IMG/VR virus record: IMGVR_UViG_3300031949_000054
Span: 1-51,926 of that record
Strand: one strand, 5' to 3'
Length of the DNA stretch: 51,926 nucleotides
DNA from: a virus
Shown: piece by piece, positions 1 to 51,926 of the stretch
Layout: every line of letters begins with the position of its first letter
How positions within the stretch are numbered: position 1 is the first letter of the stretch
Notes under the pieces: model-generated
Database searches by the model: none
What the model saw: only the letters and a program-made list of their open reading frames with translations
What the model was told of the DNA's origin: nothing
Made by a program: the position numbers and the translations under genes

Positions 1-127
1 TTCTTCAGCCAGTCGTAACCGGTGGATCCAATGGCGGGAAAGTATGGGACGAGTTGGCCAACGGTCCTGATCTTGCGCGGGTCGTCATCCGGGAGATGAA
101 CCCTGGCGAAAAGGTCGGCCACCACCA
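1..127. repeat. Terminal direct repeat, copy 1 (identical to 51800..51926); circular-assembly overlap or terminal redundancy
   Basis: Read directly: bases 1-127 (ttcttcagccagtcgtaacc...aaggtcggccaccacca) recur base for base at 51800-51926. The unique sequence is therefore 51,799 bp. Confidence 0.95.
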
Positions 128-1415
128 TGTCTTTTACCTTCGTCTTATTTCCCAAGCGCTTCTGCGCGTTGTGCTCGAGGAGCGCGAGGATGCCGCGCTG
201 GCCTTGCGCATCGGTGTTCACCCAGGCGCGCTTGGTCGCCGCGGTGGTGAGGAGTTCGTCCAGGCTCATCGGGGCGATCTTGTTTGGGCCCGGGAGCGCG
301 GCCTGCATGAGGGTCTGGTGGGATTGGCGCGCGATGCCGTCCTGGGCGGCGACCATCGTGTTCACGTGGGTCTTCACTTGGGTCACCACGAGGTCGCGGA
401 AGGTCTCGTCACCTGGATATTTCTTTTCGGCGAGCGCGCTTGCCTGGTCGACCCAGCTTCCGAGGTTCCCCTTCACGTCGTACTTCGTGCCGGTTGTTGC
501 GCGCGCGCCGGGCGCGGTGGCGGCGACCGCCGCGTCGATGCCGTCCTGGCCGGCGCTCGCGAGGCCCTCCTGGAGTTCGAGCGCGGCCTGCCCGCTGATC
601 ACCTGGTCGGCGATGCGCTTCGCCTCGAGAGGCAGGGCGAGTTGGCGCACCTGGTGCGTGAGCTGGGAGCGCAGCCTGGGGCTGATCTCCGAGCCGCTCG
701 CGCGGATGCTCGCGTATGCGCCCACCGGGTCGGTGAGGGACTGGGTATCGATCTTCGCCTGCCACACCTGGTCGCGAGCGGTTTGCCGGATGAGCTCGGT
801 TTCCTCTTTCGGCCAGCCGTGCTGCGCGGCCATGGTGGTGATCGCGTTCTCGATGCGCTCGACGGATGTTTGCACCGCGTACGGGTCATCGGAGTTCGCC
901 GCGATGTTTCGGGACTCCGCGGCGATCGTGCCCTCGAGCACTTGCTTGCCGTAGACGAGGGACTCGGCATAGGTGTGCTTCAGGATGTCCTGCTTGAACA
1001 TCGTTTCCGCGGGCGCCGCTCGCGCGGCGAACTTCGCGCGTTGCCGGTCGTTCTGCAGCCCGGCCGCGATCGAGCTCTGGGCGGTGGTGAAGCGCGCGCC
1101 ATAGTCCTTCAGGAGCGGCTGGGTGACGGCGTCCGCGCTGCGCTTGGTCTGGAAGCCGTCCTCGCCCACCGAGAGGTTCACCGCTTCGTTCTTCAGTTTG
1201 TTCAGGGCGTCCTCGGCCCGGAGGGAGTCCCAGTGATCCTGCGCAACGGCGAGCTCGGCGGCGCCCGCCATGAGCGAGCCTCCGGCTGCGATCATGGCGC
1301 GGTCCTCGGCGAATGGAGCGTCCAGGCCGCTCGTGTCGATCCGGGCGACTCCTCCTCCTGGCCTGGGGGCGGGCGTGTCCCCGAGCGCGGTGTAATCAGG
1401 GAGGGGTTTAGCCAT
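1..1415 (-). CDS. 5' part (ATG at 1415) of a wrap-around CDS of about 620 aa that continues at 51799..51352; putative internal virion/ejection protein (T7 gp15-like position)
   Basis: Absent from the ORF track because it runs off the window edge. The minus frame with codon tops at 1415, 1412... starts at ATG (cat 1413-1415), which overlaps the TAA of the upstream gene. I checked every tta/cta/tca in 1-1415 and none is in this frame. The frame joins exactly (125 = 51924) the listed ORF 51352..51924. Translation begins MAKPLPDYTALGDTPAPRPGG. Confidence 0.75.
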   Translation of the reverse strand, partial: MAKPLPDYTALGDTPAPRPGGGVARIDTSGLDAPFAEDRAMIAAGGSLMAGAAELAVAQDHWDSLRAEDALNKLKNEAVNLSVGEDGFQTKRSADAVTQPLLKDYGARFTTAQSSIAAGLQNDRQRAKFAARAAPAETMFKQDILKHTYAESLVYGKQVLEGTIAAESRNIAANSDDPYAVQTSVERIENAITTMAAQHGWPKEETELIRQTARDQVWQAKIDTQSLTDPVGAYASIRASGSEISPRLRSQLTHQVRQLALPLEAKRIADQVISGQAALELQEGLASAGQDGIDAAVAATAPGARATTGTKYDVKGNLGSWVDQASALAEKKYPGDETFRDLVVTQVKTHVNTMVAAQDGIARQSHQTLMQAALPGPNKIAPMSLDELLTTAATKRAWVNTDAQGQRGILALLEHNAQKRLGNKTKVKDMVVADLFARVHLPDDDPRKIRTVGQLVPYFPAIGSTGYDWLK

Positions 1416-1977
1416 AGGTGGGGCTGCCCCCGCCGATCGAGAGTTGGTTCGGTGGCGTTGCGGAGGCGGTAGTTGCCGGGCTCCCGTAGCCGTAGCGGGC
1501 GTAGAGGCTCGAGGCACCGCTTAGGACTTGCGCTGCGCTTTGCATCTCGATCGCCCTGCCTTGGGAGAGTGCGGCGGAGGCGCCTATTTCTCCGGTGATC
1601 CGGTTGGTCTGGGCCGCCAGGCGCAGGGCGCGCGCGCGCTCCTCGCCCTGGTAAACCGCGAGGCTTTGCCGGTAGGCGCCCTCGCTTGCGATCCCCGCGA
1701 TGATGCGTACGACCGTCGGGTCGCTCGCCCCGCCGCTCGCGGCGGCTAAGGTGAGCGCCCGGGACTGCACGAGCGCGGAGGTCCGCGCCTCGCCGAACTG
1801 GGCGCGTTGCCCGCTCGCCGCAGCGTCATTTGCTTGCTGCTCGAGCTGGCGGGCTTCGAACTCTGCCGCCTTGCGCTTTTTATTGGCGATGTCTTTTGCG
1901 TCCCGGCTCGCCGATGCTCCGCCGAGCGCCTGCAGCGCAAGACCGATGACGCCTATGATCGCGCCGGCTGCCGCCAC
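1408..1977 (-). CDS. Hypothetical virion-module protein with a hydrophobic N-terminus (T7 gp13/gp14-like position)
   Basis: 189-aa ORF with N-terminus MAAAGAIIGVIGLALQALGG and an Ala/Gln-rich helical body. It sits between the tail tubular genes and the large internal proteins. Confidence 0.6.
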   Translation of the reverse strand: MAAAGAIIGVIGLALQALGGASASRDAKDIANKKRKAAEFEARQLEQQANDAAASGQRAQFGEARTSALVQSRALTLAAASGGASDPTVVRIIAGIASEGAYRQSLAVYQGEERARALRLAAQTNRITGEIGASAALSQGRAIEMQSAAQVLSGASSLYARYGYGSPATTASATPPNQLSIGGGSPTYG

Positions 1978-2327
1978 GTGGGCCTCCAGTAGATGCCCTG
2001 CTCGACGTGTTCAAACCCCAGCGCCTCGAGCATCCTCGCCGATCCTGGGATCTCGGAGTCGCACAGGGCGACCACCGGGGCGCGGACCTGGGAGGCCGCT
2101 GCCAGCGCCATCTTGGCGGCGCGCACGATGACCTTCTTCCATCTCCGCAGCTCGGGATCAGCCTTAGCGTAGAGGATGAGGCGGCTTCTGTCGTGGTAGT
2201 ACCCGCAGACTCCCAGCGCTCTGCCCTCGAGCACGGCGGCGTAGGCGCGGCCGGCGCCGGCAGGGTGCTGGTCGAGCGCCTCGAGCATCACTTGGGTTGC
2301 GGGCACGATTTGCGGCGCGCAGGTCAT
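1953..2327 (-). CDS. Small GNAT-fold-like protein (weak call) inside the virion module
   Basis: 124-aa ORF. The C-terminal ..IPGSARMLEALGFEHVEQGIYW resembles the last strand-helix of GNAT acetyltransferases. No clear acetyl-CoA motif A is visible. Confidence 0.45.
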   Translation of the reverse strand: MTCAPQIVPATQVMLEALDQHPAGAGRAYAAVLEGRALGVCGYYHDRSRLILYAKADPELRRWKKVIVRAAKMALAAASQVRAPVVALCDSEIPGSARMLEALGFEHVEQGIYWRPTWRQPARS

Positions 2328-5068
2328 TGCTTCTCGTTCGTCTCGACGGTGGCGGTCAACGCGAGGAGTGTACAGGGGCGCGGGGCCATCGCGCGCAGGC
2401 AGATGCGCGAGTCGGTGTCCCAGTTGCCCGGGAATTCGAAGGATGCCTTGTCGTATTCCGACCAGATGCTGTCGGGGTCCACCAGGGCGCCGCTTTCCAT
2501 TTCGGGGAGCGGGTCGAGGGTGTCGAAGTCCGGTCCGTACTTCAGGCCGCGGGCGTGGGTATCTTTCAGGATCACGCCGAGGTGTCCGACCTTCTTTTTC
2601 TGGTTGAGCGCAGTCCCGAGCTGCGCAGCGTAGGCGAGTTTCGCGCTTTTCCAGTCGCCGTTGTAGGGGAGGCCCACTACGATCTTGCTCGCCGCGGCGG
2701 AGAGCGCCGGGGCGAGTATGCCAGCTGTTACCGTGTGGATCAGCGCGTCGTTCTCGTCATGGCCGACGTCGACGCCATCGGCCCAGACCACCACCTGCTT
2801 GCCCTCCAGGTGCGCGGCCGCGAGGTTGGTTGCCGGGGCGCCGTCGTGCACGACGAAGGCGTCGGCTTGTTTGTTGAGCAGGCCACCGCGCGCTTCGGAC
2901 TCGAGCGCCCAGCGCTCGAGGAAGCGCACGGTGGCCGCGTTGATCGTGCGCTTGACCGAGTAGTAGACCTGGTCCTCGCGCGACCCTGGAAGGATGACGA
3001 TATCCTCGACGTCGCCGTCGGTCTCAACCTCCAACCAGCAGGTTACTTCCTCGACTCGGTCGAAGATGAGCACCCCGACCACGCCGTCGGCGCGTATGCA
3101 GTGGATCCGGGTATCGGGTTTCCTCTGGATGGCGATTCTCACGATGCTCTTGTCGAGCGTCGGGTCGTTCGGATCGTCGAAAATGTCGGGCATGATGGCC
3201 GAGAGGTCCTTCGCCGAGAAGTCCCCATCCTGGGAGGACATCGCGAGCTCGTAGAGGCGAGTTCCGCCCTGGCGCACGAAAATTCCGGCCGAGTCGAGCT
3301 TCAGCGCCTGCACGGCGGCGGAGCCTTGGGTGCTCGAGGAGCGGATCTGGTTGTTCGTCGGGGTGAGCGGTTCATCGAGGGACGAGCTCACCGTCTGCAT
3401 CTCCGAGAGTTCCCCGCCCATGAAGAGGCGCCGAAGCGAGAGGGCCCAGTTGATGTTATCCACGGGCCCTGATCCGATCGAGCGCGTGATGGGCGCGGAG
3501 TCGCCCTCGACCTGGTCGTCGAAACTGTAGAAGCCATCGGAGACCGATCCCCACTCGAAACTCTTTCCAAACCACCACAGGCGCCCGTCGTCGAATACCA
3601 CGCTCGTGGGATAGCCGCGGATATCCGACCACGAACCTTCGGACCAGAATTCGCTTGCCGTCGTGGCACCCATGTCGGTGAGGACGTCGGCGGTGACGAG
3701 GACATTGGTCGTGAATACCCGGACCCTGGCGATGCCGGTGATGCTGCCAGTCCCGATCGAGAGTTGCATGTCGGTCTGTCCGGCGCCGCCCAGCACCGAA
3801 ATCCGCAACCGGTAGTACACGATCTGGTTGTCCAGGCCGTCGGTGAAGGGGGCCGTCACGGCCGCGATCCAGGTCCCTGTTGGGACAGCGGTCCAGGATG
3901 CTTGGTCGAAGGAGCGCTCGAGGATGATCGTGCGCACGCCATCGAAAAATCCGGAGATGACGATCATAAGCGCCCGGTCGGTGCCAACCCCAGTCACTCT
4001 GATCGGGGCGGTCGCGTCGTTTAACGCGACGCCGGCCTTGGTCACAGTCTGCCCGACCGATGTAACCCGGAAGAGTGCTCCGACGTGCGTCGATTTGAAA
4101 ATCGGGACGGACGCAGTCAGGGTAATCGATCCGGTGAGGGCCGATGGGGTGATCGTGATAGGCAGCACGTTCTCCACCCTGAACGGGCCGTCCTCGGGGG
4201 CATAGAGCACCACCGACCACGAGCGTGCGGCGCGGCGTTCGATCGCCCGCTGCTGGTAGCCGACCGTGACCGTGGTGCTTGCGCTGGCGACGTAAGTGAT
4301 GTCGCCGCTCGTGTCGTACCGGATCGAGCGCAGATCCGCCTCGAGCCATGGGGTGGGGATCTCGACGACGCCGGCGGCCTCAACGTTGCATGAGCCCACG
4401 TAGGCTGGGGGAATGCGTCGGGTGAGAAAGTCGATCCAGATCGACGCACCGGTCGGGGTGAGGGCGAGTGAATGGGTGCCGGTGTCCAGGACCGTTTGGC
4501 TGATGTAGTCGTCCAGGCCAGAGGCCGATCCAACCCGCAGAGTTACTGGGCCCTGCTCGATCACGATGCGCAGGGCATGTTCCACGTTTTGATCTGGGGC
4601 AGCCACGGCTACCTGCTGGCGCCTGATCGCGGCATTGGTGCCGGTGCCGGCGAGGGAGAGCGAGCCACCGAAGCTCGCCGACCAGATCGAGGTGGCCCCG
4701 GCTTCGTCGGCATCGGTCCAACTCGCGACGTCGGCGGCGAAGTTGCCGTTGGCAACTGCGCTCGCGACGGCGACCCTGGTAAGGAGCGCGTCGCTGATCC
4801 AGACACGGAGGGCTTGGTCGGTGAGTTCGAGCACCGCCTTTTGCTGCAGGTTGAAGACGAACGGGATGTGGAACGCCCGCAGGTTGCTGCGGCTGTTGCC
4901 GAGGTAGCCCATGCCCGGTCGCAACATCATGCTGCCCAGCACGCGCGCCATCCAGTTGCGGTAGACCTGGGCTGAGAGCGCGGTGCGCTTGAGGTCGACG
5001 CGCGCGAGCGCGAGCGCCGAGACGAGGCCGCGGTTGAAGGCGATAAGCGGGACGTTCTCCGCTGCCAT
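2324..5068 (-). CDS. Tail tubular protein B-like (T7 gp12-like) nozzle protein
   Basis: 914-aa ORF directly downstream of the gp11-like gene. The N-terminus (..IAFNRGLVSALALARVDLKR..MLRPGMGYLG) matches my recollection of podoviral tubular B proteins. Supported by synteny. Confidence 0.65.
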   Translation of the reverse strand: MAAENVPLIAFNRGLVSALALARVDLKRTALSAQVYRNWMARVLGSMMLRPGMGYLGNSRSNLRAFHIPFVFNLQQKAVLELTDQALRVWISDALLTRVAVASAVANGNFAADVASWTDADEAGATSIWSASFGGSLSLAGTGTNAAIRRQQVAVAAPDQNVEHALRIVIEQGPVTLRVGSASGLDDYISQTVLDTGTHSLALTPTGASIWIDFLTRRIPPAYVGSCNVEAAGVVEIPTPWLEADLRSIRYDTSGDITYVASASTTVTVGYQQRAIERRAARSWSVVLYAPEDGPFRVENVLPITITPSALTGSITLTASVPIFKSTHVGALFRVTSVGQTVTKAGVALNDATAPIRVTGVGTDRALMIVISGFFDGVRTIILERSFDQASWTAVPTGTWIAAVTAPFTDGLDNQIVYYRLRISVLGGAGQTDMQLSIGTGSITGIARVRVFTTNVLVTADVLTDMGATTASEFWSEGSWSDIRGYPTSVVFDDGRLWWFGKSFEWGSVSDGFYSFDDQVEGDSAPITRSIGSGPVDNINWALSLRRLFMGGELSEMQTVSSSLDEPLTPTNNQIRSSSTQGSAAVQALKLDSAGIFVRQGGTRLYELAMSSQDGDFSAKDLSAIMPDIFDDPNDPTLDKSIVRIAIQRKPDTRIHCIRADGVVGVLIFDRVEEVTCWLEVETDGDVEDIVILPGSREDQVYYSVKRTINAATVRFLERWALESEARGGLLNKQADAFVVHDGAPATNLAAAHLEGKQVVVWADGVDVGHDENDALIHTVTAGILAPALSAAASKIVVGLPYNGDWKSAKLAYAAQLGTALNQKKKVGHLGVILKDTHARGLKYGPDFDTLDPLPEMESGALVDPDSIWSEYDKASFEFPGNWDTDSRICLRAMAPRPCTLLALTATVETNEKQ

Positions 5069-5071
5069 CGC

Positions 5072-5722
5072 CTATCCGATCAGGCTGCCGCGGTTGCCTC
5101 TGTCGGGCCAGCCCCCGGTGCGCGAGCCGCGGCGCGATGCGGTCCACGCGCCCTCGGCCGGGAAGGTGGTGGGGTCGGCCATGGCGCCTTTGCTCTTGGC
5201 GTTCCTGAGCGCCTGGGAGCGGTAGGCCTCGGCGAGGGCGACCTTCTTCTTGTCCTGGGTGATGGGCAGGGCGACTTTGAAGGCAAACTCGCCCTTGACG
5301 TACTCCGTGAAAGTGCCAGGCCACAGGGACAGGTCCCCGCCGTACTGGGCGCCGTTCGAGACGAGACGCACGTAGATCGTGTCGAGGTTCGCGTACCAGA
5401 ATCCCGCCTCGTCGCGGTATTCGAGGAGCGGGGTGTTGAACATCTCGTCCTGGCACACCCCGCAGGTGCGGATGTGGTCCTCGGGTTTTTCGAAGACGCG
5501 CTTATAGCCCCAGTCCGGGGTGATGCTCGGGTCGTAGGTGAAGCGCCCGGCGCGCATCGCGAAGTACCACTGCCCGGCCTCGAGGCAGTCGTCGACGCCG
5601 CCGTCGTCCCAGATGAGATCGAGCGCGCGTCGGCTCTCGCGGTTCTCGGTGAGGGAGCCCAGGGCCCGCTCCCCGATGATCGCGAGGGCGCCGTTGTAGA
5701 TCCTGAGTTTGCTGGTCGTCAC
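5072..5722 (-). CDS. Tail tubular protein A-like (T7 gp11-like) adaptor
   Basis: 216-aa ORF (MTTSKLRIYNGALAIIGERALGSL..). Its size and its position between the capsid block and the 914-aa protein fit the call. Confidence 0.6.
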   Translation of the reverse strand: MTTSKLRIYNGALAIIGERALGSLTENRESRRALDLIWDDGGVDDCLEAGQWYFAMRAGRFTYDPSITPDWGYKRVFEKPEDHIRTCGVCQDEMFNTPLLEYRDEAGFWYANLDTIYVRLVSNGAQYGGDLSLWPGTFTEYVKGEFAFKVALPITQDKKKVALAEAYRSQALRNAKSKGAMADPTTFPAEGAWTASRRGSRTGGWPDRGNRGSLIG

Positions 5723-5726
5723 GGCC

Positions 5727-6296
5727 TTACGCCGGCACGACCTTCTGGTGCTCCCTTAGCCAGGTTTGCGCGTCGGCGAGGGTCTGGTCGTCCTTGTGCA
5801 TCACCTGCCGATCGGACTTCCGGATCACGTGCCAGCGCATGTTGGGGTTGTGCTTGATCTCGTAGCCCGAGGTGGCAAGCGCCTCGGTCATGGAGACGTC
5901 CTGGGTGGTGAGATCATCCCAGCGCAGCACGTGCATGCGCGCCCAGGTGCGATCGCAGGCGAGCACCAGGAGTTCGCCGAAGTACGTGCCGTCTTCGGCG
6001 CGGACTTCGATTCTGTTCCATGGGGCGAGTTTCGGCGCGACGTGGGCCCAGTAGGCGGGCTGGAGCATGTGCTCGAGCGTGTGGCCGGCGGGCGGGTTGG
6101 CGGTGTGCACGATGCGCTCGAATTCGGCGCCGCGCAGGCGATCGGCCGATAGAACGGGCGGGTCGGGCTTGCGGGCAGCGGCAGTCGCCGTGGTGGCTGC
6201 GGCAGCTTCTTCGGCCCGAACGACGTTTTGGCGTGCGACTTGGACGCGCACGTCGACCGGGCGTTCTTGGGTGGGGGTGGGGGGTTTGGCGGCCAT
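5727..6296 (-). CDS. Hypothetical protein
   Basis: 189-aa ORF preceded by AAGGAG about 8 nt upstream of the ATG. No motif recognised. Confidence 0.6.
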   Translation of the reverse strand: MAAKPPTPTQERPVDVRVQVARQNVVRAEEAAAATTATAAARKPDPPVLSADRLRGAEFERIVHTANPPAGHTLEHMLQPAYWAHVAPKLAPWNRIEVRAEDGTYFGELLVLACDRTWARMHVLRWDDLTTQDVSMTEALATSGYEIKHNPNMRWHVIRKSDRQVMHKDDQTLADAQTWLREHQKVVPA

Positions 6297-6338
6297 CGGG
6301 TGTTCTCCTTGAGGGTCTTTCTCTCAAACGTGCAAAGG

Positions 6339-6360
6339 CCCGAGGCCTTTCGGCCTCGGG
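6339..6360 (-). terminator. Putative intrinsic terminator/attenuator after the capsid block
   Basis: Perfect 9-bp stem CCCGAGGCC/GGCCTCGGG with a 4-nt loop. On the minus strand it is followed by CCTTTGCACGTTTG. It lies 29 nt after the stop of 6389..6775. Confidence 0.5.
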
Positions 6361-6388
6361 ACCGGGTGCTGCGGTCCTGCGCTCCGGC

Positions 6389-6775
6389 TTACGACGTGCC
6401 GGAGATAAACGTCGCCGTCGAGAAGGACGCGCCGTCTGAGCTCACGACCGACACCACGTTGAAGCGTAGCATCTGGCTTGAGCTCACGGTCGAGCCCTGC
6501 TGCACGAAGATGACGAGATCACCGGGCCGCATGCCGAGGGCTTTGGCATCGGTGAAGTAGTTTGCGGCGAGCACCGCGGAGGTCATGTCCGTGGTGTGGT
6601 ACATCCAGCCTTGCTGGCCGAAGCCTCGCCCTCCAGGGGTGGTGCCGCCTGCCCCGGAAATGTAGAGGGTGGTGCCGCCGGTGATGCGTGCGTCGGCGCC
6701 GGCGCCCATGCCGCCCCATATCCTGACCGGGGGGTTGGAGACGCTCGACGCTTGGGTGGTGCCGAGATAAGCCAT
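6389..6775 (-). CDS. Hypothetical Gly/Ser/Thr-rich small virion-module protein (possible decoration protein)
   Basis: 128-aa ORF immediately downstream of the capsid gene, with a GGAGAG ribosome-binding site. Few charged residues. Confidence 0.6.
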   Translation of the reverse strand: MAYLGTTQASSVSNPPVRIWGGMGAGADARITGGTTLYISGAGGTTPGGRGFGQQGWMYHTTDMTSAVLAANYFTDAKALGMRPGDLVIFVQQGSTVSSSQMLRFNVVSVVSSDGASFSTATFISGTS

Positions 6776-6839
6776 GGCTTTCTCTCCTGTCTTGGGGTCC
6801 GGATGGGGGCGGTGCTTTGCCCCCTAGCAGACCATCGGG

Positions 6840-7784
6840 TTAGGCGTAGGCCGATCCGTCGTGGGTGAAGACGACGTCGCCTGCGTTCTGCAGGAGCTTG
6901 GCCGCCATGAAGATCGAGCACCGAGCGTAGCTGTAGTTCTGCTCGTCGTTGTACCCGAGTGCCGTGTCCACTTCGCCGGTGTTCGCCGCGTGCCCGATCG
7001 CCGACTTGTGAAACAGGAACGATTTCTCGCTCGTGGTCCCTTTGCCTGGCAGGTTCGGGTGCATGACGATGAGGGTGTTCCTCCAGCGGTACGCCATGGG
7101 CGCGTCACGCCAGTCCGGGGTGTTGCCGGCGAAGGGCCGGATGTCCACGTACTGGGCGTTGGCGAACTCGGGCGCTTGCTCGAGGTAGGCGAGGAACGAG
7201 GGTTGCGTCAGGAACGTGATATTCGAGTCCCAGGGGACGGATGCGTTTTGCAGCTTCACCGCACCGTTCTGGAACATGCTCACGTTGGGGACCTGGCCCG
7301 CGCCGCCGACGGTCACCGTTCCGGTGTTCAGTTCCTGGATGACGGAGTCGTCGATCTTGCGGTTGATCACGCCCATTGAGGTGACCTGCATGATCCGGCG
7401 CTGGTCGCCCTGGGAGGCGAAGATGTTGAAGCCGGTCTTCCTCACGAGGTCGTGCCATTCCTGCAGCACCGCTGAGTTCTGCGTGAGGTTATCCGCGCGC
7501 GCCGGGATCAAGCCGTTCACGCCTCGGGTGACCGCGGTGGCCCCGCCTGAATCGGCGACGAGGAAGACGGCGGTATTGCCCTTGATGACCGCTTCGGTGG
7601 TCACGCAGGGTCGCAGGAGCGTTGCTCCGGCTTCGAACCCCTTGATGAACTCCTGTCGGTACTGGGTCTGGTAGGCGGTGTCGAGCTGGAAGGTGAAGTT
7701 CCTGACGAACCATGCGTCGATCTCGTCGAGGATCAGCACCCAGAGCAGGGCCGCGTACAGCTTGATGCGAGAGAACTTGGCCAC
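6840..7784 (-). CDS. Major capsid protein
   Basis: 314-aa ORF with a GTG start 5 nt after AAGGAGG. It follows the scaffold gene in portal-scaffold-capsid order, and its composition is typical of HK97-fold coat proteins. Confidence 0.75.
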   Translation of the reverse strand: MAKFSRIKLYAALLWVLILDEIDAWFVRNFTFQLDTAYQTQYRQEFIKGFEAGATLLRPCVTTEAVIKGNTAVFLVADSGGATAVTRGVNGLIPARADNLTQNSAVLQEWHDLVRKTGFNIFASQGDQRRIMQVTSMGVINRKIDDSVIQELNTGTVTVGGAGQVPNVSMFQNGAVKLQNASVPWDSNITFLTQPSFLAYLEQAPEFANAQYVDIRPFAGNTPDWRDAPMAYRWRNTLIVMHPNLPGKGTTSEKSFLFHKSAIGHAANTGEVDTALGYNDEQNYSYARCSIFMAAKLLQNAGDVVFTHDGSAYA

Positions 7785-8072
7785 GATGGCCTCCTTTCAC
7801 AAGCGGTTGTACGAACCGTCGCTCGGGGTGTCCATCGTGGCGATCGCAGGGGTGTCCCGGTTGCCCGGGAGCCGGCGCGCGACCCTATGGGGCCTCGCTA
7901 CCTGGTAGCTTACTTGGTCGGTTCGCGCTTTCTGTCGCGGGTCCCGGACCTTGGGGTGGCATCCTACGCGCCTCGTTCGGCGCGCACAAGAGGGCGGTGT
8001 GCAGATGGATCAAAGGGGGGAGGATCCCTAGCTGCTCCTCGCGGATGGCGGCCATCTGCAGCACCGCCTTTT

Positions 8073-8282
8073 CTATCTCTTTCGCGAAAGCCCGTACCTC
8101 GCGGCCTTGCGCTTGCCGAGCATCACCAGTTCGCGCGAGGCGATAAGTCCACGGAATACTCGCTGGAACTCGGCGCGCTGCTTATCGTCGCGGCACAGTC
8201 CTCGCAACGAGGCCTTGGTGGCCGGTCCGCAACCATCTGGGAGTTGACGGACCGCCGCTAGGATCCGGGCTCGGAGTCCCAT
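8073..8282 (-). CDS. Small basic protein, possibly winged-helix DNA-binding
   Basis: 69-aa ORF (MGLRARILAAVRQLPDG..ELVMLGKRKAARYGLSRKR). Its ATG directly abuts the scaffold TAG. Confidence 0.45.
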   Translation of the reverse strand: MGLRARILAAVRQLPDGCGPATKASLRGLCRDDKQRAEFQRVFRGLIASRELVMLGKRKAARYGLSRKR

Positions 8283-9323
8283 CTACTTCTTCTGCTGCAC
8301 TTCGAAGCGGTCGCGCGCGGTGATGAGTTCGCGATAGCGGGCTTGGTTCTTCTCGCGCAGGACCGGGTCGTGGGTCTTGCCACCGTGGTAGTCGCTGTTC
8401 TTGTCGCCCATCTGGCTTTCCCACTTCGCGATCTCGTCGCCGATCGCCATGCCGATGTCCCCGGTCGCGCCGGGCACCACGGTGGAGGCCGGGTTGATCT
8501 GGTGGGCTACGCTGTGCAGCCACTCGAGCATGCCCCAGTCGTTCAGCAGCGCGCGATCGTCGGGTCCGCGGGAGCCTTTGAGCTTGGCGGCGATCTCCGG
8601 TGGGGCGCTGTTGATGAGCGCGTTCACCATGTTCTTGTTGCGCTCGTTGTCTTTCCCCCAGTGGGCGACCATGGCCTCGACGGTTTCGATGCGGTGCGCG
8701 TCGTCTTGTTTCACCAGTGCCTCGATCTGCGCCTCGCGGTCGGCGTGGTACCACTTCAGGGCCTCGGTGACGAAGCTCGGGTGCGCGTTGATGCCGTGCA
8801 TCGACGTGAGGAAGCTCTCGACGAACGGCTTGTCGTCTTCCCCGAAGAGCACCCCCTCGGGCATGGGGTAGCCTGCGGGCTCGGCCGGGATCCCGGACTC
8901 GGCACGGTAGGCGGCTAGTTCCTCGGCGGTGGCGTTCTCTTTCAGGGCTGGGCGCAGTTCGCCCGAACTGATGCGGTTCTGCGCGGCGATGAGGGCGTTG
9001 GCGACGTCCCTCGGGGAGGCGTACCGGCCGAGGCGTTTCAGGAGTTTCTCGTCGTTGCCGACCAGCTGCTCGCGCCAGTCCTCGGGCCATGTAGCGGCGC
9101 CGGCGGGCGGTGCCCCTGGTGCGCCCGGTTCGGCGGGGACGGCTGGATCCAGGACGGAGGCTGCGGGGGCGGCCGCCGGCTTGGGTGCTCCTGGTGCCCC
9201 AGGCTGGGCGGCTGGCGCGCCTGGAGGTGCTGCTGCTGGCTTGGCGGGGGCTCCTGGCGTCGGTTGGGCGGCGGCGGGTGCGGCGGGTTGTCGCGGTGCG
9301 GCTGGGGCTGCGGGTGCGGGCAT
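8283..9323 (-). CDS. Scaffolding protein
   Basis: 346-aa ORF between the portal region and the capsid gene. It has a Pro/Ala-rich N-terminal third and a helical, charged C-terminal part. Confidence 0.65.
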   Translation of the reverse strand: MPAPAAPAAPRQPAAPAAAQPTPGAPAKPAAAPPGAPAAQPGAPGAPKPAAAPAASVLDPAVPAEPGAPGAPPAGAATWPEDWREQLVGNDEKLLKRLGRYASPRDVANALIAAQNRISSGELRPALKENATAEELAAYRAESGIPAEPAGYPMPEGVLFGEDDKPFVESFLTSMHGINAHPSFVTEALKWYHADREAQIEALVKQDDAHRIETVEAMVAHWGKDNERNKNMVNALINSAPPEIAAKLKGSRGPDDRALLNDWGMLEWLHSVAHQINPASTVVPGATGDIGMAIGDEIAKWESQMGDKNSDYHGGKTHDPVLREKNQARYRELITARDRFEVQQKK

Positions 9324-9330
9324 GGTCGTC

Positions 9331-9675
9331 TTACCTCTTTCTGAAGGCTTCTACATTCAACTTCGACAGTTTCACCATCTGCTGGCCGACGAACCGTCGC
9401 CCCTCGGCGAAGTCGGTGTCGCGTCGGCCTGCCTCGCCTGGCCGGAAGGACAGGTCGTAGAGGTTGCAGGCGCCGTCGAGGATCCACTTCACGGCGGTGC
9501 GCTGCTGGTCGGGGTTCGCGTTCCCGGAAAAGAGCGCCTGGATCGCGGTGGCTTCATGGTTCTCCCATGGGGCTGGGTGCCAAGCCTCGCGCGGCTTTTC
9601 TGCGGGCACCGCGCGCGGGCGCGGCTGTTCGCTCGGCGGCTTGGCGCTGCGCGATTTAATCGGCTGCTCGCTCAC
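9331..9675 (-). CDS. Hypothetical protein
   Basis: 114-aa ORF. It overlaps the portal stop by 4 nt. Confidence 0.6.
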   Translation of the reverse strand: MSEQPIKSRSAKPPSEQPRPRAVPAEKPREAWHPAPWENHEATAIQALFSGNANPDQQRTAVKWILDGACNLYDLSFRPGEAGRRDTDFAEGRRFVGQQMVKLSKLNVEAFRKR

Positions 9676-11321
9676 TGAACCATGGCCGGTTGGATACCTG
9701 CGGTATTCTTCTGCGACTCGCTGATGGTCTTGGCGACGTCCGCCCCGCCCTGGGCGGCAGCGAGGAACTGCGCGGTCTGCTCGGCGTCGGCCTTCGCTTG
9801 CGCGCGCGCGCGCACCTCGGCCTCACCGCGGGTCCACGCGGCCGGCACGCCAATCCCGGTCAGCGCATCGCGCAGCGCGGTGATCGAGTCGGGGAGGTCG
9901 ATCGCCGCTGGGTCGAGGGCCACGGCTTCGGCGGTGAGTTGCTTCATGTGCAGGAAGAGCGTGGACTTCATCTGGTCGATCGAGTCGTGCAGGGGCGACT
10001 TGAACTTGAACTGGATCTGCTTGCTCTCGATCGCCATCCGGAGCTTGCGCGGCATCACGAGCGTGGGTCCGAACGCGCCACCGCGCAGGAGGCGCCCGAA
10101 GGTCATCTCGCAAATCGAGGCGTTTCTCTCCGCTTCCATGGGCTCGAAGAGCGGCAGGGCCTTCCTGATGTAGTCCTGCACGATCTGGCCGGCCTGGAAG
10201 GCTGTCATCTGCGGGTCGGTCGAGGGGTTGAACGGGCGCAGCGCGTTCAGGTAGAAGGCGTCGGCGATGATCCGCTGGCAGCGGTCCTGCTGCTTTTCCC
10301 CGAGCGGGATGCCGCTTTTATCGTGGACCATGACCTGCATGTGGTCCTGGATCCGGGAGTCGCCGTCGAAGTCCGCCCAGGTCAAGCCGCCCGCGTACAT
10401 GGCGACGTCGGAGCGGAAGATGTTCTGGTCAAGGGCCCAGGGCGGGTTGGTCGCCTTTTCGCTCGCCTCGAGGAGGGTGTAGGTCATTGCCTGCAGGAGA
10501 CGCGCCTCGGGGAGGGCGGCCACGGTGGCCGGGGAGAAGGCGTACTGCGAGCCCGATACCGTTACCCAGCGCTCGATCGAGTAAATCAGGTCCCAGCTCC
10601 CCTCGGCCTCGAGCACGGTTTCATTGTCGATGTCGTAGTAGACCGAGGTGTACGGGGTGGTCACCTTCTTGTCGTAGAGGTCCGCCTCCACCACCATGTG
10701 CATGCAGTTGATCTCTTTGAACGGGTCGGCCTTTTCGTCGTCGGCGGTCTTCAGGGCCACGGTCTTGGGGAAGAGGCGCCGCAGTTCGCGCACGCCGGGC
10801 TTCCAGCGCCGGAAGACGGTGGCGATCGCCCCGTCCTCGTTCTCGGTCCAGGCGAGGTCCCGGAGGTGCCAGCAGTTGTACTGCAGGCCGTTCGCGTAGC
10901 GGTTGTTCTGGCAGGAGATGACGTCCTGGCCGAAGGCGGCGTAGTCGTGGTCGCCCTGCTTTTCGGCCTTGTTGAACATCGCGACCCGGTCGTACATGGC
11001 GCGGCGCATCACGGTCGTTTTCCATTCGAGCCATTGGCGGACCTCGTTGTCCATCAGCCGCTCGTCGATCGTGGTCATGTGGAACCAGGGTTTCTCGGTG
11101 GGGCGCAGCATCTGGCCGATCTGGTCGCCCAACTCCCGGCGCACGAGGAGCGGGTAGCTCGTCATCAGGTTCGCCGCGAAGTCGGTCCCCAGGGAGCGCT
11201 GGAAGGTGAAGTCGGCGCGCTCGGGATAGAAGTTCATCGCGATCTCCTGCTGCAGGGAGACGAGCGGTTGTTTCTTCGTGAAGGTGCGCTCGGCGAGGTC
11301 GTAGAGTTTTTTCGCGTCCAT
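9672..11321 (-). CDS. Portal (head-tail connector) protein
   Basis: 549-aa ORF downstream of TerL and upstream of the scaffold gene. Its size and N-terminus (MDAKKLYDLAERTFTKKQPLVSLQQEIAMNFYPERADF) are typical of podoviral portals. Confidence 0.8.
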   Translation of the reverse strand: MDAKKLYDLAERTFTKKQPLVSLQQEIAMNFYPERADFTFQRSLGTDFAANLMTSYPLLVRRELGDQIGQMLRPTEKPWFHMTTIDERLMDNEVRQWLEWKTTVMRRAMYDRVAMFNKAEKQGDHDYAAFGQDVISCQNNRYANGLQYNCWHLRDLAWTENEDGAIATVFRRWKPGVRELRRLFPKTVALKTADDEKADPFKEINCMHMVVEADLYDKKVTTPYTSVYYDIDNETVLEAEGSWDLIYSIERWVTVSGSQYAFSPATVAALPEARLLQAMTYTLLEASEKATNPPWALDQNIFRSDVAMYAGGLTWADFDGDSRIQDHMQVMVHDKSGIPLGEKQQDRCQRIIADAFYLNALRPFNPSTDPQMTAFQAGQIVQDYIRKALPLFEPMEAERNASICEMTFGRLLRGGAFGPTLVMPRKLRMAIESKQIQFKFKSPLHDSIDQMKSTLFLHMKQLTAEAVALDPAAIDLPDSITALRDALTGIGVPAAWTRGEAEVRARAQAKADAEQTAQFLAAAQGGADVAKTISESQKNTAGIQPAMVQ

Positions 11322-11324
11322 CGT

Positions 11325-11495
11325 TCACCCTCCGATGAGGGGGGCGACTATCTGCAGGCCGATCGCGTACCCGGTCACCAAACCAAAAAGCGCGCAGAGC
11401 AGGTAGTACGTGACGAGCTCGAAGGTGAGCTCGACCTCCTCCAGGTTGACCCAGAGGCTGAACTTCTCCCAGGTGGTGGGCTGATAGACCTTCAT
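11325..11495 (-). CDS. Small membrane protein (56 aa)
   Basis: Below the ORF-track size cutoff. ATG at 11495 forms an ATGA overlap with the stop of 11492..11830. Translation: MKVYQPTTWEKFSLWVNLEEVELTFELVTYYLLCALFGLVTGYAIGLQIVAPLIGG. Confidence 0.4.
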   Translation of the reverse strand: MKVYQPTTWEKFSLWVNLEEVELTFELVTYYLLCALFGLVTGYAIGLQIVAPLIGG

Positions 11496-11830
11496 GCGCC
11501 GAGCGGTTCGGATTGCGCCTGCGAGAGGATGGTCGACATGCGGCCGCGGCGCAGGGCCTGCGCTTGGATCGAGCGCCGGCGAGCGGCGATGCTCGCCTGG
11601 CTGGTGGGGCTGGGGTCGGGCATCGGGATCGGCGTAGGCAAAACGGGGTCGAACTCTGGGTCGCCGCGGTTTGGCAGGCCGGCGATGTCAGCGCTCCCCT
11701 CGATGGTCGCGGCGATCGGGTCTTGGTACTTCTTGCCTTTCCTGCGGAGCTGGTAGAGGTCCTCGGTGACCGGGCTGATCTCTCTTAGTCTGCGGATGTT
11801 GTCGGAGTGCTTGCGCGTTACGGCTGCCAT
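11492..11830 (-). CDS. Hypothetical protein
   Basis: 112-aa ORF between TerL and the portal gene. Confidence 0.55.
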   Translation of the reverse strand: MAAVTRKHSDNIRRLREISPVTEDLYQLRRKGKKYQDPIAATIEGSADIAGLPNRGDPEFDPVLPTPIPMPDPSPTSQASIAARRRSIQAQALRRGRMSTILSQAQSEPLGA

Positions 11831-11834
11831 GGTA

Positions 11835-13481
11835 TTACCTCTTGGCTCCGGTGAGCGGCGTTCTGCCGCCCATCACCGCCCGTGGCAATCTTCCGAGGGG
11901 CCGGCGGCGCGCGTTTGCTTCGCGCTGGGCGGCCCATGCCATGGCGTCCGTGATCTCTTTCGGTCCTGCCCACCACGCCATGATAACAGCGTCGGCTTCA
12001 TCTGGTGAGAATCCCAGGCGTTCGACCACGCCTTTCTTCCCGGACTCGCGTTTGGACTTCGCCTCGACTTGGATCCCGCGTGGGGTGACTTCGAAGGTCG
12101 GGGCGCACAGGCCGGCGAGGAGCCGCGGGTCCGGGGGCAGCGCGATCGGGCTCCCGCCGGGTTGGCCTGGATCCAGCGCCTCGCGAAACGCCCAGTACGC
12201 GGCGCTGCGGACGTTGGTGAAAGAGAGCTTTCGGTCGGCGGTGCGCTTGGTCGTCGCCTCGGCGCCCTTGTAGGCGGTGCACTCGACGCGGTTATTCATC
12301 AGGTGCTCGTACATCGGGGCGCCGAACCCGCCGCCCATGTCGATGATCACCATCGCGTCGTCGCGTCGGTTGGCGACGACGAGCGCGGCCGCGTAGGCGC
12401 CGGGTTTGTCCTTGGGGATCTGGTCCCCGGGCGTCTTCACGAGGGGCGCGTACCAGCCGTCGTAGCGGATCGCCTGCACCATCGGGTCCTGGCCGCCGCC
12501 GGAGGCGTCCGCGCCGATCGCGCACATCGGGACGTCCTTCGGGGGCTTGGGCTGCCAGCGCGCTTGGGCCAAGCGCACCCATTCGGTCGGGATGACGAGG
12601 TTCTCCGCGTCGTGCATGCCGACCTTCCAGTTGCCGTACAGGAGCTGGGAGCGCAGCGGCTCGGGCAGCGACTGCAGCGTGGCGCGGTACTCCGGGGTGT
12701 TCCGGTAGGGGTTGTCCTCGAGGCTGGCTGGGATGAACGTGTAGGACTTCGCGGTGTAGGCCTCGCCGTCGATCTTGTATTCCCCTGGGCCTTCGACCCA
12801 GATCGTCTTCCCGGAGCCTGCTGGGCCTGCGTACACGGCCCACAGAAGCTTCCCCGGCTCGGTGGGGAAGAGCGGGTGGTGGTCATCGAGCCACGGGGCG
12901 AACCACTCCACGAGCCACAGGCCCTCGGCTGTGCGCGGGGGGTTGGAGCCGATCACGATCCGCGTGCGCCGGCCGGGCTCCGCGCGCAGCCACGCCTTGA
13001 TCGAGGCGACCTGGACCTCGAGGAATTCACCACCCTCGTCAAAGCCGATAAAGTCGCGCTCGCGGCCGGCGTGGCCGATCCAGCTGTCGGCCTGCGGCAT
13101 GCCCCCGAGTTTCAGGGTCTTGCCGTTCTTCCAGGTCCACTCATGGTCGGTGCCGTTGAAGCTCGCGCGGGCGCCGATGATCTGCTTGCCGTCGCGCTCC
13201 AGGCCGTCGGTCTGCGTGAGCTCGCGCCGGAAGATGATGCCGGTCTGGGCCTCGTTGATGCCGATCCCCAGGGTGAGGTGGCTTTTCCCGCCACCCGCCT
13301 GGCCGCCGTAGAGGAGGACGTCTGCCTCCGTGAGGTAGGCCTCGGTCTGGGGGCCTGGGTTGGGGACCCAGCGCATGGCATGGGTCGGGCCGCGGCGTAG
13401 GTCCTTTGCAATCTTCGCCCTCTGGGCTGGGGTCATCACGCCCACCCGCTCGATCAGCTCATCGAGGGCGCTTACGGCCAT
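11835..13481 (-). CDS. terL: Terminase large subunit
   Basis: 548-aa ORF. Walker A-like LLYGGQAGGGKSH, acidic IGFDEGGEF motif, and a C-terminal nuclease-like region. Confidence 0.85.
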   Translation of the reverse strand: MAVSALDELIERVGVMTPAQRAKIAKDLRRGPTHAMRWVPNPGPQTEAYLTEADVLLYGGQAGGGKSHLTLGIGINEAQTGIIFRRELTQTDGLERDGKQIIGARASFNGTDHEWTWKNGKTLKLGGMPQADSWIGHAGRERDFIGFDEGGEFLEVQVASIKAWLRAEPGRRTRIVIGSNPPRTAEGLWLVEWFAPWLDDHHPLFPTEPGKLLWAVYAGPAGSGKTIWVEGPGEYKIDGEAYTAKSYTFIPASLEDNPYRNTPEYRATLQSLPEPLRSQLLYGNWKVGMHDAENLVIPTEWVRLAQARWQPKPPKDVPMCAIGADASGGGQDPMVQAIRYDGWYAPLVKTPGDQIPKDKPGAYAAALVVANRRDDAMVIIDMGGGFGAPMYEHLMNNRVECTAYKGAEATTKRTADRKLSFTNVRSAAYWAFREALDPGQPGGSPIALPPDPRLLAGLCAPTFEVTPRGIQVEAKSKRESGKKGVVERLGFSPDEADAVIMAWWAGPKEITDAMAWAAQREANARRRPLGRLPRAVMGGRTPLTGAKR

Positions 13482-14552
13482 CTATCGGCGCTTGCGTATG
13501 CGCAGGCGGCCTTTCTTATCCACTTTGACCGTTGCCCGCTCGAGCGTCTTCCACGATTGAGCTGGTAGCTCTGGGTCTGGATACGGATGCGTCGTGGGCG
13601 GCGCGGTTGGGATGGGCCCCTGGCCTGGTCCTGGCGGTGGATCGATCGGCACGGAAAGCGGCGGCTGCACGGGCGGGTCGAGCACGAGCGCCGGCGGGAT
13701 GCTCGACTCCTCGAAGCGGTGCAGTGCCGCCTCGATCGCCACGGCGCGGCCGGCGACCATCGCCGAGTGTGCGATCGCCTCGGTGATCTCAAGTCCCGGG
13801 TCGGGATCGGCGGTCCAGGTGTTGAGGATGTAGTCGAGGTTGTCGATCGCGCCCTTGCAGAACTGCAGCTGCTCGTTGTGCATGGCGACCTGCTGCTGGT
13901 GCATGGCCGAGCGGCTCGCGAGCTCGTTTCTGCGGGTGAGCAGCTTGACGTGCCGAGGGTGGTTCTCGATCTTTCCGTAGGGGGTCGGGGGTTGCAGGAG
14001 GTCGGACTCCAGCGGGAGGACGATCTTGATCCCCAGGGCCGCGGCGATGCCGAGGAAGTTCTGGCAGCCGGGGCGTTGGAAGGCGTACTCGGAGTGCGCG
14101 GCCATGTCGACGCCCCACAGGCCGATCGCCCTGGGGCGCAGCTTGATCGCGAGGGCGAGCATGTAGGCCATGCTCGAGGTCCAGAAGTAAGGGCCGAACT
14201 CCGCCTCCATCTCGGCGAAGGGGTAGACCACGGAGTTCTTGACGCTCGGCACTCGCTCGGACATGTAGACCGGGCCTTCGTGCAGCTCGAGGAAGCGCAC
14301 GTACTCGGGGCTGAACCAGGGCTTGTTGGCGGCGTTGCGCGGGTCCCCGGGTGCGGCGGGCTCCCAGCGGTGGATCTCGAAGAAGACGTCGGAGCGCCCT
14401 GGCGGGATCTCGCCGTACGCGCCGGGTGAGCAGCCCCAGATCGCCCAGGTCGGGTCGGTGTAGGGGGCGAGGCGGACCGAGCTCGGGGCGGACCCGATGA
14501 TCGCGATCTTGTCGAAACCATCGGGCCCGAGCTTCAGCGCGGGTTGCTGCAT
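13482..14552 (-). CDS. Paralog A of a Rossmann-like putative glycosyl/nonulosonate transferase (CstII/GT42- or Maf/DUF115-like; hypothesis) with a coiled-coil and Pro-rich tail
   Basis: 356-aa ORF. KIAIIGSAPSS..WAIWGC..FFEIHRW..WTSSMAYMLALAIKLRPRAIGLWGVDMAAHSEYAF aligns by eye with 25086..25751 and, from memory, with the TSGVYM..AIALGYKEIYLSGIDFY..YAF core of Campylobacter CstII. Confidence 0.5.
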   Translation of the reverse strand: MQQPALKLGPDGFDKIAIIGSAPSSVRLAPYTDPTWAIWGCSPGAYGEIPPGRSDVFFEIHRWEPAAPGDPRNAANKPWFSPEYVRFLELHEGPVYMSERVPSVKNSVVYPFAEMEAEFGPYFWTSSMAYMLALAIKLRPRAIGLWGVDMAAHSEYAFQRPGCQNFLGIAAALGIKIVLPLESDLLQPPTPYGKIENHPRHVKLLTRRNELASRSAMHQQQVAMHNEQLQFCKGAIDNLDYILNTWTADPDPGLEITEAIAHSAMVAGRAVAIEAALHRFEESSIPPALVLDPPVQPPLSVPIDPPPGPGQGPIPTAPPTTHPYPDPELPAQSWKTLERATVKVDKKGRLRIRKRR

Positions 14553-14601
14553 GGTGGAACCTCTCTTTCTTCTCTTGCGCGGTTCTCGCGCGGTTGGTGG
14601 A

Positions 14602-15075
14602 TCAGGTCGTCGCGGCGGGCGTGATGGTTGTGCTGCCGTTCAGGTACAGGCCCCACATCGCGGTGGTGAGTCCGATCAGCTGGATCACCGCCCCGGTCAG
14701 GGTCGAGCGGATCACGGTCGCGATGGTGCTGTCCGCGCTCGTCCTGAAGGTCTCTGCGTTCTTCGTCTTCAGGTACTGCGGGGTGTTCGCCGAGGAGAAC
14801 ACGATCGTCTTTTGCACGCCCGGGATCGGGGGCTCGATGATGTATACGCTCGAGGAGCCGGCGGAGGTGCCATTCAGGATGGACACGCCCCAGGCCGGGA
14901 CGTCGGTGCCGGTCGACTCGCCGGTGGTCACGCCCATTCGCAATCCTTCGGGGCCGGCGAGGAGGTCCGCGCCCTTGCTCACGGCGGTGGCGGCGCCGTG
15001 CTGGCCGCTTGAGAGCGGGATCAGGCCGAAGCGGCGCCCGTAGATGCCTGTCAGGATCTGGCTGTTGTAGGACAT
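14602..15075 (-). CDS. Hypothetical Ser/Thr/Gly-rich small protein
   Basis: 157-aa ORF with a GGAGAG ribosome-binding site. Charge-poor, beta-rich composition. Confidence 0.6.
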   Translation of the reverse strand: MSYNSQILTGIYGRRFGLIPLSSGQHGAATAVSKGADLLAGPEGLRMGVTTGESTGTDVPAWGVSILNGTSAGSSSVYIIEPPIPGVQKTIVFSSANTPQYLKTKNAETFRTSADSTIATVIRSTLTGAVIQLIGLTTAMWGLYLNGSTTITPAATT

Positions 15076-15161
15076 GTGGTGCTCTCCTTTACTGGGATGC
15101 TGCGGAGATTCGCGGGCGCTCGCCCGCGGGGGCGATGGCTGCTCTTACGAGCCGTCGCGGT

Positions 15162-15551
15162 TTACTTGCGCCATTGCTCCATGATCACGTAGCCGCTCGT
15201 GAAGGCGGCAAACGAGAAGCCGGTCGAGTCGAGGGGCACCTGGAAGGTCTCTGGGTACGGCCCGATCGGGATGTTCACTCCGGAGCTCGCGTGGCTCGTG
15301 CCGCTCGCGGGGACCGCGGCGCTCGTGGACTTCATGTTGGCGCTGAAGAGGTACGTTCCGCCGGCGGTGGTCATCCCGCGCAAGCGCACGATGTGGGCGC
15401 CGGCTGCGCCCGCGTTCGCCATCGCGGTGGATCCTGTGGAGAGCCAATCGGAGGCCTGGGCGCTGGAGCCTCCGGTCATCAGGAACGTGGTGACCTGGTC
15501 CGGGACGAGCGGGTTGCCCTCGGTGGGGTGAAGGGTGCCGAATCGGTTCAT
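15162..15551 (-). CDS. Hypothetical Ser/Thr/Gly/Ala-rich small protein
   Basis: 129-aa ORF with composition similar to 14602..15075. Confidence 0.6.
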   Translation of the reverse strand: MNRFGTLHPTEGNPLVPDQVTTFLMTGGSSAQASDWLSTGSTAMANAGAAGAHIVRLRGMTTAGGTYLFSANMKSTSAAVPASGTSHASSGVNIPIGPYPETFQVPLDSTGFSFAAFTSGYVIMEQWRK

Positions 15552-15706
15552 GCTCGGAGCTCCCTCAGTAGTGCATGGCGGTGTGCTGCGGCGCCGGGGG
15601 GCGTTTGCGGTTCATCCTGGGTTTCTTGCGGACCTTCATGCGCGGGGAGTGTAGGCGCTTCGCAAGCGCCGCACAAGTGGCGCCGGGCGCGAAGCTCGGA
15701 AACCCA

Positions 15707-16216
15707 TCAGTCGAGCGCGGTCTTCTTCGGCTTGGGGTGGGACTGCCGGCCGGCGAGCACCAGCGTGAAGGCGATGCGGCGCGCGATGTCCTTCACGTCC
15801 TGGACCTCGCCGTCCTCACCGACAACGTCCCCGGGCAGCTGCAGCTCGGCGGTTTCCTTCATCCCCAGACGCACCTTCGCCCAGAAGATCGCCGCCGCGG
15901 CGCTCGTGGCGGTGAGGCGCAGGAGGTTGCCGCCCGCCTGGATGTTCGCCTTCAGGATCCCGGTGTCGAGCTCGCGGCGGAAGTACTTTCGGAGCGTGAC
16001 CGGGGAGATCGGCCGGTGCGTCTTGGGGTTAAGGATGATGAGGACCTGTCTGTCCTCGGGGATCCCCAGGCCCGCCATCGCGGTCACCATGTTCGACTGC
16101 TCGGTGGAGGGCTTGAAGCCTCCGCCCGGTGGTCGCCCGGCGCGGCGCTTACCGTTTATCTTTGCTTGCGGTGCGGCGCTTGGCGATGACGTCGAAGCTC
16201 GCTTTTTCCTTGGCAT
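15707..16216 (-). CDS. Putative terminase small subunit
   Basis: 169-aa ORF. It has a basic N-terminus with AGRPPGG, an HTH-like MAGLGIPEDRQ..SPVTLRKYFRREL, and ..AAAAIFWAKVRLGMKE, all typical of small terminases. Confidence 0.55.
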   Translation of the reverse strand: MPRKKRASTSSPSAAPQAKINGKRRAGRPPGGGFKPSTEQSNMVTAMAGLGIPEDRQVLIILNPKTHRPISPVTLRKYFRRELDTGILKANIQAGGNLLRLTATSAAAAIFWAKVRLGMKETAELQLPGDVVGEDGEVQDVKDIARRIAFTLVLAGRQSHPKPKKTALD

Positions 16217-17642
16217 GGGTGGCGGTGCCCTTGGTGGCGTCCTGCCAGCGGCGCACGATCACGTCGGCGTACAGGGGGTCCAACTCGATCGCGTAGCAGG
16301 CGCGCCCGAGCTGTTCGGCCGCCATCAGGGTACTCCCGGAGCCGGCGAAGATGTCGAGTACGATCTCGCCCTCGAGGCTTGAGTTGGCGATCGCGCGGCG
16401 CGCAAGCTCAACAGGTTTCTGGTTGGGATGCAGGGTATTGTCCTTCCCGTAGCCGTTGTCGCGGCTCACCTCCCACAGGTCCTGGGCGCCGCCGCCGGCC
16501 TCGAGCAGAAGCGCTTGGTCTGGGGCCAGGTGTACGTGCCGGATCTTGCGGCCTTTGGGCTGGGTGCTGGTTACGTGGATCTCGCCTTCCTTGGTCGTGA
16601 TCGTCACTCCCGCGCCGATCGTCGTACGAAGGCCTGCGGCGGGGCCATGGGCGCTTACCCGCCACACGGTGGACTGATCCCTCCCTCCGTGCCAGGCGGC
16701 GCGCACGCCTTGCCTGGCAGCGTAGAAGCAGGGCTCATGGGCCCATCGGTAGTCGGCCCACCCCAGCACGATCTGGGGTTTCGCCCAGATGATGTAGGAG
16801 AGCTCCACTAAGCCGGTGTCGCGGAGGGCGGCGCTGTAGTCGTCCCGCGTTGCGCTCGCATGCCACACGTACCAGCCGGCGTCATCGGTGGTGTGCGGGA
16901 GCGCGGCGGCGAAGGCTTTCCGGAGGAGGTCCGCGAGTTGGCCGCGGCGCAGGTCGTCGCCCCGTATCATCTCGAAGTCCCCGCTCCTTGCGACATAGGA
17001 GACGCCGTAGGGCGGGTCGGTGAACACCATGTTCGCCCGACGTCCTAACGTCAGTGCCTCGAGCACGGTCTTCTTGGTTGCGTCCCCGTAGATCAGGCGG
17101 TGCGCGCCCATCAGCCAGATGTCCCCGGGCTGGGAGATCGCCTTTCGCTGCAGCGCTGGGGTTGCGGGCTCCTCCGGGTCCTGGGTCCGGGGTTCCAGGG
17201 CAAAGGCGATCTCGGGGAGGTTAAAGCCGGTCAGCTCGAGATCGAACCCCATGTCCTTCAGGGCCGAGAACTCCGCGGCGAGCAGGTCCTGGTCCCATCC
17301 GGCGTCTTCTGCTGCTCGGTTGTCGGCGAGCAGGTAGGCGCGCTTCTGGGCCGTCGAGAGGCCTGTGAGCTCGATCACGGGTACGCGCTGCATCCCGAGT
17401 TGCTTCGCCGCCTGGAGCCTGCCGTGGCCCGCCAGGATGCCGTTCTTGCCGTCGACCAGGATCGGGTTGGTCCACCCGTGCGCGCGGATCAGTTTGACGA
17501 GCTTGTCGATCTGCGCCGGGGTGTGAGTCCTGGGGTTCTTTGGGTCGGGCTTCAGGTTGCCGACATAGCGGTACTCGATCTTCAGCTGGCCGCCGTGGGC
17601 CTGCTTTTTTATAGCCGACACGTAACCGCCTCCCTGAACCAC
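16149..17642 (-). CDS. ParB-like nuclease domain fused to a beta-class DNA (N6-adenine/N4-cytosine) methyltransferase
   Basis: 497-aa ORF. ParB N-terminal motif (NPRTHTPAQIDKLVKLIRAHGWTNPILVD..GHGRLQAA), motif IV FTDPPYG, and C-terminal motif I LDIFAGSGST. Confidence 0.85.
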   Translation of the reverse strand: MVQGGGYVSAIKKQAHGGQLKIEYRYVGNLKPDPKNPRTHTPAQIDKLVKLIRAHGWTNPILVDGKNGILAGHGRLQAAKQLGMQRVPVIELTGLSTAQKRAYLLADNRAAEDAGWDQDLLAAEFSALKDMGFDLELTGFNLPEIAFALEPRTQDPEEPATPALQRKAISQPGDIWLMGAHRLIYGDATKKTVLEALTLGRRANMVFTDPPYGVSYVARSGDFEMIRGDDLRRGQLADLLRKAFAAALPHTTDDAGWYVWHASATRDDYSAALRDTGLVELSYIIWAKPQIVLGWADYRWAHEPCFYAARQGVRAAWHGGRDQSTVWRVSAHGPAAGLRTTIGAGVTITTKEGEIHVTSTQPKGRKIRHVHLAPDQALLLEAGGGAQDLWEVSRDNGYGKDNTLHPNQKPVELARRAIANSSLEGEIVLDIFAGSGSTLMAAEQLGRACYAIELDPLYADVIVRRWQDATKGTATHAKEKASFDVIAKRRTASKDKR

Positions 17643-17648
17643 TCGTCG

Positions 17649-17915
17649 CTACCGGGGGTCCCCCACGTCGGGGGGCGCAGCAGCCGCAGGCCCAGTGTCG
17701 TCGTCGCGTTGCGAACGAGTGTCCCGAATCAGCGGGTCCGGACCAGCTTTATCGGCAAGTACGCTGCTAACCTGCGGTGCTGCACCATTCTGTTCCCCTG
17801 CACGAGGGGCATGTGAAAAATGCATAGGACAGGAGGAGTCCTCGCAGACCCACAGTGCGCTTCCGCTCCAGTGGCCTATTTCACCCTTGCAGTAGCCCAT
17901 AGCGTTCGTGCTCAT
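17649..17915 (-). CDS. Hypothetical Cys-containing small protein (low-GC insert)
   Basis: 88-aa ORF with AAGGAG 6 nt upstream of the ATG. N-terminus MSTNAMGYCKGEIGHWSGSALWVCEDSSCPMHF. Confidence 0.45.
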   Translation of the reverse strand: MSTNAMGYCKGEIGHWSGSALWVCEDSSCPMHFSHAPRAGEQNGAAPQVSSVLADKAGPDPLIRDTRSQRDDDTGPAAAAPPDVGDPR

Positions 17916-18521
17916 TCATTTCTCCTTCGGTGAGGGAGGGAGCGCGGCACCGTATCGGGCTGGGGTAGCCCCGATGTCCGGTTGAGTGATTGTTACTAGA
18001 CCATCTCGTACCAAACCTTTGAGGGCGCTTCGCACTGGAGTAACCGGGATTCCGGTTGCGTAAGAAATGTCCCGTATCGTGCTGTGTTCGTTCAGCGCCT
18101 CAAGAACTTTTTGCACACGAGCAGAGCGCGTTCGTTTCTGGATTCCTACACGTGGATCAACTTTCGGCCAGGGGAGCAGTTTCTCAACGTCGCCACGGCC
18201 TGCCGCCACATCCAAAGCATCGGATACGTCATCGCTCGTCTCGAAGATGCCGAACATATCTGCCATGCAGCCGATGACTAGGTAGAGTGCAGCGCAACGC
18301 TCCTGCCATGTCCCAATCGTTTCTGGGGCCGTGTGCTCAAACTCAGCGGCATCAGCCTTAACCGGCTGCCCCGCCTCTGCGTGATCCGATAGGGCGCGAA
18401 GGGCTGCAAGAATTGCGTGCTGATCCTCGCTGCCAAGTTCGGTTGATTGGCCGTCTTCATATTGCAGAAACAGAATGCCGCTACCATCGATCTGTTCTAT
18501 TAGTCTCGTCAACTCGCTCAT
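17916..18521 (-). CDS. Hypothetical protein with a C-terminal winged-helix-like domain (low-GC insert)
   Basis: I chose the start at MSELTRL (ATG 18521), which forms an ATGA overlap with the synthase stop. The C-terminus ..VQKVLEALNEHSTIRDISYATGIPVTPVRSALKGLVRDGLV looks MarR/wHTH-like. Confidence 0.6.
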   Translation of the reverse strand: MSELTRLIEQIDGSGILFLQYEDGQSTELGSEDQHAILAALRALSDHAEAGQPVKADAAEFEHTAPETIGTWQERCAALYLVIGCMADMFGIFETSDDVSDALDVAAGRGDVEKLLPWPKVDPRVGIQKRTRSARVQKVLEALNEHSTIRDISYATGIPVTPVRSALKGLVRDGLVTITQPDIGATPARYGAALPPSPKEK

Positions 18522-19546
18522 GGCCTTCCTTTCCTCACGAGTTCCCACGTTAGCGGTTCGCCAGCCCTCACCGCCCGGTATACGCGCATCCCCATGACCA
18601 GAGGCTTGTTCTTCGGCTCCATGCCGTCCCCCGGGCGTAGCGCCCGGACGTTGTGCTCGGTCAGCGGGTCGCCCTCGGCCATGTCGTAGGCCACATGCAG
18701 GGTGCGGCGCAGAGCGAGCATCGGGCGTTCGGCTTCGCTCGGGCCGTAGCTCTCGAATCCGACAGCGTCGATCGCATCGTGCACGGCTTGCACCAGGGTC
18801 TCCATGCCGAGGGGATCAAGCGAGAAGCTCTTGTCCGGGCCGAGCGTCGTAAACTCCCCCATGTGCTTCTCGATCATGTCGGCGCCCATGATCGCGGCGG
18901 CTACAGCGGCGCCTGATCCGGGCGTGTGGTCGGAGTATCCAATTTTGCAGTCGAAATGCTGGCGCATGTTCGCCATCGTGGCGAGATTCACCTCGGCCGC
19001 TGTGGCCGGGTAGACGCTCGAGCACTTGAGCAGCGTGAGGTTGCCCTGCGTTCCGCCGGCGTGGCGATAGGCCTGGACCGCATCGTCGATCTCGGCAAGG
19101 GTGGCCATGCCGGTCGAGATGATGATCGGCTTACCGGTGAGGGTGACGCGGGTGATCAGTTCGAGGTCGAGGATCTCAAAGGAGGCGATCTTGTAGATCG
19201 GGCATCCCAGCCGCTCGAGGAAATCCACGGCTGCGGGTTCGAATGGGGTGCTGAACACAGGGATGCCGACCTTTTCGCCCTCCTTGAAGATCTGCTCATG
19301 CCAGCTCCACGGAAGCGCGCAGCGGTTGTACAGGTCCCAGAGATTCTCCCCCTTCCATGGTCCCTCTGTGAGGGTGTGCTGCACGCTCGGGTGGACCATG
19401 CTCGTGGGCTCGTAGGTCTGCAGTTTGACAGCGTCGCAGCCGGCGCGCTTGGCCGCGCGCACGATCTCCAGGGCGCGTTCCATGTGCTGGCAGTGATTCG
19501 CGCCCATCTCCGCGACAATGAACGGGTACCGCGAGGCGCGCTTCAT
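18518..19546 (-). CDS. pseI: Nonulosonic acid synthase of the NeuB/PseI/LegI family (pseudaminic acid synthase favoured by context)
   Basis: Start trimmed to MKRASRYPFIVAEMGANHCQ (ATG 19546). TIM-barrel NeuB motifs are present, plus a C-terminal SAF-like ..RALRPGDGMEP..G.RVYRAVRAGEPLTWE. Confidence 0.85.
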   Translation of the reverse strand: MKRASRYPFIVAEMGANHCQHMERALEIVRAAKRAGCDAVKLQTYEPTSMVHPSVQHTLTEGPWKGENLWDLYNRCALPWSWHEQIFKEGEKVGIPVFSTPFEPAAVDFLERLGCPIYKIASFEILDLELITRVTLTGKPIIISTGMATLAEIDDAVQAYRHAGGTQGNLTLLKCSSVYPATAAEVNLATMANMRQHFDCKIGYSDHTPGSGAAVAAAIMGADMIEKHMGEFTTLGPDKSFSLDPLGMETLVQAVHDAIDAVGFESYGPSEAERPMLALRRTLHVAYDMAEGDPLTEHNVRALRPGDGMEPKNKPLVMGMRVYRAVRAGEPLTWELVRKGRP

Positions 19547-19760
19547 GACCAAAGGCCGGCACCCGGACCCATAAGCGGGCAGGGTATCCGGGCGCCGGTT
19601 TTCTCTGGCACTACGCTGAATGGGGCTCGGCCACGAGAGCAAGGGGAGTTACCCGCAATTTCCTTCGCGCGGCTCTCTCTCGCAAGAACGGCCCGCGCCC
19701 CATGACTGGCCACGTGCAGATTGCACACGCTCGGCCCCTCGGTGTATTCCTTTTCGATCC

Positions 19761-20294
19761 TCATTGCCGCCCCAGGAGTTCAAGAGTCCGGGCCGCGTCC
19801 TCGAGGGTCGCGGTACTGAAATCGCCACTCGCGGCGGTGCGCCTGAGTTCGGCCGCGAGCGTCGGGATGTTGCGCTTGGCGACCTGGATCGTGCGCGCGA
19901 GTTCACCCGCCTGGAAGTCCTGCTCGTTGTTCTCGATCGGCTTCACGACGTGCTTGGTGCCCTGCGCGACGAGGCTCACGATCACGAAGGGTCGCGAGGG
20001 TTCGGCTGGGCTCGCCGGTACCGCGCGGCGGGTCCCCACGGCCGGGATGCCCGGGGTGGCGGGTCTGCCCTCCGGGCGGTAGACCATCGCCGCTGGGGTC
20101 ACCTTCTGGTAGGCCATGCACTGGTCAAACGCACTCAGGTCCTCCTCTCGAATCAGCACGGTCATCTCGGGGTTCTGATGGCGGGCCTTCCAGAGCAGGA
20201 GCTGCAGCACCCTGTTGGGGTCGGCCGCTGCGAAGGCGTCGAGGACGTCGACGGGCGGCGGCGTGGCTTTCGGTTTTGCTTTCGCTTTCGTCAT
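19761..20294 (-). CDS. Hypothetical protein
   Basis: 177-aa ORF. Its ATG overlaps the TGA of the GNAT gene (ATGA). Confidence 0.6.
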   Translation of the reverse strand: MTKAKAKPKATPPPVDVLDAFAAADPNRVLQLLLWKARHQNPEMTVLIREEDLSAFDQCMAYQKVTPAAMVYRPEGRPATPGIPAVGTRRAVPASPAEPSRPFVIVSLVAQGTKHVVKPIENNEQDFQAGELARTIQVAKRNIPTLAAELRRTAASGDFSTATLEDAARTLELLGRQ

Positions 20295-20752
20295 GGTCTT
20301 TCTCCTGGTGGCAGCTGGTAGGTGTGCTGAATAACGCGAGCTCCCAGCTTCAAAAAGAGCGCGTGCGAGCGGGTGTTCCCTGGGGCTACGTTCGCGAGCA
20401 GCGGTCCTGGGTGCCTCTCTCGCAGGAGAGTAACCGCCCGGAAGGCGTAGCCCTTGCGCTGGTGGGTGGCAAAGATCGCGACCGCTACCTCGTTCGCGCG
20501 GGTGAGCGCGACCGAGCCGACCCGTTCCAGTCTCTGAAGCTCGAAGAAGGCTGCTTCGTATGTTTCCGGCCTGTCCTCGATCAGGTACCAGGCTTTGTAG
20601 GGGCGGGAGGCGACGAATGCCTTGTGGGCCTCGTAGCTTGGCATCTGCCGGTGTGAGATGTTCGCCTCGGGTGGGCGCTCCTGCAGCAGCTCGTAAAGGA
20701 TCCGCCCGGCTAAGGATGGACCCACGTCGTAGACGTCTGTCAGTCTCAGCAA
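20291..20752 (-). CDS. GNAT-family N-acetyltransferase, PseH-like
   Basis: I chose the TTG start at 20752, which lies 6 nt after AAGGAG. LLRLTDV..ILYELLQERPPEANISHRQMPSYEAHKAFV..YKAWYLIE resembles the PseH-type N-terminus. The upstream part of the track ORF 20291..21034 is Arg-rich noise. Confidence 0.6.
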   Translation of the reverse strand: MLRLTDVYDVGPSLAGRILYELLQERPPEANISHRQMPSYEAHKAFVASRPYKAWYLIEDRPETYEAAFFELQRLERVGSVALTRANEVAVAIFATHQRKGYAFRAVTLLRERHPGPLLANVAPGNTRSHALFLKLGARVIQHTYQLPPGERP

Positions 20753-20934
20753 TTCGCGCTCCTTTTCCACGGGCCTGCTATCTGCCAGCACGGGCTGCAG
20801 GCCCAGATGACGCCGCGGCCGTAGCAGGCGGGTTGTCCACAGGCTCCGCATGGCCTGGGGATAACTTTCCCGTCCGGGGTGAAGCCGCCCATGTTGATCT
20901 CCTTCGCGTTGGCCGTGCCCGGGTGGTGCATCAT
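20746..20934 (-). CDS. Small Cys-rich (zinc-ribbon-like) protein
   Basis: 62 codons from MMHHPG.. (ATG 20934, ATGA overlap with the HisF-like stop). Contains CGACGQPACYG..WACSPCW. Confidence 0.4.
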   Translation of the reverse strand: MMHHPGTANAKEINMGGFTPDGKVIPRPCGACGQPACYGRGVIWACSPCWQIAGPWKRSANC

Positions 20935-21851
20935 TGGTGTCGCCCGATGAGCCCGAGAATCTCCTCCTCGGATACCTCTCCGCGCCGGTCCCACAGCATG
21001 TCGAAGACCTCCCTCGGTACCGGGGGGGCACCATGCTTCTGGGCTTCCTCCCAGACCATTTCCTTCAGGCGAGGGTCGCTCAGATCGCCGGTGATTTCCA
21101 TGGGTTCTGGGAGCCTGGTCTCGATCCCGTGTTCGGCGAGATAACGTGCGGCTTCCAGCGGGGTCTGATCGGTGAACTGGAACATGGCGCCAGCGGCTAC
21201 TGCGTCTGCGCCGGCCTCAATCGCCTCGAGCAGATGCTGGTACGTGCCGGCGCCGCCGTGAGCGATCACCGGGATGCTTACATAGTTGCTCACTGCTCGG
21301 ATTATCGGCAAATCGTAGCCTTCCATCGTGCCCTCGCGGTCGATCGATGTCAGCAGAATTTCGCCTGCGCCGTGTTGTTCCAAATACATAGCCCAACGGA
21401 CCGGCCTGCGGCGGCGCGCATATTCAGGGACGCCCTTGAACACGACAAAACCACCACGCACATCGGCGGCGGCGACAAGCGCTTGGCTGCCGACTCTATC
21501 CGCAGCCTCGCGTAAAAGATTAGGGACATGAAGAGTTGCAGCACCGATCACCACCTTGTCGGCGCCGGCGCGGAGCAGCGCTCGCACGTCGTCGACTGAC
21601 CGGATTCCTCCGCCGACAGCGAGCGGCATGAAACAGACTTCAGCGAGCTCGGCGACCAGATCCAGGTCCGGACCACGGCCTTCTGCGGTGGCGGCGACGT
21701 CCAGCAGCATGAGCTCGTCCACGCCGCGCGTCTGGTGGATGCGCACCGCTTGGGCGGCAAGGCCGACCGTTCTCCAGGAATCAAAGCGCGCGCCCTTCAC
21801 CATCTGCCGCCCTCGGCACAGGATCGTCGGGATGATGCGCTTGGAGAGCAT
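20931..21851 (-). CDS. HisF/WbuZ-like imidazole-glycerol-phosphate-synthase cyclase-subunit homolog (glycosyl amidation partner) with a ~55-aa C-terminal extension
   Basis: Start trimmed to MLSKRIIPTILCRG (ATG 21851). HisF motifs ..DELMLLDV.. and ..PLAVGGGIRSVDDVRALLRAGADKVVIG.. are present. Confidence 0.85.
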   Translation of the reverse strand: MLSKRIIPTILCRGRQMVKGARFDSWRTVGLAAQAVRIHQTRGVDELMLLDVAATAEGRGPDLDLVAELAEVCFMPLAVGGGIRSVDDVRALLRAGADKVVIGAATLHVPNLLREAADRVGSQALVAAADVRGGFVVFKGVPEYARRRRPVRWAMYLEQHGAGEILLTSIDREGTMEGYDLPIIRAVSNYVSIPVIAHGGAGTYQHLLEAIEAGADAVAAGAMFQFTDQTPLEAARYLAEHGIETRLPEPMEITGDLSDPRLKEMVWEEAQKHGAPPVPREVFDMLWDRRGEVSEEEILGLIGRHQ

Positions 21852-22093
21852 CAGCCTCTGCCTTGCGCTTGGATCACTTTCAGGATGCAGTCCGAAAGCG
21901 CCCAGGCTGGGCGCTTTCCCCACCCACGCTCTAGGCTTGGATGGTGCTGCGCTTCGTAATAATCTTGGTGAAATGGCCACCACCTTCTACGAATGCGGAA
22001 TAGCCGCATGTTGGCGTACTTCACGATCCTGTTCGCGTCGCCCTCGCGAGCCTCGTCACGCAGGTCAAGTTCCCGGCGGGTCTCGCGCGTCAC
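21851..22093 (-). CDS. Hypothetical Arg/Trp-rich 80-aa protein occupying the position where a HisH/WbuY glutaminase would be expected
   Basis: The GTG start forms a GTGA overlap with the amidotransferase stop. The stop forms a TGATG overlap with the HisF-like start. No glutaminase motif is present. Confidence 0.4.
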   Translation of the reverse strand: MTRETRRELDLRDEAREGDANRIVKYANMRLFRIRRRWWPFHQDYYEAQHHPSLERGWGKRPAWALSDCILKVIQAQGRG

Positions 22094-23196
22094 GCGAACT
22101 CCTTCAAAATGGGGCGCTTGTCGTAGGGGTGTGCGAAAAGATCCTTGTTCGTGAAGCGGGCGAGGGTATCCATCAGTTCGCCCTCGGACATCCGGATCTG
22201 CTCGAGCACCCTGGCGAGCGGGACGCCGGCATAGACATCTGGGAAGAGCCCGTCGATCTCGCGCACGTTCCGCATGGCCTCATCCCGTGAGAGCTTATTG
22301 TGGCGGATGTCCACTGAGAGTTGCGCGGCGGCCCGCCCGTAGCCGTACTTGCGGTACATCGCATGGTCGTGCAGGCCCGTCATCGCGTTGTCAAGGTTCT
22401 CCGCCGGCCACCAGTTCGCCGGGGTTGGGAGGTGCTGGCGCATGCCGGCGTCGGCCGCGGCGCGGGCGTTGCGCTCGGCGTCCCAGCGGAAGTACTGTCC
22501 CATGAAGTGGGCCTCGATCCCCGCCGCGGCGACAAAGCGCTCGTCAAGGGGGCGGTAAGGCTGCAGGTCGCGCTCGGAGAGGCTTCGTTGTCCGACCAGG
22601 TCCTGTGCTCGCAGGCCGAGAAAGCCGCCAAACTCCGTGACCCAGCGCCGCGTCATCGCGCGCGCGTCGGTCGTGCCCTGGGGGCCTCCGTAGGCTTCTT
22701 GCGGGTTTTCGCCGTACAAAACCAGTGGAATAATCATGTTTCGCGCCACCGCCCAGGGGGTGTTGAAGATGGTGGCGTGCTCGGGCCAGCTGATATCGCC
22801 CACGAGCTCCAGGCCCAGGCGGTTTAGCTTCGAGCGCACCTTCCGGTTCGGGGTGACCTCGATCGTGTCGGCGTAGCGGGCGAGGTTGTCGATGTTGAAG
22901 CGCCCGATCGGCGTCAGCATGCACGTGGAGGCAGTTACCACCAGGGGCCGGTAGCCAAGCTCGATCACCTTCAGCACCTGCCAGTGGCTGTCCTTGCCGC
23001 CTGAGCTCGCCACGATGCAGTCGTAGCCGCTCGCTGGGTTGTGCTTCTCGCGCATCAGGGTGTGGAACTCCTCCTCGCGCGCGGCCCAGTCGACGCGGCC
23101 CCTATTGGCGAAAGAGCGGCAGGCCGAGCACACCCCGTCCTCGAATGGCGTGTCGGGGCGGGCCGTAGGTATCACACAATTGCGGCAGCGGTTCAT
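22090..23196 (-). CDS. N-acetyl sugar amidotransferase (PseA/WbuX/WbpG type, PP-loop ATPase)
   Basis: 368-aa ORF. N-terminal CRNC..CSAC zinc-ribbon-like pairs, followed by the PP-loop IVASSGGKDS. Confidence 0.85.
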   Translation of the reverse strand: MNRCRNCVIPTARPDTPFEDGVCSACRSFANRGRVDWAAREEEFHTLMREKHNPASGYDCIVASSGGKDSHWQVLKVIELGYRPLVVTASTCMLTPIGRFNIDNLARYADTIEVTPNRKVRSKLNRLGLELVGDISWPEHATIFNTPWAVARNMIIPLVLYGENPQEAYGGPQGTTDARAMTRRWVTEFGGFLGLRAQDLVGQRSLSERDLQPYRPLDERFVAAAGIEAHFMGQYFRWDAERNARAAADAGMRQHLPTPANWWPAENLDNAMTGLHDHAMYRKYGYGRAAAQLSVDIRHNKLSRDEAMRNVREIDGLFPDVYAGVPLARVLEQIRMSEGELMDTLARFTNKDLFAHPYDKRPILKEFA

Positions 23197-23278
23197 TGGC
23201 TAATCCGATGGAATTCCTTTATCCCGTGCGAGAGTCTCACCCTGCGCCAGAACTCACCAGCGGCGTGTTTGCCTGCCA

Positions 23279-23845
23279 TCATGGCTTCTCCATCAACCAG
23301 TACGTGCAGCGGTCAAAGCCGTTCGCCTCGCCGGTGTGCAGGATCGTCAGCCCGAGCGCCTCATACAGCTTGCCGTACGGGCGCTTCCACAGGCGGTTCT
23401 CGTAGCCGCGGTACTCGATCATCTGCTCAACATCGGAGGCGTATTCGATCGCGACGATCCATCGTGAGCTCGCGTCGACGATCTCCCCCATAAACGCGGG
23501 AAGGTTCTCCGGGGCTACGTGGATGAGGACGCCCGCGGTGAACACGAGGTCGTACCGCCCTGGGGGCTCATCAAGCCTGCCGGTTGAAACGCCGACCAGG
23601 CCGGCGGCACGCGCCTGCTCTGCCGCCCTCGGGTTGATGTCGCACCCGTGGAGCATCGCCTTTGAAATCTCCGCGATCGCCGAGAGGTTCCAGCCCGCGT
23701 TGCACCCGACCTCGTAGACGCTCCGGGCTTCGGTGAAGCGCATGATGTCGGTCCAGAACGGGATGCGCGCGCGCCAGTCCACCCGGTTGCGCGCGGTGTA
23801 GGCGTTCCCGAACTCCCCCGCCCAGAACTCCTCCTGGGGGATCAT
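23279..23845 (-). CDS. SAM-dependent methyltransferase resembling the pseudaminic-acid-biosynthesis-associated methylase
   Basis: 188-aa ORF. Motifs seen: EEFWAGEFGNAYTARN, EVGCNAGWNL (motif I), GVLIHVAP, and IEY..IEYRGYENRLWKRPYG. Confidence 0.8.
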   Translation of the reverse strand: MIPQEEFWAGEFGNAYTARNRVDWRARIPFWTDIMRFTEARSVYEVGCNAGWNLSAIAEISKAMLHGCDINPRAAEQARAAGLVGVSTGRLDEPPGRYDLVFTAGVLIHVAPENLPAFMGEIVDASSRWIVAIEYASDVEQMIEYRGYENRLWKRPYGKLYEALGLTILHTGEANGFDRCTYWLMEKP

Positions 23846-24414
23846 CGCATTCCTTTCTCAGAACGCCGCCGCGCCTGTTGCGAGACGGACATCTTCGCTC
23901 TTGCTGAGGCTGGGAGCCTAGTACCAAGTTTAGCTGCGGCCATGCGCTTCCGGGCCTCCACGGAGAAGGTGCGCCCTTTCTGGGCCTTGGACATCCGCTC
24001 ACGAGATTCAGGCGTGACGACCCGACGCTTGAGAGCCAATTTGATCCGTTCTCTGTGCACATCAGACAGCCGTCGACCGCGTAGGGATTCCGATATCTTC
24101 GCCGCGACTGTCGGCAAGAATGGTACTGGCTTCTTTCCTCCTGGGCTTATGTTGTAGCCACGTGGGTCTAGTGTGCAAAACACAGCGATGGCGCGCGTTT
24201 CTGTCTCATCGAGATCGACTGGCTGTACGACGGCAAGCACCGTAAGGCGCGGCACCCCGTACTTTCGCCAAGCCATATAGACGGCCCCTTTCGTGCTTGC
24301 GTCGCTGGCCTTGTGGTGACGACGAAACCGTTGAAGCGCTGTCCCGACAGTCGCGCCGATATATGACTTTCCCGATGCAAAGTCTAGGCGGTACAGTTCA
24401 CCCATTTTCCCCAT
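23842..24414 (-). CDS. GIY-YIG homing endonuclease with NUMOD3-like repeats
   Basis: 190-aa ORF. LYRL..KSYIGAT (GIY-YIG), RFRRH, ETETRAI and GYNISPGG. Three C-terminal S/ARxRMSxAQKG-type repeats. GC looks lower than in the neighbouring genes. Confidence 0.85.
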   Translation of the reverse strand: MGKMGELYRLDFASGKSYIGATVGTALQRFRRHHKASDASTKGAVYMAWRKYGVPRLTVLAVVQPVDLDETETRAIAVFCTLDPRGYNISPGGKKPVPFLPTVAAKISESLRGRRLSDVHRERIKLALKRRVVTPESRERMSKAQKGRTFSVEARKRMAAAKLGTRLPASARAKMSVSQQARRRSEKGMR

Positions 24415-25120
24415 CCCTAAGCTTTATCGCAGCGTAGAGCAGTTCCGCCATCTCCCAATCGCTTACGGTGTTGATGTCCTGGCAGCGGTAGCGTGGGATC
24501 GGCACGCCGAGCGAGGCGGGACTGAAGATCGGCGCATCGCGCACGAACGACGCCGTTCTCCCCCAGTACCACTGCCCGGCGTCGTGGTAGTAGGTCGGGA
24601 GATCCTGGCTTCTTGCGTTCGCGATGGCCTCGGTAAGCGAGCCGGTGACGACCGCCCCATCTGGGCCGAGCTCGAAGGCCCGCTGCAGTTCGGCGTCGTA
24701 CGTGGTGACGGAGAAGGCGTAGACCGGGTCCCAGTCGGTGCGGGTGAGCGCCCGGAAGCCTGCCTGCAGGTCCGCGGGGGTCATCATCGGGGCGGTCGCG
24801 TAGATGCAGCAGGCGAGGTCGTAGGCGAAGTGCGGGCCGGCTGGCTTGTGGATCGCGAGCAGCGCCTCCCGCATCACCGCCTGGGTGCCGGTGTGGTCAT
24901 CGGCGAGCTCCGCGGGCCGACGGTGGACCGAGGCGCCGTAGCGCGCCGCGACCTCGGCGATCTCATCGGAGTCTGTCGAGACGAGGATGAGATCGAACAG
25001 GGCGCTCGCTTTCGCCGCCTCGATCGAGTAGGCGATGATCGGCCGACCGTGGAAGGGCTGGATGTTCTTGCCGGGGATGCGCTTGCTACCGCCCCGGGCG
25101 GGGATGATTGCGATTTTCAT
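24398..25120 (-). CDS. pseF: CMP-nonulosonate synthetase (PseF/NeuA-type cytidylyltransferase)
   Basis: 240-aa ORF. MKIAIIPARGGSKRIPGKNI and ..RRPAELADDHTGT.., as in acylneuraminate/pseudaminate cytidylyltransferases. Confidence 0.85.
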   Translation of the reverse strand: MKIAIIPARGGSKRIPGKNIQPFHGRPIIAYSIEAAKASALFDLILVSTDSDEIAEVAARYGASVHRRPAELADDHTGTQAVMREALLAIHKPAGPHFAYDLACCIYATAPMMTPADLQAGFRALTRTDWDPVYAFSVTTYDAELQRAFELGPDGAVVTGSLTEAIANARSQDLPTYYHDAGQWYWGRTASFVRDAPIFSPASLGVPIPRYRCQDINTVSDWEMAELLYAAIKLRDGENG

Positions 25121-25751
25121 GGTGGTCCTCTATCAGCTTGACGTCGTCGAAGCCATAGACCGTGTTGCTTTTCAGCAGGTGGTACTGGTGAAAGATGTCA
25201 CAGTCTTCGGTGGTTGTCACTCGGATTCCGCGGCCCTCGGCCACGCCGCACCAGTACTCGAGGCACGCCCTGGCGCTGATGGGCTCGGCGCGCCAGCTGT
25301 CCAGGGCAAGGCCGATCCCGTGTAAGGCGATCTCTGCCGCGCCCTCCAGGATTGCGTATGCGACCAGCATGTCGAAACTGCCGGCGTGGTAGCGGCCTCC
25401 GCGTGGGGTGAGGCGGAGGAGGTCATTCACCGGGAATAGGACCTCGTTCTCGAGGAGCCCGTGCCAGGTGTCGACCACGTACACCGGGATCTTGGGGTTC
25501 GCCTTGGAGAAGGCGGTGTCCCAGACGATGTATTCGTAGCAGTCTCGGTTCAGGTGCGCGAAGCGGTGCAGGTTGAACATCCTCGCCCAGCGGATGGGCT
25601 TCCAGGGCGGCTGGCGCGCGTCTGGGCGGATGGCGTTCAGGCCCCAGATCTCCCATCCCGGGCTCTCGTGGCGGCCGGTGAAGTACTGCTCCTTCGCGGC
25701 GCCGCCGATGATGGCGACCTTCAGGGCGGGGTTCTTCTTTCTTCCGAACAT
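25086..25751 (-). CDS. Paralog B of the Rossmann-like putative nonulosonate transferase (hypothesis)
   Basis: Real start taken at MFGRKKNPALKVAIIGGAAKE (ATG 25751). The upstream 142 codons of the track ORF are Arg/Pro noise. WEIWGLN..FNLHRF..GSFDMLVAYAILEGAAEIALHGIGLA aligns with 13482..14552. Confidence 0.55.
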   Translation of the reverse strand: MFGRKKNPALKVAIIGGAAKEQYFTGRHESPGWEIWGLNAIRPDARQPPWKPIRWARMFNLHRFAHLNRDCYEYIVWDTAFSKANPKIPVYVVDTWHGLLENEVLFPVNDLLRLTPRGGRYHAGSFDMLVAYAILEGAAEIALHGIGLALDSWRAEPISARACLEYWCGVAEGRGIRVTTTEDCDIFHQYHLLKSNTVYGFDDVKLIEDHHENRNHPRPGR

Positions 25752-25762
25752 CGTCTTTCTCC

Positions 25763-26149
25763 CTATCTCGAGGCGAGCTCTTGCACCGCCTGCAGCACCT
25801 GGTCGACCACGTGGGCGGCCTGGTAGGCGGGTTTCTTGCGGTCGCGCTCCATGCTGGTAAGCATCAGGGTCACGCGGGTGATCAGCTTGTCGCGCATCCT
25901 GGTGGCGGCGTAGGCCATGCGCTCTGGCTTGGTGATCAGGCGCTGGACGCGGTCGGCCTCGGCGGTCATCGCGTCGGCTACGTTCCGGGCACCGACCGGG
26001 TCGAAGGCGACCCAGAGCTTGGGCTCGGGGAAGCGCAGGATCACCTTGCCGCGCTCCGAGAGCACGCCGACCTCCGTCGGCCCGCTCCCTCCGGCGCCGA
26101 TCAGTGGGGGCGGGGTGTCGTCGCGGGGTTCGCTTCCGTTGATTCCCAT
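25763..26149 (-). CDS. Hypothetical protein
   Basis: 128-aa ORF. No motif recognised. Confidence 0.55.
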   Translation of the reverse strand: MGINGSEPRDDTPPPLIGAGGSGPTEVGVLSERGKVILRFPEPKLWVAFDPVGARNVADAMTAEADRVQRLITKPERMAYAATRMRDKLITRVTLMLTSMERDRKKPAYQAAHVVDQVLQAVQELASR

Positions 26150-26409
26150 TTGAGCTCTCCGGTGATCTTGATGCCAAGGGCGCGGGCGCAGTTGATGATG
26201 TTCGTCGCGGTCGCGAGCGCGATCTCTGGGGTCCAGCTGATGTTGGTGATCGGGACGGAGAACGCCATCGTGACCTGGCCCAGCTTCTGGTCGGCGTAGA
26301 CCGCGGACTGCAGGTTTAACCGCTGGGGCGCGGGGGCCTCTTTCGCCTTGGCTGCGGCACGTTGCGCCGCGCGGGCAGCCAGCTGCTCGTGTAGGTCTTT
26401 CACGCTCAT
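26101..26409 (-). CDS. Hypothetical protein
   Basis: Start taken at MSVKDLHEQ (ATG 26409, with GGAGA 7 nt upstream). Confidence 0.5.
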   Translation of the reverse strand: MSVKDLHEQLAARAAQRAAAKAKEAPAPQRLNLQSAVYADQKLGQVTMAFSVPITNISWTPEIALATATNIINCARALGIKITGELKWESTEANPATTPRPH

Positions 26410-26527
26410 CGGAAGATCTCCATTTTGGAAAGGTCGGGGTAGTCGTCGTTTGGCAGGTCCGGGATGATATCCGGGAGGAGCGCCAGGCGCACCAGGCTGC
26501 GACCCGGCGGTCTCGGTGGCCATGTGC

Positions 26528-27745
26528 TCACGTTTCAATCACCGGACGGTAATCCCGCCAGTCTTTGTAGAGGAGATTACGCCCTCCTGGGGTTGTCCTC
26601 CAAGTAGAGGCGACTGCTGCTTGCGGATTGCGACCAGCCTCGCCCGCGTACTGCTCTGGGTTGATGGGCAGCCAGTATTTCCGGAAAGTGCCGTCTGGTT
26701 CCGGGGATCGGTTGGTGACGCAGATCCTAGCGATCGGCCGGCCAACGTTCAGGTTTTCCATGTAGAGGTCCCCGAAGAGAGGATCGCTTGCCACGGGCTT
26801 CATACCGCTGTCGAGGATGTACCGGGCCTCGCCGTAGCGCTCGATCATGATCCGGCGGACCTCGGCGTTCTTCTCGTCTGTCATATGCTTGAGCGTGATC
26901 CACTCCGGCTTGACAACCACGAAGGCTGGCACGAGAACTCCGTGCCAGAAGTAGAGGTTTTCGATGTCGGACTCCAGGGCTGCGGATCGGTCGTTGTGCA
27001 GCCTTCGGCCGTTCGGCGTTTGTTCGACGTGGACCGTAGGCTTCGCGACCCAGTAGAGGGTGTCCTCGGTCCAGTGCAATATCCAAGCGCCAGCAAGGAA
27101 GGCCTCGAGTAGCGGGTCGGCCCAAGCCCTGACTTGCGGCGGGGGGGTTCCGAATGCCGTGGTGACGATCCAGGATAGGTCGAATCTCCACCAACCCCAG
27201 CCGTATGCCTGGATGCACCACGCCGCGAAGCGGTGAAGTGAAGTAAATGCGGCGCGGACGTCGCCGTCGGCGAGGGCGTCGCGGGCGGCGCGGGCGTCGC
27301 GGGCGTCGCGGGCGGCGAGGGCGTCGCGGGCGGCGCGGGCGGCGAGGGCGGCGAGGGCGTCGAGGGCGTCGCGGGCGTCGAGGGCGTCGCGGGCGTCGCG
27401 GGCGTCGAGGGCGTCGCGGGCGTCGCGGGCGGCGAGGGCGTCGCGGGCGGCGAGGGCGTCGAACTCGCGCGCGGCGAGGGCGGCGAGGGCGGCGAGGGCG
27501 TCGCGGGCGGCGAGGGCGGCGATTGATGGATAGGGTTTCACGATGTCATCGAGCACTTGGTTAACATATTTTTTGAGCGATGGCTCGGTTTCCAGGTCCC
27601 AGTCGATCGGAAGCCGCTTGATCGTCCGGTTTATGTTGAGCGCGCGAAGATAGGTCCCCAGGTGCTGCTCGACGAGGACAGCATCGAGCACACCCGGGTA
27701 ATCACACGCGGCGTCGTAGCGCTTCCGAAGTTCAGTCTGCGACAC
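26528..27745 (-). CDS. Repeat-containing protein: an Ala-rich (A-[L/R]-[A/D]) tripeptide array followed by a conserved bacterial-type domain of unknown function
   Basis: GTG start at 27745 overlaps the end of 27732..28073. The C-terminal ..GRRLHNDRSAALESDIENLYFWHGVLVP..EKNAEVRRIMIERYG.. matches a DUF I recall (possibly DUF6745), which is often preceded by ARD/AWD-type repeats. Confidence 0.65.
   Translation of the reverse strand: MSQTELRKRYDAACDYPGVLDAVLVEQHLGTYLRALNINRTIKRLPIDWDLETEPSLKKYVNQVLDDIVKPYPSIAALAARDALAALAALAAREFDALAARDALAARDARDALDARDARDALDARDALDALAALAARAARDALAARDARDARAARDALADGDVRAAFTSLHRFAAWCIQAYGWGWWRFDLSWIVTTAFGTPPPQVRAWADPLLEAFLAGAWILHWTEDTLYWVAKPTVHVEQTPNGRRLHNDRSAALESDIENLYFWHGVLVPAFVVVKPEWITLKHMTDEKNAEVRRIMIERYGEARYILDSGMKPVASDPLFGDLYMENLNVGRPIARICVTNRSPEPDGTFRKYWLPINPEQYAGEAGRNPQAAVASTWRTTPGGRNLLYKDWRDYRPVIET
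27269..27517. repeat. In-frame tandem array: 26 units of 9 bp (G[G/T]CG[A/C]GGGC on the plus strand) plus one 15-bp variant unit
   Basis: Parsed unit by unit: 21 units (27269-27457), then gtcgaactcgcgcgc (27458-27472), then 5 units (27473-27517). Seven of the nine positions are invariant in all units. Confidence 0.95.
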
Positions 27746-28073
27746 GGCGAACCTCCGGACCGAAGTCCTCGACCTGGAAGGCTTGGCGGTAGATGCCCTT
27801 ATCAAGGACGATCGCGGCGTGCTCCTCGTGTTTGAGTGTGACTCGCTCGAGCACCTGCAGGTAGCGCTCGGCGCCGGCGTCCCAGTAGCGGACCTTGTGC
27901 TGCTCCTTCTTCGGGACATCAATGCGGTGAGCGTGTCCGGTGACCTCGCCGTAGGCGAGGACGATGCCTCGGGCTTCCGGTTTGATTTCTTTTGCGCCCT
28001 CTGGGATGGTGGCGAGGGTGGTAAGTACGAGGGCGACGTCGCCCTGCCGATACGTCGTTGTGGCTCGTTTCAT
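27732..28073 (-). CDS. Conserved phage hypothetical protein (small beta-barrel type)
   Basis: 113-aa ORF. RQGDVALV..VLAYGEVTGHAHRI..LKHEEHAAIVL is a pattern I recall from many phage ORFs of unknown function. Confidence 0.65.
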   Translation of the reverse strand: MKRATTTYRQGDVALVLTTLATIPEGAKEIKPEARGIVLAYGEVTGHAHRIDVPKKEQHKVRYWDAGAERYLQVLERVTLKHEEHAAIVLDKGIYRQAFQVEDFGPEVRRVAD

Positions 28074-28103
28074 GGTGGGCTCCTTTGCTTCGGTTAGTCG
28101 GTT

Positions 28104-28619
28104 TTATGCGTGCTGCTCATACCCGTAGCGGGCGATCATGATGGCCTCGGCGCGGTTGTGGTCCATCACGCGCGTGAGCGGGGCCTGCGGGTAGAGGCGC
28201 TGGGCGCGCGCCCGCACCACGCCCTTGTTCTTCGCGCCGCCCGGGAGGCCGAGCGCCTTCTTCCAGGTGACGGGGGTGACCATCCGGAGAGGAAAGCCGA
28301 GCGCCACAACGACGCCCTCAAGTATCCCTGCGGTATGCCCCAGGCTAAAAGTACTCGAGCTCCCCTGTGGCTTATTGCCCGGAATGCGGAAAGGGGCCTG
28401 GTGCTCCAGCACCACAAGGATTTCGACGGTGTCGTATCCACGGGTCCATCCTTTCAGGAGTTGGGTGACGGCGGCGGCGTTCACCTGGTTCTTCACCTTG
28501 CCTGCGGCAAGCGCGCGCTGCATGACCGGCATGTCTTCGACGTGCTCAAGGCCGCCAGGTCCGACGACGGCGAGGGCGCCGGTCAGGCCGGGGTCGATCC
28601 CGATCACGTGCAGGCTCAT
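28104..28619 (-). CDS. RuvC-like Holliday junction resolvase
   Basis: 171-aa ORF. N-terminal VIGIDPGLTGALAVV catalytic-Asp motif. The size fits. Confidence 0.8.
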   Translation of the reverse strand: MSLHVIGIDPGLTGALAVVGPGGLEHVEDMPVMQRALAAGKVKNQVNAAAVTQLLKGWTRGYDTVEILVVLEHQAPFRIPGNKPQGSSSTFSLGHTAGILEGVVVALGFPLRMVTPVTWKKALGLPGGAKNKGVVRARAQRLYPQAPLTRVMDHNRAEAIMIARYGYEQHA

Positions 28620-29188
28620 ACCGTCTGCTCCCGGTCGGTCGGTTCTGGTGTCTTTTCCTGCTGGGCACGCTTTGCGTCTTTCTTTGCCTTCTGGGCGTGG
28701 AACTCCTGGACGGCCAGGCTTCTGAGTGGTCTTGACTCCGACTTATCCACAGGGTGTTCCGGGTAAAGCGTTTGGTTAGTACTTGGTTCGGGGGACATAG
28801 CTGTGTCACTACTTTTTGTCGATTCTGTCACCACTTTTTGGCCTCCGGTGTCACCCCCCGATTTGTCAGGTGACAACTTGTCACCCCCCTCTGTGGATAA
28901 CTTGTCTGGGGAGAAAAGGGGCAGGTTTTGGCGCATTCTTATCTGGAAGAGATTGGTGCCCTTTGGGCCCTCGTTTACCCTGACCGCGAGCTCTCCGGAT
29001 GCCTCGAGCCGGCGCAACAGCCGGGACACGTGGCGGTCACTCATTCTGATGTACCTGCCCAGGGTCGAAACCGAAGGGAAGGCCACGCCCTCTTTATTGG
29101 CGATGTCGGCGATCGCTAGGAGCAGCAGGAGCTCGGCGTCGCCGTGGCTCGAGTGCTCCCAGACGTAGGCGGTGACGTAGACGCTCAT
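28616..29188 (-). CDS. Replication-initiator-like helix-turn-helix protein (lambda O / DnaD-like N-terminal HTH)
   Basis: 190-aa ORF. ..LLLLAIADIANKEGVAFPSVSTLGRYIRMSDRHVSRLLRRLEASGEL.. is wHTH-like. It is followed by a low-complexity linker that is encoded by the iteron-like DNA. Confidence 0.55.
   Translation of the reverse strand: MSVYVTAYVWEHSSHGDAELLLLLAIADIANKEGVAFPSVSTLGRYIRMSDRHVSRLLRRLEASGELAVRVNEGPKGTNLFQIRMRQNLPLFSPDKLSTEGGDKLSPDKSGGDTGGQKVVTESTKSSDTAMSPEPSTNQTLYPEHPVDKSESRPLRSLAVQEFHAQKAKKDAKRAQQEKTPEPTDREQTV
28804..28906. repeat. Iteron-like cluster (candidate replication origin) inside the initiator-like gene
   Basis: TGTCACTACTTTTTG (28804-28818) and TGTCACCACTTTTTG (28826-28840). 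TGTCACCCCCC occurs twice (28849-28859 and 28879-28889). Palindrome TTGTCAggTGACAA at 28863-28876. AACTTGTC occurs twice. Seven TGTC cores lie within ~100 bp of locally AT-richer DNA. Confidence 0.5.
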
Positions 29189-29370
29189 GGTTTCACGTGG
29201 TCAATCGGAAAGCGGTTGCGGATCACCCTGCCGAACTCGGTGCGAAGCATGCGTAGTTCAGCAGCCAGGCGTTTGCGGTACGCGCGTTGCTCACGCCGAT
29301 GGCAGGCGTGGCAGTAGCGCTGGGGGTGGCGCTTATTTGGCCCATCGCAGCTCGAGCAGGTGGTCTTCAT
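29185..29370 (-). CDS. Small zinc-finger protein
   Basis: 61-aa ORF (MKTTCSSCDG..RYCHACHRREQRAYRKR), with two CxxC pairs. It has 4-nt overlaps with both neighbours. Confidence 0.5.
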   Translation of the reverse strand: MKTTCSSCDGPNKRHPQRYCHACHRREQRAYRKRLAAELRMLRTEFGRVIRNRFPIDHVKP

Positions 29371-29558
29371 CCTGACTTCGCCTTGCGATACAGGCTCGGG
29401 TCGACCTGCAGCTTGCCGCCGGTGATCACCTGCAGCTTATAGGCCATTCCCTCGGGCACGATGTCGGGCCATTCGTTGATTGCTTGTGGCGACCGGCCGA
29501 TTGCACGCGCAATCTCCGCTGCTCCGCCGAAATGCTTCAGTGCGGTTTCCTTCAGCAT
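29367..29558 (-). CDS. Cro/YdaS-like HTH transcriptional regulator
   Basis: 63-aa ORF (..FGGAAEIARAIGRSPQAINEW..). It is the first gene of the leftward operon, next to the divergent promoters. Confidence 0.65.
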   Translation of the reverse strand: MLKETALKHFGGAAEIARAIGRSPQAINEWPDIVPEGMAYKLQVITGGKLQVDPSLYRKAKSG

Positions 29559-29565
29559 GGCAGGT

Positions 29566-29595
29566 ATCCTACCGTCTGGTATTCCCGCTTGTCAA
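29566..29595 (-). promoter_or_regulatory. Putative leftward sigma70-type promoter
   Basis: On the minus strand: TTGACA (29595-29590), an 18-nt spacer, then TAGGAT (29571-29566). The -10 ends 7 nt before the ATG at 29558, so the mRNA may be leaderless or nearly so. Confidence 0.45.
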
Positions 29596-29603
29596 CAGAA
29601 AAC

Positions 29604-29633
29604 TTGACAGCGGCTTTCCGGCATGCCTATCAT
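29604..29633 (+). promoter_or_regulatory. Putative rightward sigma70-type promoter
   Basis: TTGACA (29604-29609), an 18-nt spacer, then TATCAT (29628-29633). Its -35 forms an inverted repeat with the leftward -35 (TTGTCAAcagaaaacTTGACA). Confidence 0.5.
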
Positions 29634-29678
29634 TCTCCTGTGGCGCCTGATCCCCAGGCGTAGAACCAGGAGATACCG

Positions 29679-29870
29679 ATGGCCACCCGCAAACTTCCCG
29701 AGCACTACTTCCGCTTCATCTGTTTCGAATCACTGCGCACCGCACGCTCGTTCGTGCGGGGTTACTGCGTGCCGCGCGTTGTGGCCCGGGTGCCGAGCGC
29801 GCGCCGCTTCCCATTCGTAATCTGTCACCCTCGCACGGCCTCGCGGCTCGGCTGGAAGGTGGCATCATGA
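29679..29870 (+). CDS. Small basic Cys-containing protein, first ORF of the rightward operon
   Basis: 63-aa ORF with AGGAGA 5 nt upstream of the ATG. The stop forms an ATGA overlap with the next gene. Confidence 0.4.
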   Translation: MATRKLPEHYFRFICFESLRTARSFVRGYCVPRVVARVPSARRFPFVICHPRTASRLGWKVAS

Positions 29871-30169
29871 CCACGAACCACAAACCGGCTACAGCGCTGC
29901 CGATCTGGAAACAGCTTAACAAGCTGTCCCACGAATTCGGCTATGACTCGCCGAGAGCTGTTCTACTCGGCAACGCCGCCCAGTTGCTCACCAAACAAGA
30001 GCGGGCTGTGAAAGCGCTCCGTGTTCTTACGGGGTTGTGCGAGAACGTCCCGGTTTTCCTGTTGGATGACGGGAAAGCAACCGTCAAAGCTATTCGCCTA
30101 GCGGGGAAATTTACAGGGGCGATGAACGTATCTCGCGCCGTCCTGCACGAACTCGGGGAGGCGTCATGA
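29867..30169 (+). CDS. Hypothetical protein
   Basis: 100-aa ORF, coupled to both neighbours by ATGA overlaps. Confidence 0.6.
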   Translation: MTTNHKPATALPIWKQLNKLSHEFGYDSPRAVLLGNAAQLLTKQERAVKALRVLTGLCENVPVFLLDDGKATVKAIRLAGKFTGAMNVSRAVLHELGEAS

Positions 30170-30693
30170 GCGCCCCAAACTGCACGCGCTGCGGGCGCGG
30201 TCTGAAGGATCCCGCATCGATCGAACGTGGCATGGGTCCGGTGTGCGCCGCGCAGCAGGCGATTGCCCAGGTGGCGGATAACGAGCAGCCGGTCCTGCTA
30301 GTCGGCGCCCTCGAGGATGTTGGCCTCGTATGTGGGCGGCGTCCGGATGGGCGGCTCGCGACCAACGTCGCACAGCGGTTCGTCTGGCATAGCCCCACTG
30401 GATTCGAGTGCGGGTATGGTGGCTCTGGGCCTGCTGATCTTGCGCTGAACGTGCTCGCGGCTCTGGTGCCGGTTGGGTCCGACGGTGCCGAGGGCTGGAC
30501 CATCTTCGACAAGCAGAAAGTCAGCGCCACTGCGGGACTGCTGCACCAGGATTTCAAGGACGAGTTCATCGCAAGGCTGCCGCGGCAGGGCGGGACGGTG
30601 TCGATCGCCGACATACGGGCGTGGCTCGACGCTGCTCGGCAGAAAGAACACTTCCGCGAGCGCATCGGCCCCTACCAATTGGTGGCGGCATGA
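30166..30693 (+). CDS. Hypothetical protein with an N-terminal CxxC..GxGPxC zinc-ribbon-like motif
   Basis: 175-aa ORF. CTRCGRGLKDPASIERGMGPVC (recalled as the DUF6011-type motif), and GYGGSGPADLALNVL in the C-terminal half. Confidence 0.6.
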   Translation: MSAPNCTRCGRGLKDPASIERGMGPVCAAQQAIAQVADNEQPVLLVGALEDVGLVCGRRPDGRLATNVAQRFVWHSPTGFECGYGGSGPADLALNVLAALVPVGSDGAEGWTIFDKQKVSATAGLLHQDFKDEFIARLPRQGGTVSIADIRAWLDAARQKEHFRERIGPYQLVAA

Positions 30694-30793
30694 ACTTCTA
30701 TCGCGACTTTTCCCCCAGCGAGTTGCTGATCCTGATGCTCGCTGGGGTTGCTCTTGGAGTGGCAGTGCCGTGGTAGTGGAAAAAGGAGGCGCC

Positions 30794-31066
30794 ATGCAAG
30801 CGATCGCACGCGTATTCGTTTCCGAACACCGCAAGCCCGTACCGTTCGCCCTCGTGTTTGTTGCCGTCTTTTGTACCACGACCGGGTTCCTCATCGGGGA
30901 CTGGACCGCCGAGCCGCGCTTCGCCGAGCGGGAGGATTCGCTCAAGAGCTACGTCGCCGGGGTCCGGGACGACGTCGAGCGCTTGCGCGACTCGCTCAAG
31001 GCCGGCTGCTACCAGTTCATCGATCCGACCAAGCCGCGCAGTTCCACCTTTGCCACCACCATGTAG
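30794..31066 (+). CDS. Small membrane protein
   Basis: ATG 30794 lies 5 nt after AAGGAGG. It has one hydrophobic helix (PFALVFVAVFCTTTGFLIG). The upstream part of the track ORF 30473..31066 was rejected. Confidence 0.55.
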   Translation: MQAIARVFVSEHRKPVPFALVFVAVFCTTTGFLIGDWTAEPRFAEREDSLKSYVAGVRDDVERLRDSLKAGCYQFIDPTKPRSSTFATTM

Positions 31067-31080
31067 AAGGAGGCCGCAAG

Positions 31081-31326
31081 ATGACCACCGAGTTCACCCT
31101 CACCGATAAGGCCCTGCTCATGCGCGCCGCGCGCGAGTTCGACGCTCGAGCGCAGGCGCTCTACGACTCCCACGGGGGCCTGTGGAACGCCTCCCAGAAG
31201 AAGTGGGCCGAGGACAAGCGCGAGCACGATCGGCTACGCCGCGATGCTCACGATCTGCGCACGTTGGCGAAGCGATTGTCGGCGCCGATCAACGCGCTCG
31301 AAATCCACCGGCAGGGGAAGCCATGA
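31081..31326 (+). CDS. Hypothetical protein
   Basis: ATG 31081 lies 7 nt after GAAGGAGG. 81 aa, helical. Confidence 0.55.
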   Translation: MTTEFTLTDKALLMRAAREFDARAQALYDSHGGLWNASQKKWAEDKREHDRLRRDAHDLRTLAKRLSAPINALEIHRQGKP

Positions 31327-31637
31327 AGGGCATCTTCTCCCCCGCGCAGCGGAAGATCCTCTATCGGCTCCGCGAGGAAGGCGGGGTGATCGAGCGCCGG
31401 CGCGGGAACCTCGGCGCGCGGTACTGGAACAACTACTGGACGGGGGTCGGGCAGCCCGCCTTTCCGGCCTGGTACGCGCAGGGGCACACGATCAAGTCCC
31501 TGGTCGCCCACGGGGCGCTCGTGGTGCTCGCCTCCGACAAGGATGGCCTGGTGCGCTGCAGGCTCTCCGATGCGCTCCGCGCCGCGCCCTCGGTCCCGAT
31601 CGGCCCCGCGGCGAGGGCGGTGTCCGCCCATGGCTGA
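31323..31637 (+). CDS. Hypothetical protein
   Basis: ATG 31323 forms an ATGA overlap with the previous stop. 104 aa. Confidence 0.55.
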   Translation: MKGIFSPAQRKILYRLREEGGVIERRRGNLGARYWNNYWTGVGQPAFPAWYAQGHTIKSLVAHGALVVLASDKDGLVRCRLSDALRAAPSVPIGPAARAVSAHG

Positions 31638-32781
31638 AGAGCACCTGCGGATCCAGCGCGCGGAGCGCCGCCAGGCGCGGCTGCGCCTGGCGGTGTCCGC
31701 CGCTTCCAACGGCGGGAAGACCTGGACCTCCATTGAGCTCGCCTTCGGGATCGTAGAGGAGCTCCTCACCCGCGGCGTGCTCGCGGGCACCCTCGAGGGC
31801 AAGGTCGGGGTGGTGGACACCGAGCGCAAATCCGCGCAGCTCTACGCCCACCTGGGTCCCTACGACACGGTGGACCTCGGGCCCCCGTACACGGTCGCCC
31901 GCTACGTCCAGGCTCTGGCGCTCCTTGAGCGCGCGGGGTGCGCGGTCATCATCCTCGATGGGATCTCGCACGCCTGGGAGGGTGCGGGCGGGGTGCTCGC
32001 GCTCCTCGATTCCTTTGAAGCCGGTCAGAAGTTCTCCGCCTTCGGGACGACGGTCAAGCCCGCGCAGAATGAATTCGTCGACGCGATGCTGCGCTCGCCC
32101 TGTCACATCATCGCGACCATGCGCTCGAAGACCGCCTGGGTCCTGGAGGACCAGGAAAAGCGCACAAGCTCGGGCGGAGTGCGCACGGTCAAGGCGCCGC
32201 GGCGAATCGGCATGGCCCCCATCCAGCGCCCGGGGATCGAGTACGAGTTCACCACCATGGTGGACCTGGATACCGACACCCACCAGGCACGGGTGCTCAA
32301 GAACCGGTGCCCGGTGTTCGCCGACTGGGTCCCGAAGGTGCTCACCCGGGAGCACGGGCGGCGCCTCGCCGCCTGGCTCCTGGAGGGAGCGCCCGCGCCG
32401 GCCGAGCCCGTTTCGGGGTCGCCGCTGGAAAGGGCTCAGGCTGTGCACGCAGCGGGCCTGCGCGCCTTCGAGCGGGCGCAGACGTTGCCTGACCTCGCGG
32501 TCGCCTTCGAGAGCGCCCAGCGCGATCTGAGGGCGTTCCCGCCTGCCGTGGCGGTGGAGGCCATCAGCCCCATGCTCGAGAGCCTGGTCACCGCCAAGGA
32601 TGCCCGCAAAGCAGCCCTGAGACCCAAGCTCGGGGCAGTCGGGGACCTGCCGGCGGGATCCGGGCGGCAGGCGGTGGTCGAGCCGGGTCCGAAGCAGGTG
32701 CTCGACCGGACGATCGAGAAGATCGCGCGCGAGCGCGGCGGCTTGCCTTTCTCCGAAATGAAAGACGACGTTCCCTGGTAG
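31630..32781 (+). CDS. Sak4-like / AAA_24-type RecA-fold ATPase (recombination/annealing helper)
   Basis: Start at MAEEHLRIQ (ATG 31630). Walker A-like SAASNGGKTWT and Walker B-like AVIILDGISHAW. Confidence 0.7.
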   Translation: MAEEHLRIQRAERRQARLRLAVSAASNGGKTWTSIELAFGIVEELLTRGVLAGTLEGKVGVVDTERKSAQLYAHLGPYDTVDLGPPYTVARYVQALALLERAGCAVIILDGISHAWEGAGGVLALLDSFEAGQKFSAFGTTVKPAQNEFVDAMLRSPCHIIATMRSKTAWVLEDQEKRTSSGGVRTVKAPRRIGMAPIQRPGIEYEFTTMVDLDTDTHQARVLKNRCPVFADWVPKVLTREHGRRLAAWLLEGAPAPAEPVSGSPLERAQAVHAAGLRAFERAQTLPDLAVAFESAQRDLRAFPPAVAVEAISPMLESLVTAKDARKAALRPKLGAVGDLPAGSGRQAVVEPGPKQVLDRTIEKIARERGGLPFSEMKDDVPW

Positions 32782-32795
32782 AAGGAGTTATCCAC

Positions 32796-33302
32796 ATGCA
32801 GTTTGAACTCGACGGGGCGAAGGTGCTCCTGGTTCACAAGAACGAGCGGCTGGAGAAGCACGGCGAGGAGGAAGTCCTGGCGTGCGATTTGGATTTCAAG
32901 TACGAGACCTCGAACGCGGTGCTCGCGGAGTTCCACCCGGATCTGCGCTCGCAGCTCTACAAGCGCCCGGAGAGCGCCCAGGGTGAGCTCACCGATGACC
33001 TGGAGCACCTTACCGCGCTTCGCGTCCCCGAGCTCGGGAGCGACTTCAAGTTCGCGGGCAGCCTGGAGCGTGCGGAGCTCGTGTTCTTCAAGGGCAAAAA
33101 GGCCCACGTGACCTTCGCTGAGGCGAAGATCCACAAGTTCTCCTTCAACCTGAAGGAGGGCGGGACGGTCATCGTCGGCTTCCAGGCGCAGGTGTACCCG
33201 GATGAGGGGCAATCCGGGAAGCTCTCCGGACTCCTGCAGGAGAAGCACTGCCTGCTGACCCTTGAGCCTGCGGAGGACTCCCAGCGCCCTTTGGCAAGCT
33301 GA
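32796..33302 (+). CDS. Hypothetical protein
   Basis: 168-aa ORF with AAGGAG upstream. No motif recognised. Confidence 0.6.
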   Translation: MQFELDGAKVLLVHKNERLEKHGEEEVLACDLDFKYETSNAVLAEFHPDLRSQLYKRPESAQGELTDDLEHLTALRVPELGSDFKFAGSLERAELVFFKGKKAHVTFAEAKIHKFSFNLKEGGTVIVGFQAQVYPDEGQSGKLSGLLQEKHCLLTLEPAEDSQRPLAS

Positions 33303-33330
33303 CCCGCGTCGTCCTGGATCCGGAGGCGGC

Positions 33331-33540
33331 GTGGCCCTTTCCCAAGAAGTAGCGGCGGTCTCGATCGAGGATCAGATCGCCTGCGTGGAGCGCGAGCTGC
33401 GGTTTCGCGAGCGGGTGTACCCGCGTTGGGTCGCCGATCATAAGCTCCTGCAGGTGACGGCGGATATCGAGATGTCGCGGATGCGAGCGGTGCTCTTGAC
33501 GCTGCAGCTCGAGCGCGTCGCCCCAGCCGGCGAGCGGTGA
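33331..33540 (+). CDS. Hypothetical protein
   Basis: GTG 33331 lies 4 nt after GGAGG. 69 aa (..CVERELRFRERVYPRWV..MRAVLLTLQ). Confidence 0.5.
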   Translation: MALSQEVAAVSIEDQIACVERELRFRERVYPRWVADHKLLQVTADIEMSRMRAVLLTLQLERVAPAGER

Positions 33541-33547
33541 TGTTCGT

Positions 33548-33811
33548 ATGACTACCGCCTATCCCCTGCAGTGGCCGCCCGGCTGGCCGCGCACGCCCTC
33601 GGATAAGCGGGAGCGCTCGCGCTTTGACACCAGTGTGTCGAAGGCGCTTGGCTTTCTCCACGAGGAGGTGCGGCGGCTCGGGGCGAAGTCCCTCGTCATC
33701 TCGAGCAACTATACCCTCGGGCCTGCTCCGGAGGATTCCGGGGTGTGTGCCTATTTCGAGTTGGGAATTATATACTTGACTCCCACAGCGGAATCAGTGG
33801 GTTATGAGTAG
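33548..33811 (+). pseudogene. 5' fragment of a J-domain protein gene, interrupted by the methyltransferase cassette
   Basis: MTTAYPLQWPPGWPRT..SGVCAYFE is followed by 16 element-encoded codons and then TAG. The frame matches the 3' fragment once the element and one TSD copy are removed. Confidence 0.7.
33763..33788. repeat. Left terminal inverted repeat GGGAATTATATACTTGACTCCCACAG
   Basis: Read directly. Its partner is at 34895-34920. Confidence 0.9.
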
Positions 33812-34907
33812 CCGAGTCATCATCGGCGACTGCCGCGCTGTGCTGCCGACATTGGAAGCCGGGAGCGTGCAAACGTGCGTCACGTCGCCGCCCTACTGGG
33901 GACTGCGCGACTACGGGCACGCCGGGCAGATCGGGCTTGAATCGACGCCAGCCGAGTACGTCGCCGAAATGGTTACCGTGTTCCGGGAAGTGCGCCGCGT
34001 GCTGCGCGATGACGGGACGCTGTGGCTGAACCTTGGCGACAGCTACGCCAGTAGCGGCGGTGCCACGCCCGGCAAGAGAAGCGAAGGGATCGGACAGGCC
34101 GAAGTAGGCGAAGGACTGCGCCGCCCGACACGCAAGGGCTCTGGACGCGCTGACGGCATTGTGACCGGAGAAAGCCCAAGGAACCGCGACGGCGCACCGC
34201 CTTGCGATCTGCCTGCGAAGAACCTTGTTGGCATCCCGTGGCGCGTGGCCTTCGCCCTGCAAGCGGACGGCTGGTATCTCCGGCAGGACATCATCTGGGC
34301 GAAGCCGAACCCGATGCCGGAGAGCGTGCGCGACCGCTGCACGAAGTCGCACGAGTACCTGTTCCTGCTGGCGAAGTCGGAGCGGTATTACTTCGATCAG
34401 GACGCCATCCTTGAGCCCGTAGCGGCTGCCAGCGTGGCGCGGCTGTCTCAACCCACGCTAGGCGAGCAAGAGGGCTCTGACCGCGTTCCTGGCAAGACCA
34501 ACGGCAACATGAAAGCCGTGTCGCGCAGCGGGAACAAGGAACGGAAACCGGCGCGCGCGCGCGGGGTGCCCGTGGACACGAACGGCGAGACGAATGGAGC
34601 CGTTGCAGGGTCGGTCCCGTGGGAAGGCTCGGAGCGCAACAAGCGCAGCGTCTGGACCGTCACCACCCAGCCGTTCAAGGGAGCCCACTTCGCCACCTTC
34701 CCGCCCGCGCTGATCGAGCCCTGCATCTTGGCAGGCAGCAAGCCCGGCGACATCGTGCTTGACCCGTTTGGGGGCAGCGGCACTACAGGGCAAGTGAGCG
34801 AGGCGCTAGGCAGGAAGTGGCTGTTGATCGAACTGAACGGCGAATACGCGAATCTGTGCGCCGACCGAACCCGGCAGACCGGCATGGAGCTGGCCTGTGG
34901 GAGTTAA
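33804..34907 (+). CDS. Beta-class DNA methyltransferase, SPPY type (N4-cytosine suggested)
   Basis: 367-aa ORF. Motif IV VTSPPYWGLRDY near the N-terminus, IIWAKPNPMPES, and motif I LDPFGGSGTT near the C-terminus. The stop lies inside the right IR. Confidence 0.9.
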   Translation: MSSRVIIGDCRAVLPTLEAGSVQTCVTSPPYWGLRDYGHAGQIGLESTPAEYVAEMVTVFREVRRVLRDDGTLWLNLGDSYASSGGATPGKRSEGIGQAEVGEGLRRPTRKGSGRADGIVTGESPRNRDGAPPCDLPAKNLVGIPWRVAFALQADGWYLRQDIIWAKPNPMPESVRDRCTKSHEYLFLLAKSERYYFDQDAILEPVAAASVARLSQPTLGEQEGSDRVPGKTNGNMKAVSRSGNKERKPARARGVPVDTNGETNGAVAGSVPWEGSERNKRSVWTVTTQPFKGAHFATFPPALIEPCILAGSKPGDIVLDPFGGSGTTGQVSEALGRKWLLIELNGEYANLCADRTRQTGMELACGS

Positions 34908-34920
34908 GTATATAAGTCCC
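34895..34920. repeat. Right terminal inverted repeat (reverse complement GGGACTTATATACTTAACTCCCACAG)
   Basis: Read directly. It has 2 mismatches to the left IR. Confidence 0.9.
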
Positions 34921-35268
34921 TTCGAGTTCGGGGGTTTGCGCGCGGCGATGCCCTGCGATCGCTGGACCAAGGTAGAGGATAACCTGCACTCCATCGCGAA
35001 GACGATCGAGGCGATGCGCGGCATTGAGCGCTGGGGCGCGAAGAACATGATCAAGGCGGCGTTCACCGGGTTTGTGGCGCTGCCGGCGGCCTCCAGACGC
35101 CACTGGCGCGAGGTGCTGGGCGTGACCGACGGGCAGGGATCGAGCCTCGAGTCGGCCTACAAGCGGCTGCGTTCCAAGCATCACCCTGACAAGGGTGGGA
35201 CGTCGGAGCGTTTCAACGAGGTCCAGGTCGCCTACGATCAAGCGCGCGCCGAGCTCGGAATCCCGTGA
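34897..35268 (+). pseudogene. 3' fragment of the interrupted gene, encoding the J domain (HPD motif); possibly still translated from a GTG inside the right IR
   Basis: ..FEFGGLRAAMPCDRW.. then LESAYKRLRSKHHPDKGGTSERFNEVQVAYDQA (J-domain helices II-III with HPD). GGAG lies 7 nt upstream of GTG 34897. Confidence 0.7.
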
Positions 35269-35411
35269 AGGATCCTACTCCGCGCTGGATGTGGCACCTG
35301 TGGGGCGTGGCCGGGGTGTTCGTCGCGCTCAACGGCAGATCGATTGTGCTCGGGGTCGTGCTCGTCGCGATCGCTGCCCTGGCGCTCGTGCTCAATGACT
35401 CCGATGGCTGA
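35265..35411 (+). CDS. Small two-helix membrane protein (48 aa)
   Basis: Below the ORF-track cutoff. GTG 35265 forms a GTGA overlap with the previous stop, and the stop overlaps the next ATG (ATGGCTGA). Translation: VKDPTPRWMWHLWGVAGVFVALNGRSIVLGVVLVAIAALALVLNDSDG. Confidence 0.35.
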   Translation: MKDPTPRWMWHLWGVAGVFVALNGRSIVLGVVLVAIAALALVLNDSDG

Positions 35412-36255
35412 GACGACCGGCATCGCCTGGACACGCTCGACGTTCAACCCGTGGATCGGCTGCACGAAGGTCGGACCTGGGTGCGACCACTGCTACGCCG
35501 AGACGCTGGATGCTCGCCACAAGTGGGGCGGGGTCGTGCATTGGGGTGCTGGCGTGTCGCGCTACCGCACGAGCGAGCACGCTTGGAAGCAACCGCTCGC
35601 GTGGGAGAAGAAGGCCGCGGCCGGCGACAAGCCCTGGCGCGTCTTCTGCGCTTCGCTCGCCGATGTGTTCGATAACGAAGTGCCGGAGGGTTGGCGTTTA
35701 GACCTTTACCACCTGATCGAGCGCACGCCGAATCTATCGTGGCTGCTCGTCACTAAGCGCATCGGGAATGTGGAGCGCATGGTGAAAGATTCGTGGTTCG
35801 GACACTACGGTTTCCCGCAGAACGTCCGCCTGCTCATCACCGTCTGCGACCAGGAGGAGGCCGACCGTGACATCCCGAAGCTGCTCGCGCTGCCGTGCAA
35901 GAACGGAGTTTCGTATGAACCTGCTTTGGGTCCAATCGATTGGTTGATCGCCATGAGCGGCGGCTGCGACAAGCACGGATACCGAAAGCCCCTACTCACA
36001 GATCGCAAGCTCGACTGGATCATCGTCGGCGGCGAGAGCACCCAGGGCGCAGGGAAGGCGCGGCCGTTCGTGTTGGGATGGGGTAAAGACACGATTCGCC
36101 AATGCCGCGCGGCTTCGGTGCCTGTGTTTTTCAAACAAGCCGGCAGCAACGCGACGAACCGGGAAGGCGTGCCACATCCGTTCAAGGATAGGGCCGGTGC
36201 AGATCCTTCTGAATGGCCGGATGAACTCCGAGCCCAAGAGTTTCCCGATGCGTGA
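35404..36255 (+). CDS. Phage Gp37/Gp68 family protein (DUF5131-like)
   Basis: Start at MAETTGIAWTRSTFNPWIGCTKVGPGCDHCYAE, the characteristic N-terminus of this family. 283 aa. Confidence 0.7.
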   Translation: MAETTGIAWTRSTFNPWIGCTKVGPGCDHCYAETLDARHKWGGVVHWGAGVSRYRTSEHAWKQPLAWEKKAAAGDKPWRVFCASLADVFDNEVPEGWRLDLYHLIERTPNLSWLLVTKRIGNVERMVKDSWFGHYGFPQNVRLLITVCDQEEADRDIPKLLALPCKNGVSYEPALGPIDWLIAMSGGCDKHGYRKPLLTDRKLDWIIVGGESTQGAGKARPFVLGWGKDTIRQCRAASVPVFFKQAGSNATNREGVPHPFKDRAGADPSEWPDELRAQEFPDA

Positions 36256-36700
36256 TCCCGCAAAAATCAAGGCCCGCAAGCAGCGGTATCTGGAGCGCCA
36301 GAAGGTGAAGAAGTACGGTCCTGGCGCTGCTGGCCAGGACATGCGCGGGCGGCACGGCAACCACGCCAAGGGCGAGAAGAACGCGCGCTGGAACGGCGGT
36401 CGCTGGCACCATCCTGACGGTTATATCGGCATTGCTGTTCCGGAAGGCCACCACCTGCGCCAAGCGCACGGCTATGCGTTCGAGCACCAACTCGTCGCAG
36501 AGGAAATGCTCGGGCGCCGCCTACGTGACGACGAGGATGTTCACCACAGGAACGGAAAGCGCGCCGACAACCGCCCGGATAACCTGGAGGTCAAGCTCAA
36601 GACCGACCATGCGCGGGAACACGCGAACGCCAGCGAACGTGACGCGCTCGGCCGCTTCGTCCCGGACAAACCGCGGCACGTGCAGGAGTTCCCGGCGTGA
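36248..36700 (+). CDS. HNH endonuclease
   Basis: Start at MRDPAKIK (ATG 36248, overlapping the previous stop). Contains ..DVHHRNGKRADNRPDNLEV..HAREH. Confidence 0.8.
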   Translation: MRDPAKIKARKQRYLERQKVKKYGPGAAGQDMRGRHGNHAKGEKNARWNGGRWHHPDGYIGIAVPEGHHLRQAHGYAFEHQLVAEEMLGRRLRDDEDVHHRNGKRADNRPDNLEVKLKTDHAREHANASERDALGRFVPDKPRHVQEFPA

Positions 36701-36937
36701 TGTGGATCCTGCTCGTGTGTTCCTTCCAGGCCTGCCAGATGGTGAGCAGCTTCGCGACGTTCGAGGCGTGCGAGGCGCAGCTCCTGATCGTAGAGTTTCC
36801 GGTCTACGCGATCTGCCAACCCGGTGAGGTTGTGTGAGTGTCCTCGCGAATCTGTGCTTCGTCCTCGGCACCACGCTTTTTCTGTGCGGTGCGGTGATCA
36901 ACCTCGGGGTGTCGCTCGGGTGGTGGGCGTGAGGCAC

Positions 36938-37312
36938 ATGTCCTTTATGCTCACGACTGAGCAGGTACGGACTGGCAGGAAAACCGTGACGCGCAGGATA
37001 GGATGGTTGCGTCTAACCGCTGGGGAGCGGCTCCTGGCGATCGAGAAAGGGCAGGGTCTACGCCTCGGCGAGCGCGTCGTCCCGATCCGACCTATCAGGG
37101 TGCTCTCCGTCCGGAGGGAGCCTTTGAACAGGATGTTGAAAGATGAGGTCTACGGCCTGGAGGAATGCGCGCTCGAGGGATTCTGGGAGATCACGCCCTC
37201 GGAGTTCGTGAAGCGGTTCTGCGCGAGTCACCGGTGCGACGAAGTAGCAACCGTGACTCGTGTCGAGTTCGACTACGATGTTCCTGCGGGCTGGGTTCAA
37301 CCGCCGGTTTAA
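36938..37312 (+). CDS. ASCH domain protein
   Basis: Start at MSFMLTTEQVRTGRKTVTRR. 124 aa, with an ASCH-like GxKTxTRR N-terminus. Confidence 0.65.
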   Translation: MSFMLTTEQVRTGRKTVTRRIGWLRLTAGERLLAIEKGQGLRLGERVVPIRPIRVLSVRREPLNRMLKDEVYGLEECALEGFWEITPSEFVKRFCASHRCDEVATVTRVEFDYDVPAGWVQPPV

Positions 37313-37512
37313 GGCGCTCTGCATGGCTCGCGCGGTGCGCGGCGGGCGGGTGGGGTGGGTCTTTCTTGTGCGTTTCCAGGCGGGCGATCTTGCATGGCTC
37401 GGCTTTAATCGGGTGGGGTGGAACCCGCCCAATATCCTGAATCTGATCGATCCATGCCTGCCGCCCTCGATGCCCTATTCTGTGTGGCCGCGCGTGGCTC
37501 AGGGGCGCTCTG

Positions 37513-37956
37513 TCAAACGTGGTCCTGGATCATCGCGTTGAGCACGTCCTTCCACCAGCGTGCCTGACGGCCGCGCTCACCTGGGCTATCGACGTGGCGT
37601 TTCACGCGCGCGGTGAAGGTCCAGGAGGGTGACCAGAATTTCCAGTCCTCGGCCCAGGGTACCTCGCGGAAAGCGATCGATCCCAGGGTGGTGTTCAGAA
37701 AGATGTCCAGGGCGTAGGCCGGTGCGGCCGGGGCGAACATCGCCCAGTGGAACCACTGCAGCGTGCCTGCCCTGCGCATCCGGTCGAAGGTGGAGTACGC
37801 GGCGAACGCGATGAAAAAGACCCACAGCCAGAAGAGGATCCCGGCGATCGGGTACTCGAGCGTCCAGCGCCACAGCGCCCCGAGGAGGGAGAGCCAGCTT
37901 GCCAGGACCCAGTTCATCAGCAGGGTTGTGATCGCGTTCTCGAGGATGCTCATCAT
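37513..37956 (-). CDS. Polytopic membrane protein at the end of the lysis cassette
   Basis: 147-aa ORF with three or more hydrophobic helices and a Trp-rich sequence. Confidence 0.6.
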   Translation of the reverse strand: MMSILENAITTLLMNWVLASWLSLLGALWRWTLEYPIAGILFWLWVFFIAFAAYSTFDRMRRAGTLQWFHWAMFAPAAPAYALDIFLNTTLGSIAFREVPWAEDWKFWSPSWTFTARVKRHVDSPGERGRQARWWKDVLNAMIQDHV

Positions 37957-38252
37957 GGGGTGTCTCCTTTAGGTTCTGCCCGGCATGCCGCGAGAGCCTC
38001 GCGGTAGCGGCGCAGGCAGTCTTCGTAGCCGATCACCTCGGCTCTGAGCAGTCTTGCTTTCCTGTCGGCGGCCAGCTCCTTGGTTGCGGCATTGTAGGCT
38101 GGGGTGTGACATTGCGGCTCGGGCACCCGGCAGGGCACGGGGACCGCCACCCGGACCTCGACTGCCGAGGGCGGATCCGGGCGGTTCTCGCACATCGCTC
38201 CCATGAGGAGCCAGGCGCTAAGGGCGAGGGGGGTGGCGACGTTCGATCTCAT
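37953..38252 (-). CDS. Putative o-spanin (Rz1-like), overlapping the 3' end of the i-spanin gene
   Basis: Start at MRSNVATPLALSAWLLMGAMCENRPDPP: a signal-like segment ending in Cys, followed by a Pro-rich mature part. The lipobox is non-canonical. Confidence 0.45.
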   Translation of the reverse strand: MRSNVATPLALSAWLLMGAMCENRPDPPSAVEVRVAVPVPCRVPEPQCHTPAYNAATKELAADRKARLLRAEVIGYEDCLRRYREALAACRAEPKGDTP

Positions 38253-38604
38253 CGTCGAGCTCCTTTTTGGTGGCGGCGCATTCATCGAGGCCCACGGGGC
38301 GATCCTTGGAGAGGATGGTGGCCACGAGGGCCTCGGCGCTCGCGGTCTGCGCGAGGGAGGCTTTCAGGCGGTTCTGGTAGCCGCGCACGATCGAGTCGGC
38401 GGTGGCCTTCAGTTTGGCGACCGACTCCCCGCAGGTGATCGCGGCAGCCTCGAAGCCCTTGCGGCTCTGCTCCTCTTTCGCGCGCGAGGATTCCGCGGCG
38501 CTCGCGCGCGCGTTGGCGGTGGTGAGCTTGCCGTCGAGGTACCAGATGGCCGTGCCGCTGCCGGCGAGGACCAGGGCGAGGGCGATCGCGAGGGCTTGGG
38601 TCAT
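38218..38604 (-). CDS. Putative i-spanin (Rz-like)
   Basis: 128-aa ORF. N-terminal TM (ALAIALALVLAGSGTAIWYL), then coiled-coil-like Ala/Glu/Lys-rich sequence. Confidence 0.55.
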   Translation of the reverse strand: MTQALAIALALVLAGSGTAIWYLDGKLTTANARASAAESSRAKEEQSRKGFEAAAITCGESVAKLKATADSIVRGYQNRLKASLAQTASAEALVATILSKDRPVGLDECAATKKELDDEIERRHPPRP

Positions 38605-39113
38605 GACGCTGGTGCTCCGGTAGGGGCGTTTGGTTGCGTGCCCTCGGTCGAGGAAACTTGCTCTGGACTTGGCAGTTCTGGGGGTTTGCCTTTGTTCGCG
38701 AGCTTATTGTCGGCTACCTGGTAGCCGAGCCACACGGTGGCCATCGCCCAGAGGTAGCCGACGATCAGGTCGGAGTGCTTGTGCACGACGTAGAGGAAGC
38801 CGTACAGGGTGGCGAGGAAGAGCATCGCGCGCTCCATGGCCTTGCGGTCGATCGAGCCATCTTTCCTGCGCACCATGTCGGCGATGCGGAAGTTCTCGTA
38901 CTCACTGTTGCCCACGTTCAGGCGCCAAAGCCAAATGATGAGCGCGGCGAAAAGGAAAAAGAACACGATCGAGACGAAGGTGCTCTGGATGTAGGCGAGG
39001 GTCTTCGTCGCCCACTCCCACCAGGTGAACACCTGGGCTGCGGCGTCGGTTGCGAATCCGGCGACCTCCTCGACGGCTTCCTCGGTTACGGTGTGGTTGG
39101 CCTCGTGCGTCAT
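38601..39113 (-). CDS. Holin-like multi-pass membrane protein
   Basis: Start at MTHEANH (ATG 39113, ATGA overlap). It has several hydrophobic helices and a polar C-terminal tail. Confidence 0.5.
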   Translation of the reverse strand: MTHEANHTVTEEAVEEVAGFATDAAAQVFTWWEWATKTLAYIQSTFVSIVFFFLFAALIIWLWRLNVGNSEYENFRIADMVRRKDGSIDRKAMERAMLFLATLYGFLYVVHKHSDLIVGYLWAMATVWLGYQVADNKLANKGKPPELPSPEQVSSTEGTQPNAPTGAPAS

Positions 39114-39397
39114 TTGTGCTCCTTGTTCTCCTGCTCCCATCGCAGGCGCGTGACGATCTCGTTCACCTTGTTCCCGTAACTGTGTAACCTGGTCTCGAAG
39201 CCTTCGAGTGTTTTTACCACGTATGTCTTGAGCTCGGCTTGGACCTGCTCGATCCGGCGTTGGGCTTCCTCATCACGTTTGATGTGCTCCTTCACGAGGA
39301 GCGTGAGGATGAATCCTATGAAAGCGGCGAGCGCCGAGAATACCGCTCCGACTGCGGCGAGGACCCAGAGCCAGATCTGCACCGGGAAACCGTTCAT
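39110..39397 (-). CDS. Single-pass membrane protein with a coiled-coil tail (holin/antiholin or second spanin-like component)
   Basis: Start at MNGFPVQIWLWVLAAVGAVFSALAAFIGFILTLLV (ATG 39397, ATGA overlap). The upstream track extension is Arg-rich noise. Confidence 0.55.
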   Translation of the reverse strand: MNGFPVQIWLWVLAAVGAVFSALAAFIGFILTLLVKEHIKRDEEAQRRIEQVQAELKTYVVKTLEGFETRLHSYGNKVNEIVTRLRWEQENKEHK

Positions 39398-39594
39398 GCT
39401 CCGCGTTCTTCCCCTTCCTGGCGTCTGCCTTGCCCTGGCGGGAGAGCGCGGATGTGCACGCGCACGTCGGCCCGGCGGATCGAGAGCAGCTCCTGGAGCG
39501 TGCAGCCGCAATCGAGCTCGGTCGCCTGGATGAACCGCACGCGCACGGGATCCACGTGGCCGGTAGCGGGGTTGATCACTTGGGCTAAGTTCAC
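39394..39594 (-). CDS. Hypothetical 66-aa protein
   Basis: GTG 39594 forms a GTGA overlap with the endolysin stop. The stop forms an ATGA overlap with the next gene. This corresponds to the last 66 codons of track ORF 39394..40023. Confidence 0.4.
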   Translation of the reverse strand: MNLAQVINPATGHVDPVRVRFIQATELDCGCTLQELLSIRRADVRVHIRALPPGQGRRQEGEERGA

Positions 39595-40196
39595 GCGAGC
39601 TCCTCTTTGGCGGCTTCCCATCGAGCGATGCGGTCGTCCTCGCCGTTCAAGCCTCCGTTGATCGCATAGGTGATCGCCTTGAATTCCCCGAGGTCGGCGA
39701 GATCGTTTAAGTTCACCCCGACCGGGACGCCGTAGTCCTTGGCTGCTTGGGAGAGCCGCAGGCCCGCGCCTACCGACCAGAACCAGCCGGCGGAGCGCGT
39801 GGCGAGCGCGGGCTCCTCGAGGAGTTCTGGCTCGTCTTCCAGCGGGACGTTGAGCGCCTGGCCGCAGGCGGCGTAGTTGCCCCGGCCGGTGATCTGGATC
39901 AGGCCCCGCCCGCGGTAGCGGAAGCCGTCGCCCTCGTAGAGGTTGCCCAGGACCGCAGCCTTGCGGGATGGCGGCTCGTAGGCGCGCTGGGCGGGCGTGG
40001 GGCCCCAGATCTCGCGCACCCACAGAAACCCGTTTGACTCGTGGCCGAGCTGGGCGAGGAAGGCCGCCTGGCGCCCGGGGGTGTCGATGTCGAACTCCTC
40101 CATGGTCGTGTTCAAGGGGCCGAGGAAGGCCTCCAGGCGCAGGTGGTTCGTCTTCGGGGCGACTGCGCGCAGATCATCGGTGGTGATCGGGTCCAT
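39591..40196 (-). CDS. Endolysin, glycoside hydrolase family 19 (chitinase-like)
   Basis: 201-aa ORF. AAFLAQLGHESNGF and YRGRGLIQITGRGNYAACG motifs. Confidence 0.85.
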   Translation of the reverse strand: MDPITTDDLRAVAPKTNHLRLEAFLGPLNTTMEEFDIDTPGRQAAFLAQLGHESNGFLWVREIWGPTPAQRAYEPPSRKAAVLGNLYEGDGFRYRGRGLIQITGRGNYAACGQALNVPLEDEPELLEEPALATRSAGWFWSVGAGLRLSQAAKDYGVPVGVNLNDLADLGEFKAITYAINGGLNGEDDRIARWEAAKEELA

Positions 40197-40197
40197 T

Positions 40198-40572
40198 TTA
40201 GAAATCGATTTTTATTCCTGCAGAGGCATTGCGGCGCACTTGATTAGCCTCGAGCCCTATCCACACGTACTGCCAGCCTTTTCTCCATGGCGGCGGGAGC
40301 AGGTAGCTCACGGCAGCATGGCCTACTGTGTGTGCGGCCATGTACTTGTTCACGCGGCCCATTGATGGGTGTTCCCCCAATGCCGGACTAACTTCGTGAA
40401 ACTGCTCCGGGTGTTTGACGATGTGTCTTGTCTGTCCCCAATCGGCGAGGAAGAGCACCGTGAGTGTGGTTTGACGACGTGTATCCTCGCGCGTCCAGTC
40501 CCCCTCCGCCCCGGCACAAAATGATGCCGTAGCAAAGGCTAGGGCAACAGCAAACCTCGGTACTGAAATCAT
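40198..40572 (-). CDS. Secreted small protein of unknown function (low-GC gene)
   Basis: 124-aa ORF. Signal-peptide-like MISVPRFAVALAFATASFCAGAEG. The C-terminus ..AGIKIDF ends in Phe with alternating hydrophobic residues. Confidence 0.6.
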   Translation of the reverse strand: MISVPRFAVALAFATASFCAGAEGDWTREDTRRQTTLTVLFLADWGQTRHIVKHPEQFHEVSPALGEHPSMGRVNKYMAAHTVGHAAVSYLLPPPWRKGWQYVWIGLEANQVRRNASAGIKIDF

Positions 40573-41759
40573 ATTAGTTGCTCTACGAGTAGCCCTTCTT
40601 GAACGACATCGTTGGTCGCTGTCACCAAGTCTGCGACTGCTTTTATCACGATAGGTGCAGAGTCTGCTTCGGTGGCCGTATATTGGGCCGATGATCCCTT
40701 CACCGTGTTCAGGGTGCCGCCGCCCGTTGCTTCCAGCGTCTCTTGGAACGTCATGCGGACATCCTGATTACCAGAGGCAGTACGAACAACAATTATTTCT
40801 GCTTTCCAGAATACTGCCTCGGAGATTGTGAGGGCCAAAGGACGGGATGTGCTCCCCCATGCAATCCCGAGGACTTTGCCGTTTACGTTGTTCGCGCCTG
40901 TTCCCCACATGGTCACTCTGATGCCCTTGCCGTTGGCGTCCAGGGTGTCGGCCGGGAGGGAATAAGTGATTAAATCATCGGGGCCTGCATTGACGTTCCC
41001 AACGGCAGCCGCGTCTAGCTTCAAGACGTTCGATCCCGTGGCTGCGAGTACTATATTAGCGGTGCCGTCAAAGCTTACGCCGTTGATAGTTCTCGCTGTT
41101 TGAAGAGCGCTTGCGGTCCCGGCGTTGCCGGACACTGAGGATTGGTCCCCGGTGTTATTGCCAGAGCTCGTTCCGCTGAAGGTCCCGTTTTGCGTGGCAA
41201 GAGTGCCGAGGCCTAAAGTAGCACGCTGGGCGGTCGCATCGGCGTCATCAAGTATCGCCCGTCCCGCTGCTGTAACGGGGATTTCCTCGGTGTCTCCCGC
41301 CCCTGCCGTTGCTCGGCCGAGCATCTTGTCCGTCGCAGAGATGTTTTGGATCTTGGCGTAAGTAACCGAGTCGTTCCCTATATTGGCGGCGGCCACGACA
41401 TCCTGCGAGAAAGTGATGGCCGAAGTACCGATCAGGATCGGGTCGGCGCTCGATACGAGCCAAACGCCTGTGGTGGTCGAGCCTTCGTTCACCCGGACGA
41501 TGGTGCCGCGCACAATGTCTCGGTTGCCATCGAAGTCCGGGGCCCTGGACCAGGCACCGGTGCTCACCGTGTAGATGCCGTTGTCGACCGCACTTGCCTG
41601 GTCTTTCACGAGGACACGATCCCCGTCGACCACGGCGATCCCGTCCACGGTCTGCTCCCCCGAGAGGACGAGGACGCCGGTGGAGGCCGCTCGGCACGGG
41701 GTCTTGATGGCAAGGCCGGGGGAGAGCTGCTGCTGGCGGGATTCGCTGATGGTGGTCAT
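40569..41759 (-). CDS. Tail fibre / receptor-binding protein
   Basis: 396-aa ORF. The N-terminal ..LVLSGEQTVDGIAVVDGDRVLVKDQASAVDNGIYTVSTGAWSRAPDFD.. is a common tail-fibre N-domain. The 3' half looks lower in GC. Confidence 0.7.
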   Translation of the reverse strand: MTTISESRQQQLSPGLAIKTPCRAASTGVLVLSGEQTVDGIAVVDGDRVLVKDQASAVDNGIYTVSTGAWSRAPDFDGNRDIVRGTIVRVNEGSTTTGVWLVSSADPILIGTSAITFSQDVVAAANIGNDSVTYAKIQNISATDKMLGRATAGAGDTEEIPVTAAGRAILDDADATAQRATLGLGTLATQNGTFSGTSSGNNTGDQSSVSGNAGTASALQTARTINGVSFDGTANIVLAATGSNVLKLDAAAVGNVNAGPDDLITYSLPADTLDANGKGIRVTMWGTGANNVNGKVLGIAWGSTSRPLALTISEAVFWKAEIIVVRTASGNQDVRMTFQETLEATGGGTLNTVKGSSAQYTATEADSAPIVIKAVADLVTATNDVVQEGLLVEQLI

Positions 41760-41773
41760 CTGGAAAGTTCCTC

Positions 41774-43504
41774 TTACGTCCTCGCACCGCGCTGGTTGCG
41801 CAGGTGCTCCTGGACGATGTGCTGCGTTGCAAAACGAACGAGCGCGGCGAAGTCTTCCTCCTCCTCGCGCTCGAGCTGCTCGCGGCGCCGGCGCTCCTCG
41901 CGCCAGCGGTTGCGCGCGCCCAGGGTGATGACGGTCGAGACACCGCCCGGAGTGGCGTCCTCCCCGATTGCTTCGGCGTCAGAAGTACCCTCGGATAGCG
42001 CTGCGGCCTCGACATCGCTTGCCCCTTCGGCTTGGGCGTCCGCCTGGCCAGCGGAGGATGCGGCACCGGCGTTGATACCAGCTTGGACCTCGTCACCCTG
42101 TGCTTGGGCGTCGGCGATCCCTTGGGAATCGGCGTCCGAGGCGGCTCGTGCGGCACCTTCAGCTTGGGCATCGGAGGCGCCATCTGATCGGGCGACAGCC
42201 TCGGAGGCAGCCAATGCGGCGCCTTCGGCCTGGGCATCGGAGGCGCCATCTGATTGGGCGATGGCGTCGGAGAGTGACGCTCCTACTGCGGTGGTGACCG
42301 CAACCCCCGGGCTTGATGCTTGGGCGGCGGCGATCGCCGCGGTTGCGCCCTGTGCGCTTGAAGTGCCGACGGTGGAGGCCGCTCCGCCGCCGCCAGCAGC
42401 AGCCGGCTTGAACGCCACCGCACCAGTCGCGTCCTCGAAATTTACATTCTTCGTCCAAGACATCACCCCGCCAGCAGACCCTAGTTGAGTCGATCCTGAA
42501 AAACACGTGCTCCCGCTTTGCTGCGCCCACCTGTCGGTCTGACCAGCTCCTGCCGTTAGACCACCTGTTTGGCAGAAAGCGAAGCAAACATCAACAACCA
42601 GATCATCGGCGCCAACGCTCCCCACCGTATTTGTCGGAGTCGTGCGCCCCGTGGAGGTGGAAGTAGCTGCAGTACCGACAGGGGATGCTTGATCCACTCC
42701 GGTCATGGTGATAACTCCACCACCGAACGTCCCCGGAGTTGCTCCACCAACCGCTGTTATGACAACAGTTTGTGCTCCAGTCGGGATACCGGATTCTACA
42801 AGTTGTAGTCCGCTGAACTGTTGTGAATCAGAGAATGCGCCGTCAAGGTTCCAGATTGGAGTAGAGCTATTCCCGTTGTACGTCGCCGTGAAACTCGTCT
42901 GTGCATTGCCGCTTGATGCCTCGCTCACTGCACCGAAAAACGCTGCGCGATCTGACCCGGAAGCAGTATGTGAGAAACTAATTACTCCGTCACCAGAGAT
43001 TTCCAGAGCCGAACTTGCGGCGTCGAAAGCCGCAGAACTATGGAAGGCGAGTCGTGGCGCGGGTTCAGCTTTACCAAGAACGATGATGTCACTGTCGATA
43101 GAGCCATCAAGCGAGGTAACTTCTATTCTCGCGGTGTAACTCGTCTTGGAGCGCTCGCCGAGCCTGACTGGAAAGCCCTCCTTGACACCGAAAAACCCCC
43201 ACGGGATTCCGTACTTGAGGATGTACTCGGCGATCTCACCTTCGCCCCTCCTAGCCGTACCAGGGACAATGCCACCTGCCGCCTGGCCGTCGCAGCGATA
43301 TTCCTCGCCATCAATTTCTATGATGGTTGCTATTTTTAGTCTGTCGGCGTTCCCCCAAGCCTTGGGATTTAGCGAGGTCGGCCTAGTTATCCTGATTTCT
43401 ATTTCCGAGGTCTGAGGCAGAATGACAAGCGGCGGCAGGACGAAACGCCCAGCCGTGCTCGCTATGGCAAGGCGTTGTCTAGGAAAAAGAGTGGTGAGCG
43501 CCAT
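41774..43504 (-). CDS. Tail-associated protein with a low-GC N-terminal beta-rich domain, Ala/Asp/Gln-rich tandem repeats and a charged C-terminal helix
   Basis: 576-aa ORF containing SDGASDAQAEGAA repeats and the C-terminal stretch RNRWREERRRREQLEREEEED. Confidence 0.6.
   Translation of the reverse strand: MALTTLFPRQRLAIASTAGRFVLPPLVILPQTSEIEIRITRPTSLNPKAWGNADRLKIATIIEIDGEEYRCDGQAAGGIVPGTARRGEGEIAEYILKYGIPWGFFGVKEGFPVRLGERSKTSYTARIEVTSLDGSIDSDIIVLGKAEPAPRLAFHSSAAFDAASSALEISGDGVISFSHTASGSDRAAFFGAVSEASSGNAQTSFTATYNGNSSTPIWNLDGAFSDSQQFSGLQLVESGIPTGAQTVVITAVGGATPGTFGGGVITMTGVDQASPVGTAATSTSTGRTTPTNTVGSVGADDLVVDVCFAFCQTGGLTAGAGQTDRWAQQSGSTCFSGSTQLGSAGGVMSWTKNVNFEDATGAVAFKPAAAGGGGAASTVGTSSAQGATAAIAAAQASSPGVAVTTAVGASLSDAIAQSDGASDAQAEGAALAASEAVARSDGASDAQAEGAARAASDADSQGIADAQAQGDEVQAGINAGAASSAGQADAQAEGASDVEAAALSEGTSDAEAIGEDATPGGVSTVITLGARNRWREERRRREQLEREEEEDFAALVRFATQHIVQEHLRNQRGART
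42150..42281. repeat. Two tandem copies of a 66-bp (22-codon) unit inside 41774..43504
   Basis: Units start at 42150 and 42216. I counted 4 mismatches in the first 46 nt. More degenerate copies continue toward 41960. Confidence 0.8.
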
Positions 43505-43529
43505 TTTATGTCGCTTTTGGGCTGTCCTC

Positions 43530-43970
43530 CTATTGCTCGGTGACCGAACTGAGCGTCGTCAGCCGCGGGGTCACGTTCTGCCCGGAGTTGATAGTCGGGG
43601 CAATGGTGCCTGTGTAGGCTGCCGAGCTTCCGGTGGAGTCTGAGCTGGGATACACCGAGAAGTGCGTAAAGGTCCCGGTGGTGGTGGAGGTGTTCTGCGG
43701 GAAGTCGATGTTCGCCACAGGGCTCGCGCCGGCCGCCGCGCCGCTTGAGCCGCTTGTCACCGACCACCCGGCGGTGGAGCGATCGGTAGCCACGCGGGTG
43801 TACTGGGCGTATCCGCCCTCGGCGGCGCTTGAGCCTGAGTCGCCCGGATCCGCGGTATGTAGTCCCAGCCACACGAGCGTGGTGCCGGCGGTTGCGGCCC
43901 AGTTGGTCCAGGCGACCCCGTTGAAAGTCTGTCTCAGGCAGGCGTATTCGAAGTTGTCGGTCTTGCTCAT
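43530..43970 (-). CDS. Conserved phage hypothetical protein (Ser/Thr/Gly-rich, tail-fibre neighbourhood)
   Basis: 146-aa ORF (MSKTDNFEYACLRQTFNGVAWTNW..LGLHTADPGDSG..). Confidence 0.6.
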   Translation of the reverse strand: MSKTDNFEYACLRQTFNGVAWTNWAATAGTTLVWLGLHTADPGDSGSSAAEGGYAQYTRVATDRSTAGWSVTSGSSGAAAGASPVANIDFPQNTSTTTGTFTHFSVYPSSDSTGSSAAYTGTIAPTINSGQNVTPRLTTLSSVTEQ

Positions 43971-43985
43971 TGAGCTACTCCTTGG

Positions 43986-44591
43986 TCATGACTTCTTTAC
44001 CGGGGTCGCGCGGTATTTCGCGGCGCGGCCGTTGCCGTCCCTTGCGGCGACGGTGAACTCGTATTCTGGAGCCTCGACGGGTACGGGCTGGGGTGTGGTT
44101 TTCATGGCAGCCTCGAGCCCGTCCAGGCGCTTCACAGTATCCGCGTGGGCTTGGGTGGCGATGGTGAGGAGCCTTCGCAGTTCGGCGTTCGTCGCGCGCT
44201 CGCGCTCGACGGTGGCGAAGCTCGAGGTGAGCTGCCCGCTCGCCTCGGTCTGCGCGGCGGTCATCTCCTGGACCATGAGGGTCAGGTCCGCGATGTCTTT
44301 GCGCATGGTCTCGGTGGTCTGGCCCTCGGGCGTGGCCTCGGCCTGGAGGCGGGCGGCTTCCTCTTGCTCAAGGACGAGTCTGCCGTATGCTCGCGTGGTC
44401 TCGTCGCGCTCGCGCTCGGCTTGCTCGCGCGCGAGGCCCGCCTCCTCCCGTAGGCGCACCTCCGCGGCAATGTCTGAGCGCATCTGCGCGCGTGCCTCCT
44501 CCAACGCAGAGTTATCCACAGGTTGTCCACCGGTTGGCTTGGCGAGGCTTGCGAGCCCCGCGGAGGCGATCGTGTGCAGTTTCGTGGTCAT
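43986..44591 (-). CDS. Coiled-coil protein
   Basis: 201-aa ORF rich in Glu/Arg/Ala heptad-like sequence. It overlaps the giant gene's stop by 4 nt. Confidence 0.6.
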   Translation of the reverse strand: MTTKLHTIASAGLASLAKPTGGQPVDNSALEEARAQMRSDIAAEVRLREEAGLAREQAERERDETTRAYGRLVLEQEEAARLQAEATPEGQTTETMRKDIADLTLMVQEMTAAQTEASGQLTSSFATVERERATNAELRRLLTIATQAHADTVKRLDGLEAAMKTTPQPVPVEAPEYEFTVAARDGNGRAAKYRATPVKKS

Positions 44592-47500
44592 TTGACGATC
44601 TCCAGAGCCTGATTTGGTGTGGTTTTCTGCCGGTATGCCTTGATTTCTGCTTCAGTGAAGCCGGCCTCGCGGAACTGCTTGTCGAGGGCGGTGCGGTCCT
44701 TCGAGGCTTTATCCAGGGCGACCTTCATCTCCCGCAGCGTGGCGTTGCCGGCGCCGGCCATGGCGATCATCTGGTAGTACACCGTATCGATCAGCTGGCG
44801 CTTCTCTCCGGCCGGGAAGTTGGGGTTCCTGTCGACCAACTGGATGGTGCGCTGCGCGGTGCCTAGGCCCTCGTGGATCCCTTTCAGGCGCACCATCTTG
44901 TCCGGGTCGATCGAAGCCTCCCGGAGTGCTGCCTCGGCGTCGCCCTGGCGCGCGAGGTGGCGGATGGTGTCCAGGACCTTGGTCGCCTTGTCGTAGCTGT
45001 CGTAGAAGTCCTGGATGGACTGCGCTTGGCCCGAGGGGTAGCGCACCATGAACCCGCGTAGCACCGGCAGGTCGGCCAAGGTGGAGGCCGGGCGGATGGG
45101 GTCGGGCAGCACACCGGTCTTCCTGAGCGCAATGTCCGCGGTCTGCAGGGCGTACACCCCGAGGGTCCCAGTCCAGGCCCGGATGTAGTTGTCGATGATC
45201 ATCGGGGAGGCCGCGGACTTGTCGTGCATGCCCGGGATCGCGCCGATGATGTGCCCCAGGGCGCGCGTCGCCTGGGTGGTGTAGCTCGAGTACTGGTACT
45301 CGGGGAGGAGCTTTTCCATGCTCGATGATACCAGGGGTCGGTCGGTGAAGAAGTTCCAGTTCACGATCTGCCCCACGACCGGGGCAGCGACGGTGGGCAT
45401 GAAGTTCAGGCCCATCGTGTTCACCATGGTGCTCGAGAAGTCCTTGAACGAGTCGGGCTTGTCGTCGTAGAAGGCGTCCAGGATCCGCTCGACTGAGCTC
45501 CCGAAGATCACCCCGAGCTCGAAGGGCTTGGGGATGCGGTAGATGTGGTCCTCGGTGAGCACGATCCAGAAGAGGTCGCGCTGCCAGTTCGGGATCTCCT
45601 TCCAGCGCGGGTCGTCGTGGTTCGCCCACCACAGGAGCACCGAGGGCAGCGTGATGCTGGTGGCGATCGCGACCGTGGTCTGCAGCGGGCGATCGTGGAT
45701 CGCCCTCACCACGCGGTCCATGCCCTCCAGCTGCGCGTTCCAGAAGGCGGTGATCATGTTCAGGGACCGGGTCTTCGCGCCCAGGCGCGCGAAGTCCAGG
45801 GTCACCTCGCGGGACTCGTAGCCGGCCGCCAGGATCTCCTCCTTGGTCATGCCTTCCAGGGCCTTCTTGAACTCACCCACGCGGGTGGCGTTTTCCATCA
45901 GCTCCGAGGCGATCCGCAGGGGTTCCAGGGGATTCTTCACGATGTTCCAGGTCTTGTCGTAGAAGGTGAGCTGGCCGGTATGCTTGGCGAGCGCGGTCTG
46001 CACGTAGTCGCGGTCCAGGGCGAGCATCGCGGAGTTGGCGCCGCCTGATTTCAGCCACGCCTGGAACTCCGCATCGTGCTTGGCGATCGAGACAGCCCCA
46101 CGGGCTAGGTCCAGGACCGGCACGTAGCCGCTCTTGGAGAGGACGTAGGCGCTGAACTGGTCGCGCACCGGGTTCCGCGAGATGAAGTCAGGGGAGAGCG
46201 TCGCGCCGGCCCTGAGCATCCGGGCCGGGATCGCGAGGATCTGGGTCAACATGCCGGCGGTCTCGCGGTCGGTCGCCTTGAAGGCGGTCGCTACTTCCTC
46301 GGGCACCTGGTAGACCGCGCGCTTGCCATCGGTGAAGACCACGATCTGGTCGTGCTCGGGGACGAGGGAGTTGCGGCGGAACACGGTGAGGGTGTCCTCG
46401 GGGGCCTCGATCCCGTGGGCCTCGAGGAAGCGGCTCATCTCCTCGTCCTGGATCTCGATCGGGCGTACCGGTTGCTTCACCTTCTGCACGAGTTCCTCTC
46501 CTCGCCCGGAGCGCTCGGCGAGGGTAACGAGGGCTTGGCCCACCGCGTTGCGGTCTGCCAGGGCCGTGTACAGGTAGGTGTTCTTCACGATCGATTCCAG
46601 GGGGTCGATGATCTTCCTCTCGCTCCCCTTGATCCGCTTGATCGGGCTCCTGACCGACAGGCCGGGCCCGGCGCCGCCCTGGCCCTCGGCGTCTTCCATC
46701 AGGCGGTAGAATGGCACGTAGTCCTTGTTCGCCTCGCGCATGGCGGCGATCTGAGCGTCATTGAAGATGCCCGAGTCCTTCATGTAGGCGAGCACGTGGT
46801 CCTGGAACTCCTGCAGGTCGCGGAGCACGGCCTCGTACTTCTGCCCCTGCTCGACCACGGTGCGCGCCTCCTCGAGCGGGACGCCGGTGACGATCTTCCG
46901 CTCGGCGAGCTCGATCGAGCGCCGGCTCACAGCGTACGCCCGCAGGCCGTCGAGGTCATCCTTCACCGGGTCCAGGACGTCCTTCAGCGGCTTGCCGACG
47001 TTCTTCAGGGTCTTGAACTCGAAGGGCGAGTACTCGAGGAACTGCGTGGCACGGCCGAAGGCGCCGCGCGTCAGGCGCGCGAGCCTGTAGGGATCCTCGG
47101 CGGTCCCCAGCGCCGTGCCCTGGCGGAGCTCGTCCACGAGGTTCTTGATCGGCCAGAGGTCATCCTTCACGTCGGCGTAGAACTCCTCCCAGGTGTAGCG
47201 CCGGGGGATGGCCGGATCCATGGAGATGCGCTCGAGCACCGCTTTCTGCGGGTCGCTCGGGGGCGGGGATTGCGGGGGACGCGGCGGCGCGGCGGCGGGC
47301 GGTGCCGGCGGCGGGCCTGCGGGGCGCTCGGCCTGGGAGGAGAGCATGCGGTCCAGTACCCCGCGGACGTCATCCGACAGGCCGGCGTCCTTCACGATCG
47401 TGTAGATCTCCAGCAGCCAGTCGCGGAACTGCTCGAAGATCGAGCGCAGCGCGGGGCTCGGGGCCTTGCCTTCGGCGAGGTACTGCTCGAAGCCCTGGGC

Positions 47501-50500
47501 GAACTTTTCGTGCGCCGCGCGCGGGATCTCCGCGCCCTCCTCCAGGGCGAGCCAGTCGGAGAGCACCTTCCAGTCCTGGCGCGCGAGCGCCGGGGCGGCT
47601 TCGCCCGTGGCAAGGTCGCGAGTGACCTGCAAAAAGAAGTGCCCGGTCTCGTGCAGGAAGGTGGAGCGGTCGGCGTTCTCCAGGAGGCTGATGATCGTGC
47701 CGCGCTCGCCGAACTCGATCTGCCCGCGAGGGGCGCCCTCGCCCTCCTGGAAGAGTGGCATGCCCTTCAGGGCCTTTTCCTTCAGCGCCGGGGAAATGTC
47801 GAAGCCGGGCTGCGTGGCGCTTGTCTCATCTTGGCCACGTATATCGATCTCGACCTTACCGACCTTCTCGCCGCCCAGCTTCTTCAGGACGTCGTTCGCG
47901 ACGTTGGGCACGATGCGGTCGTAGAAGGCGGCCATGCCGGTGTCGTCGATCCGGATGTTCTCGCCCTCGATCACGCCCGACTGGGCCGGGTCGTTCCGGA
48001 TCTGGTCAGCCATCGCCTTGCCGATCGCGTCGGAGAGTTCGGTTTCCTTCTGGGTGGTGTCGACGACTTTGTTCCTCTGTGAGCTTTTGTCGAATAGCCG
48101 TTTGAGCTCCTCACGCTCAACCTCAGACAGAGATTCTTCGCGGAGCCGTTCATCACGCTCAAGTGTGGCAAGCCTTCTTTCTTCGACAGGTGACAGCGAT
48201 TTGCCGCCCTTGTACCCGACGAGCTGCACGCCCTCGGGCGTCTTCGTCCACTCGATCAAGTCGACCTCTTTGCGGAGGGCGTCGCGGTAGCGCGTGACCT
48301 GCTGCTCGCCGGTGGTCCAGGCGATGCGCTCGTAGCCTTCGTCGGCGGCGTAGCGGATCATGCGCTTCATGGACAATGCCAACCAAGCTTCTGTTTTCTC
48401 GACGAACGGCGCTCGTGGCACTCCTCCAGTTTCTTTGCGCCGACGCAAATGGTCATACTCCAGATGCTGCGCGTTTGTCATTTCATCGAACGTTAACTTG
48501 TCCAATTCGGCGAAACGAACCGTCTCTCTAGCATCAAGTCCAGAAAAGCCTTTACGCGGGTCCCTCCCAGTTGCAGACCAATCCGACTGCCACTCTTCAA
48601 CGAAAAGAACTTTCCGTCCTTCGGTATAGGTGCGCTCGTTGAAGCGGATGTGGGCGATGATGTTTGGTTCTTCGAAGTGGGTCGATAGGAAGACCGGATC
48701 AGAGCGCATTGCTTCAAACTGCTCTGCTGTTATTTCCCCACGCTCTACTCGCGCAGCTTGATCTTGTATCGACTCGCGCTCTGGCAGCGTGAGCAGCAGC
48801 TCGCGGTACTCCTGGCCTCCCGGTAGTTGGTACTGGCCGAACTTCGGCTCGGGCATCGTCATCCTGACGTGTTCGCCGTCGTAGACCGCATTCCCGGCCT
48901 CATCCCTGACGACGTCGCCTATTCCGCGCACCACCTCCTCGACCTTCACCCCTCCTTGCTCGAGGAACGCCGCCACCTGCTCCTTGGTGACTTTGCCCTC
49001 CTGGACGTCCAGCCACTCCTCGATCCCGGACCACTTGATCTCCTCGGCCTTCACGCCCTTCGTGCCCAGGCCCTTGATGTAGTCCTTCCAGGCTTTGGCG
49101 GCCCCGGACTTCATGGGGCTCGCCTCGAGCTGGCGCGCGAGCTCGGAGTACCAGAGCGGGCCTGCCACACCCTCCTGGCGCAGGATGCCGGGGGTGGCGG
49201 GGCTGGGCAGCTCGCCCGCTTCGATGCTGACCATGTAGCGCTCGAGGAGCGCGGCCGGGTCGAGGTTGTAGCGCTCGCCCGCGGAGGCGAAGAAGGCCTC
49301 CCAGACGGCGCCGTTTGCTCGGGCTTCTGCTTCGTCGACCCCGGTGGCCCGGAGCCGCTCCTCGATCGCGCGGCCGATGGCGGCCGGCTGCTCGCCGCGC
49401 GGGAGGTCGGTCAGCCCTGCGATGGGGCCTGTGGGTTCACCAGCGGGGGCTCCTGGGCGCTCGCGGCTTGAGGCTGGCTCTCCGGCTGAGGTAGCGGCTC
49501 CTGGGCGTTCCTGCGGGCGAGGAGCGCCTTGGCGGCCTTCAGCAGTTGTTGCACTCGTTCGCTCATCTACGATCCCCTTGATGGCGGACAGGAACCCCGC
49601 CTCGTCGTTCTCGAACTGCAGCGCCGCGCGCTCGACCGCGGCCTCATCGAGCGCAGCCGCCCGGGCGACCAGGTCGACCTCCACCACGTTCTGGGTGGTG
49701 GGTTCCAGTCCTTGCTCACGCGCGACCCCTGCGGCTTCGTTCCATTCTTTCTCTCCGAGACGCTTCAGTTCGGCTGCACGAGTCTGCGCGATCTGGAGCA
49801 TGTGGTCAACGGCACGTTGCTCGATCGGTTTTAACTTCTCCCCGGAGATGGCTTTTTGCACTGCAGCGCGGGTGGCGTGCTCGTTCATCTTCTTGTCCGG
49901 GCGCTCGCGCCACCATTCCGCCCTCGGGATCCAGGTGGAGAAGTTCGGGGTCCCCATGGGGCCGCCCAGGTGCCGGCCGCCGATCTGGGCCCAGCCGAGC
50001 TCGTTCGCGGCCATGATCTGCATGATCGGCAGCACGTCGGGGTGCTCGACGCCCTTTGCCTGCAGTTCCTCCTGGTAGACCTTGATCTGCTCGTCCTTCG
50101 CGAGGATCTGGGCGTGCAGCTTCGTCTGGCGGGTGGCCATCTCGGCGTGCTGCTCTGGGGTGAGGGTCTCGGAGCCGAAGTGTCCGGGCCGCGGGCCCAT
50201 GCGGGCCTGGGCTGCGGCGAGGAGGGTCTCTGCCGCTGGGAACCCCCACCCCTTCGGTGGCATCTCGACCTGCTCGCCAGGGCGTTCCGCGGGCAGCGTG
50301 TCGGATACCTGGCGTGATCCGAGCGCCGCGCGGATCTCCTCGATTCGTTTCTCGACCTCGGCGAGCTTCGGGGCATCCTCGGTGGCGCTCGTGCGGTCAG
50401 CCTCGAGCGCCTGCAACTCCTCCCGGAGCGCCATGCGCGCGGTGGTATCGGTCACCTTGCCGGGCTGGGCGAAGACCTGGGCCGGGTCGCGGTTGTCCGC

Positions 50501-51355
50501 TAGAAGGTTCTCCAGCACCTTGGGGTCTTTCGTCGCGTGGTCGTAGACCACCACCGGGTCGATGCCGGTTTCCTCGTACACGGCGCGCAGCTTCGCCTCG
50601 AGCGGGGCAACGGCCTCGGACTCTCCCTTGGCGAGCGCCGCGGCGGCGTCCTTCATGGTCTGCTCGGTCGGGGCCTTGCCGGCCATCCTGCGGCCCAGGG
50701 ATGCGACGAGCGGGGGCGGGAGCATGGCGATCGCCGACTCGGTCAAGGCGCCCGCGCCGGCGGCGAACTCCTCGGAGGTCATCCATTCCAGGATCGAGCC
50801 CTCGGTGAGCTTGCGCGCGGCGGTCATGGCCGGGCCGGGCTGGTTGTAGGCGTCGGTCACCTTGTGCCCTGCCGCTTCGGCCGCCTCGGTGAGAAGCGTG
50901 AAGGGGAGCATCAGCGACTGCGCGGTGCGCTCGCCCGCCGCGGTCATGGGTTTGTAGGTGACGAGCTCGGCGAACTTGCCGGCGATCTCCTTGGGGTCGT
51001 CATCGGAGAGCCCGGTCCCGCGCGCGATGAGGGAGCCTACGCCGGCGCCGAGGTACATCGGGAACCCAATCAGGAGCCCGGAGGCGGCGTGCAGGGCGGC
51101 CTCGACGGGGCCGTAGATCGTGGCGAGGTCGACCACGCCTTGTTCGGCGCGGCCGAGGGACTTCGAGACCGCGCGCGCGAGGGCGGAGTTCGCCTTGAAG
51201 GTGTCCGGGGGCCGCTCGCCGAACCAGGTGGTGATCTCCTGGTCGGTGAAGCCGGCCTCGGTGAGGGTCGCTCGCTGGTCGCTCGCCCATTGCCCGATCT
51301 CGGCGTCCTCGAACCCGGCTTCGCGCAGTTGGGTGGCTTCTTCCATGCCGCTCAT
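44588..51355 (-). CDS. Giant (2,255 aa) polyvalent internal virion/ejection protein with a zincin-like HExxH motif (T7 gp16 position)
   Basis: Single uninterrupted ORF. HETGH lies at aa 1235-1239 (47639-47653). Pro-rich linker ERPAGPPPAPPAAAPPRPPQSPPPSDP. EAGF(E/T)xxEI motifs occur at both termini. Confidence 0.8.
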   Translation of the reverse strand: MSGMEEATQLREAGFEDAEIGQWASDQRATLTEAGFTDQEITTWFGERPPDTFKANSALARAVSKSLGRAEQGVVDLATIYGPVEAALHAASGLLIGFPMYLGAGVGSLIARGTGLSDDDPKEIAGKFAELVTYKPMTAAGERTAQSLMLPFTLLTEAAEAAGHKVTDAYNQPGPAMTAARKLTEGSILEWMTSEEFAAGAGALTESAIAMLPPPLVASLGRRMAGKAPTEQTMKDAAAALAKGESEAVAPLEAKLRAVYEETGIDPVVVYDHATKDPKVLENLLADNRDPAQVFAQPGKVTDTTARMALREELQALEADRTSATEDAPKLAEVEKRIEEIRAALGSRQVSDTLPAERPGEQVEMPPKGWGFPAAETLLAAAQARMGPRPGHFGSETLTPEQHAEMATRQTKLHAQILAKDEQIKVYQEELQAKGVEHPDVLPIMQIMAANELGWAQIGGRHLGGPMGTPNFSTWIPRAEWWRERPDKKMNEHATRAAVQKAISGEKLKPIEQRAVDHMLQIAQTRAAELKRLGEKEWNEAAGVAREQGLEPTTQNVVEVDLVARAAALDEAAVERAALQFENDEAGFLSAIKGIVDERTSATTAEGRQGAPRPQERPGAATSAGEPASSRERPGAPAGEPTGPIAGLTDLPRGEQPAAIGRAIEERLRATGVDEAEARANGAVWEAFFASAGERYNLDPAALLERYMVSIEAGELPSPATPGILRQEGVAGPLWYSELARQLEASPMKSGAAKAWKDYIKGLGTKGVKAEEIKWSGIEEWLDVQEGKVTKEQVAAFLEQGGVKVEEVVRGIGDVVRDEAGNAVYDGEHVRMTMPEPKFGQYQLPGGQEYRELLLTLPERESIQDQAARVERGEITAEQFEAMRSDPVFLSTHFEEPNIIAHIRFNERTYTEGRKVLFVEEWQSDWSATGRDPRKGFSGLDARETVRFAELDKLTFDEMTNAQHLEYDHLRRRKETGGVPRAPFVEKTEAWLALSMKRMIRYAADEGYERIAWTTGEQQVTRYRDALRKEVDLIEWTKTPEGVQLVGYKGGKSLSPVEERRLATLERDERLREESLSEVEREELKRLFDKSSQRNKVVDTTQKETELSDAIGKAMADQIRNDPAQSGVIEGENIRIDDTGMAAFYDRIVPNVANDVLKKLGGEKVGKVEIDIRGQDETSATQPGFDISPALKEKALKGMPLFQEGEGAPRGQIEFGERGTIISLLENADRSTFLHETGHFFLQVTRDLATGEAAPALARQDWKVLSDWLALEEGAEIPRAAHEKFAQGFEQYLAEGKAPSPALRSIFEQFRDWLLEIYTIVKDAGLSDDVRGVLDRMLSSQAERPAGPPPAPPAAAPPRPPQSPPPSDPQKAVLERISMDPAIPRRYTWEEFYADVKDDLWPIKNLVDELRQGTALGTAEDPYRLARLTRGAFGRATQFLEYSPFEFKTLKNVGKPLKDVLDPVKDDLDGLRAYAVSRRSIELAERKIVTGVPLEEARTVVEQGQKYEAVLRDLQEFQDHVLAYMKDSGIFNDAQIAAMREANKDYVPFYRLMEDAEGQGGAGPGLSVRSPIKRIKGSERKIIDPLESIVKNTYLYTALADRNAVGQALVTLAERSGRGEELVQKVKQPVRPIEIQDEEMSRFLEAHGIEAPEDTLTVFRRNSLVPEHDQIVVFTDGKRAVYQVPEEVATAFKATDRETAGMLTQILAIPARMLRAGATLSPDFISRNPVRDQFSAYVLSKSGYVPVLDLARGAVSIAKHDAEFQAWLKSGGANSAMLALDRDYVQTALAKHTGQLTFYDKTWNIVKNPLEPLRIASELMENATRVGEFKKALEGMTKEEILAAGYESREVTLDFARLGAKTRSLNMITAFWNAQLEGMDRVVRAIHDRPLQTTVAIATSITLPSVLLWWANHDDPRWKEIPNWQRDLFWIVLTEDHIYRIPKPFELGVIFGSSVERILDAFYDDKPDSFKDFSSTMVNTMGLNFMPTVAAPVVGQIVNWNFFTDRPLVSSSMEKLLPEYQYSSYTTQATRALGHIIGAIPGMHDKSAASPMIIDNYIRAWTGTLGVYALQTADIALRKTGVLPDPIRPASTLADLPVLRGFMVRYPSGQAQSIQDFYDSYDKATKVLDTIRHLARQGDAEAALREASIDPDKMVRLKGIHEGLGTAQRTIQLVDRNPNFPAGEKRQLIDTVYYQMIAMAGAGNATLREMKVALDKASKDRTALDKQFREAGFTEAEIKAYRQKTTPNQALEIVK

Positions 51356-51926
51356 GGCAGGCCCCGCCTTTTGCGATATTCCTCGATCGTTTCACCGGGT
51401 CGGCGCGCGGCGTCCTTTGCTGCGGGGGCCGCAGGTGTAGTTGTGGCCGGCGCTCCGGGTATGGCGGGCGCCGGTGGGCGTGTAGCGGACTGCTGGCGCA
51501 AGGACTCGGCCATGCCGCGGATCTGCTCATCCAAGGAGCGCTTGAAGGCTGGCACCTTCTTCCCGAGGTAGTCGGGGTGCTTATAGTTGTATAGATCGTA
51601 GGCGTCCTTCCCTGGTGTCGATGTATAGATGCGTTCCTGCTCCTGGGCATACTGCCAGAATCGGAAATTGTCCTCTCCGCCCTTCTCATCGACCGTGAGG
51701 AAGGTGCTCTTGTCGAACTGCGGCTTCATGGCGTTGTAGAAGCGCGTGCGGACGTCCGACAGGCGCTGCCCTTCAGGGGTCTCGCGCCTGTCCAGTTCAT
51801 TCTTCAGCCAGTCGTAACCGGTGGATCCAATGGCGGGAAAGTATGGGACGAGTTGGCCAACGGTCCTGATCTTGCGCGGGTCGTCATCCGGGAGATGAAC
51901 CCTGGCGAAAAGGTCGGCCACCACCA
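51352..51926 (-). CDS. 3' part of the wrap-around CDS whose start is at 1415 (51800-51926 duplicates 1-127)
   Basis: Track ORF 51352..51924 is in frame with the minus-strand ORF that leaves the window at base 1. Its stop overlaps the start of the giant gene (ATGA). Confidence 0.75.
   Translation of the reverse strand, partial: VVADLFARVHLPDDDPRKIRTVGQLVPYFPAIGSTGYDWLKNELDRRETPEGQRLSDVRTRFYNAMKPQFDKSTFLTVDEKGGEDNFRFWQYAQEQERIYTSTPGKDAYDLYNYKHPDYLGKKVPAFKRSLDEQIRGMAESLRQQSATRPPAPAIPGAPATTTPAAPAAKDAARRPGETIEEYRKRRGLP
51800..51926. repeat. Terminal direct repeat, copy 2 (identical to 1..127)
   Basis: Read directly. Confidence 0.95.

Follow-up and report, generated by a model that had tools for sequence, protein, structure and literature searches.

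Organization of the locus

The window (the whole stretch of 51,926 nucleotides analyzed) holds a complete, circular viral genome of 51.8 kb, with an exact terminal overlap of 127 bp. Genes for tail tubular proteins A and B, portal, major capsid and TerL were all found and identify a podovirus, in agreement with an earlier note on this DNA that had called it podovirus-like. The pseudaminic acid (Pse) cassette lies on the minus strand, after the replication and recombination genes, and some 10 kb separate it from the structural genes downstream (Table 1). The same note had described seven genes linked by stop-start overlaps. All seven ORFs are present, but the block contains additional ones, namely a GIY-YIG homing endonuclease, orf177, orf128 and two small doubtful ORFs (21851-22093 and 19543-19764). 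Overlaps are indeed present at several junctions, namely ATGA at 23842-23845 and 20291-20294, GTGA at 22090-22093, and 17 and 35 nt on the two sides of PseF; three other junctions are gaps of 82, 178 and 214 nt.

The homing endonuclease, which also matches NUMOD3 and TIGR01453, has a GC3 of 0.60 against 0.86-0.88 for its neighbours and is missing from all related loci: it is an inserted selfish element, outside the pathway. The remaining cassette genes are all full-length and in frame, and GC3 values of 0.72-0.88 resemble those of well-expressed phage genes. The same module, complete and in syntenic order, occurs in 6 related viral contigs (33-94 % protein identity); compared loci are designated below by L numbers. 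L010 and L020 are without PseI, their remaining genes being intact.

Homologs of orf177 are rare (14 in 5.8 billion proteins, 0/14 with a Pfam domain) and its AF2 model is poor (pLDDT 58.7). The orf128 gene (GC3 0.91; no Pfam or NCBIfam match) is always directly upstream of the transferase gene. The small conserved ORF at 26101-26409 was listed as 145 aa extending up to 26538; comparison with 81-aa ORFs of L002 and L003 makes the ATG at 26409 its likely true start. No family match was found for this protein nor for ORF 21851-22093, the latter having no homolog in related loci.

Table 1. Features of the cassette and of the region next to TerL
Feature	Coordinates	Strand	Evidence
orf356, second sialyltransferase-fold paralog, with coiled-coil and basic C-terminal extension	13482..14552	-	directly upstream of TerL
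157-aa Ser/Thr-rich protein, candidate glycosylation acceptor	14602..15075	-	just upstream of orf356
129-aa Ser/Thr-rich protein, candidate glycosylation acceptor	15162..15551	-	upstream of orf356
PseI, pseudaminic acid synthase	18518..19546	-	TIGR03586 365.5 bits (cut-off 340.25); NeuB and SAF Pfam domains
orf177, conserved cassette protein between GNAT and PseI	19761..20294	-	45-80 % identity, same position, L001-L006, L010, L020
Divergent GNAT acyltransferase, PseH-like by position alone	20291..20752	-	Acetyltransf_1 21.1 bits (cut-off 20.7); Acetyltransf_3 22.7
WbuZ/HisF2-like (beta/alpha)8 barrel, amidotransferase partner	20931..21851	-	best match TIGR03572 WbuZ, 242.3 bits, below cut-off 299.7
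80-aa ORF, doubtful gene	21851..22093	-	bridges WbuX and WbuZ via GTGA/TGATG overlaps; GC3 0.68
WbuX/PseA/WbpG-type PP-loop N-acetyl-sugar amidotransferase (acetamido to acetamidino)	22090..23196	-	TIGR03573 244.1 bits (cut-off 203.2)
Pseudaminic-acid-biosynthesis-associated SAM methyltransferase	23279..23845	-	TIGR03587 126.8 bits (cut-off 112.05); class I methyltransferase Pfam domains
GIY-YIG homing endonuclease, between PseF and methylase	23842..24414	-	PHROG 314 (E 1e-15), PHROG 7168 (E 2e-13)
PseF, CMP-pseudaminic acid synthetase (cytidylyltransferase)	24398..25120	-	TIGR03584 273.3 bits (cut-off 205.7); PF02348
orf221, putative CMP-nonulosonate (pseudaminyl) transferase, sialyltransferase fold	25086..25751	-	AF2 and Foldseek
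orf128, conserved cassette-associated protein	25763..26149	-	38-100 % identity, same position, L001-L006, L009, L010, L020
Small conserved protein	26101..26409	-	weak conservation (28-32 %), same position, L002-L004
Relic, 3' end of PseC-like (DegT-family) aminotransferase gene	26405..26516	-	tblastn and blastn; 92-108 nt

Sugar synthesis and tailoring genes

The families that the earlier note had read from motifs were searched with profiles, and proved to be of the pseudaminic type, neither Neu nor genuine histidine-pathway. The calls of a PseI-type synthase, a PseF-type cytidylyltransferase, a PP-loop amidotransferase (CxxC...CxxC and SGGKDS are readable in its sequence) and a Pse-associated methylase all held: these four predicted proteins score above curated NCBIfam equivalog or subfamily cut-offs, a profile comparison that establishes their family identities. 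The synthase fell short of the NeuB model (267.8 for a cut-off of 399.65). The HisF/WbuZ-like call stood in part, WbuZ being the best match of the barrel but below its cut-off; the other scores were 236 for AglZ/HisF2 and 216.7 for HisF (cut-off 294.55), and genuine HisF was rejected. The position that we take to be the catalytic Asp11 of T. maritima HisF is a Leu in this protein (RIIPTILCRG). As for the proposed PseH-like GNAT, generic GNAT domains were matched weakly in Pfam, and in PDB profiles at E ~0.01, but the PseH model gave no match, so that the label rests on position; the gene is kept in L001-L006 (35-76 % identity).

The WbuX-type gene is the most conserved of the cassette (67-90 % identity in L001-L006), and relatives differ strongly from one another in their methylase, PseF and GNAT. 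PseI proteins share 52-94 % identity within the phage clade and at most ~50 % with cellular PseI among the matches listed, of which the named ones are pseudaminic acid synthases. This separation indicates that PseI has been resident in phages for long, rather than being picked up recently. The set had been considered unusual for a phage, and indeed 50,697 GenBank phage records contained 0 close and 3 weak matches to PseI; no PHROG family exists for PseI, PseF, WbuX or the Pse-associated methylase. Gene sets predicted to finish, tailor, activate and probably attach Pse are thus almost unseen in sequenced phages.

Two proteins with a sialyltransferase fold

The product of 25086-25751 had been described as transferase-like. 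No Pfam, NCBIfam or PHROG match was found, but the AF2 model of orf221 (pLDDT 84.7, pTM 0.81) retrieved CstII, Cst-I, a Pasteurella sialyltransferase and human ST6GALNAC2/ST8SiaIII as top PDB matches with Foldseek (E from 4e-5, prob 1.0, TM about 0.5). These neighbours span three CMP-sugar-using sialyltransferase families, and structural comparison shows the modelled fold to be that of a sialyltransferase. By sequence the family is new: 0/37 members match Pfam, which has no model for it. It comprises about 3,700 cluster representatives and was not found in a motif-seeded scan of 185,579 representative bacterial genomes. A cytidylyltransferase lies directly downstream of the orf221-type gene in the window, L001-L007, L009, L010 and L020; here the two genes overlap by 35 nt, at the PseF start.

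The second paralog, orf356, is related to the orf221 family (hhalign prob 99.6, E 1e-23), and its place beside TerL is kept in L013-L017. Its sequence profile independently retrieved CstII: the nine best PDB matches, although weak (E 0.09), are sialyltransferases, and the match spans CstII segment 119-164 (RITSG...LSGIDFY...SSYAF). Both proteins may act as transferases. No equivalent of the catalytic His188 of CstII was identified, and the CstII Asp154 position is missing in orf221-type proteins, which have HGIGL instead of SGIDF; both points count against the transfer proposed below.

Missing early steps

As the earlier note had claimed, PseB, PseC, PseG and HisH were not found when every sufficiently long ORF of this complete genome was scanned; the WbuZ-like barrel therefore has no HisH/WbuY partner encoded in the genome. 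The claim of a late-only, host-dependent pathway agrees with this gene content, but the condition is not ancestral. Five related metagenomic phages (L002-L006) keep two full genes at the site that corresponds to a 1.54-kb deletion in the window, one for a PseB-like dehydratase and the other for a short PseC-like aminotransferase; this points to secondary loss. In blastn, window 27298-26527 aligns with L002 73-844 (91 %), then window 26496-26405 with L002 2386-2477 (79 %). The relic at the junction is 56 % identical over 36 aa to the DegT-like protein of L009 (tblastn, E 4e-8), both ending in ...FR-stop. According to these alignments, the deletion took out the pseB-like gene together with the greater part of the pseC-like one. 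No pseG was found in any cassette or relative examined.

Genomic neighbourhoods and candidate acceptors

In several unrelated phage lineages the transferase family (GT) lies inside head or packaging modules. The order is TerL-GT-portal in L019, where the whole Pse cassette stands between portal and MuF; protease-GT-capsid in L011 and L012; MuF-GT ... MCP-147 aa-GT in L007; GT-TerS-TerL-portal in Microcystis phage PP496355; and GT-TerL in the window and L013-L017. ORFs directly upstream of orf356-type genes contain 23-27 % Ser+Thr, for a proteome median of 10.7 %, and have very high GC3. In the window, the 157-aa protein (25.5 %, rank 2/61, GC3 0.92; no Pfam or PHROG match) is kept in L003, L005, L010, L013 and L020, and the 129-aa protein (23.3 %, rank 4/61, GC3 0.90; no PHROG match) has homologs in L003, L005, L013 and L020. 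From gene position and composition, these small proteins would be the leading acceptor candidates.

Proposed function and alternatives

The reading that we prefer, with a probability of roughly 0.5, is that the phage makes a CMP-activated acetamidino/methyl Pse and attaches it to acceptors that are most likely virion proteins. Since pseB and pseC were lost here and pseG occurs in no relative, the host would supply an early intermediate, UDP-4-amino-4,6-dideoxy-L-AltNAc or a later one, which the phage GNAT would N-acylate. PseI would condense the free hexose with PEP into pseudaminic acid, and the WbuX-type amidotransferase and its WbuZ-like partner would convert an N-acetyl into an acetamidino group, using ammonia that, no HisH being encoded, would be free or come from a host glutaminase. 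The methylase would act on the tailored sugar, with an N-methylacetimidoyl group like that of Leg5AmNMe7Ac as a plausible product; natural nonulosonates with acetamidino and N-methylacetimidoyl groups exist (PMC3958885). PseF would then form the CMP-sugar. Its transfer would fall to two phage-specific proteins, orf221, whose gene is translationally coupled to that of PseF, and orf356, encoded next to TerL, and would yield a decorated particle. The order of substrates, the methylation chemistry and the acceptor are all putative. As a precedent, Maf enzymes O-glycosylate Ser/Thr residues with nonulosonic acids (PMC11339370). Several observations count against this reading: PseG and HisH functions have no encoded gene, the GNAT gave no match to PseH, the cassette is distant from the structural genes, and terminase-adjacent sites are common hot spots for cargo genes. 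GT42-type enzymes, moreover, classically modify lipooligosaccharide sugars, not proteins.

A serious rival, though a less probable one, is that the phage transferases add the CMP-tailored Pse to the O-antigen, capsule, flagellin or pilin of the host, which would serve receptor masking, superinfection exclusion or the avoidance of progeny adsorption to infected cells and debris. Surface oligosaccharides are the normal sialylation target of the CstII-like enzymes matched by orf221, reliance on host early steps implies a Pse-displaying host, and it is replication and recombination genes, not capsid genes, that precede the cassette. Support also comes from Acinetobacter, in which phages or prophages are documented to encode factors that tailor surface pseudaminic acid, namely epaAB (PMC12053666) and O-acetyltransferases (PMC6586298). 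However, no integrase or repressor module was found in the genome, and the scan of 185,579 representative genomes yielded no prophage-borne member of the transferase family, which makes classic lysogenic conversion unlikely; host-surface remodelling also leaves unexplained both the transferase genes between TerL and portal or protease and capsid and the Ser/Thr-rich neighbours. The neighbourhoods in several lineages favour virion glycosylation over rewriting of the host surface.

It is improbable that the phage only raises or redirects host CMP-Pse for host transferases, orf221 and orf356 being nucleotide-sugar hydrolases that replace PseG. CstII-like sialyltransferases do also hydrolyse their donor, PseG is absent from every cassette examined, and relatives differ in gene content (L010 and L020), a variation that complementation by the host would lead one to expect. 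Yet the same gene types occur in phages without nearby nonulosonate genes (L011, the Microcystis phage) and in phages that have NeuC-type hydrolysing epimerases (L012), which make a PseG substitute needless; two paralogs per genome and head-module siting are also hard to explain metabolically. We find it harder still to regard the cassette as a remnant drifting without function after the deletion. The loss of pseB and pseC, with its relic, speaks for decay and does count against the preferred reading, and the invading homing endonuclease and the divergence of methylase, PseF and GNAT also speak for decay; against it stand the full-length reading frames, the GC3 values, the four genes still above curated cut-offs, and the intact genes of L010 and L020, which have other subsets. 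Least credible is an activated sugar placed on phage DNA bases to evade restriction, in spite of flanking ParB-methylase (16149-17642), RuvC-like and DnaD-like genes and of the base glycosylation known in phage DNA (PMC13326640, PMC5889632). The ORF scans turned up neither a base-hydroxymethylase nor any known DNA glycosyltransferase, and the head-module siting in other lineages points to proteins. We know of no sialyltransferase-fold enzyme or nonulosonic acid acting on or present in DNA.

If virion glycosylation is the true function of this cassette, the virus may coat its own particle with a bacterial sialic-acid-like sugar.

Identity of the cassette genes

The genes of the minus-strand pseudaminic acid (Pse) cassette were compared with NCBIfam models at their curated cut-offs (equivalog level for PseI, PseF and WbuZ, subfamily level for WbuX, hypothetical equivalog level for the methylase model TIGR03587). 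PseI, PseF, the WbuX-type amidotransferase and the methylase all score above these cut-offs. For the synthase, which has both NeuB and SAF domains, the competing NeuB_NnaB model gives 267.8 bits for a cut-off of 399.65, and an identity as a Neu or Leg enzyme is ruled out by the model scores. The PseF protein obtains at most 47 bits with the KdsB models, and the WbuX-type translation carries the C4xxC7 and C23xxC26 pairs followed by the SSGGKDS PP-loop. The HisF-like barrel stays below the cut-off of all three models considered, i.e. WbuZ, AglZ/HisF2 (NF038364, second best, 236 bits for 310) and genuine HisF (216.7 bits for 294.55). We rejected a genuine HisF since the WbuZ and HisF2 models score higher, the position that we take to be the catalytic Asp11 of T. 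maritima HisF reads Leu, no other his genes are present and the gene adjoins that of the WbuX type; the barrel is treated here as WbuZ-like, below certified membership. The profile searches place it neither with the histidine pathway nor the methylase with generic methylases, two assignments against which the earlier note had asked its proposal to be checked. The ORFs scanned over this complete genome contain no GATase domain, and hence no HisH/WbuY glutaminase partner.

Assignment of the GNAT gene as PseH-like by motif is not supported by profiles. The protein gives just marginal generic Pfam matches; it and six clade homologs (7 members) have no NCBIfam match to PseH (TIGR03585), and a PDB profile search with the clade returned generic GNATs alone, at E 0.01 or worse, and no solved PseH structure. 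"PseH-like" is thus a positional assignment, because neither NCBIfam nor PDB gives a PseH match. The conserved gene orf177 has no PDB, Pfam, NCBIfam or PHROG match, only 14 homologs and a poor AF2 model (pLDDT 58.7). Its position between GNAT and PseI is all that could suggest a replacement for PseG, and we do not rely on it.

The seven ORFs described in the earlier note exist and its gene calls are essentially right. The stop-start overlaps said to join them are found at some junctions, but three junctions are gaps of 82-214 nt, and the block also contains a homing endonuclease, the conserved genes orf177 and orf128 and two doubtful small bridging ORFs. One of these two, of 73 aa, bridges orf177 and PseI by ATGA overlaps at both ends; its GC is flat over the three codon positions (0.62/0.61/0.65), for which reason we rejected it as a gene. 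The homing endonuclease, located between PseF and the methylase, has a GC3 of 0.60 compared to 0.86-0.88 for its neighbours and is absent from the relatives, two of which carry HNH endonucleases at other cassette positions. As these endonucleases differ by relative and by position, the cassette appears as a recurrent target of selfish endonucleases. A protein of about 150-163 aa starting with M.L(I/V)KLTG.PHPD was also observed at varying positions in the cassettes of six related loci, and is absent from the window.

Features of the window and of related loci (L001-L020, of which L001-L006 are IMG/VR contigs; L021, Microcystis phage PP496355.1)
Feature	Genome	Coordinates	Strand	Model score or remark
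Terminal overlap	window	1-127, 51800-51926		exact, 127 bp
128-aa protein, just downstream of major capsid gene	window	6389-6775	-	24.2% Ser+Thr
orf356, putative transferase	window	13482-14552	-	upstream of TerL
Small Ser/Thr-rich pair	window	14602-15075, 15162-15551		upstream of orf356
Two N6/N4 DNA methyltransferases and DUF5131 (Gp37/Gp68-like) protein (three genes)	window	16149-17642, 33804-34907, 35344-36255	-, +, +	
PseI	window	18518-19546	-	TIGR03586, 365.5 bits (cut-off 340.25)
73-aa ORF	window	19543-19764		rejected as gene
orf177	window	19761-20294	-	
GNAT	window	20291-20752	-	
WbuZ/HisF-like barrel	window	20931-21851	-	TIGR03572, 242.3 bits (below cut-off 299.7)
WbuX-type amidotransferase	window	22090-23196	-	TIGR03573, 244.1 bits (cut-off 203.2)
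Pse-associated methylase	window	23279-23845	-	TIGR03587, 126.8 bits (cut-off 112.05)
GIY-YIG/NUMOD3 homing endonuclease	window	23842-24414	-	
PseF	window	24398-25120	-	TIGR03584, 273.3 bits (cut-off 205.7)
orf221, putative transferase	window	25086-25751	-	
orf128	window	25763-26149	-	
DUF6745 gene	window	26528-27922	-	
9-bp tandem repeat	window	27249-27518		inside DUF6745 gene
Promoter matches	window	29566-29633		two, divergent
Gp80-like podophage fiber protein	window	43530-43970	-	30.8% Ser+Thr
2,255-aa ORF	window	44588-51355	-	PHROGs 9854, 9880, 18222
HNH endonuclease	L001	3330-4058		
HNH endonuclease	L010	11634-12269		
M.L(I/V)KLTG.PHPD protein	L002	3084-3533		
M.L(I/V)KLTG.PHPD protein	L003	10634-11125		
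M.L(I/V)KLTG.PHPD protein	L004	3577-4056		
M.L(I/V)KLTG.PHPD protein	L006	3041-3496		
M.L(I/V)KLTG.PHPD protein	L010	14377-14814		
M.L(I/V)KLTG.PHPD protein	L020	14494-14982		
MuF-like minor head protein	L007	8295-10004		
Transferase homolog	L021	8902-9705		labelled "type 11 methyltransferase"

Genome organization and host

The first and last 127 bases of the window are identical, giving a circular assembly of about 51.8 kb. The contig being circularly closed, it is a whole genome that lacks pseB, pseC, pseG, hisH and an integrase. GC content is 62-69% and there are no tRNA genes in the window. PHROG profiles for tail tubular proteins A and B, major head protein, portal/adaptor and large terminase, together with the 2,255-aa protein and fiber-like proteins, indicate a podovirus. 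The 2,255-aa ORF matches solely PHROGs of unknown function; an internal virion or ejection protein is only a guess from its size. Cultured relatives are very distant: the portal is about 25% identical to that of HTVC010P-type pelagiphages, tail tubular protein B is 22-27% identical to proteins of cultured phages of many different hosts, and megablast gave no DNA-level match of the cassette region to GenBank phages.

Where the minus- and plus-strand blocks meet, two sigma-70-like promoter matches (10/12 and 11/12) stand back to back and divergent, likely forming the early control region. They head the plus-strand block and a minus-strand unit of about 29.5 kb, in which replication/recombination genes are followed by the sugar cassette, the ParB-methylase, a probable TerS, TerL and the structural genes. 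Intrinsic terminators are not in excess within the cassette (11 compared to 9.2 in shuffled sequence), and no integrase was found among the window ORFs scanned. Of the two DNA methyltransferases, one is fused to a ParB-like N-terminus directly downstream of PseI; with the DUF5131 protein, they probably have an anti-restriction role. Upstream of the cassette, a 9-bp tandem repeat (GCGTCGCGG, about 30 copies, 81-85% matches) codes for an (A/D)ARDAL-type low-complexity stretch, with an RRG repeat ORF on the opposite strand.

Clues to the host were sought in prophage relatives of orf221 and orf356 among 185,579 species genomes, which gave only one weak tail-only match in a Kiritimatiellia MAG contig, and in the cellular proteins nearest to PseI, which are spread over scattered phyla. 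The steps lacking in the window predict a host that itself makes pseudaminic acid; such a host would be of high GC and would carry pseB, pseC and pseG.

Loss of the early steps

The earlier note reported that PseB, PseC, PseG and HisH are absent, which is confirmed over the scanned ORFs of the complete genome, with only a relic of pseC. The reliance on host early steps that it deduced is right for this genome, but is a derived state: in each of the five relatives whose sequence extends upstream of orf128 (L002-L006), PseB-like and PseC-like genes are present there. The PseB-like dehydratases (296-341 aa) have TIGR03589 as best model (about 270 bits, E 1e-80, below the cut-off of 407.75). The PseC-like proteins (212-243 aa, compared to about 380 for PseC) contain an SFHxxK motif and match TIGR03588 best but weakly (33-40 bits for 423.5). 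Window positions 27298-26527 align to L002 73-844 with 91% DNA identity, as far as the stop of the DUF6745 gene, and homology resumes, at 79%, only in the 92 nt that end the pseC-like gene (window 26496-26405, L002 2386-2477). The gap between the two L002 matches means that 1,541 bp are missing in the window. The translation of the relic (...LPDIIPDLPNDDYPDLSKMEIFR-stop) is 56% identical to the C-terminus of a DegT-like protein of L009 (E 4e-8). On this alignment, the "late-only" pathway appears to be a secondary loss.

Completeness of the cassette also varies among the other loci. Neither L010 nor L020 has PseI, and L020 retains a PseB-like gene; the phage L019, whose portal is of the SPP1 type, has PseB (405.7 bits), a weakly PseH-like GNAT (46.2 bits, below the cut-off of 93.1), PseF, methylase, WbuX and WbuZ. 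The window and the examined parts of related loci revealed neither PseG nor HisH. This variability fits hosts which make pseudaminic acid themselves and are able to complement the missing steps.

Conservation and rarity of the cassette

Six IMG/VR contigs (L001-L006) share the gene order orf128, orf221, PseF, methylase, WbuX, WbuZ, GNAT, orf177, PseI, followed by the ParB-methylase or packaging genes, with protein identities from 33% to 94%. WbuX is the most conserved (67-90%), and the methylase (33-70%), PseF (38-74%) and GNAT (35-76%) are mosaic. As for PseI, the phage proteins group apart at 52% identity or higher; cellular proteins among the matches listed reach about 50% at most, and those that are named are pseudaminic acid synthases. 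A conserved cassette and a separate phage PseI group point to a long residence in phages.

PseI, PseF, WbuX and the methylase have no counterpart family in PHROGs. Among 50,697 GenBank phage records, PseI has only three weak NeuB-like matches (26-28% identity) and PseF three weak matches. A phage-encoded nonulosonate synthase/activation cassette was not found in the literature searched, which does describe phage proteins binding, degrading or tailoring host pseudaminic acid. As far as could be found, a tailed-phage lineage with its own nonulosonic acid synthase, activation, amidino/methyl tailoring and dedicated transferases is undescribed.

A family of putative sialyltransferase-fold proteins

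Of greater interest is a finding that extends beyond the block on which the earlier note had focused: a large, unannotated and apparently phage-restricted family with a predicted sialyltransferase fold. The product of orf221, beside PseF, has many metagenomic homologs and no Pfam, NCBIfam, PHROG or PDB sequence match; searching Pfam with 37 + 6 members of the family (43) at E up to 10 gave none either. The AlphaFold model of orf221 from 37 sequences is confident (pLDDT 84.7, pTM 0.81), and its best PDB neighbours by Foldseek, namely CstII (E 4e-5 to 5e-4, prob 1.0, TM about 0.5), Cst-I, the Pasteurella LOS sialyltransferase 9c08 and the human GT29 enzymes ST6GALNAC2 and ST8SiaIII, are all CMP-sugar-using sialyltransferases. 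The model thus predicts a sialyltransferase (GT-A variant) fold. The product of orf356, immediately upstream of TerL, is a paralog (hhalign prob 99.6, E 1e-23). The nine best PDB matches of its profile are CstII and relatives; they are weak (E 0.09), and the CstII match spans residues 119-164 (RITSG...LSGIDFY...SSYAF).

The phage family shares with the GT42 enzymes CstII and Cst-I this predicted fold, the tie to a CMP-sugar synthetase and, in the orf356 type, a conserved TS...A.A...G.D...Y segment. It differs by the lack of a sequence-family match for the 43 members and by an identity to CstII of about 12%. For the catalytic base, His188 in CstII, the residues His62, His122, Ser125, Asp127 and Glu156, invariant in the family, are no more than candidates. 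A profile search of 1.84 billion cluster representatives retrieved 3,739 relatives at E <=1e-3 and 1,645 at <=1e-10. Unlike GT42 and Maf, the family is found only in phages and metagenomes: a motif-seeded scan of 185,579 representative species genomes did not detect it, bar the Kiritimatiellia match. A BFVD fold search returned uncharacterised phage proteins only. The sole GenBank phage homolog is in Microcystis phage Mvi-Yong1342-1, where its methyltransferase label is probably wrong. This large putative glycosyltransferase family could be added to annotation resources.

Members of the family are associated with nonulosonate activation genes as well as with head modules. Genes of the orf221 type overlap or abut the cytidylyltransferase in the window, L001-L007, L009, L010 and L020. 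Transferase genes (GT) precede TerL in the window and L013-L017, and the Microcystis phage has the order GT-TerS-TerL-portal. In L019 the order is TerL-GT-portal, and the entire Pse cassette separates portal from MuF; L011 and L012 have portal-MuF-protease-GT-capsid and more orf356-type copies after the capsid genes; L007 has MuF-GT-cytidylyltransferase-epimerase-NeuB ... scaffold-MCP-147 aa-GT. The MuF-like gene of L007, which adjoins an orf221-type transferase, has an apparent intein-like insertion (Hint-like motifs read by eye) and, on the other strand, a separate ORF of 269 aa.

The ORFs just upstream of orf356-type transferases are small, with a GC3 of 0.90-0.96 in this clade and 23-27% Ser+Thr. 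In the window this pair ranks 2nd and 4th of 61 proteins for Ser+Thr (median 10.7%). A head-associated PHROG is matched both by the small protein at this place in L007 and by a similar one located elsewhere in the head module of L012. Together with the window pair, the Gp80-like fiber protein and the 128-aa protein make up the four window proteins richest in Ser/Thr, and they are further candidates for glycosylation.

Proposed pathway and acceptors

In the pathway that we propose, the host would supply an early intermediate, from which the phage GNAT, PseI, WbuX/WbuZ, methylase and PseF would make CMP-pseudaminic acid with an acetamidino and a methyl group, to be transferred by orf221 and orf356. 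All of this is inferred, from the enzymology and the step order to the site of methylation and the origin of both the ammonia and the PseG activity. Natural analogues of such a sugar are Pse5Am7Ac and Leg5AmNMe7Ac of Campylobacter flagellins (PMC3958885). The scheme resembles the PseB-PseC-PseH-PseG-PseI-PseF pathway with PseA of Campylobacter and Helicobacter by PseI and PseF, which pass equivalog models, by the PseA/WbuX-type enzyme and Pse methylase, and by the PseB-like and PseC-like genes of the relatives. Unlike its bacterial counterparts, it is encoded by a virulent-looking podovirus that has lost pseB and pseC. None of the relatives examined has pseG, the GNAT has no PseH match and the transferase is neither Maf, FlmG nor PseE. 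Pairing of a PP-loop amidotransferase with a HisF-like barrel recalls the WbuX/WbuY/WbuZ and WbpG/HisH2/HisF2 O-antigen systems; these use FucNAc or ManNAcA, whereas the substrate here is by context presumably a nonulosonate, the window WbuZ is below cut-off, and the HisH/WbuY glutaminase is missing from the window and from the related-locus parts examined.

Virus-encoded glycosylation is known in giant viruses and for mycobacteriophage capsids, and prophages tweak host pseudaminic acid. In mycobacteriophages, phage glycosyltransferase genes lie beside capsid genes, as here, and capsid and tail proteins are glycosylated. Unlike the present system, they rely on ordinary GT-A/GT-B enzymes and on nucleotide sugars of the host, with neither sugar biosynthesis by the phage nor a nonulosonic acid. 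The concept of virion glycosylation by phage enzymes is echoed in PMC11256854. Maf flagellin transferases offer a chemical precedent for Ser/Thr O-linked nonulosonates (PMC11339370). Virion proteins are, tentatively, the most likely acceptors. We propose, with a probability of about 0.35, that a widespread and unrecognised phage sialyltransferase-fold family O-glycosylates head or surface proteins with phage-made acetamidino/methyl Pse or related nonulosonic acids, candidate acceptors being the Ser/Thr-rich small proteins encoded beside the transferases. Host surface glycans come next as acceptors, a less probable but serious alternative. They have a precedent in Acinetobacter baumannii, where prophage epaAB and O-acetyltransferases likewise are phage-borne enzymes that change Pse chemistry (PMC12053666, PMC6586298). 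Those systems consist of one or two tailoring genes on temperate phages and target the host capsule; the window has a synthase, an activating enzyme, amidino/methyl tailoring and dedicated putative transferases, and no lysogeny genes.

Whatever the target, the compact phage PseI, PseF, WbuX/WbuZ and methylase may prove useful for making CMP-Pse derivatives by chemoenzymatic synthesis. Should virion O-glycosylation be true, many environmental tailed phages would carry a self-synthesised sialic-acid-like virion coat. A sugar ending on the virion would form the first such coat synthesised by a phage, with consequences for adsorption and stability, for escape from recognition by hosts or predators, and for how immunogenic therapeutic phages are.

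Follow-up and report, generated by a model that had tools for sequence, protein, structure and literature searches.

The window that we analyzed comprises all 51,926 nucleotides of IMG/VR virus record IMGVR_UViG_3300031949_000054. Two of its open reading frames, referred to here as paralogs A and B, are listed in Table 1 together with their neighbors and a sugar cluster. A abuts the gene for the large terminase (TerL), and the stop of B and the start of PseF overlap by 35 nt. The positions of both reading frames, as well as this overlap, agree with the original prediction.

Table 1. Features of the window at and around paralogs A and B.
Feature	Position	Strand	Evidence and remarks
TerL (large terminase)	11835-13481	minus	phrog_979 8e-38; tblastn to BPP-1 and AP1 TerL
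Paralog A	13482-14552	minus	ORF, 356 aa, GC3 0.89; core, widely conserved copy
s157, small Ser/Thr/Gly-rich protein	14602-15075	minus	GC3 0.92; directly upstream of A; link to A positional only
PseI, pseudaminic acid synthase	18518-19642	minus	TIGR03586 3.4e-109, above cutoff; PF03102 7.1e-77
Conserved 177-aa protein in sugar cluster	19761-20294	minus	homologs at same place in many loci
Weak GNAT acetyltransferase	20291-21034	minus	PF13302, PF00583 at about 1e-3, below cutoffs; kept in related clusters
WbuZ/HisF-like glycosyl-amidation protein	20931-21983	minus	PF00977 2.7e-56; TIGR03572 6.2e-72, below equivalog cutoff
WbuX-type N-acetyl sugar amidotransferase (acetamidino modification)	22090-23196	minus	TIGR03573 2.7e-72, above cutoff
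Pseudaminic-acid-biosynthesis-associated methylase	23279-23845	minus	TIGR03587 1.2e-36, above cutoff
Endonuclease-like gene, NUMOD3 motif	23842-24414	minus	PF07460 4.7e-5; inserted in sugar cluster
PseF, CMP-pseudaminic acid synthetase (cytidylyltransferase)	24398-25120	minus	TIGR03584 1.5e-81, above cutoff; PF02348 2.5e-27
Paralog B	25086-25751	minus	ORF, ATG start, 221 aa, GC3 0.86; accessory second copy

Within the sugar cluster, the start of PseI is likely Met33, near position 19546, and the starts of the WbuZ/HisF-like and GNAT-like reading frames are probably internal, the former lying near 21851. The GNAT-like protein could possibly take the role of PseH, and the 177-aa protein had no match in Pfam or PHROG. 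Among the window ORFs scanned, we found no homologs of PseB, PseC, or PseG, no HisH-type partner, and no other glycosyltransferases. It had been proposed that the phage carries a self-contained glycosylation system. This part of the prediction fails, because a window that lacks PseB, PseC, and PseG does not encode a self-contained sugar system.

The proposed kinship of B with the N-terminal ~200 aa of A held up. BLASTP returned a single colinear alignment between residues 11 to 218 of B and 15 to 200 of A (24% identity, E = 8e-5), and profile-profile comparison of 42-sequence family alignments matched the two with 98.5% probability (E = 3.6e-15; 174 columns). The sequence blocks said to be shared, namely K(V/I)AIIG, W(E/A)IWG, F..HR(F/W), PVY, a helix-strand block, and G(I)xV, are all present, and they are among the most conserved columns of both families. 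The first ~200 aa of A and the whole of B are remote homologs, two diverged members of one superfamily.

This superfamily is large, phage-borne, and so far undescribed. It comprises 5,151 clusters at 50% identity, whose members are currently annotated as "hypothetical" or, in Microcystis phage Mvi-Yong1342-1, the one cultured carrier that we found, as "type 11 methyltransferase." No annotation was attached to any of the 1,244 homologs of A or the 175 homologs of B. All family members occurred on phage contigs. When the genomes of 185,579 bacterial and archaeal species were searched with the family, there was one match, on a 4.3-kb MAG contig of phage-like appearance, and the search did not reveal the host. 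The superfamily has three invariant residues, His61, Glu155, and Tyr192 in the numbering of A, which correspond to His62, Glu156, and Tyr199 in B.

The AF2 model of B (pLDDT 87.5, pTM 0.84) consists of a single CstII/DUF115-like Rossmann domain spanning the 221 aa. In the model of A (pLDDT 81.6, mostly >90 in the N-terminal domain), a CstII/DUF115-like domain (residues ~13 to 198) is followed by a long coiled-coil-like helix (residues 199 to 245) and a disordered, Pro-rich C-terminal part with a K/R-rich tail at its end. The CstII-like core that had been suspected in both proteins was recovered by Foldseek. CstII was the top PDB match for each model with a probability of 1.0 (A, E = 6.1e-4; B, E = 7.8e-4, TM 0.48 to 0.51), so an outright lack of a glycosyltransferase-like fold is not what we found. 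Both models have the sialyltransferase-type single Rossmann (GT-A variant) fold, with TM-scores to CstII of about 0.5 or lower. The leading matches of B were CstII, ST8SiaIII, a P. multocida sialyltransferase, ST6GALNAC2, and Cst-I; ranks 1 to 5, 8, 10 to 12, and 18 to 21 were all sialyltransferases (GT42 or GT29), and other Rossmann proteins reached a TM of at most 0.32. For A, CstII was followed by SteA (probability 0.99) and thiamin pyrophosphokinase (probability 0.99, rmsd 4.2). The thiamin pyrophosphokinase/MptE/SteA group has a Rossmann core like that of A (probability 0.87 to 0.99, TMt 0.42 to 0.44) but was not among the top matches of B. In BFVD, A matched a phage protein named "MptE-like" (DUF115; probability 0.94). 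Because thiamin pyrophosphokinase and SteA score like CstII for A, the fold alone cannot part a transferase from a pyrophosphokinase.

Sequence profiles bore out the resemblance to CstII less clearly than Foldseek did. Pfam, PHROG, and NCBIfam scans of A and B returned nothing relevant. At E ≤ 10, neither A nor B nor any of 42 members of the A family matched PF06002 or PF01973 in Pfam, and at E ≤ 0.001 none of 138 superfamily representatives matched PF01973. Searches of PDB sequences with the family HMMs gave no match for B and only coiled-coil noise for A (residues 198 to 261). At the level of sequence, neither A nor B is a member of GT42 or DUF115. An hhalign comparison with a GT42 profile built from 78 sequences was colinear, with a probability of 38 to 46% (P about 2-3e-4). 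It paired GSAPS with GNGPS, Asn39 and Asn60 of B with Asn31 and Asn51 of CstII, and TSS-helix-GLWGVD with TSG-helix-LSGID. The score of 33.5 stood against 12.5 ± 2.2 in 150 column shuffles, but 3 of 150 block-preserving shuffles reached the real score, and the signal therefore comes mostly from one helix-strand block. The CstII strings that had been cited, ITSGVYMCAVAIALGYKEIYLSGIDFYQNGSSYAF and IIAGNGPS, were correct for the CstII sequence that we used (100% identical to PDB 1ro7_A, residues 1 to 259). Some GT42 proteins also have PF01973 matches, and the Maf catalytic domain (PF01973) structurally resembles Cst-II (PMC11339370).

Comparison with characterized enzymes revealed both likeness and difference. 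CstII and Cst-I have a single Rossmann-type domain, as predicted for A and B, and the order of motifs is colinear, running from a Gly-rich loop after strand 1 to TSS/TSG-helix-strand-G(V/I)D. The Asn residues that follow strands 2 and 3 of CstII are aligned with Asn residues in B. At the positions of the nucleotide-binding GNGPS loop and of Asn31 and Asn51, which contact the substrate in CstII, B has GGAAK and the invariant Asn39 and Asn60; A has GSAPS, Ser42/Pro43, and Glu59. GGAAK thus replaces the GxxPS motif in B, which has also lost the Asp of the GxD motif. The catalytic part is 25 to 40% shorter in A and B than in CstII, and A and B are phage-encoded and located in head modules. Furthermore, the catalytic general base of CstII, His188, comes after a flexible lid (residues ~155 to 188), whereas A and B have no clear counterpart of either. 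In the models, a helix directly follows the GVD strand and the lid segment is absent, and His188 falls opposite different residues of A and B in alternative alignments. CstII uses a CMP-activated nine-carbon sugar as donor, which fits the neighboring PseF, although A and B would take a derivative of pseudaminate instead of Neu5Ac.

Maf proteins (DUF115/Maf_flag10/MptE-like, PF01973) act in the cytoplasm as protein O-glycosyltransferases with CMP-Pse or CMP-Leg as donor, and their catalytic domain is structurally CstII-like (PMC11339370). A genome typically has several maf paralogs, and as many as three paralogs are seen here. However, Maf proteins have large N- and C-terminal flanking domains, while B is a single domain and A adds only the long helix and tail. 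Likewise, the flagellin or flagellar glycosylation islands of maf genes contrast with the phage contigs that carry A and B throughout. Thiamin pyrophosphokinase has two domains, the C-terminal one binding substrate, whereas A and B have no second globular domain. The context of thiamin pyrophosphokinase and MptE is cofactor synthesis; that of A and B is nonulosonate/CMP-sugar synthesis and head assembly.

Both paralogs are tightly linked to CMP-pseudaminate genes, as had been claimed. Of the 25 A-family loci whose upstream flank extends for at least 8 kb, 23 had two or more nonulosonate genes (homologs of PseI, PseF, WbuX, or WbuZ) upstream, and one further locus had them downstream. All nine close homologs of B lie between a p128 homolog and PseF, directly upstream of PseF. 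In other phage lineages (L004, L098, L100, L101, L104, and L119), diverged pairs of A-like and B-like genes occur with NeuB or CTP_transf_3 genes. In addition, two independent contigs encode a natural fusion of 492 aa (P0501 and P0502) in which a CTP_transf_3 domain (3.9e-27) is joined to an A-like domain. Meanwhile, no nonulosonate genes were found near remote superfamily members (L105 to L117), and a complete Microcystis phage genome with an A/B-like gene had no homolog of PseI, PseF, or WbuX. The paralogy, the CstII-like core, the linkage to CMP-pseudaminate genes, and the cytidylyltransferase fusion make "candidate nonulosonate transferase" a reasonable description of A and B, as originally suggested, even though they lack GT42 or DUF115 membership and a clear counterpart of His188 and the lid.

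The genes are also positioned among those for virion assembly. In 76 of 77 loci, A is followed downstream by TerL in the same orientation, and in 45 of 76 loci an s157 homolog is the immediate upstream neighbor of A. Neither s157 nor s129, which we considered as acceptors or structural proteins, had a family or structure match. Relatives occur in at least five types of morphogenesis module from several unrelated phage lineages, where their neighbors are genes for terminase, portal, protease, capsid, or head completion. Specifically, one locus has the order TerL, B-like gene, SPP1-type portal, sugar cluster, and MuF (L119); the superfamily gene adjoins the S78 prohead protease in two others (L003 and L118), lies between an HK97 capsid gene and the connector in another (L122), and precedes Phage_HCP in yet another (L123). 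In the Microcystis phage, the A-like gene comes before TerS and TerL, with a separately annotated TerS between it and TerL. No TerS was recognizable in the window. We considered A itself as the small terminase and rejected this, given that it has no TerS match in Pfam or PHROG, no similarity to the TerS of BPP-1, and a CstII-like, enzyme-type fold; the separate TerS in the Microcystis phage also argues against it. Assigning TerS to the ORF at 15707-16216 was a guess that found no confirmation.

We consider it probable that A and B are metal-independent cytoplasmic glycosyltransferases that use a CMP-activated pseudaminate derivative and most likely have a protein of the virion head as acceptor. 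Their shared domain would be a single Rossmann-type domain of the CstII (GT42)/Maf-DUF115/thiamin-pyrophosphokinase group. The donor, a CMP-activated pseudaminic-acid derivative, would be supplied by the neighboring PseI, PseF, WbuX, WbuZ, and methylase genes, and A and B would transfer its sugar to a hydroxyl acceptor. A would be the core enzyme, kept beside TerL in nearly all relatives and nearly always with the sugar cluster. B would be an accessory second copy, translationally coupled to PseF, that probably serves a second acceptor site or a second sugar. The three superfamily invariants probably form the catalytic center, with probable contributions from Arg160/161 and from the Gly-rich loop that follows strand 1. 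Two homologs of A contain inteins, and their insertion exactly after the invariant Glu155-Tyr156 also points to a functional center there. All of the proposed catalytic residues are at the C-termini of strands or the N-termini of helices, where this fold binds nucleotide. That the genes travel with those for pseudaminic-acid synthesis and sit among head-assembly genes suggests sugar attachment, possibly to the virion, and we find a virion acceptor plausible. A head protein is favored because relatives are found among head genes in at least five module types. Glycosyltransferases of mycobacteriophages (Che8-like cluster F) offer a precedent for phage enzymes that glycosylate capsid proteins, as mentioned in PMC11256854. 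The papers found on mycobacteriophage virion glycosylation mention no nonulosonic acid, and the gene families differ from A and B. We found no report of nonulosonate-modified phage virions in the literature searched.

Alternatively, A and/or B might place phage-modified pseudaminic acid on host flagellin, pilin, LPS, or capsule instead of the virion, and superinfection could thereby be blocked or receptors changed. The substrates of the known CstII and Maf relatives are lipooligosaccharide and flagellin (PMC4202792, PMC11339370), and some phages are known to encode enzymes that remodel nonulosonate glycans of the host (PMC12053666, PMC6586298). The absence of PseB, PseC, and PseG from the window also implies a host that already makes pseudaminate. 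Yet bacterial genomes almost entirely lack the family (one match in 185,579 species), which therefore is not a lysogenic-conversion gene of prophages, and its late head-module placement in several lineages suits a virion substrate better than early host takeover. We regard a host target as rather unlikely.

It is clearly improbable, in our view, that the fold serves another reaction or none, whether as a pyrophosphokinase of the TPK/MptE type, as a non-catalytic SteA-like protein, or as an assembly or packaging factor, including a terminase accessory in the case of A. The near-equal scores of SteA, thiamin pyrophosphokinase, and CstII for A would fit such a role, as would the slot of A just upstream of TerL, its long helix and basic C-terminal tail, the lack of a recognizable TerS, and the relatives without nonulosonate genes nearby. 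However, the structural neighbors of B are sialyltransferases and not pyrophosphokinases, the substrate-binding C-terminal domain of TPK is absent, and the genes are very strongly linked to those for CMP-sugar synthesis, with the cytidylyltransferase fusion in addition. A terminase accessory is further disfavored by the separate TerS of the Microcystis phage and by B-like genes that follow TerL or lie beside protease and capsid genes. Finally, A and/or B could attach a nonulosonate to a hydroxymethylated base of the phage DNA around packaging. Phage glycosyltransferases are known to put CMP-activated Kdo on 5hmC, and their genes are sometimes near the terminase (bioRxiv 10.1101/2023.12.21.572611); A lies directly next to TerL and has a K/R-rich C-terminal end, and one relative contains a fusion with a weak PhyH-like 2OG oxygenase. 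But the Kdo enzyme is a GT-B protein, a fold that A and B do not share (bioRxiv 10.1101/2023.12.21.572611). Moreover, the PhyH match is below threshold (E = 1.4e-3) in a gene located between capsid and connector genes, and no PDB sequence matched the PhyH-like domain at the N-terminus of P0448. In the near-complete 51.9-kb genome, we detected no thymidylate-synthase-like hydroxymethylase, C5-methyltransferase, or TET/JBP-type oxygenase, and the only methylases found were two of the N6/N4 type. We rank DNA hypermodification low, as highly improbable, because the window lacks a hydroxymethyl-base pathway.

If A and B are nonulosonate transferases acting on the virion, many uncultured phages spend 6 to 7 kb of a ~50-kb genome on modified pseudaminic acid and attach it by a minimal transferase of their own, with the capsid as the most plausible target. 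On virions, sialic-acid-like sugars could affect how phages adsorb, how stable they are, how they bind to mucus or biofilm, and how the immune system recognizes them. No smaller members of the CstII/Maf fold group than A and B would be known, and their different catalytic set would be of use to consider in glyco-engineering that involves pseudaminic and legionaminic acids. The superfamily, with its more than 5,000 protein clusters, would also gain a name and a testable function. We put forward only tentatively the broader idea that this is a new, essentially phage-only family of CMP-nonulosonate glycosyltransferases that would use a His-Glu-Tyr center in place of His188 and the lid of CstII and would coat phage heads with pseudaminic-acid-type sugars. 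Its genes are located in modules for head assembly, and many of these phages have late-pathway sugar genes of their own.

The endonuclease-like gene in the sugar cluster is a compositional outlier, with a GC3 of 0.60 compared with 0.83 to 0.92 in its neighbors, and the locus L002 has an HNH gene in the same slot.

The phage genome that encodes A and B is 51.9 kb long with 65% G+C, and its proteins are also present on a public contig of 51,940 bp. Third-position G+C content (GC3) is high in both genes (0.86 for B and 0.89 for A), as it is in real genes of this genome. On sequence grounds, A and B are paralogous, as the original prediction had claimed from an alignment by eye. BLASTP matched residues 11 to 218 of B to residues 15 to 200 of A (24% identity, E = 8e-5), and a comparison of the A and B family profiles, which were based on 42-sequence alignments, returned a probability of 98.5% over 174 columns (E = 3.6e-15). 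The motif blocks picked out in the prediction are the conserved blocks of both families. In metagenomes, we found 175 homologs of B and 1,244 homologs of A, none of them annotated, and a scan with the merged profile (full HMMER) recovered 5,151 clusters at E ≤ 1e-3, 1,291 of them at E ≤ 1e-30.

Features of the window discussed in the text; genes from PseF to PseI are listed in their order 3' of B
Feature	Position	Strand	Description
A	13482-14552	-	ORF, 356 aa; ends one base ahead of the large terminase gene
Large terminase gene (TerL)	11835-13481		
s157	14602-15075	-	157 aa, Ser/Thr/Gly-rich; just upstream of A
s129	15162-15551	-	129 aa, Ser/Thr/Gly-rich; just upstream of A
B	25086-25751	-	ORF, ATG start, 221 aa; final 35 nt shared with the 5' end of the next gene
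PseF	directly 3' of B	-	TIGR03584, 1.5e-81
NUMOD3 endonuclease-like gene	23842-24414	-	in the sugar cluster
Pseudaminate-associated methylase		-	TIGR03587
WbuX		-	TIGR03573
WbuZ/HisF-like protein		-	
GNAT		-	weak match
177-aa protein		-	conserved
PseI		-	TIGR03586, 3.4e-109

We compared both families with the Campylobacter sialyltransferase CstII (GT42). The CstII strings quoted in the original prediction were correct, since the copy on which we checked them is identical to PDB 1ro7_A. Profiles of B, of A, and of the two merged aligned colinearly with the GT42 profile in hhalign (134 to 168 columns, P = 2-3e-4), with a probability of only 38 to 46%. These alignments pair KIAIIGSAPS with KVIIAGNGPS of CstII, the invariant Asn39 and Asn60 of B with Asn31 and Asn51, and TSS-helix-GLWGVD with TSG-helix-LSGID. 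Column-shuffled versions of the GT42 profile (n = 150) scored 12.5 ± 2.2, compared to 33.5 for the real alignment, but when blocks of 12 columns were kept intact, the real score was reached in 3 of 150 shuffles. The similarity thus exceeds chance while leaning largely on one helix-strand block, and it supports a shared fold group rather than family membership.

AlphaFold2 models built from the family alignments were confident, with a pLDDT of 87.5 and a pTM of 0.84 for B and a pLDDT of 81.6 for A. In A, the N-terminal ~195 residues were mostly above 90; a helix of 47 residues comes next, and the protein ends in a disordered tail that is rich in Pro and terminates in K/R residues. The predicted CstII-like core was borne out by Foldseek, where CstII was the best PDB match for both models (B, E = 7.8e-4, probability 1.0, TM 0.48 to 0.51; A, E = 6.1e-4, probability 1.0), but not by family models, as Pfam, PHROG, and NCBIfam gave no match to A or B even at E ≤ 10. 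Searching PDB sequences with the family profiles likewise yielded nothing meaningful. The remaining good matches to B were all sialyltransferases (ST8SiaIII, ST6GALNAC2, a Pasteurella GT42 enzyme, and Cst-I), whereas generic Rossmann proteins reached a TM of 0.32 or less. With a TM of about 0.5, the match between the modeled proteins and CstII is moderate. In a viral structure library, neighbors of the A model included a phage protein named MptE-like (DUF115; probability, 0.94). The catalytic domain of Maf (PF01973) is reported to resemble Cst-II in structure (PMC11339370), and some GT42 proteins found in our GT42 search also bear PF01973 matches; CstII, Maf/DUF115, and the related structural matches make up one fold group. 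The C terminus of A (window 13482-13520) is a K/R-rich tail, KKGRLRIRKRR, and is similarly basic in close homologs (e.g., KAKRRR and KARKRRK); the tail may serve to bind DNA, to target the capsid, or to contact the terminase.

Eight residues are invariant in both families (B numbering: Trp36, His62, Pro107, Ala133, Gly145, Glu156, Ala171, and Tyr199), and Gly16, Phe59, Arg161, and Gly175 are nearly so. Across 138 superfamily representatives, invariance is limited to His61, Glu155, and Tyr192 (A numbering). In the predicted secondary structure, a Gly-rich loop follows strand 1, His61 follows strand 3, two residues past the position aligned with CstII Asn51, and Glu155 is the first residue of the helix after the GVD strand, so that we infer that the loop, His61, and Glu155 sit at the nucleotide-binding places of this fold. 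Inteins are typically located at functionally critical sites. Two A homologs, P0204 (locus L080, 563 aa) and P0382 (550 aa), carry at the same site an insertion of ~250 aa with intein hallmarks (Cys1 ... His-Asn/Ser+1), exactly between the invariant Glu155-Tyr/Trp156 and QRPGCQHF; of the two, only P0204 matched Intein_splicing in Pfam, and weakly (3.6e-4). Neither the GxxPS motif nor the Asp of the GxD motif is present in B. CstII uses His188 as general base together with a lid (PMC4202792), and neither has a clear counterpart in A or B.

In the window, B heads the series of same-strand genes that runs from PseF to PseI. The original prediction of a self-contained glycosylation system did not hold, as a scan of the other sizeable ORFs in the window revealed no PseB, PseC, or PseG; the phage instead provides late, tailoring, and activation steps, and the early ones must come from the host. 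The same scan found no further glycosyltransferase. Upstream of A, s157 and s129 (GC3, 0.90 to 0.92) match no family or PDB entry and could be structural proteins or acceptors. Compared with neighbors at 0.83 to 0.92, the NUMOD3 gene (GC3, 0.60) and a gene beside PseI for a 210-aa protein with a weak MarR-like match (17916-18548, minus strand; GC3, 0.54) are compositional outliers. In L002, a related locus, an HNH endonuclease occupies the place of the NUMOD3 gene, so mobile endonucleases seem to target the sugar cluster.

Among 80 IMG/VR loci with an A homolog (41 to 87% identity), TerL followed on the same strand in 76 of the 77 that extend far enough. Of the 25 loci with 8 kb or more of upstream sequence, 23 had at least two nonulosonate genes upstream of A; one of the other two had them downstream and one had none. 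Directly upstream of A, 45 of 76 loci had an s157 homolog. B is less common: in most A-carrying relatives, a homolog of p128 is followed directly by PseF, while all nine close B homologs lie between those two genes. Unrelated phages repeatedly carry pairs of more divergent A-like and B-like genes alongside NeuB or cytidylyltransferase genes, and these copies are placed within head modules. In L119, TerL (Terminase_3) is followed by a B-like gene, an SPP1 portal, a sugar cluster (PseB-like, GNAT, cytidylyltransferase, methylase, and HisF), and MuF; in L003 and L118, superfamily genes adjoin an S78 prohead protease. The 75-kb contig L118 has three paralogs in its structural module (9986-10633, 17375-18301, and 18612-19349), and a B12/radical-SAM gene lies directly upstream of its B-like copy. 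The family is virtually absent from species genomes (n = 185,579), with one match on a 4.3-kb MAG contig.

Some superfamily members are fused to other domains. In P0501 (L121 805-2283; 492 aa), a CTP_transf_3 cytidylyltransferase (3.9e-27) at the N terminus is connected by a Pro/Thr-rich linker to an A-like domain at the C terminus, an architecture found in 1 of 138 representatives scanned. P0502 (L123 100-1578) is a second, nonidentical 492-aa fusion from a different contig, followed by Phage_HCP and HK97-gp10-like genes. No other single line of evidence argues as strongly for CMP-sugar consumption by the A-like domain as its fusion to a donor-making enzyme. The gene for P0448 (L122 4894-6408; 504 aa) has an HK97-type capsid gene on one side and head-tail connector genes on the other; in this protein, the A-like domain follows a weak PhyH-like 2OG-oxygenase domain (E = 1.4e-3, below the cutoff) that has no PDB sequence match.

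The A/B finding as such is real. On balance, A and B are probably CMP-nonulosonate-dependent glycosyltransferases forming a new phage-specific family in the CstII/Maf fold group; the proposal of candidate nonulosonate transferases is largely upheld as far as fold and context go, though not as a self-contained system. The fold could instead support a different reaction, for instance that of a pyrophosphokinase, or a noncatalytic role, but these readings are less likely. After CstII, the A model best matched SteA and thiamin pyrophosphokinase, and remote superfamily members (L105 to L117) have no nonulosonate genes nearby. The sole matched record in the phage collection, Microcystis phage Mvi-Yong1342-1 (PP496355.1), encodes a relative of A and B upstream of TerS and TerL (34781-35584), labeled "type 11 methyltransferase" in what looks like a misannotation; despite this gene, homologs of PseI, PseF, and WbuX are missing from its complete 41-kb genome.

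If A and B are glycosyltransferases, A would be the core enzyme and B an accessory paralog. As the acceptor, a virion head protein is favored by the recurrent placement of these genes in head modules of different lineages, with flagellin or glycans of the host surface as a serious alternative. Glycosylation of DNA is less likely: its precedent is the addition of Kdo to 5hmC by a GT-B enzyme (bioRxiv 10.1101/2023.12.21.572611), and among the larger ORFs scanned in the window there was no hydroxymethylase, C5-methylase, or TET-type oxygenase. The literature searched, which did not cover all journals, described neither this family nor phage particles decorated with nonulosonates.

Elsewhere in the window, the genes at 16149-17642 (minus), 33804-34907 (plus), and 35344-36255 (plus) code for a pair of N6/N4 DNA methylases, of which one carries a fused ParB N-terminal domain, and for a DUF5131 protein. 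A DUF6745 protein (26528-27922, minus; 1.3e-22) has central low-complexity (A-L/R-D-A)-type repeats, opposite which lies an artifactual RRG-repeat ORF (27247-27564), and a 2,255-aa protein (44588-51355, minus) contains an LPD38 "large polyvalent protein" domain.

Follow-up and report, generated by a model that had tools for sequence, protein, structure and literature searches.

Probable rapid turnover and peptide-level selection of an in-frame 9-bp minisatellite in a phage DUF6745 gene

A gene in the 51,926-nt stretch of viral DNA analyzed here (IMG/VR record IMGVR_UViG_3300031949_000054; hereafter the window) carries an in-frame, protein-coding 9-bp minisatellite, or variable-number tandem repeat (VNTR). 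We consider it probable, at roughly 70%, that such arrays turn over rapidly, that they are under selection at the level of the encoded peptide, and that this peptide serves as a helical stalk or spacer. The window represents a phage genome of ~51.8 kb that is circularly closed, with a 127-bp terminal overlap of the contig. The gene resides in the early region, where its neighbors have recombination, methylase, and ParB functions. Scans of the window with Rfam and for tRNAs gave no matches.

The array is located at positions 27269-27517 and is encoded on the minus strand. A base-by-base parse of the plus strand yields 26 units matching G[GT]CG[AC]GGGC plus one 15-bp unit, which reproduces the array of 26 nine-bp units with two binary sites and a single AREFD interruption that had been described in an earlier note made from the sequence alone. 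The coding strand, reading frame, and unit translations given there were also correct. On the coding strand the unit is GCC-C[G/T]C-G[A/C]C, and the resulting 83-residue peptide, (Ala-[Arg/Leu]-[Asp/Ala])n, comprises ARD (11 copies), ALA (10), ALD (three), ARA (two), and AREFD (one). The interrupted AREFD unit (27458-27472, minus strand) is an ARD unit into which 6 bp, GAG-TTC, have been inserted, and it holds the sole GCG alanine codon of the array. It is private to the lineage of the window, being absent from the related loci L007 and L008. At the C-terminal edge of the array, two degenerate units, DGD and VRA, can be read from the sequence at 27251-27268 (minus strand), where L007 and L008 continue with regular units up to the residues AFTSL.

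Tandem Repeats Finder reports a span of 27249-27518 with a period of 9, 30.3 copies, and a score of 295, while the alternative periods of 18 and 27 score 325 and 337, respectively. This span is wider than that of the parsed array because the extra bases belong to the degenerate units. The whole window contains 41 occurrences of GKCGMGGGC, compared with 11.5 ± 3.0 in shuffled sequences. Twenty-six of these occurrences are contiguous in the array, and thus the tandem, high-identity units exceed chance; the remaining 15 are scattered and number about what chance would supply. Codon usage within the array is nearly invariant, with GCC used for 38 of 39 alanines, CGC for all 14 arginines, CTC for all 13 leucines, and GAC for all 15 aspartates, versus 50%, 60%, 46%, and 83%, respectively, in ten long genes of the window. 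This uniformity exceeds codon bias. A plus-strand ORF encoding (RRG)n (27247-27564) is a shadow produced by reading the array on the wrong strand, and it was rejected as a gene because the minus-strand frame alone is continuous with conserved flanking domains.

The whole gene occupies 26528-27745 on the minus strand and encodes 405 amino acids followed by a stop codon. Among the candidate starts, GTG at 27745 is preceded by GGAGG, homologs begin at the equivalent ‘SQTEL..ACDYPG’, and the ENA contig record carries the same 405-aa gene call. An alignment of 121 proteins defines a conserved N-terminal domain (aa 1-76; 27518-27745, minus strand) with the consensus ‘..ACDYPGvLD..VE..L..YL.AL...R.I.RLP..W.L....PSL..yvn.vLDD..’, for which Pfam has no coverage and which the earlier note overlooked. 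The C-terminal region (26528-27250, minus strand) is delineated by a Pfam profile, the alignment, and an AlphaFold2 model. The conserved domain downstream from the repeat, which had been proposed for a family search, is DUF6745: PF20530 matches aa 225-369 (window positions 26639-27073) over profile positions 43-186 of 206, with 81 bits against a gathering cut-off of 27 (E = 9.3e-23). Near-invariant residues in this region are W176, W208, W221, K235, H250, D260, E262, N293, E295, R297, R298, and R303.

Also overlooked in the earlier note was a conserved partner gene immediately upstream, at 27732-28073 on the minus strand. Its 113-aa product is assigned to phrog_27831 and is predicted to be all-beta. 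The start of the array gene overlaps the partner stop by 14 nt, and the two genes are probably translationally coupled. A partner of ~110 aa adjoins the array gene in 37 of 38 complete loci, and its invariant residues include RQGD, E-x-TGH-x-H, ER, H-x-E, Q, and E. For the partner protein, Pfam gave no match, and a Foldseek search of the PDB gave no fold match with E < 0.29. An assignment as a cupin, guessed from a G-x-x-x-GHxH motif, was dropped when the fold search gave no support.

Relatives of the array protein number 154, almost all with PF20530, and 267 relatives were found in IMG/VR. A layout of a ~76-aa N-terminal domain, then an array, then DUF6745 is common to hundreds of metagenomic relatives, and the gene family is widespread in environmental phages and prophages. 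A scan of GTDB genomes found 15 loci, every one in a metagenome-assembled genome (MAG) and none in an isolate genome, with hosts spanning Caulobacteraceae to Acidobacteriota and Planctomycetota. By tblastn, the array protein matched none of 50,697 phage records in GenBank. NCBIfam offered nothing meaningful for it, PHROGs gave only a marginal match to a family of unknown function, and the array peptide alone retained a single protein database match after correction for low complexity. When JGI metagenome contigs were searched for exact matches to 44 nt of flanking sequence, L007 alone was recovered, with no further alleles of the window's lineage.

The DUF6745 protein A0A7T8 of Microcystis phage Ma-LMM01 shares the C-terminal domain of the window protein and is only 12% identical to it. 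Because the full-length predicted folds of the two proteins align (Foldseek E = 4.5e-7, 406 aligned columns), the arrangement in which a helical connector separates the N-terminal domain from DUF6745 probably goes back to a common ancestor.

Comparisons among relatives reveal how labile the array is. Its length ranges from about 4 to 113 units across the family, as expected from the earlier prediction of length variation among genomes, and contigs end inside the array in 36 of 91 related loci. In one case, L002 and L003 have 24 and 12 units, and none of 918 flanking nucleotides (204 upstream and 714 downstream) differ. Two further pairs, L005/L009 (35 versus 8 units) and L020/L021 (32 versus 51 units), each show no mismatches in 690 nt downstream of the array, with some of the differences being deletions between internal repeats of ~48-57 nt that collapse by a small-k assembler could mimic. 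At the protein level there are eight allelic series in which the protein flanks are identical and the arrays differ, one of which includes alleles of 13, 19, 23, 25, and 40 units. The identical-flank variation in copy number comes from other lineages, and the window's own lineage was compared only with the ~90%-identical L007 and L008; between the window and L007, flanking DNA is about 90% identical and the arrays are not colinear. All complete alleles remain in frame because the unit is 9 bp long. In P0062 and P0268 the array is degenerate, non-repetitive, and stable in length.

Coding sequences within these arrays are uniform in a lineage-specific manner. The 63 arrays compared reduce to 31 different 9-nt consensus units, and each array uses one alanine codon, one arginine codon, and one wobble base for Asp/Ala. 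Lineages differ in their choices, with sets that include GCC-CGC-GAC, GCA-CGG-GAC, GCG-AGG/ATG-GAC, GCC-AGA/ATA-GAC, and GCT-CGC-GAT. The use of one codon set within an array and of different sets between lineages marks these arrays as evolving in concert. The proposal of recent expansion or homogenization by slippage or gene conversion is borne out by these uniform codon sets and by the eight allelic series. Homologs of fixed unit number and order with synonymous divergence would have spoken against instability, and the comparison found the opposite.

Slippage in an in-frame repeat is an ordinary mechanism. Array turnover is much faster than the accumulation of point substitutions, and slippage during replication, or unequal recombination between units, would drive it. 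Homogenization wipes out silent variation in each array, and lineages fix different codon sets. An ARD founder unit may repeatedly rebuild the array of each lineage, with Arg-to-hydrophobic and Asp-to-Ala changes arising anew after each rebuilding and then being kept.

Slippage and concerted evolution shape the in-frame VNTRs of other proteins, among them the alpha C/Rib proteins of group B Streptococcus and the circumsporozoite protein of Plasmodium with its NANP repeats. Like them, the array consists of near-identical, head-to-tail units whose length is a multiple of 3 bp, with degenerate edges, a copy number that varies between otherwise identical alleles, and units that are homogenized within a lineage and divergent between lineages. 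Unlike them, it has a three-residue unit, resides in a cytoplasmic-type phage early gene rather than a surface antigen, confines its polymorphism to two second-codon positions family-wide, and shows no evident immune or receptor selection.

The sequence comes from a metagenome contig that MEGAHIT assembled with k141, and short-read de Bruijn assembly might have produced the array or its unit count. Forty percent of the related contigs break in the array, which indicates that such regions are hard to assemble, and some short alleles could be collapses. Even so, an artifact is extremely improbable. At 44 bp, the longest exact internal repeat of the array is well short of the assembler k of 141, and the ends of the contig join into a circle, so the assembly path through the array is unambiguous in principle. 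Furthermore, L003, L004, and L012, assembled independently with different assemblers from different samples, carry an identical array, Nanopore-based MAG contigs (L091 and L093) also carry arrays, and the frame is intact in all complete loci. The array is nonetheless a systematic breakpoint in short-read metagenome assemblies of these phages. It may yield collapsed or chimeric gene models, such that short-read unit counts are untrustworthy without spanning reads.

The pattern of two variable sites, treated in the earlier note as a property of one array, is a family-wide rule. Among 3045 units from 110 non-redundant arrays, position 1 is Ala in 98.2%; position 2 is Arg in 49% and Leu in 24%, with Lys at about 0; and position 3 is Asp in 52%, Ala in 37.5%, and Glu in 1.1%. 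The alternates at position 2 are single-nucleotide neighbors of the arginine codon of the lineage, mostly Leu, Met, and Ile. Proline and glycine are nearly excluded, and the net charge is -0.05 per unit. With charge so close to zero, a role for the array as a DNA mimic was rejected. A minor-allele frequency of at least 0.1 is reached at the second position of codon 2 in 55 of 62 arrays and at the second position of codon 3 in 61 of 62, versus only one or two of 62 at the wobble columns. Selection acts on the peptide, and neither on the DNA nor on array length.

An alternative is that a DNA-level element such as a G-quadruplex (G4) tract, a recombination hotspot, or another signal is selected and that the peptide is incidental. 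The plus (template) strand of the window has a GGG tract every 9 nt that fits the G3N1-7 x4 motif, with 23 such tracts in the 25-unit span scored by the array finder, and in P0243 a domain-swap junction lies inside the array. The earlier note's suggestion that this strand is prone to G-quadruplex formation is thus consistent with its sequence, but the property is not shared by the family. Neither motif nor strand is conserved: of 63 homologous arrays, 30 carry the motif on the template strand and 11 on the coding strand, and 22 lack it. Because the strand varies and so many arrays lack the motif, G4 potential is, judging from sequence, a by-product of GCC and CGN codons. Constraint at the DNA level, which had also been considered, finds no support, as the same peptide repeat is encoded by 31 different consensus units that share no conserved DNA motif. 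What is conserved is the peptide, in one frame continuous with the flanking domains, and we regard selection for a DNA element as very unlikely.

Family-wide, variation is limited to two replacement positions in each unit, which programmed diversification could account for, through a targeted mutator resembling a diversity-generating retroelement (DGR) or through a contingency or phase-variation switch against host defense. The early-region location is one where anti-defense genes often lie. However, PADLOC gave no match for the array gene, its partner, or their neighbors, and there was no anti-defense match. The array was rejected as a DGR target: no reverse transcriptase was present among the scanned ORFs (those left unscanned are all under 180 aa), the window has no second copy of the repeat that could be a template, and the variable bases, G/T and A/C on one strand, are not adenine-specific. 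A phase-variable contingency locus was rejected because a 9-bp unit inside an ORF cannot switch the reading frame, and complete alleles are in frame. Moreover, the alternates are simply one-nucleotide neighbors of the Arg and Asp codons of the lineage that give helix-compatible residues. Programmed diversification is therefore highly improbable.

The encoded segment is most likely a length-tolerant helical stalk or spacer. AlphaFold2 predicts the whole protein with a pLDDT of 86 and a pTM of 0.75; the N-terminal domain reaches a pLDDT of 91-98, and both flanking domains exceed 90. Within the array, helices are predicted at residues 73-119 and 124-159 with a modest pLDDT of 55-78. The break at residues 119-124 contains neither Gly nor Pro, and its placement may be arbitrary. 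The model suggests that a two-helix hairpin would project from the body formed by the N- and C-terminal domains. The previously proposed long single helix finds weak support, as there are two helices in the model with a break in mid-array and the composition is unlike that of natural single alpha-helix (SAH) domains. Given a quasi-uniform sequence and complementary charges, any register shift caused by the gain or loss of units would be tolerated. Aspartate is a poor helix former, which counts against a helical stalk.

Known helical connectors offer partial likenesses. Two or three copies of the TAEL repeat set DNA-recognition spacing in HsdS, a subunit of the type I restriction systems EcoR124I/II. 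As in HsdS, a short in-frame repeat lies in a (here predicted) helical connector between two conserved domains, and unit number alters the spacing between them. Unlike HsdS, the array has 4 to 113 units, and its protein has no known ligand and is related to HsdS in neither sequence nor fold. SAH (ER/K) domains resemble the array in forming a long helix between domains (predicted here) with mixed opposite charges, and the array of the window has eight R(i)-D(i+4) pairs, as in SAH domains. Typical SAH domains are rich in Glu, Lys, and Arg, with about 80% charged or polar positions and rare Asp, and peptides with at least three Ala residues per heptad aggregate (PMC5812594). The array of the window is instead Ala-rich (47% Ala, 16% Leu, 36% charged), has Asp rather than Glu as its acidic residue, and has Lys at about 0, so its composition led to the rejection of an SAH domain.

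A coiled coil or amphipathic helix was also rejected. Autocorrelating the hydrophobic residues at position 2 gives a flat profile over lags 2-12 and a weakly negative value (-0.11) at lag 1, and there is no lag-6 or lag-7 periodicity to mark a helix-helix interface. Foldseek searches with the model of the full array protein gave no PDB match below E = 0.29 and only other DUF6745 proteins in BFVD, and a sequence-profile search of the PDB likewise produced no match.

It could also be argued that the array is a slippage-prone, low-complexity insertion in a permissive linker, from which selection removes only helix-breaking or toxic variants. This would fit the very wide range of lengths, an essentially random unit order without periodicity, and the failure of searches to assign a function to the array protein. 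Some relatives, L097 and the distant members L076 and L080-L086, have a non-repetitive linker or no array. Against such tolerance, the tripeptide rule is kept across the 31 codon-distinct unit types even when flanks are only 40-65% identical. A single nucleotide change would turn Arg into Lys or Asp into Glu, yet the first replacement never occurs and the second is rare, whereas silent changes do sweep through arrays. In addition, polymorphism at replacement sites is about 30-fold above that at silent sites in almost every array, which looks like maintained heterogeneity rather than drift. We consider mere tolerance unlikely, and continue to favor a spacer whose composition is under selection.

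A more speculative proposal, which we view as decidedly doubtful, is that the array is the working part of a two-gene module, its length and Arg/Asp pattern having diversified within populations through an arms race against some host factor, with the partner acting on or through the repeat. The partner, with its invariant His/Glu cluster, could bind or modify Arg and Asp side chains. If true, this would account for the absence of Lys in place of Arg and the near absence of Glu in place of Asp.

The literature searched contained no papers on DUF6745 or the ARD repeat, and the papers it held on phage VNTRs do not include this family. The two-gene module, in which a partner of ~110 aa accompanies a protein that joins its N-terminal domain to a tripeptide VNTR and DUF6745, therefore appears to be undescribed in that literature. 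Arrays of this kind illustrate cleanly how a coding repeat evolves in concert in nature, and they make a useful test case for selection that acts on composition rather than on sequence.

The source of the window is a MEGAHIT k141 assembly (ENA metagenome contig ERZ27256953, 51,940 bp). Positions 1-127 are repeated exactly and directly at 51800-51926, and this terminal overlap identifies the contig as a complete phage genome of ~51.8 kb that is circular or terminally redundant. It encodes tailed-phage structural proteins (large terminase, portal or adaptor, major head protein, and tail protein), together with a P22-Cro-like protein, an O-like replication initiator, a RuvC-like resolvase, and DNA methyltransferases. 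The array resides in a minus-strand gene (26528-27745) whose GTG start codon follows a GGAGG and which shares a 14-nt overlap with the stop of the gene upstream. Its 405-aa product begins with an N-terminal domain (aa 1-76), followed by the array (aa 77-159) and then by a C-terminal region that matches Pfam family DUF6745 (PF20530, E = 9e-23). An opposite-strand "(RRG)n" ORF was dismissed as a shadow of the array.

Elsewhere in the genome, a minus-strand cluster (18518-25120) resembles those for nonulosonic (sialic-like) acid biosynthesis, and includes genes for NeuB+SAF (18518-19642), a HisF-like His_biosynth protein (20931-21983), a SAM methyltransferase (23279-23845), and a CTP_transf_3 cytidylyltransferase (24398-25120). 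A ParB-like N-terminal domain is fused to a DNA methyltransferase on the minus strand (16149-17642), and a second DNA methyltransferase is encoded on the plus strand (33804-34907). Also present are an HNH endonuclease (36197-36700), a GH19 lysin (39591-40196), and a minus-strand ORF of 2255 aa (44588-51355) with "large polyvalent protein associated domain 38" close to the C-terminus. In a region of small ORFs (42149-42272) there are 1.9 copies of a 66-bp repeat unit, with 87% matches. A second low-complexity coding repeat, far less regular than the array, occurs in a minus-strand gene for a 346-aa protein (8283-9323), where imperfect 9-bp and 6-bp repeats (9202-9320) encode a Pro/Ala-rich N-terminus.

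Base-by-base inspection of positions 27269-27517 agreed exactly with the earlier parse: 26 copies of G[GT]CG[AC]GGGC and a single 15-bp unit (27458-27472). Translation of the minus strand yields 11 ARD, 10 ALA, 3 ALD, 2 ARA, and 1 AREFD, for a total of 83 residues. Tandem Repeats Finder reports a slightly larger element (27249-27518, period 9, 30.3 copies), and the additional bases correspond to the degenerate units DGD and VRA at the C-terminal edge of the array. The window contains 41 occurrences of the degenerate 9-mer (11.5 +/- 3 in shuffles); 26 occurrences run contiguously in the array, and the other 15 are dispersed at about chance level. Silent positions are more uniform than the codon bias of the phage would produce. 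Relative to ten long genes of the window, GCC serves for 38 of 39 Ala codons (50% in those genes), CGC for 14 of 14 Arg codons (60%), CTC for 13 of 13 Leu codons (46%), and GAC for 15 of 15 Asp codons (83%).

The earlier note had offered slippage or homogenisation as one explanation of this uniformity and regarded length variation among genomes as likely. Direct comparison of relatives confirmed both proposals, and established that array turnover far outpaces point substitution. Two related loci, L002 and L003, are identical over 918 nt outside the array, yet their arrays comprise 24 and 12 units, respectively, that also differ in content. Likewise, there are no mismatches in the 690 nt downstream from the array between L005 and L009 (35 vs 8 units) or between L020 and L021 (32 vs 51 units). 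Clusters of at least 90% identity include eight allelic series in which the protein flanks are identical; one series has 13, 19, 23, 25, and 40 units. In such series the array ends are conserved and the interiors vary. Arrays in the closest relatives of the window (L007 and L008, with flanking DNA ~90% identical) are not colinear with its own, and L007 has gained SRD units. In the related proteins P0062 and P0268, the array is degenerate, non-repetitive, and stable in length. Protein P0243 shares an identical C-terminal domain and 3' half of the array with P0001, but the two N-terminal domains have only 46% identity. This mosaic places the junction of a domain swap inside the array, reflecting either recombination through shared units or a chimeric metagenome assembly.

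Of 91 related loci, 36 are on contigs that end within the array, and only 8 are on contigs that end at another point upstream in the gene, which indicates that arrays are difficult to assemble. Either internal repeats longer than k or heterogeneous populations could be responsible. Relative to the long alleles, the short alleles L009 and L020 have lost sequence between internal repeats of ~48-57 nt, and deletions of this type could also be the product of a small-k assembler. An assembly artefact is a poor explanation for arrays in general, given that identical arrays were recovered by independent assemblers (L003, L004, and L012 share one array in three independent assemblies), that arrays are present in the Nanopore-based MAG contigs L091 and L093, and that the longest internal exact repeat of the window array is 44 bp, shorter than k = 141. 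In L093 (~4970-5230), a +1/-1 frameshift pair within the array causes five ALD-type units to be read as "HST" repeats, after which the original frame resumes. In L091 (~5180-5290), the array is a pure (ARD)7, and immediately upstream from it a G5 run carries a frameshift. These frameshifts could be genuine or could reflect indel errors of Nanopore sequencing.

Codon tables for 68 arrays carry the signature of concerted evolution. Within one array there is essentially a single Ala codon and a single Arg codon, and Asp and Ala at the third residue of the unit use one common wobble base. Codon sets differ by lineage (GCC-CGC-GAC, GCC-CGT-GAC, GCA-CGG-GAC, GCG-CGG-GAT, GCG-AGG-GAC, GCC-AGA-GAC, GCT-CGC-GAT, and others). 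The alternative residue at the second position is one nucleotide from the Arg codon of the same lineage: Leu from CGC (CTC) or CGT (CTT), Leu or Gln from CGG (CTG, CAG), Met from AGG (ATG), Ile from AGA (ATA), Trp from AGG or CGG (TGG), and Ser or His from CGC (AGC, CAC). Alternatives at the third position are GAC/GCC or GAT/GCT. With a polymorphic column defined by a minor-allele frequency of at least 0.1, the middle base is polymorphic in 55 of 62 arrays for codon 2 and in 61 of 62 for codon 3, the first base of codon 2 in 26, and each wobble column in only 1-2. Therefore, the two binary sites per unit noted originally in the window represent a family-wide rule. In the simplest reading, arrays would be rebuilt again and again from an ARD founder unit, with Arg-to-hydrophobic and Asp-to-Ala changes arising anew and then being kept.

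The DNA itself is not what is conserved. There are 31 distinct 9-nt consensus units among 63 non-redundant arrays, of which 30 have G-quadruplex motifs on the template strand, 11 have them on the coding strand, and 22 have none. Thus neither DNA-level constraint nor G-quadruplex formation, both suggested previously, is supported as a selected feature. Pooled over 110 non-redundant arrays (3045 units), the first residue is Ala in 98.2%; the second is Arg (49%), Leu (24%), Ser (6.5%), Gln (5.4%), Ile (4.6%), Met (3.3%), or Trp (1.9%), with Gly at about 1% and Lys at about 0; and the third is Asp (52%), Ala (37.5%), or Glu (1.1%). Net charge per unit is -0.05. A single mutation would turn an AGR codon into one for Lys or a GAY codon into one for Glu, yet both residues are nearly missing, while silent changes do sweep through arrays. 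Selection therefore tells Arg and Lys apart, and likewise Asp and Glu.

An AlphaFold2 model (121 sequences) has a mean pLDDT of 86 and a pTM of 0.75. Both flanking domains exceed a pLDDT of 90, and the array is modeled as helices 73-119 and 124-159 (pLDDT 55-78), with a mid-array break at a point free of Gly and Pro. The high pTM suggests packing of the N- and C-terminal regions against each other, in which case the array would project as a helical hairpin. Of the single helix proposed earlier, a helical stalk of modest confidence survives at best, and it is predicted as two helices. Natural SAH domains are rich in Glu, Lys, and Arg, with ~80% charged or polar positions, and Asp is rare in them (PMC5812594). 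In contrast, Asp is the acidic residue of the array, whose composition is a poor match for this class. Autocorrelation of unit order in the pooled arrays gave a slight negative value at lag 1 only and no lag-6 or lag-7 periodicity. This test found no heptad-like or amphipathic pattern, and the stalk is judged to be neither an SAH domain nor a coiled coil.

A protein search recovered 154 relatives, nearly all with PF20530, and an IMG/VR scan recovered 267 relatives. A GTDB scan (one genome per species) yielded only 15, every one in a MAG, with hosts including Caulobacteraceae, Hyphomonadaceae, Gallionella, Acidobacteriota, Verrucomicrobiota, and Planctomycetota. The three-part layout is common to relatives, with arrays from ~4 units (P0061) to 113 (P0023, 658 aa); in more distant members (L097, L076, and L080-L086) the connector is non-repetitive or missing. 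One 56-kb viral contig (IMGVR_UViG_3300031820_000004) has two different DUF6745 array genes near its ends, one R/L-type and one R/M-type (L013 and L058), so paralogues can coexist in one phage. Foldseek found no relative of the array protein in the PDB (best E = 0.29) and only other DUF6745 proteins in BFVD, such as that of Microcystis phage LMM01. PADLOC, PDB profile, and literature searches returned nothing.

A gene for a partner of ~110 aa (27732-28073 in the window) directly adjoins the array gene in 37 of the 38 complete loci; 33 loci have it upstream and 4 have it downstream. The partner has the invariant motifs RQGD, E-x-TGH-x-H, ER, and H-x-E, and is predicted to be all-beta (pLDDT 85), with no structural match in the PDB. 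The pair follows recombination genes (RuvC in the window, RecT in L005, PD-(D/E)XK in L006), with methylases and ParB nearby, a neighborhood that fits, but does not identify, a role in DNA metabolism or host interaction.

The array is a well-delimited coding VNTR under concerted evolution, and as such a known kind of element. Its mechanism of turnover is ordinary, and the family-wide pattern is unusually clean. The array gene and its partner constitute an uncharacterised, widespread two-gene phage module.

Follow-up and report, generated by a model that had tools for sequence, protein, structure and literature searches.

A probable IS1595-family mobile insertion cassette with a DNA methyltransferase gene in a phage genome

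Orphan DNA methyltransferases are a main counter-measure of phages against restriction-modification systems, and the gain and exchange of such genes by phages are mostly put down to a vague 'recombination'. The window studied here, the whole 51,926-nucleotide stretch of DNA that was analysed, contains a methyltransferase gene that lies between short inverted repeats within the remains of another gene, which raises the question of how it came to be there and what brought it. The window is a complete phage genome of ~51.8 kb with genes for TerL, adaptor, tail and endolysin proteins and a 127-nt terminal overlap. Its terminase shows 37-39% identity to those of Acidovorax and Bordetella podoviruses.

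The element is 1158 bp in length (33763-34920) and its parts are listed in Table 1. The preliminary description of this DNA had recognised a pair of 26-nt terminal inverted repeats, a flanking 8-bp direct repeat and AT-rich ends in a GC-rich context, and all three are borne out. The left and right repeats (IRL and IRR) match at 24 of 26 positions (92%), and no inverted pair in the region is longer. With up to three mismatches allowed, a repeat of the IRL type is found in two places only in the 51.9 kb, and none of 100 dinucleotide shuffles contains one. The flanking octamer, which occurs three times in the whole window, is identical at both element edges (8/8), the chance of such a match at a fixed position being ~1.5e-5. 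The G+C content is 42% in the terminal repeats, 65% in the window as a whole and 64.8% in the cargo gene.

Table 1. Features of the interrupted J-domain gene and of the element inserted in it (window coordinates)
Feature	Position	Strand	Evidence or remark
5' fragment of J-domain gene, 72 codons	33548..33762	+	ORF list and excised allele
Left copy of target-site duplication, TTCGAGTT	33755..33762	none	Adjoins IRL; one copy at the matching position in L136
IRL, GGGAATTATATACTTGACTCCCACAG	33763..33788	+	First 22 nt are the core common to IS1595-family elements, transposase-bearing ones included
Subterminal 'adaptor', CGGAATCAGTGGGTTATGAGTAGCCG	33789..33814	+	Conserved over 40 independent left junctions; holds cargo start codon
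Cargo DNA methyltransferase, 367 aa, intact	33804..34907	+	PF01555 match
IRR, reverse complement GGGACTTATATACTTAACTCCCACAG	34895..34920	-	Contains cargo stop codon (34905-34907)
Right copy of target-site duplication, TTCGAGTT	34921..34928	none	Adjoins IRR
3' fragment with J-domain (HPD motif)	34921..35268	+	PF00226 match; alignment with L136 and L137

The methyltransferase gene is the sole ORF of the element with a family match. Its product matches PF01555 (N6_N4_Mtase) with E = 4e-51 and 174 bits (cut-off 26.7), the match covering model positions 1-218 of 221. In the translation SPPY (motif IV, residues 28-31) precedes FGGSGTT (motif I, residues 320-326), and the full-length domain and this motif order place the protein among the beta-class N6-adenine/N4-cytosine enzymes of PF01555, as the preliminary description had it for what it called the element's only ORF. 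The nearest solved relatives include CcrM and M.MboIIA (adenine), 8s9m and M.PvuII (N4-cytosine) and 2zie, a putative modification methylase; the SPPY motif presumably hints at m4C. The same description had seen no transposase, and we agree: tblastn of the window with an IS1595 transposase (that of L012, E up to 10) returned noise only, and neither a transposase nor an integrase is among the 25 Pfam families listed (27 matched) for the 41 other window ORFs. MITEs are short (under ~500 bp) and non-coding, which excludes an element of this length with an intact 367-aa ORF. What is found instead is the make-up of a mobile insertion cassette (MIC): terminal repeats of IS type, a duplicated target and, between the repeats, no transposase but a single passenger gene foreign to transposition.

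Removal in silico of the element and one copy of the duplication yields a single 184-aa ORF (..GVCAYFEFGGLRAAMPCDRW..) with a PF00226 match at residues 133-175 and more than 2000 full-length uninterrupted homologues, the best with 87% identity. The flanks are thus parts of one conserved gene and not two independent genes, the finding that, according to the preliminary description, would have undone its case. The insertion had also been called in frame, and this is true of clean excision, which restores the frame, but not of the insertion itself, which adds 1166 nt (no multiple of 3) and leaves a truncated host ORF that runs through IRL and halts at an internal TAG (33809-33811) after 87 aa in all. 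On the far side, a GTG at 34897 inside IRR begins the only frame that runs uninterrupted past the edge of the element, and in the gene calls of the source assembly a 123-aa downstream ORF starts there; to judge from the sequence, the J-domain 3' fragment may be re-initiated from this codon.

Two syntenic relatives show the site in other states. In the phage contig L136 the element is absent and the site reads GCCTATTTCGAGTTCGACGG, with a single TTCGAGTT: this is the empty-site allele for which the preliminary description had advised a search. In the second relative, L137, the J-domain gene is uninterrupted and an orthologous cassette, 1062 bp in length and with its own 8-bp duplication, CTTCCTAT, lies ~600 bp downstream. 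The ends of the two cassettes share ~93% nucleotide identity and their methyltransferases are 70% identical, the window enzyme being mosaic relative to that of L137, with conserved ends and a divergent middle. A near-identical copy of the window cassette was not found elsewhere, the best match being ~93% over the first 300 nt, and among cultured phages and PLSDB plasmids BLAST detected only distant homology to the methyltransferase (up to 79%) and no repeats, which shed no light on mobility.

A search for further copies of the repeats and for a cognate transposase, both proposed in the preliminary description, was successful on both counts. Copies were found in large numbers. In many bacterial phyla, transposase genes of the IS1595 family (PF12762 and PF12760) lie between copies of the same 22-nt core, GGGAATTATATACTTGACTCCC, and A/T-rich target sites there are duplicated over 8 bp. 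Transposase-bearing elements, L093, L101, L087, L116, L117 and L202 among them, have this core unchanged at either end. Relatives of the transposase are encoded on 357 IMG/VR contigs, and most of the 80 of these 357 stretches that were examined are bounded by the repeat core and perfect 8-bp duplications. In one viral contig (L012/L181), for example, the repeat GGGATTTATATACTTGACTCCCACGA and the duplication TTACATAT enclose a transposase that matches PF12762 (5e-34) and PF12760. Transposases are likewise carried by 17 genome elements, a tested representative matching PF12762 with 9e-44, and altogether, in ~90 of the loci examined, IS1595 transposase genes are enclosed by the repeat core and the 8-bp duplication. 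An ORF cluster ('cluster 1') in G+C-rich elements proved spurious, comparison with an antisense ORF of L012 showing it to be an antisense shadow of the transposase gene. Elements of 1457 bp are present in multiple copies at different sites in one genome, which shows that the family is active, and elsewhere the same repeats bound MITEs of 107-160 bp. The target consensus is N-W-W-N-N-W-W-N (84% A+T). As a lead only, we take the window end GGGAATTAT to agree with the ends 'ggnnatTAT' of the ISNwi1 group, which has an 8-bp duplication (ISfinder, Siguier et al. 2009).

An 8-bp target duplication is usual for the IS1595 family (PMC8101967). The window element has this duplication and the matching terminal repeats, and since it lacks a transposase of its own it is a derivative rather than an IS proper. 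Given that the same core and 8-bp duplications flank IS1595 transposase genes, it is very likely that 33763-34920 is a non-autonomous derivative of this family, a mobile insertion cassette with a methyltransferase gene in place of the transposase gene. Repeat copies, cognate transposase family and empty site in L136 together support the transposase-less DDE-type cassette with an orphan methyltransferase that had been proposed for this locus.

Could the structure instead be the product of homologous or illegitimate recombination, or a chimera of assembly, with repeats and duplication there by coincidence? Perfect 8/8 duplications are present at 116 of 160 repeat pairs and matching ones are absent from the remaining 44, so recombination between elements does occur, and the mosaic methyltransferase would also fit such an origin. 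However, the shuffles give repeats of this kind a chance expectation of zero, the 8/8 duplication matches the single copy at the L136 empty site and the contig was assembled independently in ENA (51,940 bp) and JGI (51,926 bp) records. As an account of the window locus, recombination or chimerism is scarcely credible.

The element at this locus is no one-off: it belongs to a family of methyltransferase cassettes. This transposase-less subfamily comprises 40 distinct left junctions at different sites that have in common a 52-nt left end, made up of the repeat, stops in each of the three frames and an ATG at element position 42. Over the 40 independent junctions, conservation drops below 90% in just four columns of element positions 1-52. 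The 38 cargos long enough to compare all fall into eight sequence clusters, and one representative of each cluster was in every case (8/8) a DNA methyltransferase (PF01555, PF02086 or PF00145). The window-type enzyme is found at 10 of the 40 junctions, at different flanks. Many members are on short metagenome contigs and the phage origin of the subfamily therefore rests on a few longer examples.

This variety bears on whether the element might be autonomous, its cargo protein or an unrecognised phage protein catalysing movement in place of an IS1595 transposase. The window does lack a transposase, and Furuta, Abe and Kobayashi left open that restriction-modification products might act as one (PMC2853133). 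Against this, the ends are common to cargos of three unrelated methyltransferase families, so that the cargo cannot be the common recombinase, and in the ~90 loci the same core and duplication bound IS1595 transposase genes. We regard autonomous movement as highly improbable.

A further alternative is that the element is an immobile relic, a passenger-carrying IS1595 element that inserted with its transposase gene, lost this gene in place and never moved without it. Elements with a transposase and methyltransferase or restriction-modification genes do exist (L024, L088, L084, L127 and L133), and there is even a pair with and without a transposase, L133 encoding a transposase and an 863-aa methylase and L018 a homologous 809-aa methylase only. 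This explanation is nonetheless improbable: the precise architecture of the left end (ATG at 42, identical 52-nt adaptor) recurs at 40 junctions, many with their own perfect duplications, the adaptor is in none of 200 transposase-bearing or genome loci, and the close relative L137 has the orthologous cassette at another site. Repeated identical deletions in place are implausible.

How might the cargo of a non-autonomous IS1595 derivative be expressed? A scan of 33300-35400 for promoters and terminators found no sigma-70-like promoter and no cassette-associated terminator. In the window element the adaptor supplies a TGA at element positions 43-45 and a TAG at 47-49, in the two frames other than that of the cargo and at or beside the ATG, whilst the cargo frame has a TGA at 15-17, inside IRL. 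All three incoming frames are thereby stopped within 27 nt of the cargo ATG, and the TAG of the host frame overlaps ATGAGTAG. When RNA of the left adaptor was folded, two cassettes out of three formed a hairpin around their ATG, but z-scores of -1.0 to -2.9 make this signal too faint to carry weight. The want of promoter-like and terminator-like sites and the stops close to the ATG suggest that the methyltransferase is probably expressed by read-through and termination-reinitiation. Of 21 confident calls of the flanking coding strand, 18 agree with the cassette, although the method is crude and neighbouring flanks are non-independent; calls were made with an ORF-based GC3-GC2 score, a simple 3-periodic G+C measure having been dropped because it mis-called the flanks of the window's own element.

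Taken together, these results suggest the following sequence of events. The cassette entered the A/T-containing site TTCGAGTT in the conserved J-domain gene and duplicated it. As the window contains no transposase, we infer an enzyme acting in trans: an IS1595-type DDE transposase, encoded by an element resident in a prophage or elsewhere in the chromosome of the host, or brought in by a co-infecting phage, would bind the 22-26-nt ends and move the cassette. To our knowledge, there is no experimental establishment of IS1595 transposition chemistry. Read-through transcription of the target gene and termination-reinitiation would then drive expression of the methyltransferase, which would modify the phage DNA and block restriction by the host. 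Such protection is the benefit that the nature of the cargo suggests, and it would account for the retention of the insertions by phages and for a subfamily cargo made up of methyltransferases alone.

A broader reading, to which we give a little less than even weight, is that the subfamily is a dedicated 'methyltransferase plug-in' system, in which an IS1595-derived frame moves interchangeable methyltransferase genes among phages and specificity regions are shuffled within the frame. Besides the right repeat, the frame would have the fixed 52-nt left adaptor, which would stop every incoming frame and couple translation to the ATG, and several types would add a conserved C-terminal tail (..QERLFA). 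It would carry at least eight cargo clusters from three unrelated families and form tandem arrays at hot spots (L171). If true, this would be a system like integron cassettes for anti-restriction genes, driven by transposases that are common in viral contigs.

The family of cassettes is of more interest than the single case. It offers a concrete and testable vehicle for methyltransferase genes, a transposase-less IS1595 cassette that would need only a transposase in trans and an A/T-containing 8-bp site. With translational coupling signals of its own, the cassette could ensure expression of its promoter-less gene after insertion into any transcribed gene. The 357 IMG/VR stretches also indicate that elements of the IS1595 group, usually with passengers, are frequent in viral contigs, in contrast to the common view that IS are rare in phages. 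In practical terms, the 22-nt repeat, short and highly conserved, makes it simple to search for anti-restriction cargo and possibly for other accessory genes of phages.

How does the cassette compare with known systems? With the IS1595 family it shares repeats that begin GGG..TTAT, 8-bp duplications and a core that flanks Zn-ribbon (PF12760) and DDE_Tnp_IS1595 (PF12762) transposases, and passenger genes are frequent in that group; unlike the members proper, it is without any transposase. MICs are exemplified by the MIC231 type in Bacillus cereus and the qnrD cassettes in Proteeae plasmids. These too have IS-type repeats, a target duplication, no transposase, one unrelated passenger gene and presumed mobilisation in trans by a parent IS. 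The window cassette differs in its parent family (IS1595, not IS231/IS4), its phage location and its methyltransferase cargo, and its subfamily in the conserved 52-nt expression adaptor before at least eight different methyltransferase genes. Morons, the accessory genes of phages that are defined by a promoter and terminator of their own, and phage orphan methyltransferases resemble it in the addition of a single accessory gene, plausibly for protection against restriction, but the cassette has neither promoter nor terminator and does have transposon ends and a target duplication.

The nearest precedent is that of Furuta, Abe and Kobayashi (2010), who described units of restriction-modification genes or orphan methylases in bacterial chromosomes, with imperfect inverted repeats and 8-bp duplications, no internal transposase and an empty site in a relative, and proposed a trans-acting transposase (PMC2853133). 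In view of this precedent the concept is not wholly new. Our literature searches turned up neither IS1595-derived cassettes with methyltransferase genes in phages nor a 52-nt expression adaptor in front of eight or more different methyltransferase genes. As a kind, such elements are already known, whilst a methyltransferase-dedicated cassette family in phage-like contigs appears to be new, and a subfamily of ~40 cassettes moving different methyltransferase genes between phage genomes is apparently undescribed. Like the window element, the units of Furuta et al. hold methylase genes between imperfect inverted repeats, with an 8-bp duplication that matches the empty site. Their repeats, however, are long (60/65, for example) and were reported to be unique to each unit, with no transposase family assigned (PMC2853133), whereas those of the window element are of 26 nt, are common to hundreds of loci, are tied to IS1595 transposases and lie at a site in a phage.

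The longest inverted pair recovered by a repeat search of 33000-35700 is a 26-nt terminal repeat, complementary at 24 of 26 positions, with the octamer TTCGAGTT adjoining the outer edge of both copies. With up to three mismatches allowed, the repeat occurs at these two sites only in the 51.9-kb window, and it appeared in none of 100 dinucleotide-preserving shuffles; TTCGAGTT itself has one further occurrence only. The sole ORF with a family match between the repeats encodes a DNA methyltransferase, covered end to end by the PF01555 (N6_N4_Mtase) profile, in which motif SPPY precedes FGGSGTT (the beta-class order) and whose stop codon falls within the right repeat. With 42% G+C the repeats are A/T-rich, against 64.8% G+C in the cargo and 64.9% in the window. 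The terminal inverted repeats, 8-bp direct repeat, single methyltransferase ORF and A/T-rich ends in G+C-rich surroundings reported in the preliminary description are therefore all borne out.

Coordinates and profile matches of features in the window
Feature	Position	Strand	Details
Identical genome ends	1-127 and 51800-51926		127 nt
Resident DNA methyltransferase, N-terminal ParB-like domain	16149-17642	(-)	phrog_498 9e-137; phrog_620
Nonulosonic (sialic-like) acid biosynthesis-like cluster	18518-25120	(-)	NeuB + SAF (7e-77), HisF-like (3e-56), SAM methyltransferase, CMP-type cytidylyltransferase (3e-27)
Direct repeat TTCGAGTT	33755-33762 and 34921-34928		8 bp
Terminal inverted repeats	33763-33788 and 34895-34920		26 nt
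Imperfect palindrome GGGTTATGARTAGCCC	33800-33816		around cargo start
Cargo ORF	33804..34907		367 aa; PF01555, E = 4e-51
GTG of open right-end frame	34897		start of 123-aa ORF

The flanking ORFs had been described as fusing in frame upon excision, and removal in silico of the element plus one copy of TTCGAGTT does restore a 184-aa ORF, whose C-terminal part is a J-domain (PF00226). Since more than 2000 homologues of 183-200 aa (the best 87% identical) cover 95-100% of the restored protein, the flanks are two halves of one conserved gene rather than two independently conserved genes. The contig coding for the best homologue (L136), which is syntenic with the window on the upstream side, provides the empty site that had been sought, its sequence at the corresponding position being GCCTATTTCGAGTTCGACGG: a single TTCGAGTT and no element. 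In a second syntenic relative (L137) the J-domain gene is intact and an orthologous cassette of 1062 bp lies ~600 bp downstream. It is bounded by the same repeats and by an 8-bp duplication of its own (CTTCCTAT), and its methyltransferase is 70% identical to that of the window. The ends of the two cassettes are ~93% identical at the nucleotide level; the proteins diverge in their middle part, presumably the specificity region. The two are independent insertions in related phages.

The preliminary description had stated that the element has no transposase, and none was found in the whole window: the IS1595-family enzyme from a viral contig (L012, described below) gave no tblastn match in it even at E = 10, and the 25 Pfam families listed (27 matched in all) for its 41 other ORFs include neither a transposase nor an integrase family. 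The element is thus non-autonomous and fits the definition of a mobile insertion cassette, very probably one that stems from an IS1595-type element.

The element end, GGGAATTAT, agrees with the ISfinder consensus of the ISNwi1 group, which is thus a candidate assignment. A scan of IMG/VR for the 22-nt repeat core found 14 loci; several are complete elements, 421-1069 bp long and flanked by perfect 8-bp duplications of A/T-rich target sites. In L012 (whole contig: L181), the repeat GGGATTTATATACTTGACTCCCACGA is followed by two small ORFs and the transposase (PF12762 at 5e-34, and PF12760), within an element of 1602 bp duplicating TTACATAT. Scanning genomes, one per species, with GGGANTTATATACTTNACTCC gave at least 120 loci, found among the matches listed in Alpha-, Beta-, Gamma- and Deltaproteobacteria, Acidobacteriota, Planctomycetota, Patescibacteria, Dehalococcoidia and others. 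At least 38 genome elements of 400 bp or more, the largest of 3.8 kb, are flanked by 8-bp duplications that are exact or match at 7/8 positions, and at least 17 of these 38 encode a transposase; the genome-element transposases are 58-72% identical to that of L012, and the one tested matched PF12762 at 9e-44. A search of IMG/VR with a profile of these transposases identified 357 viral stretches with close relatives, and most of the 80 examined have the same core at their boundaries and perfect duplications. Further copies of the repeats, looked for at the suggestion of the preliminary description, thus exist in IMG/VR, bacterial genomes and metagenome contigs, as does a cognate transposase between them. 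The IS1595 family is characterised by 8-bp duplications and by a Zn-finger and a DDE_Tnp_IS1595 domain (PMC8101967).

Of the 160 repeat pairs in all sets together, 116 are flanked by duplications that match at 8/8 positions; these have a mean of 84% A+T, ~99% A/T at positions 2 and 7 and the consensus N-W-W-N-N-W-W-N. The window's TTCGAGTT keeps the rule at positions 2 and 7 and falls within the 9.7% most A/T-rich octamers of a 65% G+C genome. The other 44 pairs are without matching flanks (e.g. L011, L143, L156, L159), which suggests that elements have recombined with one another or that rearrangements have occurred next to them.

Non-coding MITEs of 107-160 bp with these repeats and 8-bp duplications also occur in genome contigs (L015, L031, L034, L066, L072, L074, L091, L099, L111, L121), and some Alphaproteobacteria MAGs (OZ246977.1, OZ252220.1) contain several copies each. 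Complete transposase elements from IMG/VR (L181-L260) mostly measure 1.45-2.9 kb, more than a bare IS, their passengers being diverse small phage-like ORFs, a few methyltransferases and one PAPS-reductase-like gene. Transposase-bearing relatives in genome contigs (L024, L088, L084, L127, L133) carry whole modification or restriction-modification-like modules, for example a PF01555 methylase with a 219-aa unknown partner, a C5 methylase with a 220-aa partner, a methylase-HNH fusion with a P63C protein, and N6_Mtase-specificity fusions of 809-863 aa. The 809-aa gene is present in genome contig L018 without a transposase.

Beyond the repeat, the left end of the window element reads CGGAATCAGTGGGTTATGAGTAGCC, a leader found at 41 loci in metagenome contigs. 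Across 40 distinct left junctions from metagenome and viral loci, element positions 1-52 (the adaptor, comprising repeat, subterminal stretch and cargo ATG) are at least 90% conserved except at four columns, and the cargo ORF starts at position 42 wherever sequence suffices. The adaptor was absent from all 200 genome or transposase-bearing viral loci. The 38 cargos with at least 40 readable residues form eight sequence clusters, and the one representative taken from each is a DNA methyltransferase: D12/Dam-type (PF02086, n = 13), window-type (PF01555, n = 10), small enzymes of ~210 aa (PF01555, n = 6), large enzymes of ~390 aa (PF01555, n = 5) and four singletons, one a C5-cytosine enzyme (PF00145, 1e-42) and three more PF01555. 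All ten window-type cassettes have different flanks. What this adds to the preliminary description is that the element belongs to a recurrent, methyltransferase-dedicated cassette family in viral and phage-like contigs. Two more viral elements have a different subterminal region, one with a T1-Dam-like gene (a weak PF05869 match just under the curated threshold) and the other with a 118-aa protein without family match.

Several unrelated cargos share their first three or four codons (MNSP / MSSP), and D12-type and small beta-type cargos a C-terminal tail, ..Q(E/A)R(L/M)FA, which suggests that cargo cores may have been swapped within a pre-existing cassette frame. D12-type cargos (L005, L006, L146, L164, L165, L166) come in 300-, 316-, 332- and 348-aa versions differing only in the copy number of a mid-gene 48-bp tandem repeat (16 aa, IPHASDAGxGVQAIGx). 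In contig L171 (121-1985) two different methyltransferase cassettes of 763 and 1086 bp stand head to tail, and TTTTTTAT both flanks and separates them, a pattern suggesting that insertion recurred, either at one and the same target or at the duplication that the first event left.

A scan of 33300-35400 found neither a promoter-like site nor a cassette-associated terminator-like site. Direct reading of the left end shows three stop codons: a cargo-frame TGA at element positions 15-17, a second TGA at 43-45 that overlaps the cargo start as ATGA, and a TAG at 47-49, so every incoming frame is closed no more than 27 nt from the cargo start; the host frame in the window stops at the TAG within ATGAGTAG. 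The right repeat closes two frames and leaves the third open, starting with the GTG used by the source assembly's gene caller; that it is here in frame with the J-domain fragment is a one-in-three coincidence. By a crude ORF/GC3 test, 18 of 21 confident calls place the flanking coding strand in the orientation of the cassette. The cargo is probably expressed by read-through transcription with termination-reinitiation, which fits the missing promoter and terminator, the closed frames, the right-end GTG frame and the co-orientation. The palindrome around the cargo start is conserved in sister cassettes, and in two of the three cassettes folded the AUG lies within a small hairpin (z-scores -1.0 to -2.9).

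The identical ends of the window suggest that the assembly is circularly closed or that the genome, of ~51.8 kb, is complete with terminal redundancy. The window is a complete phage genome, with genes for a large terminase (only 37-39% identical to the nearest cultured terminases), head-tail adaptor, tail protein and GH19 endolysin. The cassette lies in its early/replication module, and longer contigs with sister cassettes have phage primase, helicase and exonuclease genes nearby. The resident methyltransferase gene, without flanking cassette repeats, adds to the cassette cargo, so the phage carries two methyltransferases. The phage also encodes the nonulosonic acid-like cluster.

Mobile insertion cassettes are an established kind of element, as are IS1595 members with passenger genes. 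The transposase-less cassette reading of the preliminary description is supported by the ends, the target duplication, the empty site and the IS1595 transposases, and we regard derivation from IS1595 as highly likely. The cassette would presumably be moved by a transposase acting in trans, and may bring its carrier an anti-restriction benefit. In a search of mostly open-access literature, neither IS1595-derived methyltransferase cassettes in phages nor the shared adaptor turned up. Furuta et al. 2010 (PMC2853133) described restriction-modification genes and orphan methylases that lie between imperfect repeats, are flanked by 8-bp duplications and lack a transposase, and raised the idea of non-autonomous transposons without assigning a transposase family. 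Those units resemble the window element in having a methylase between repeats, an 8-bp duplication and no transposase; they lie in bacterial chromosomes, however, whereas the window element resides in a phage and its ends are tied to IS1595.
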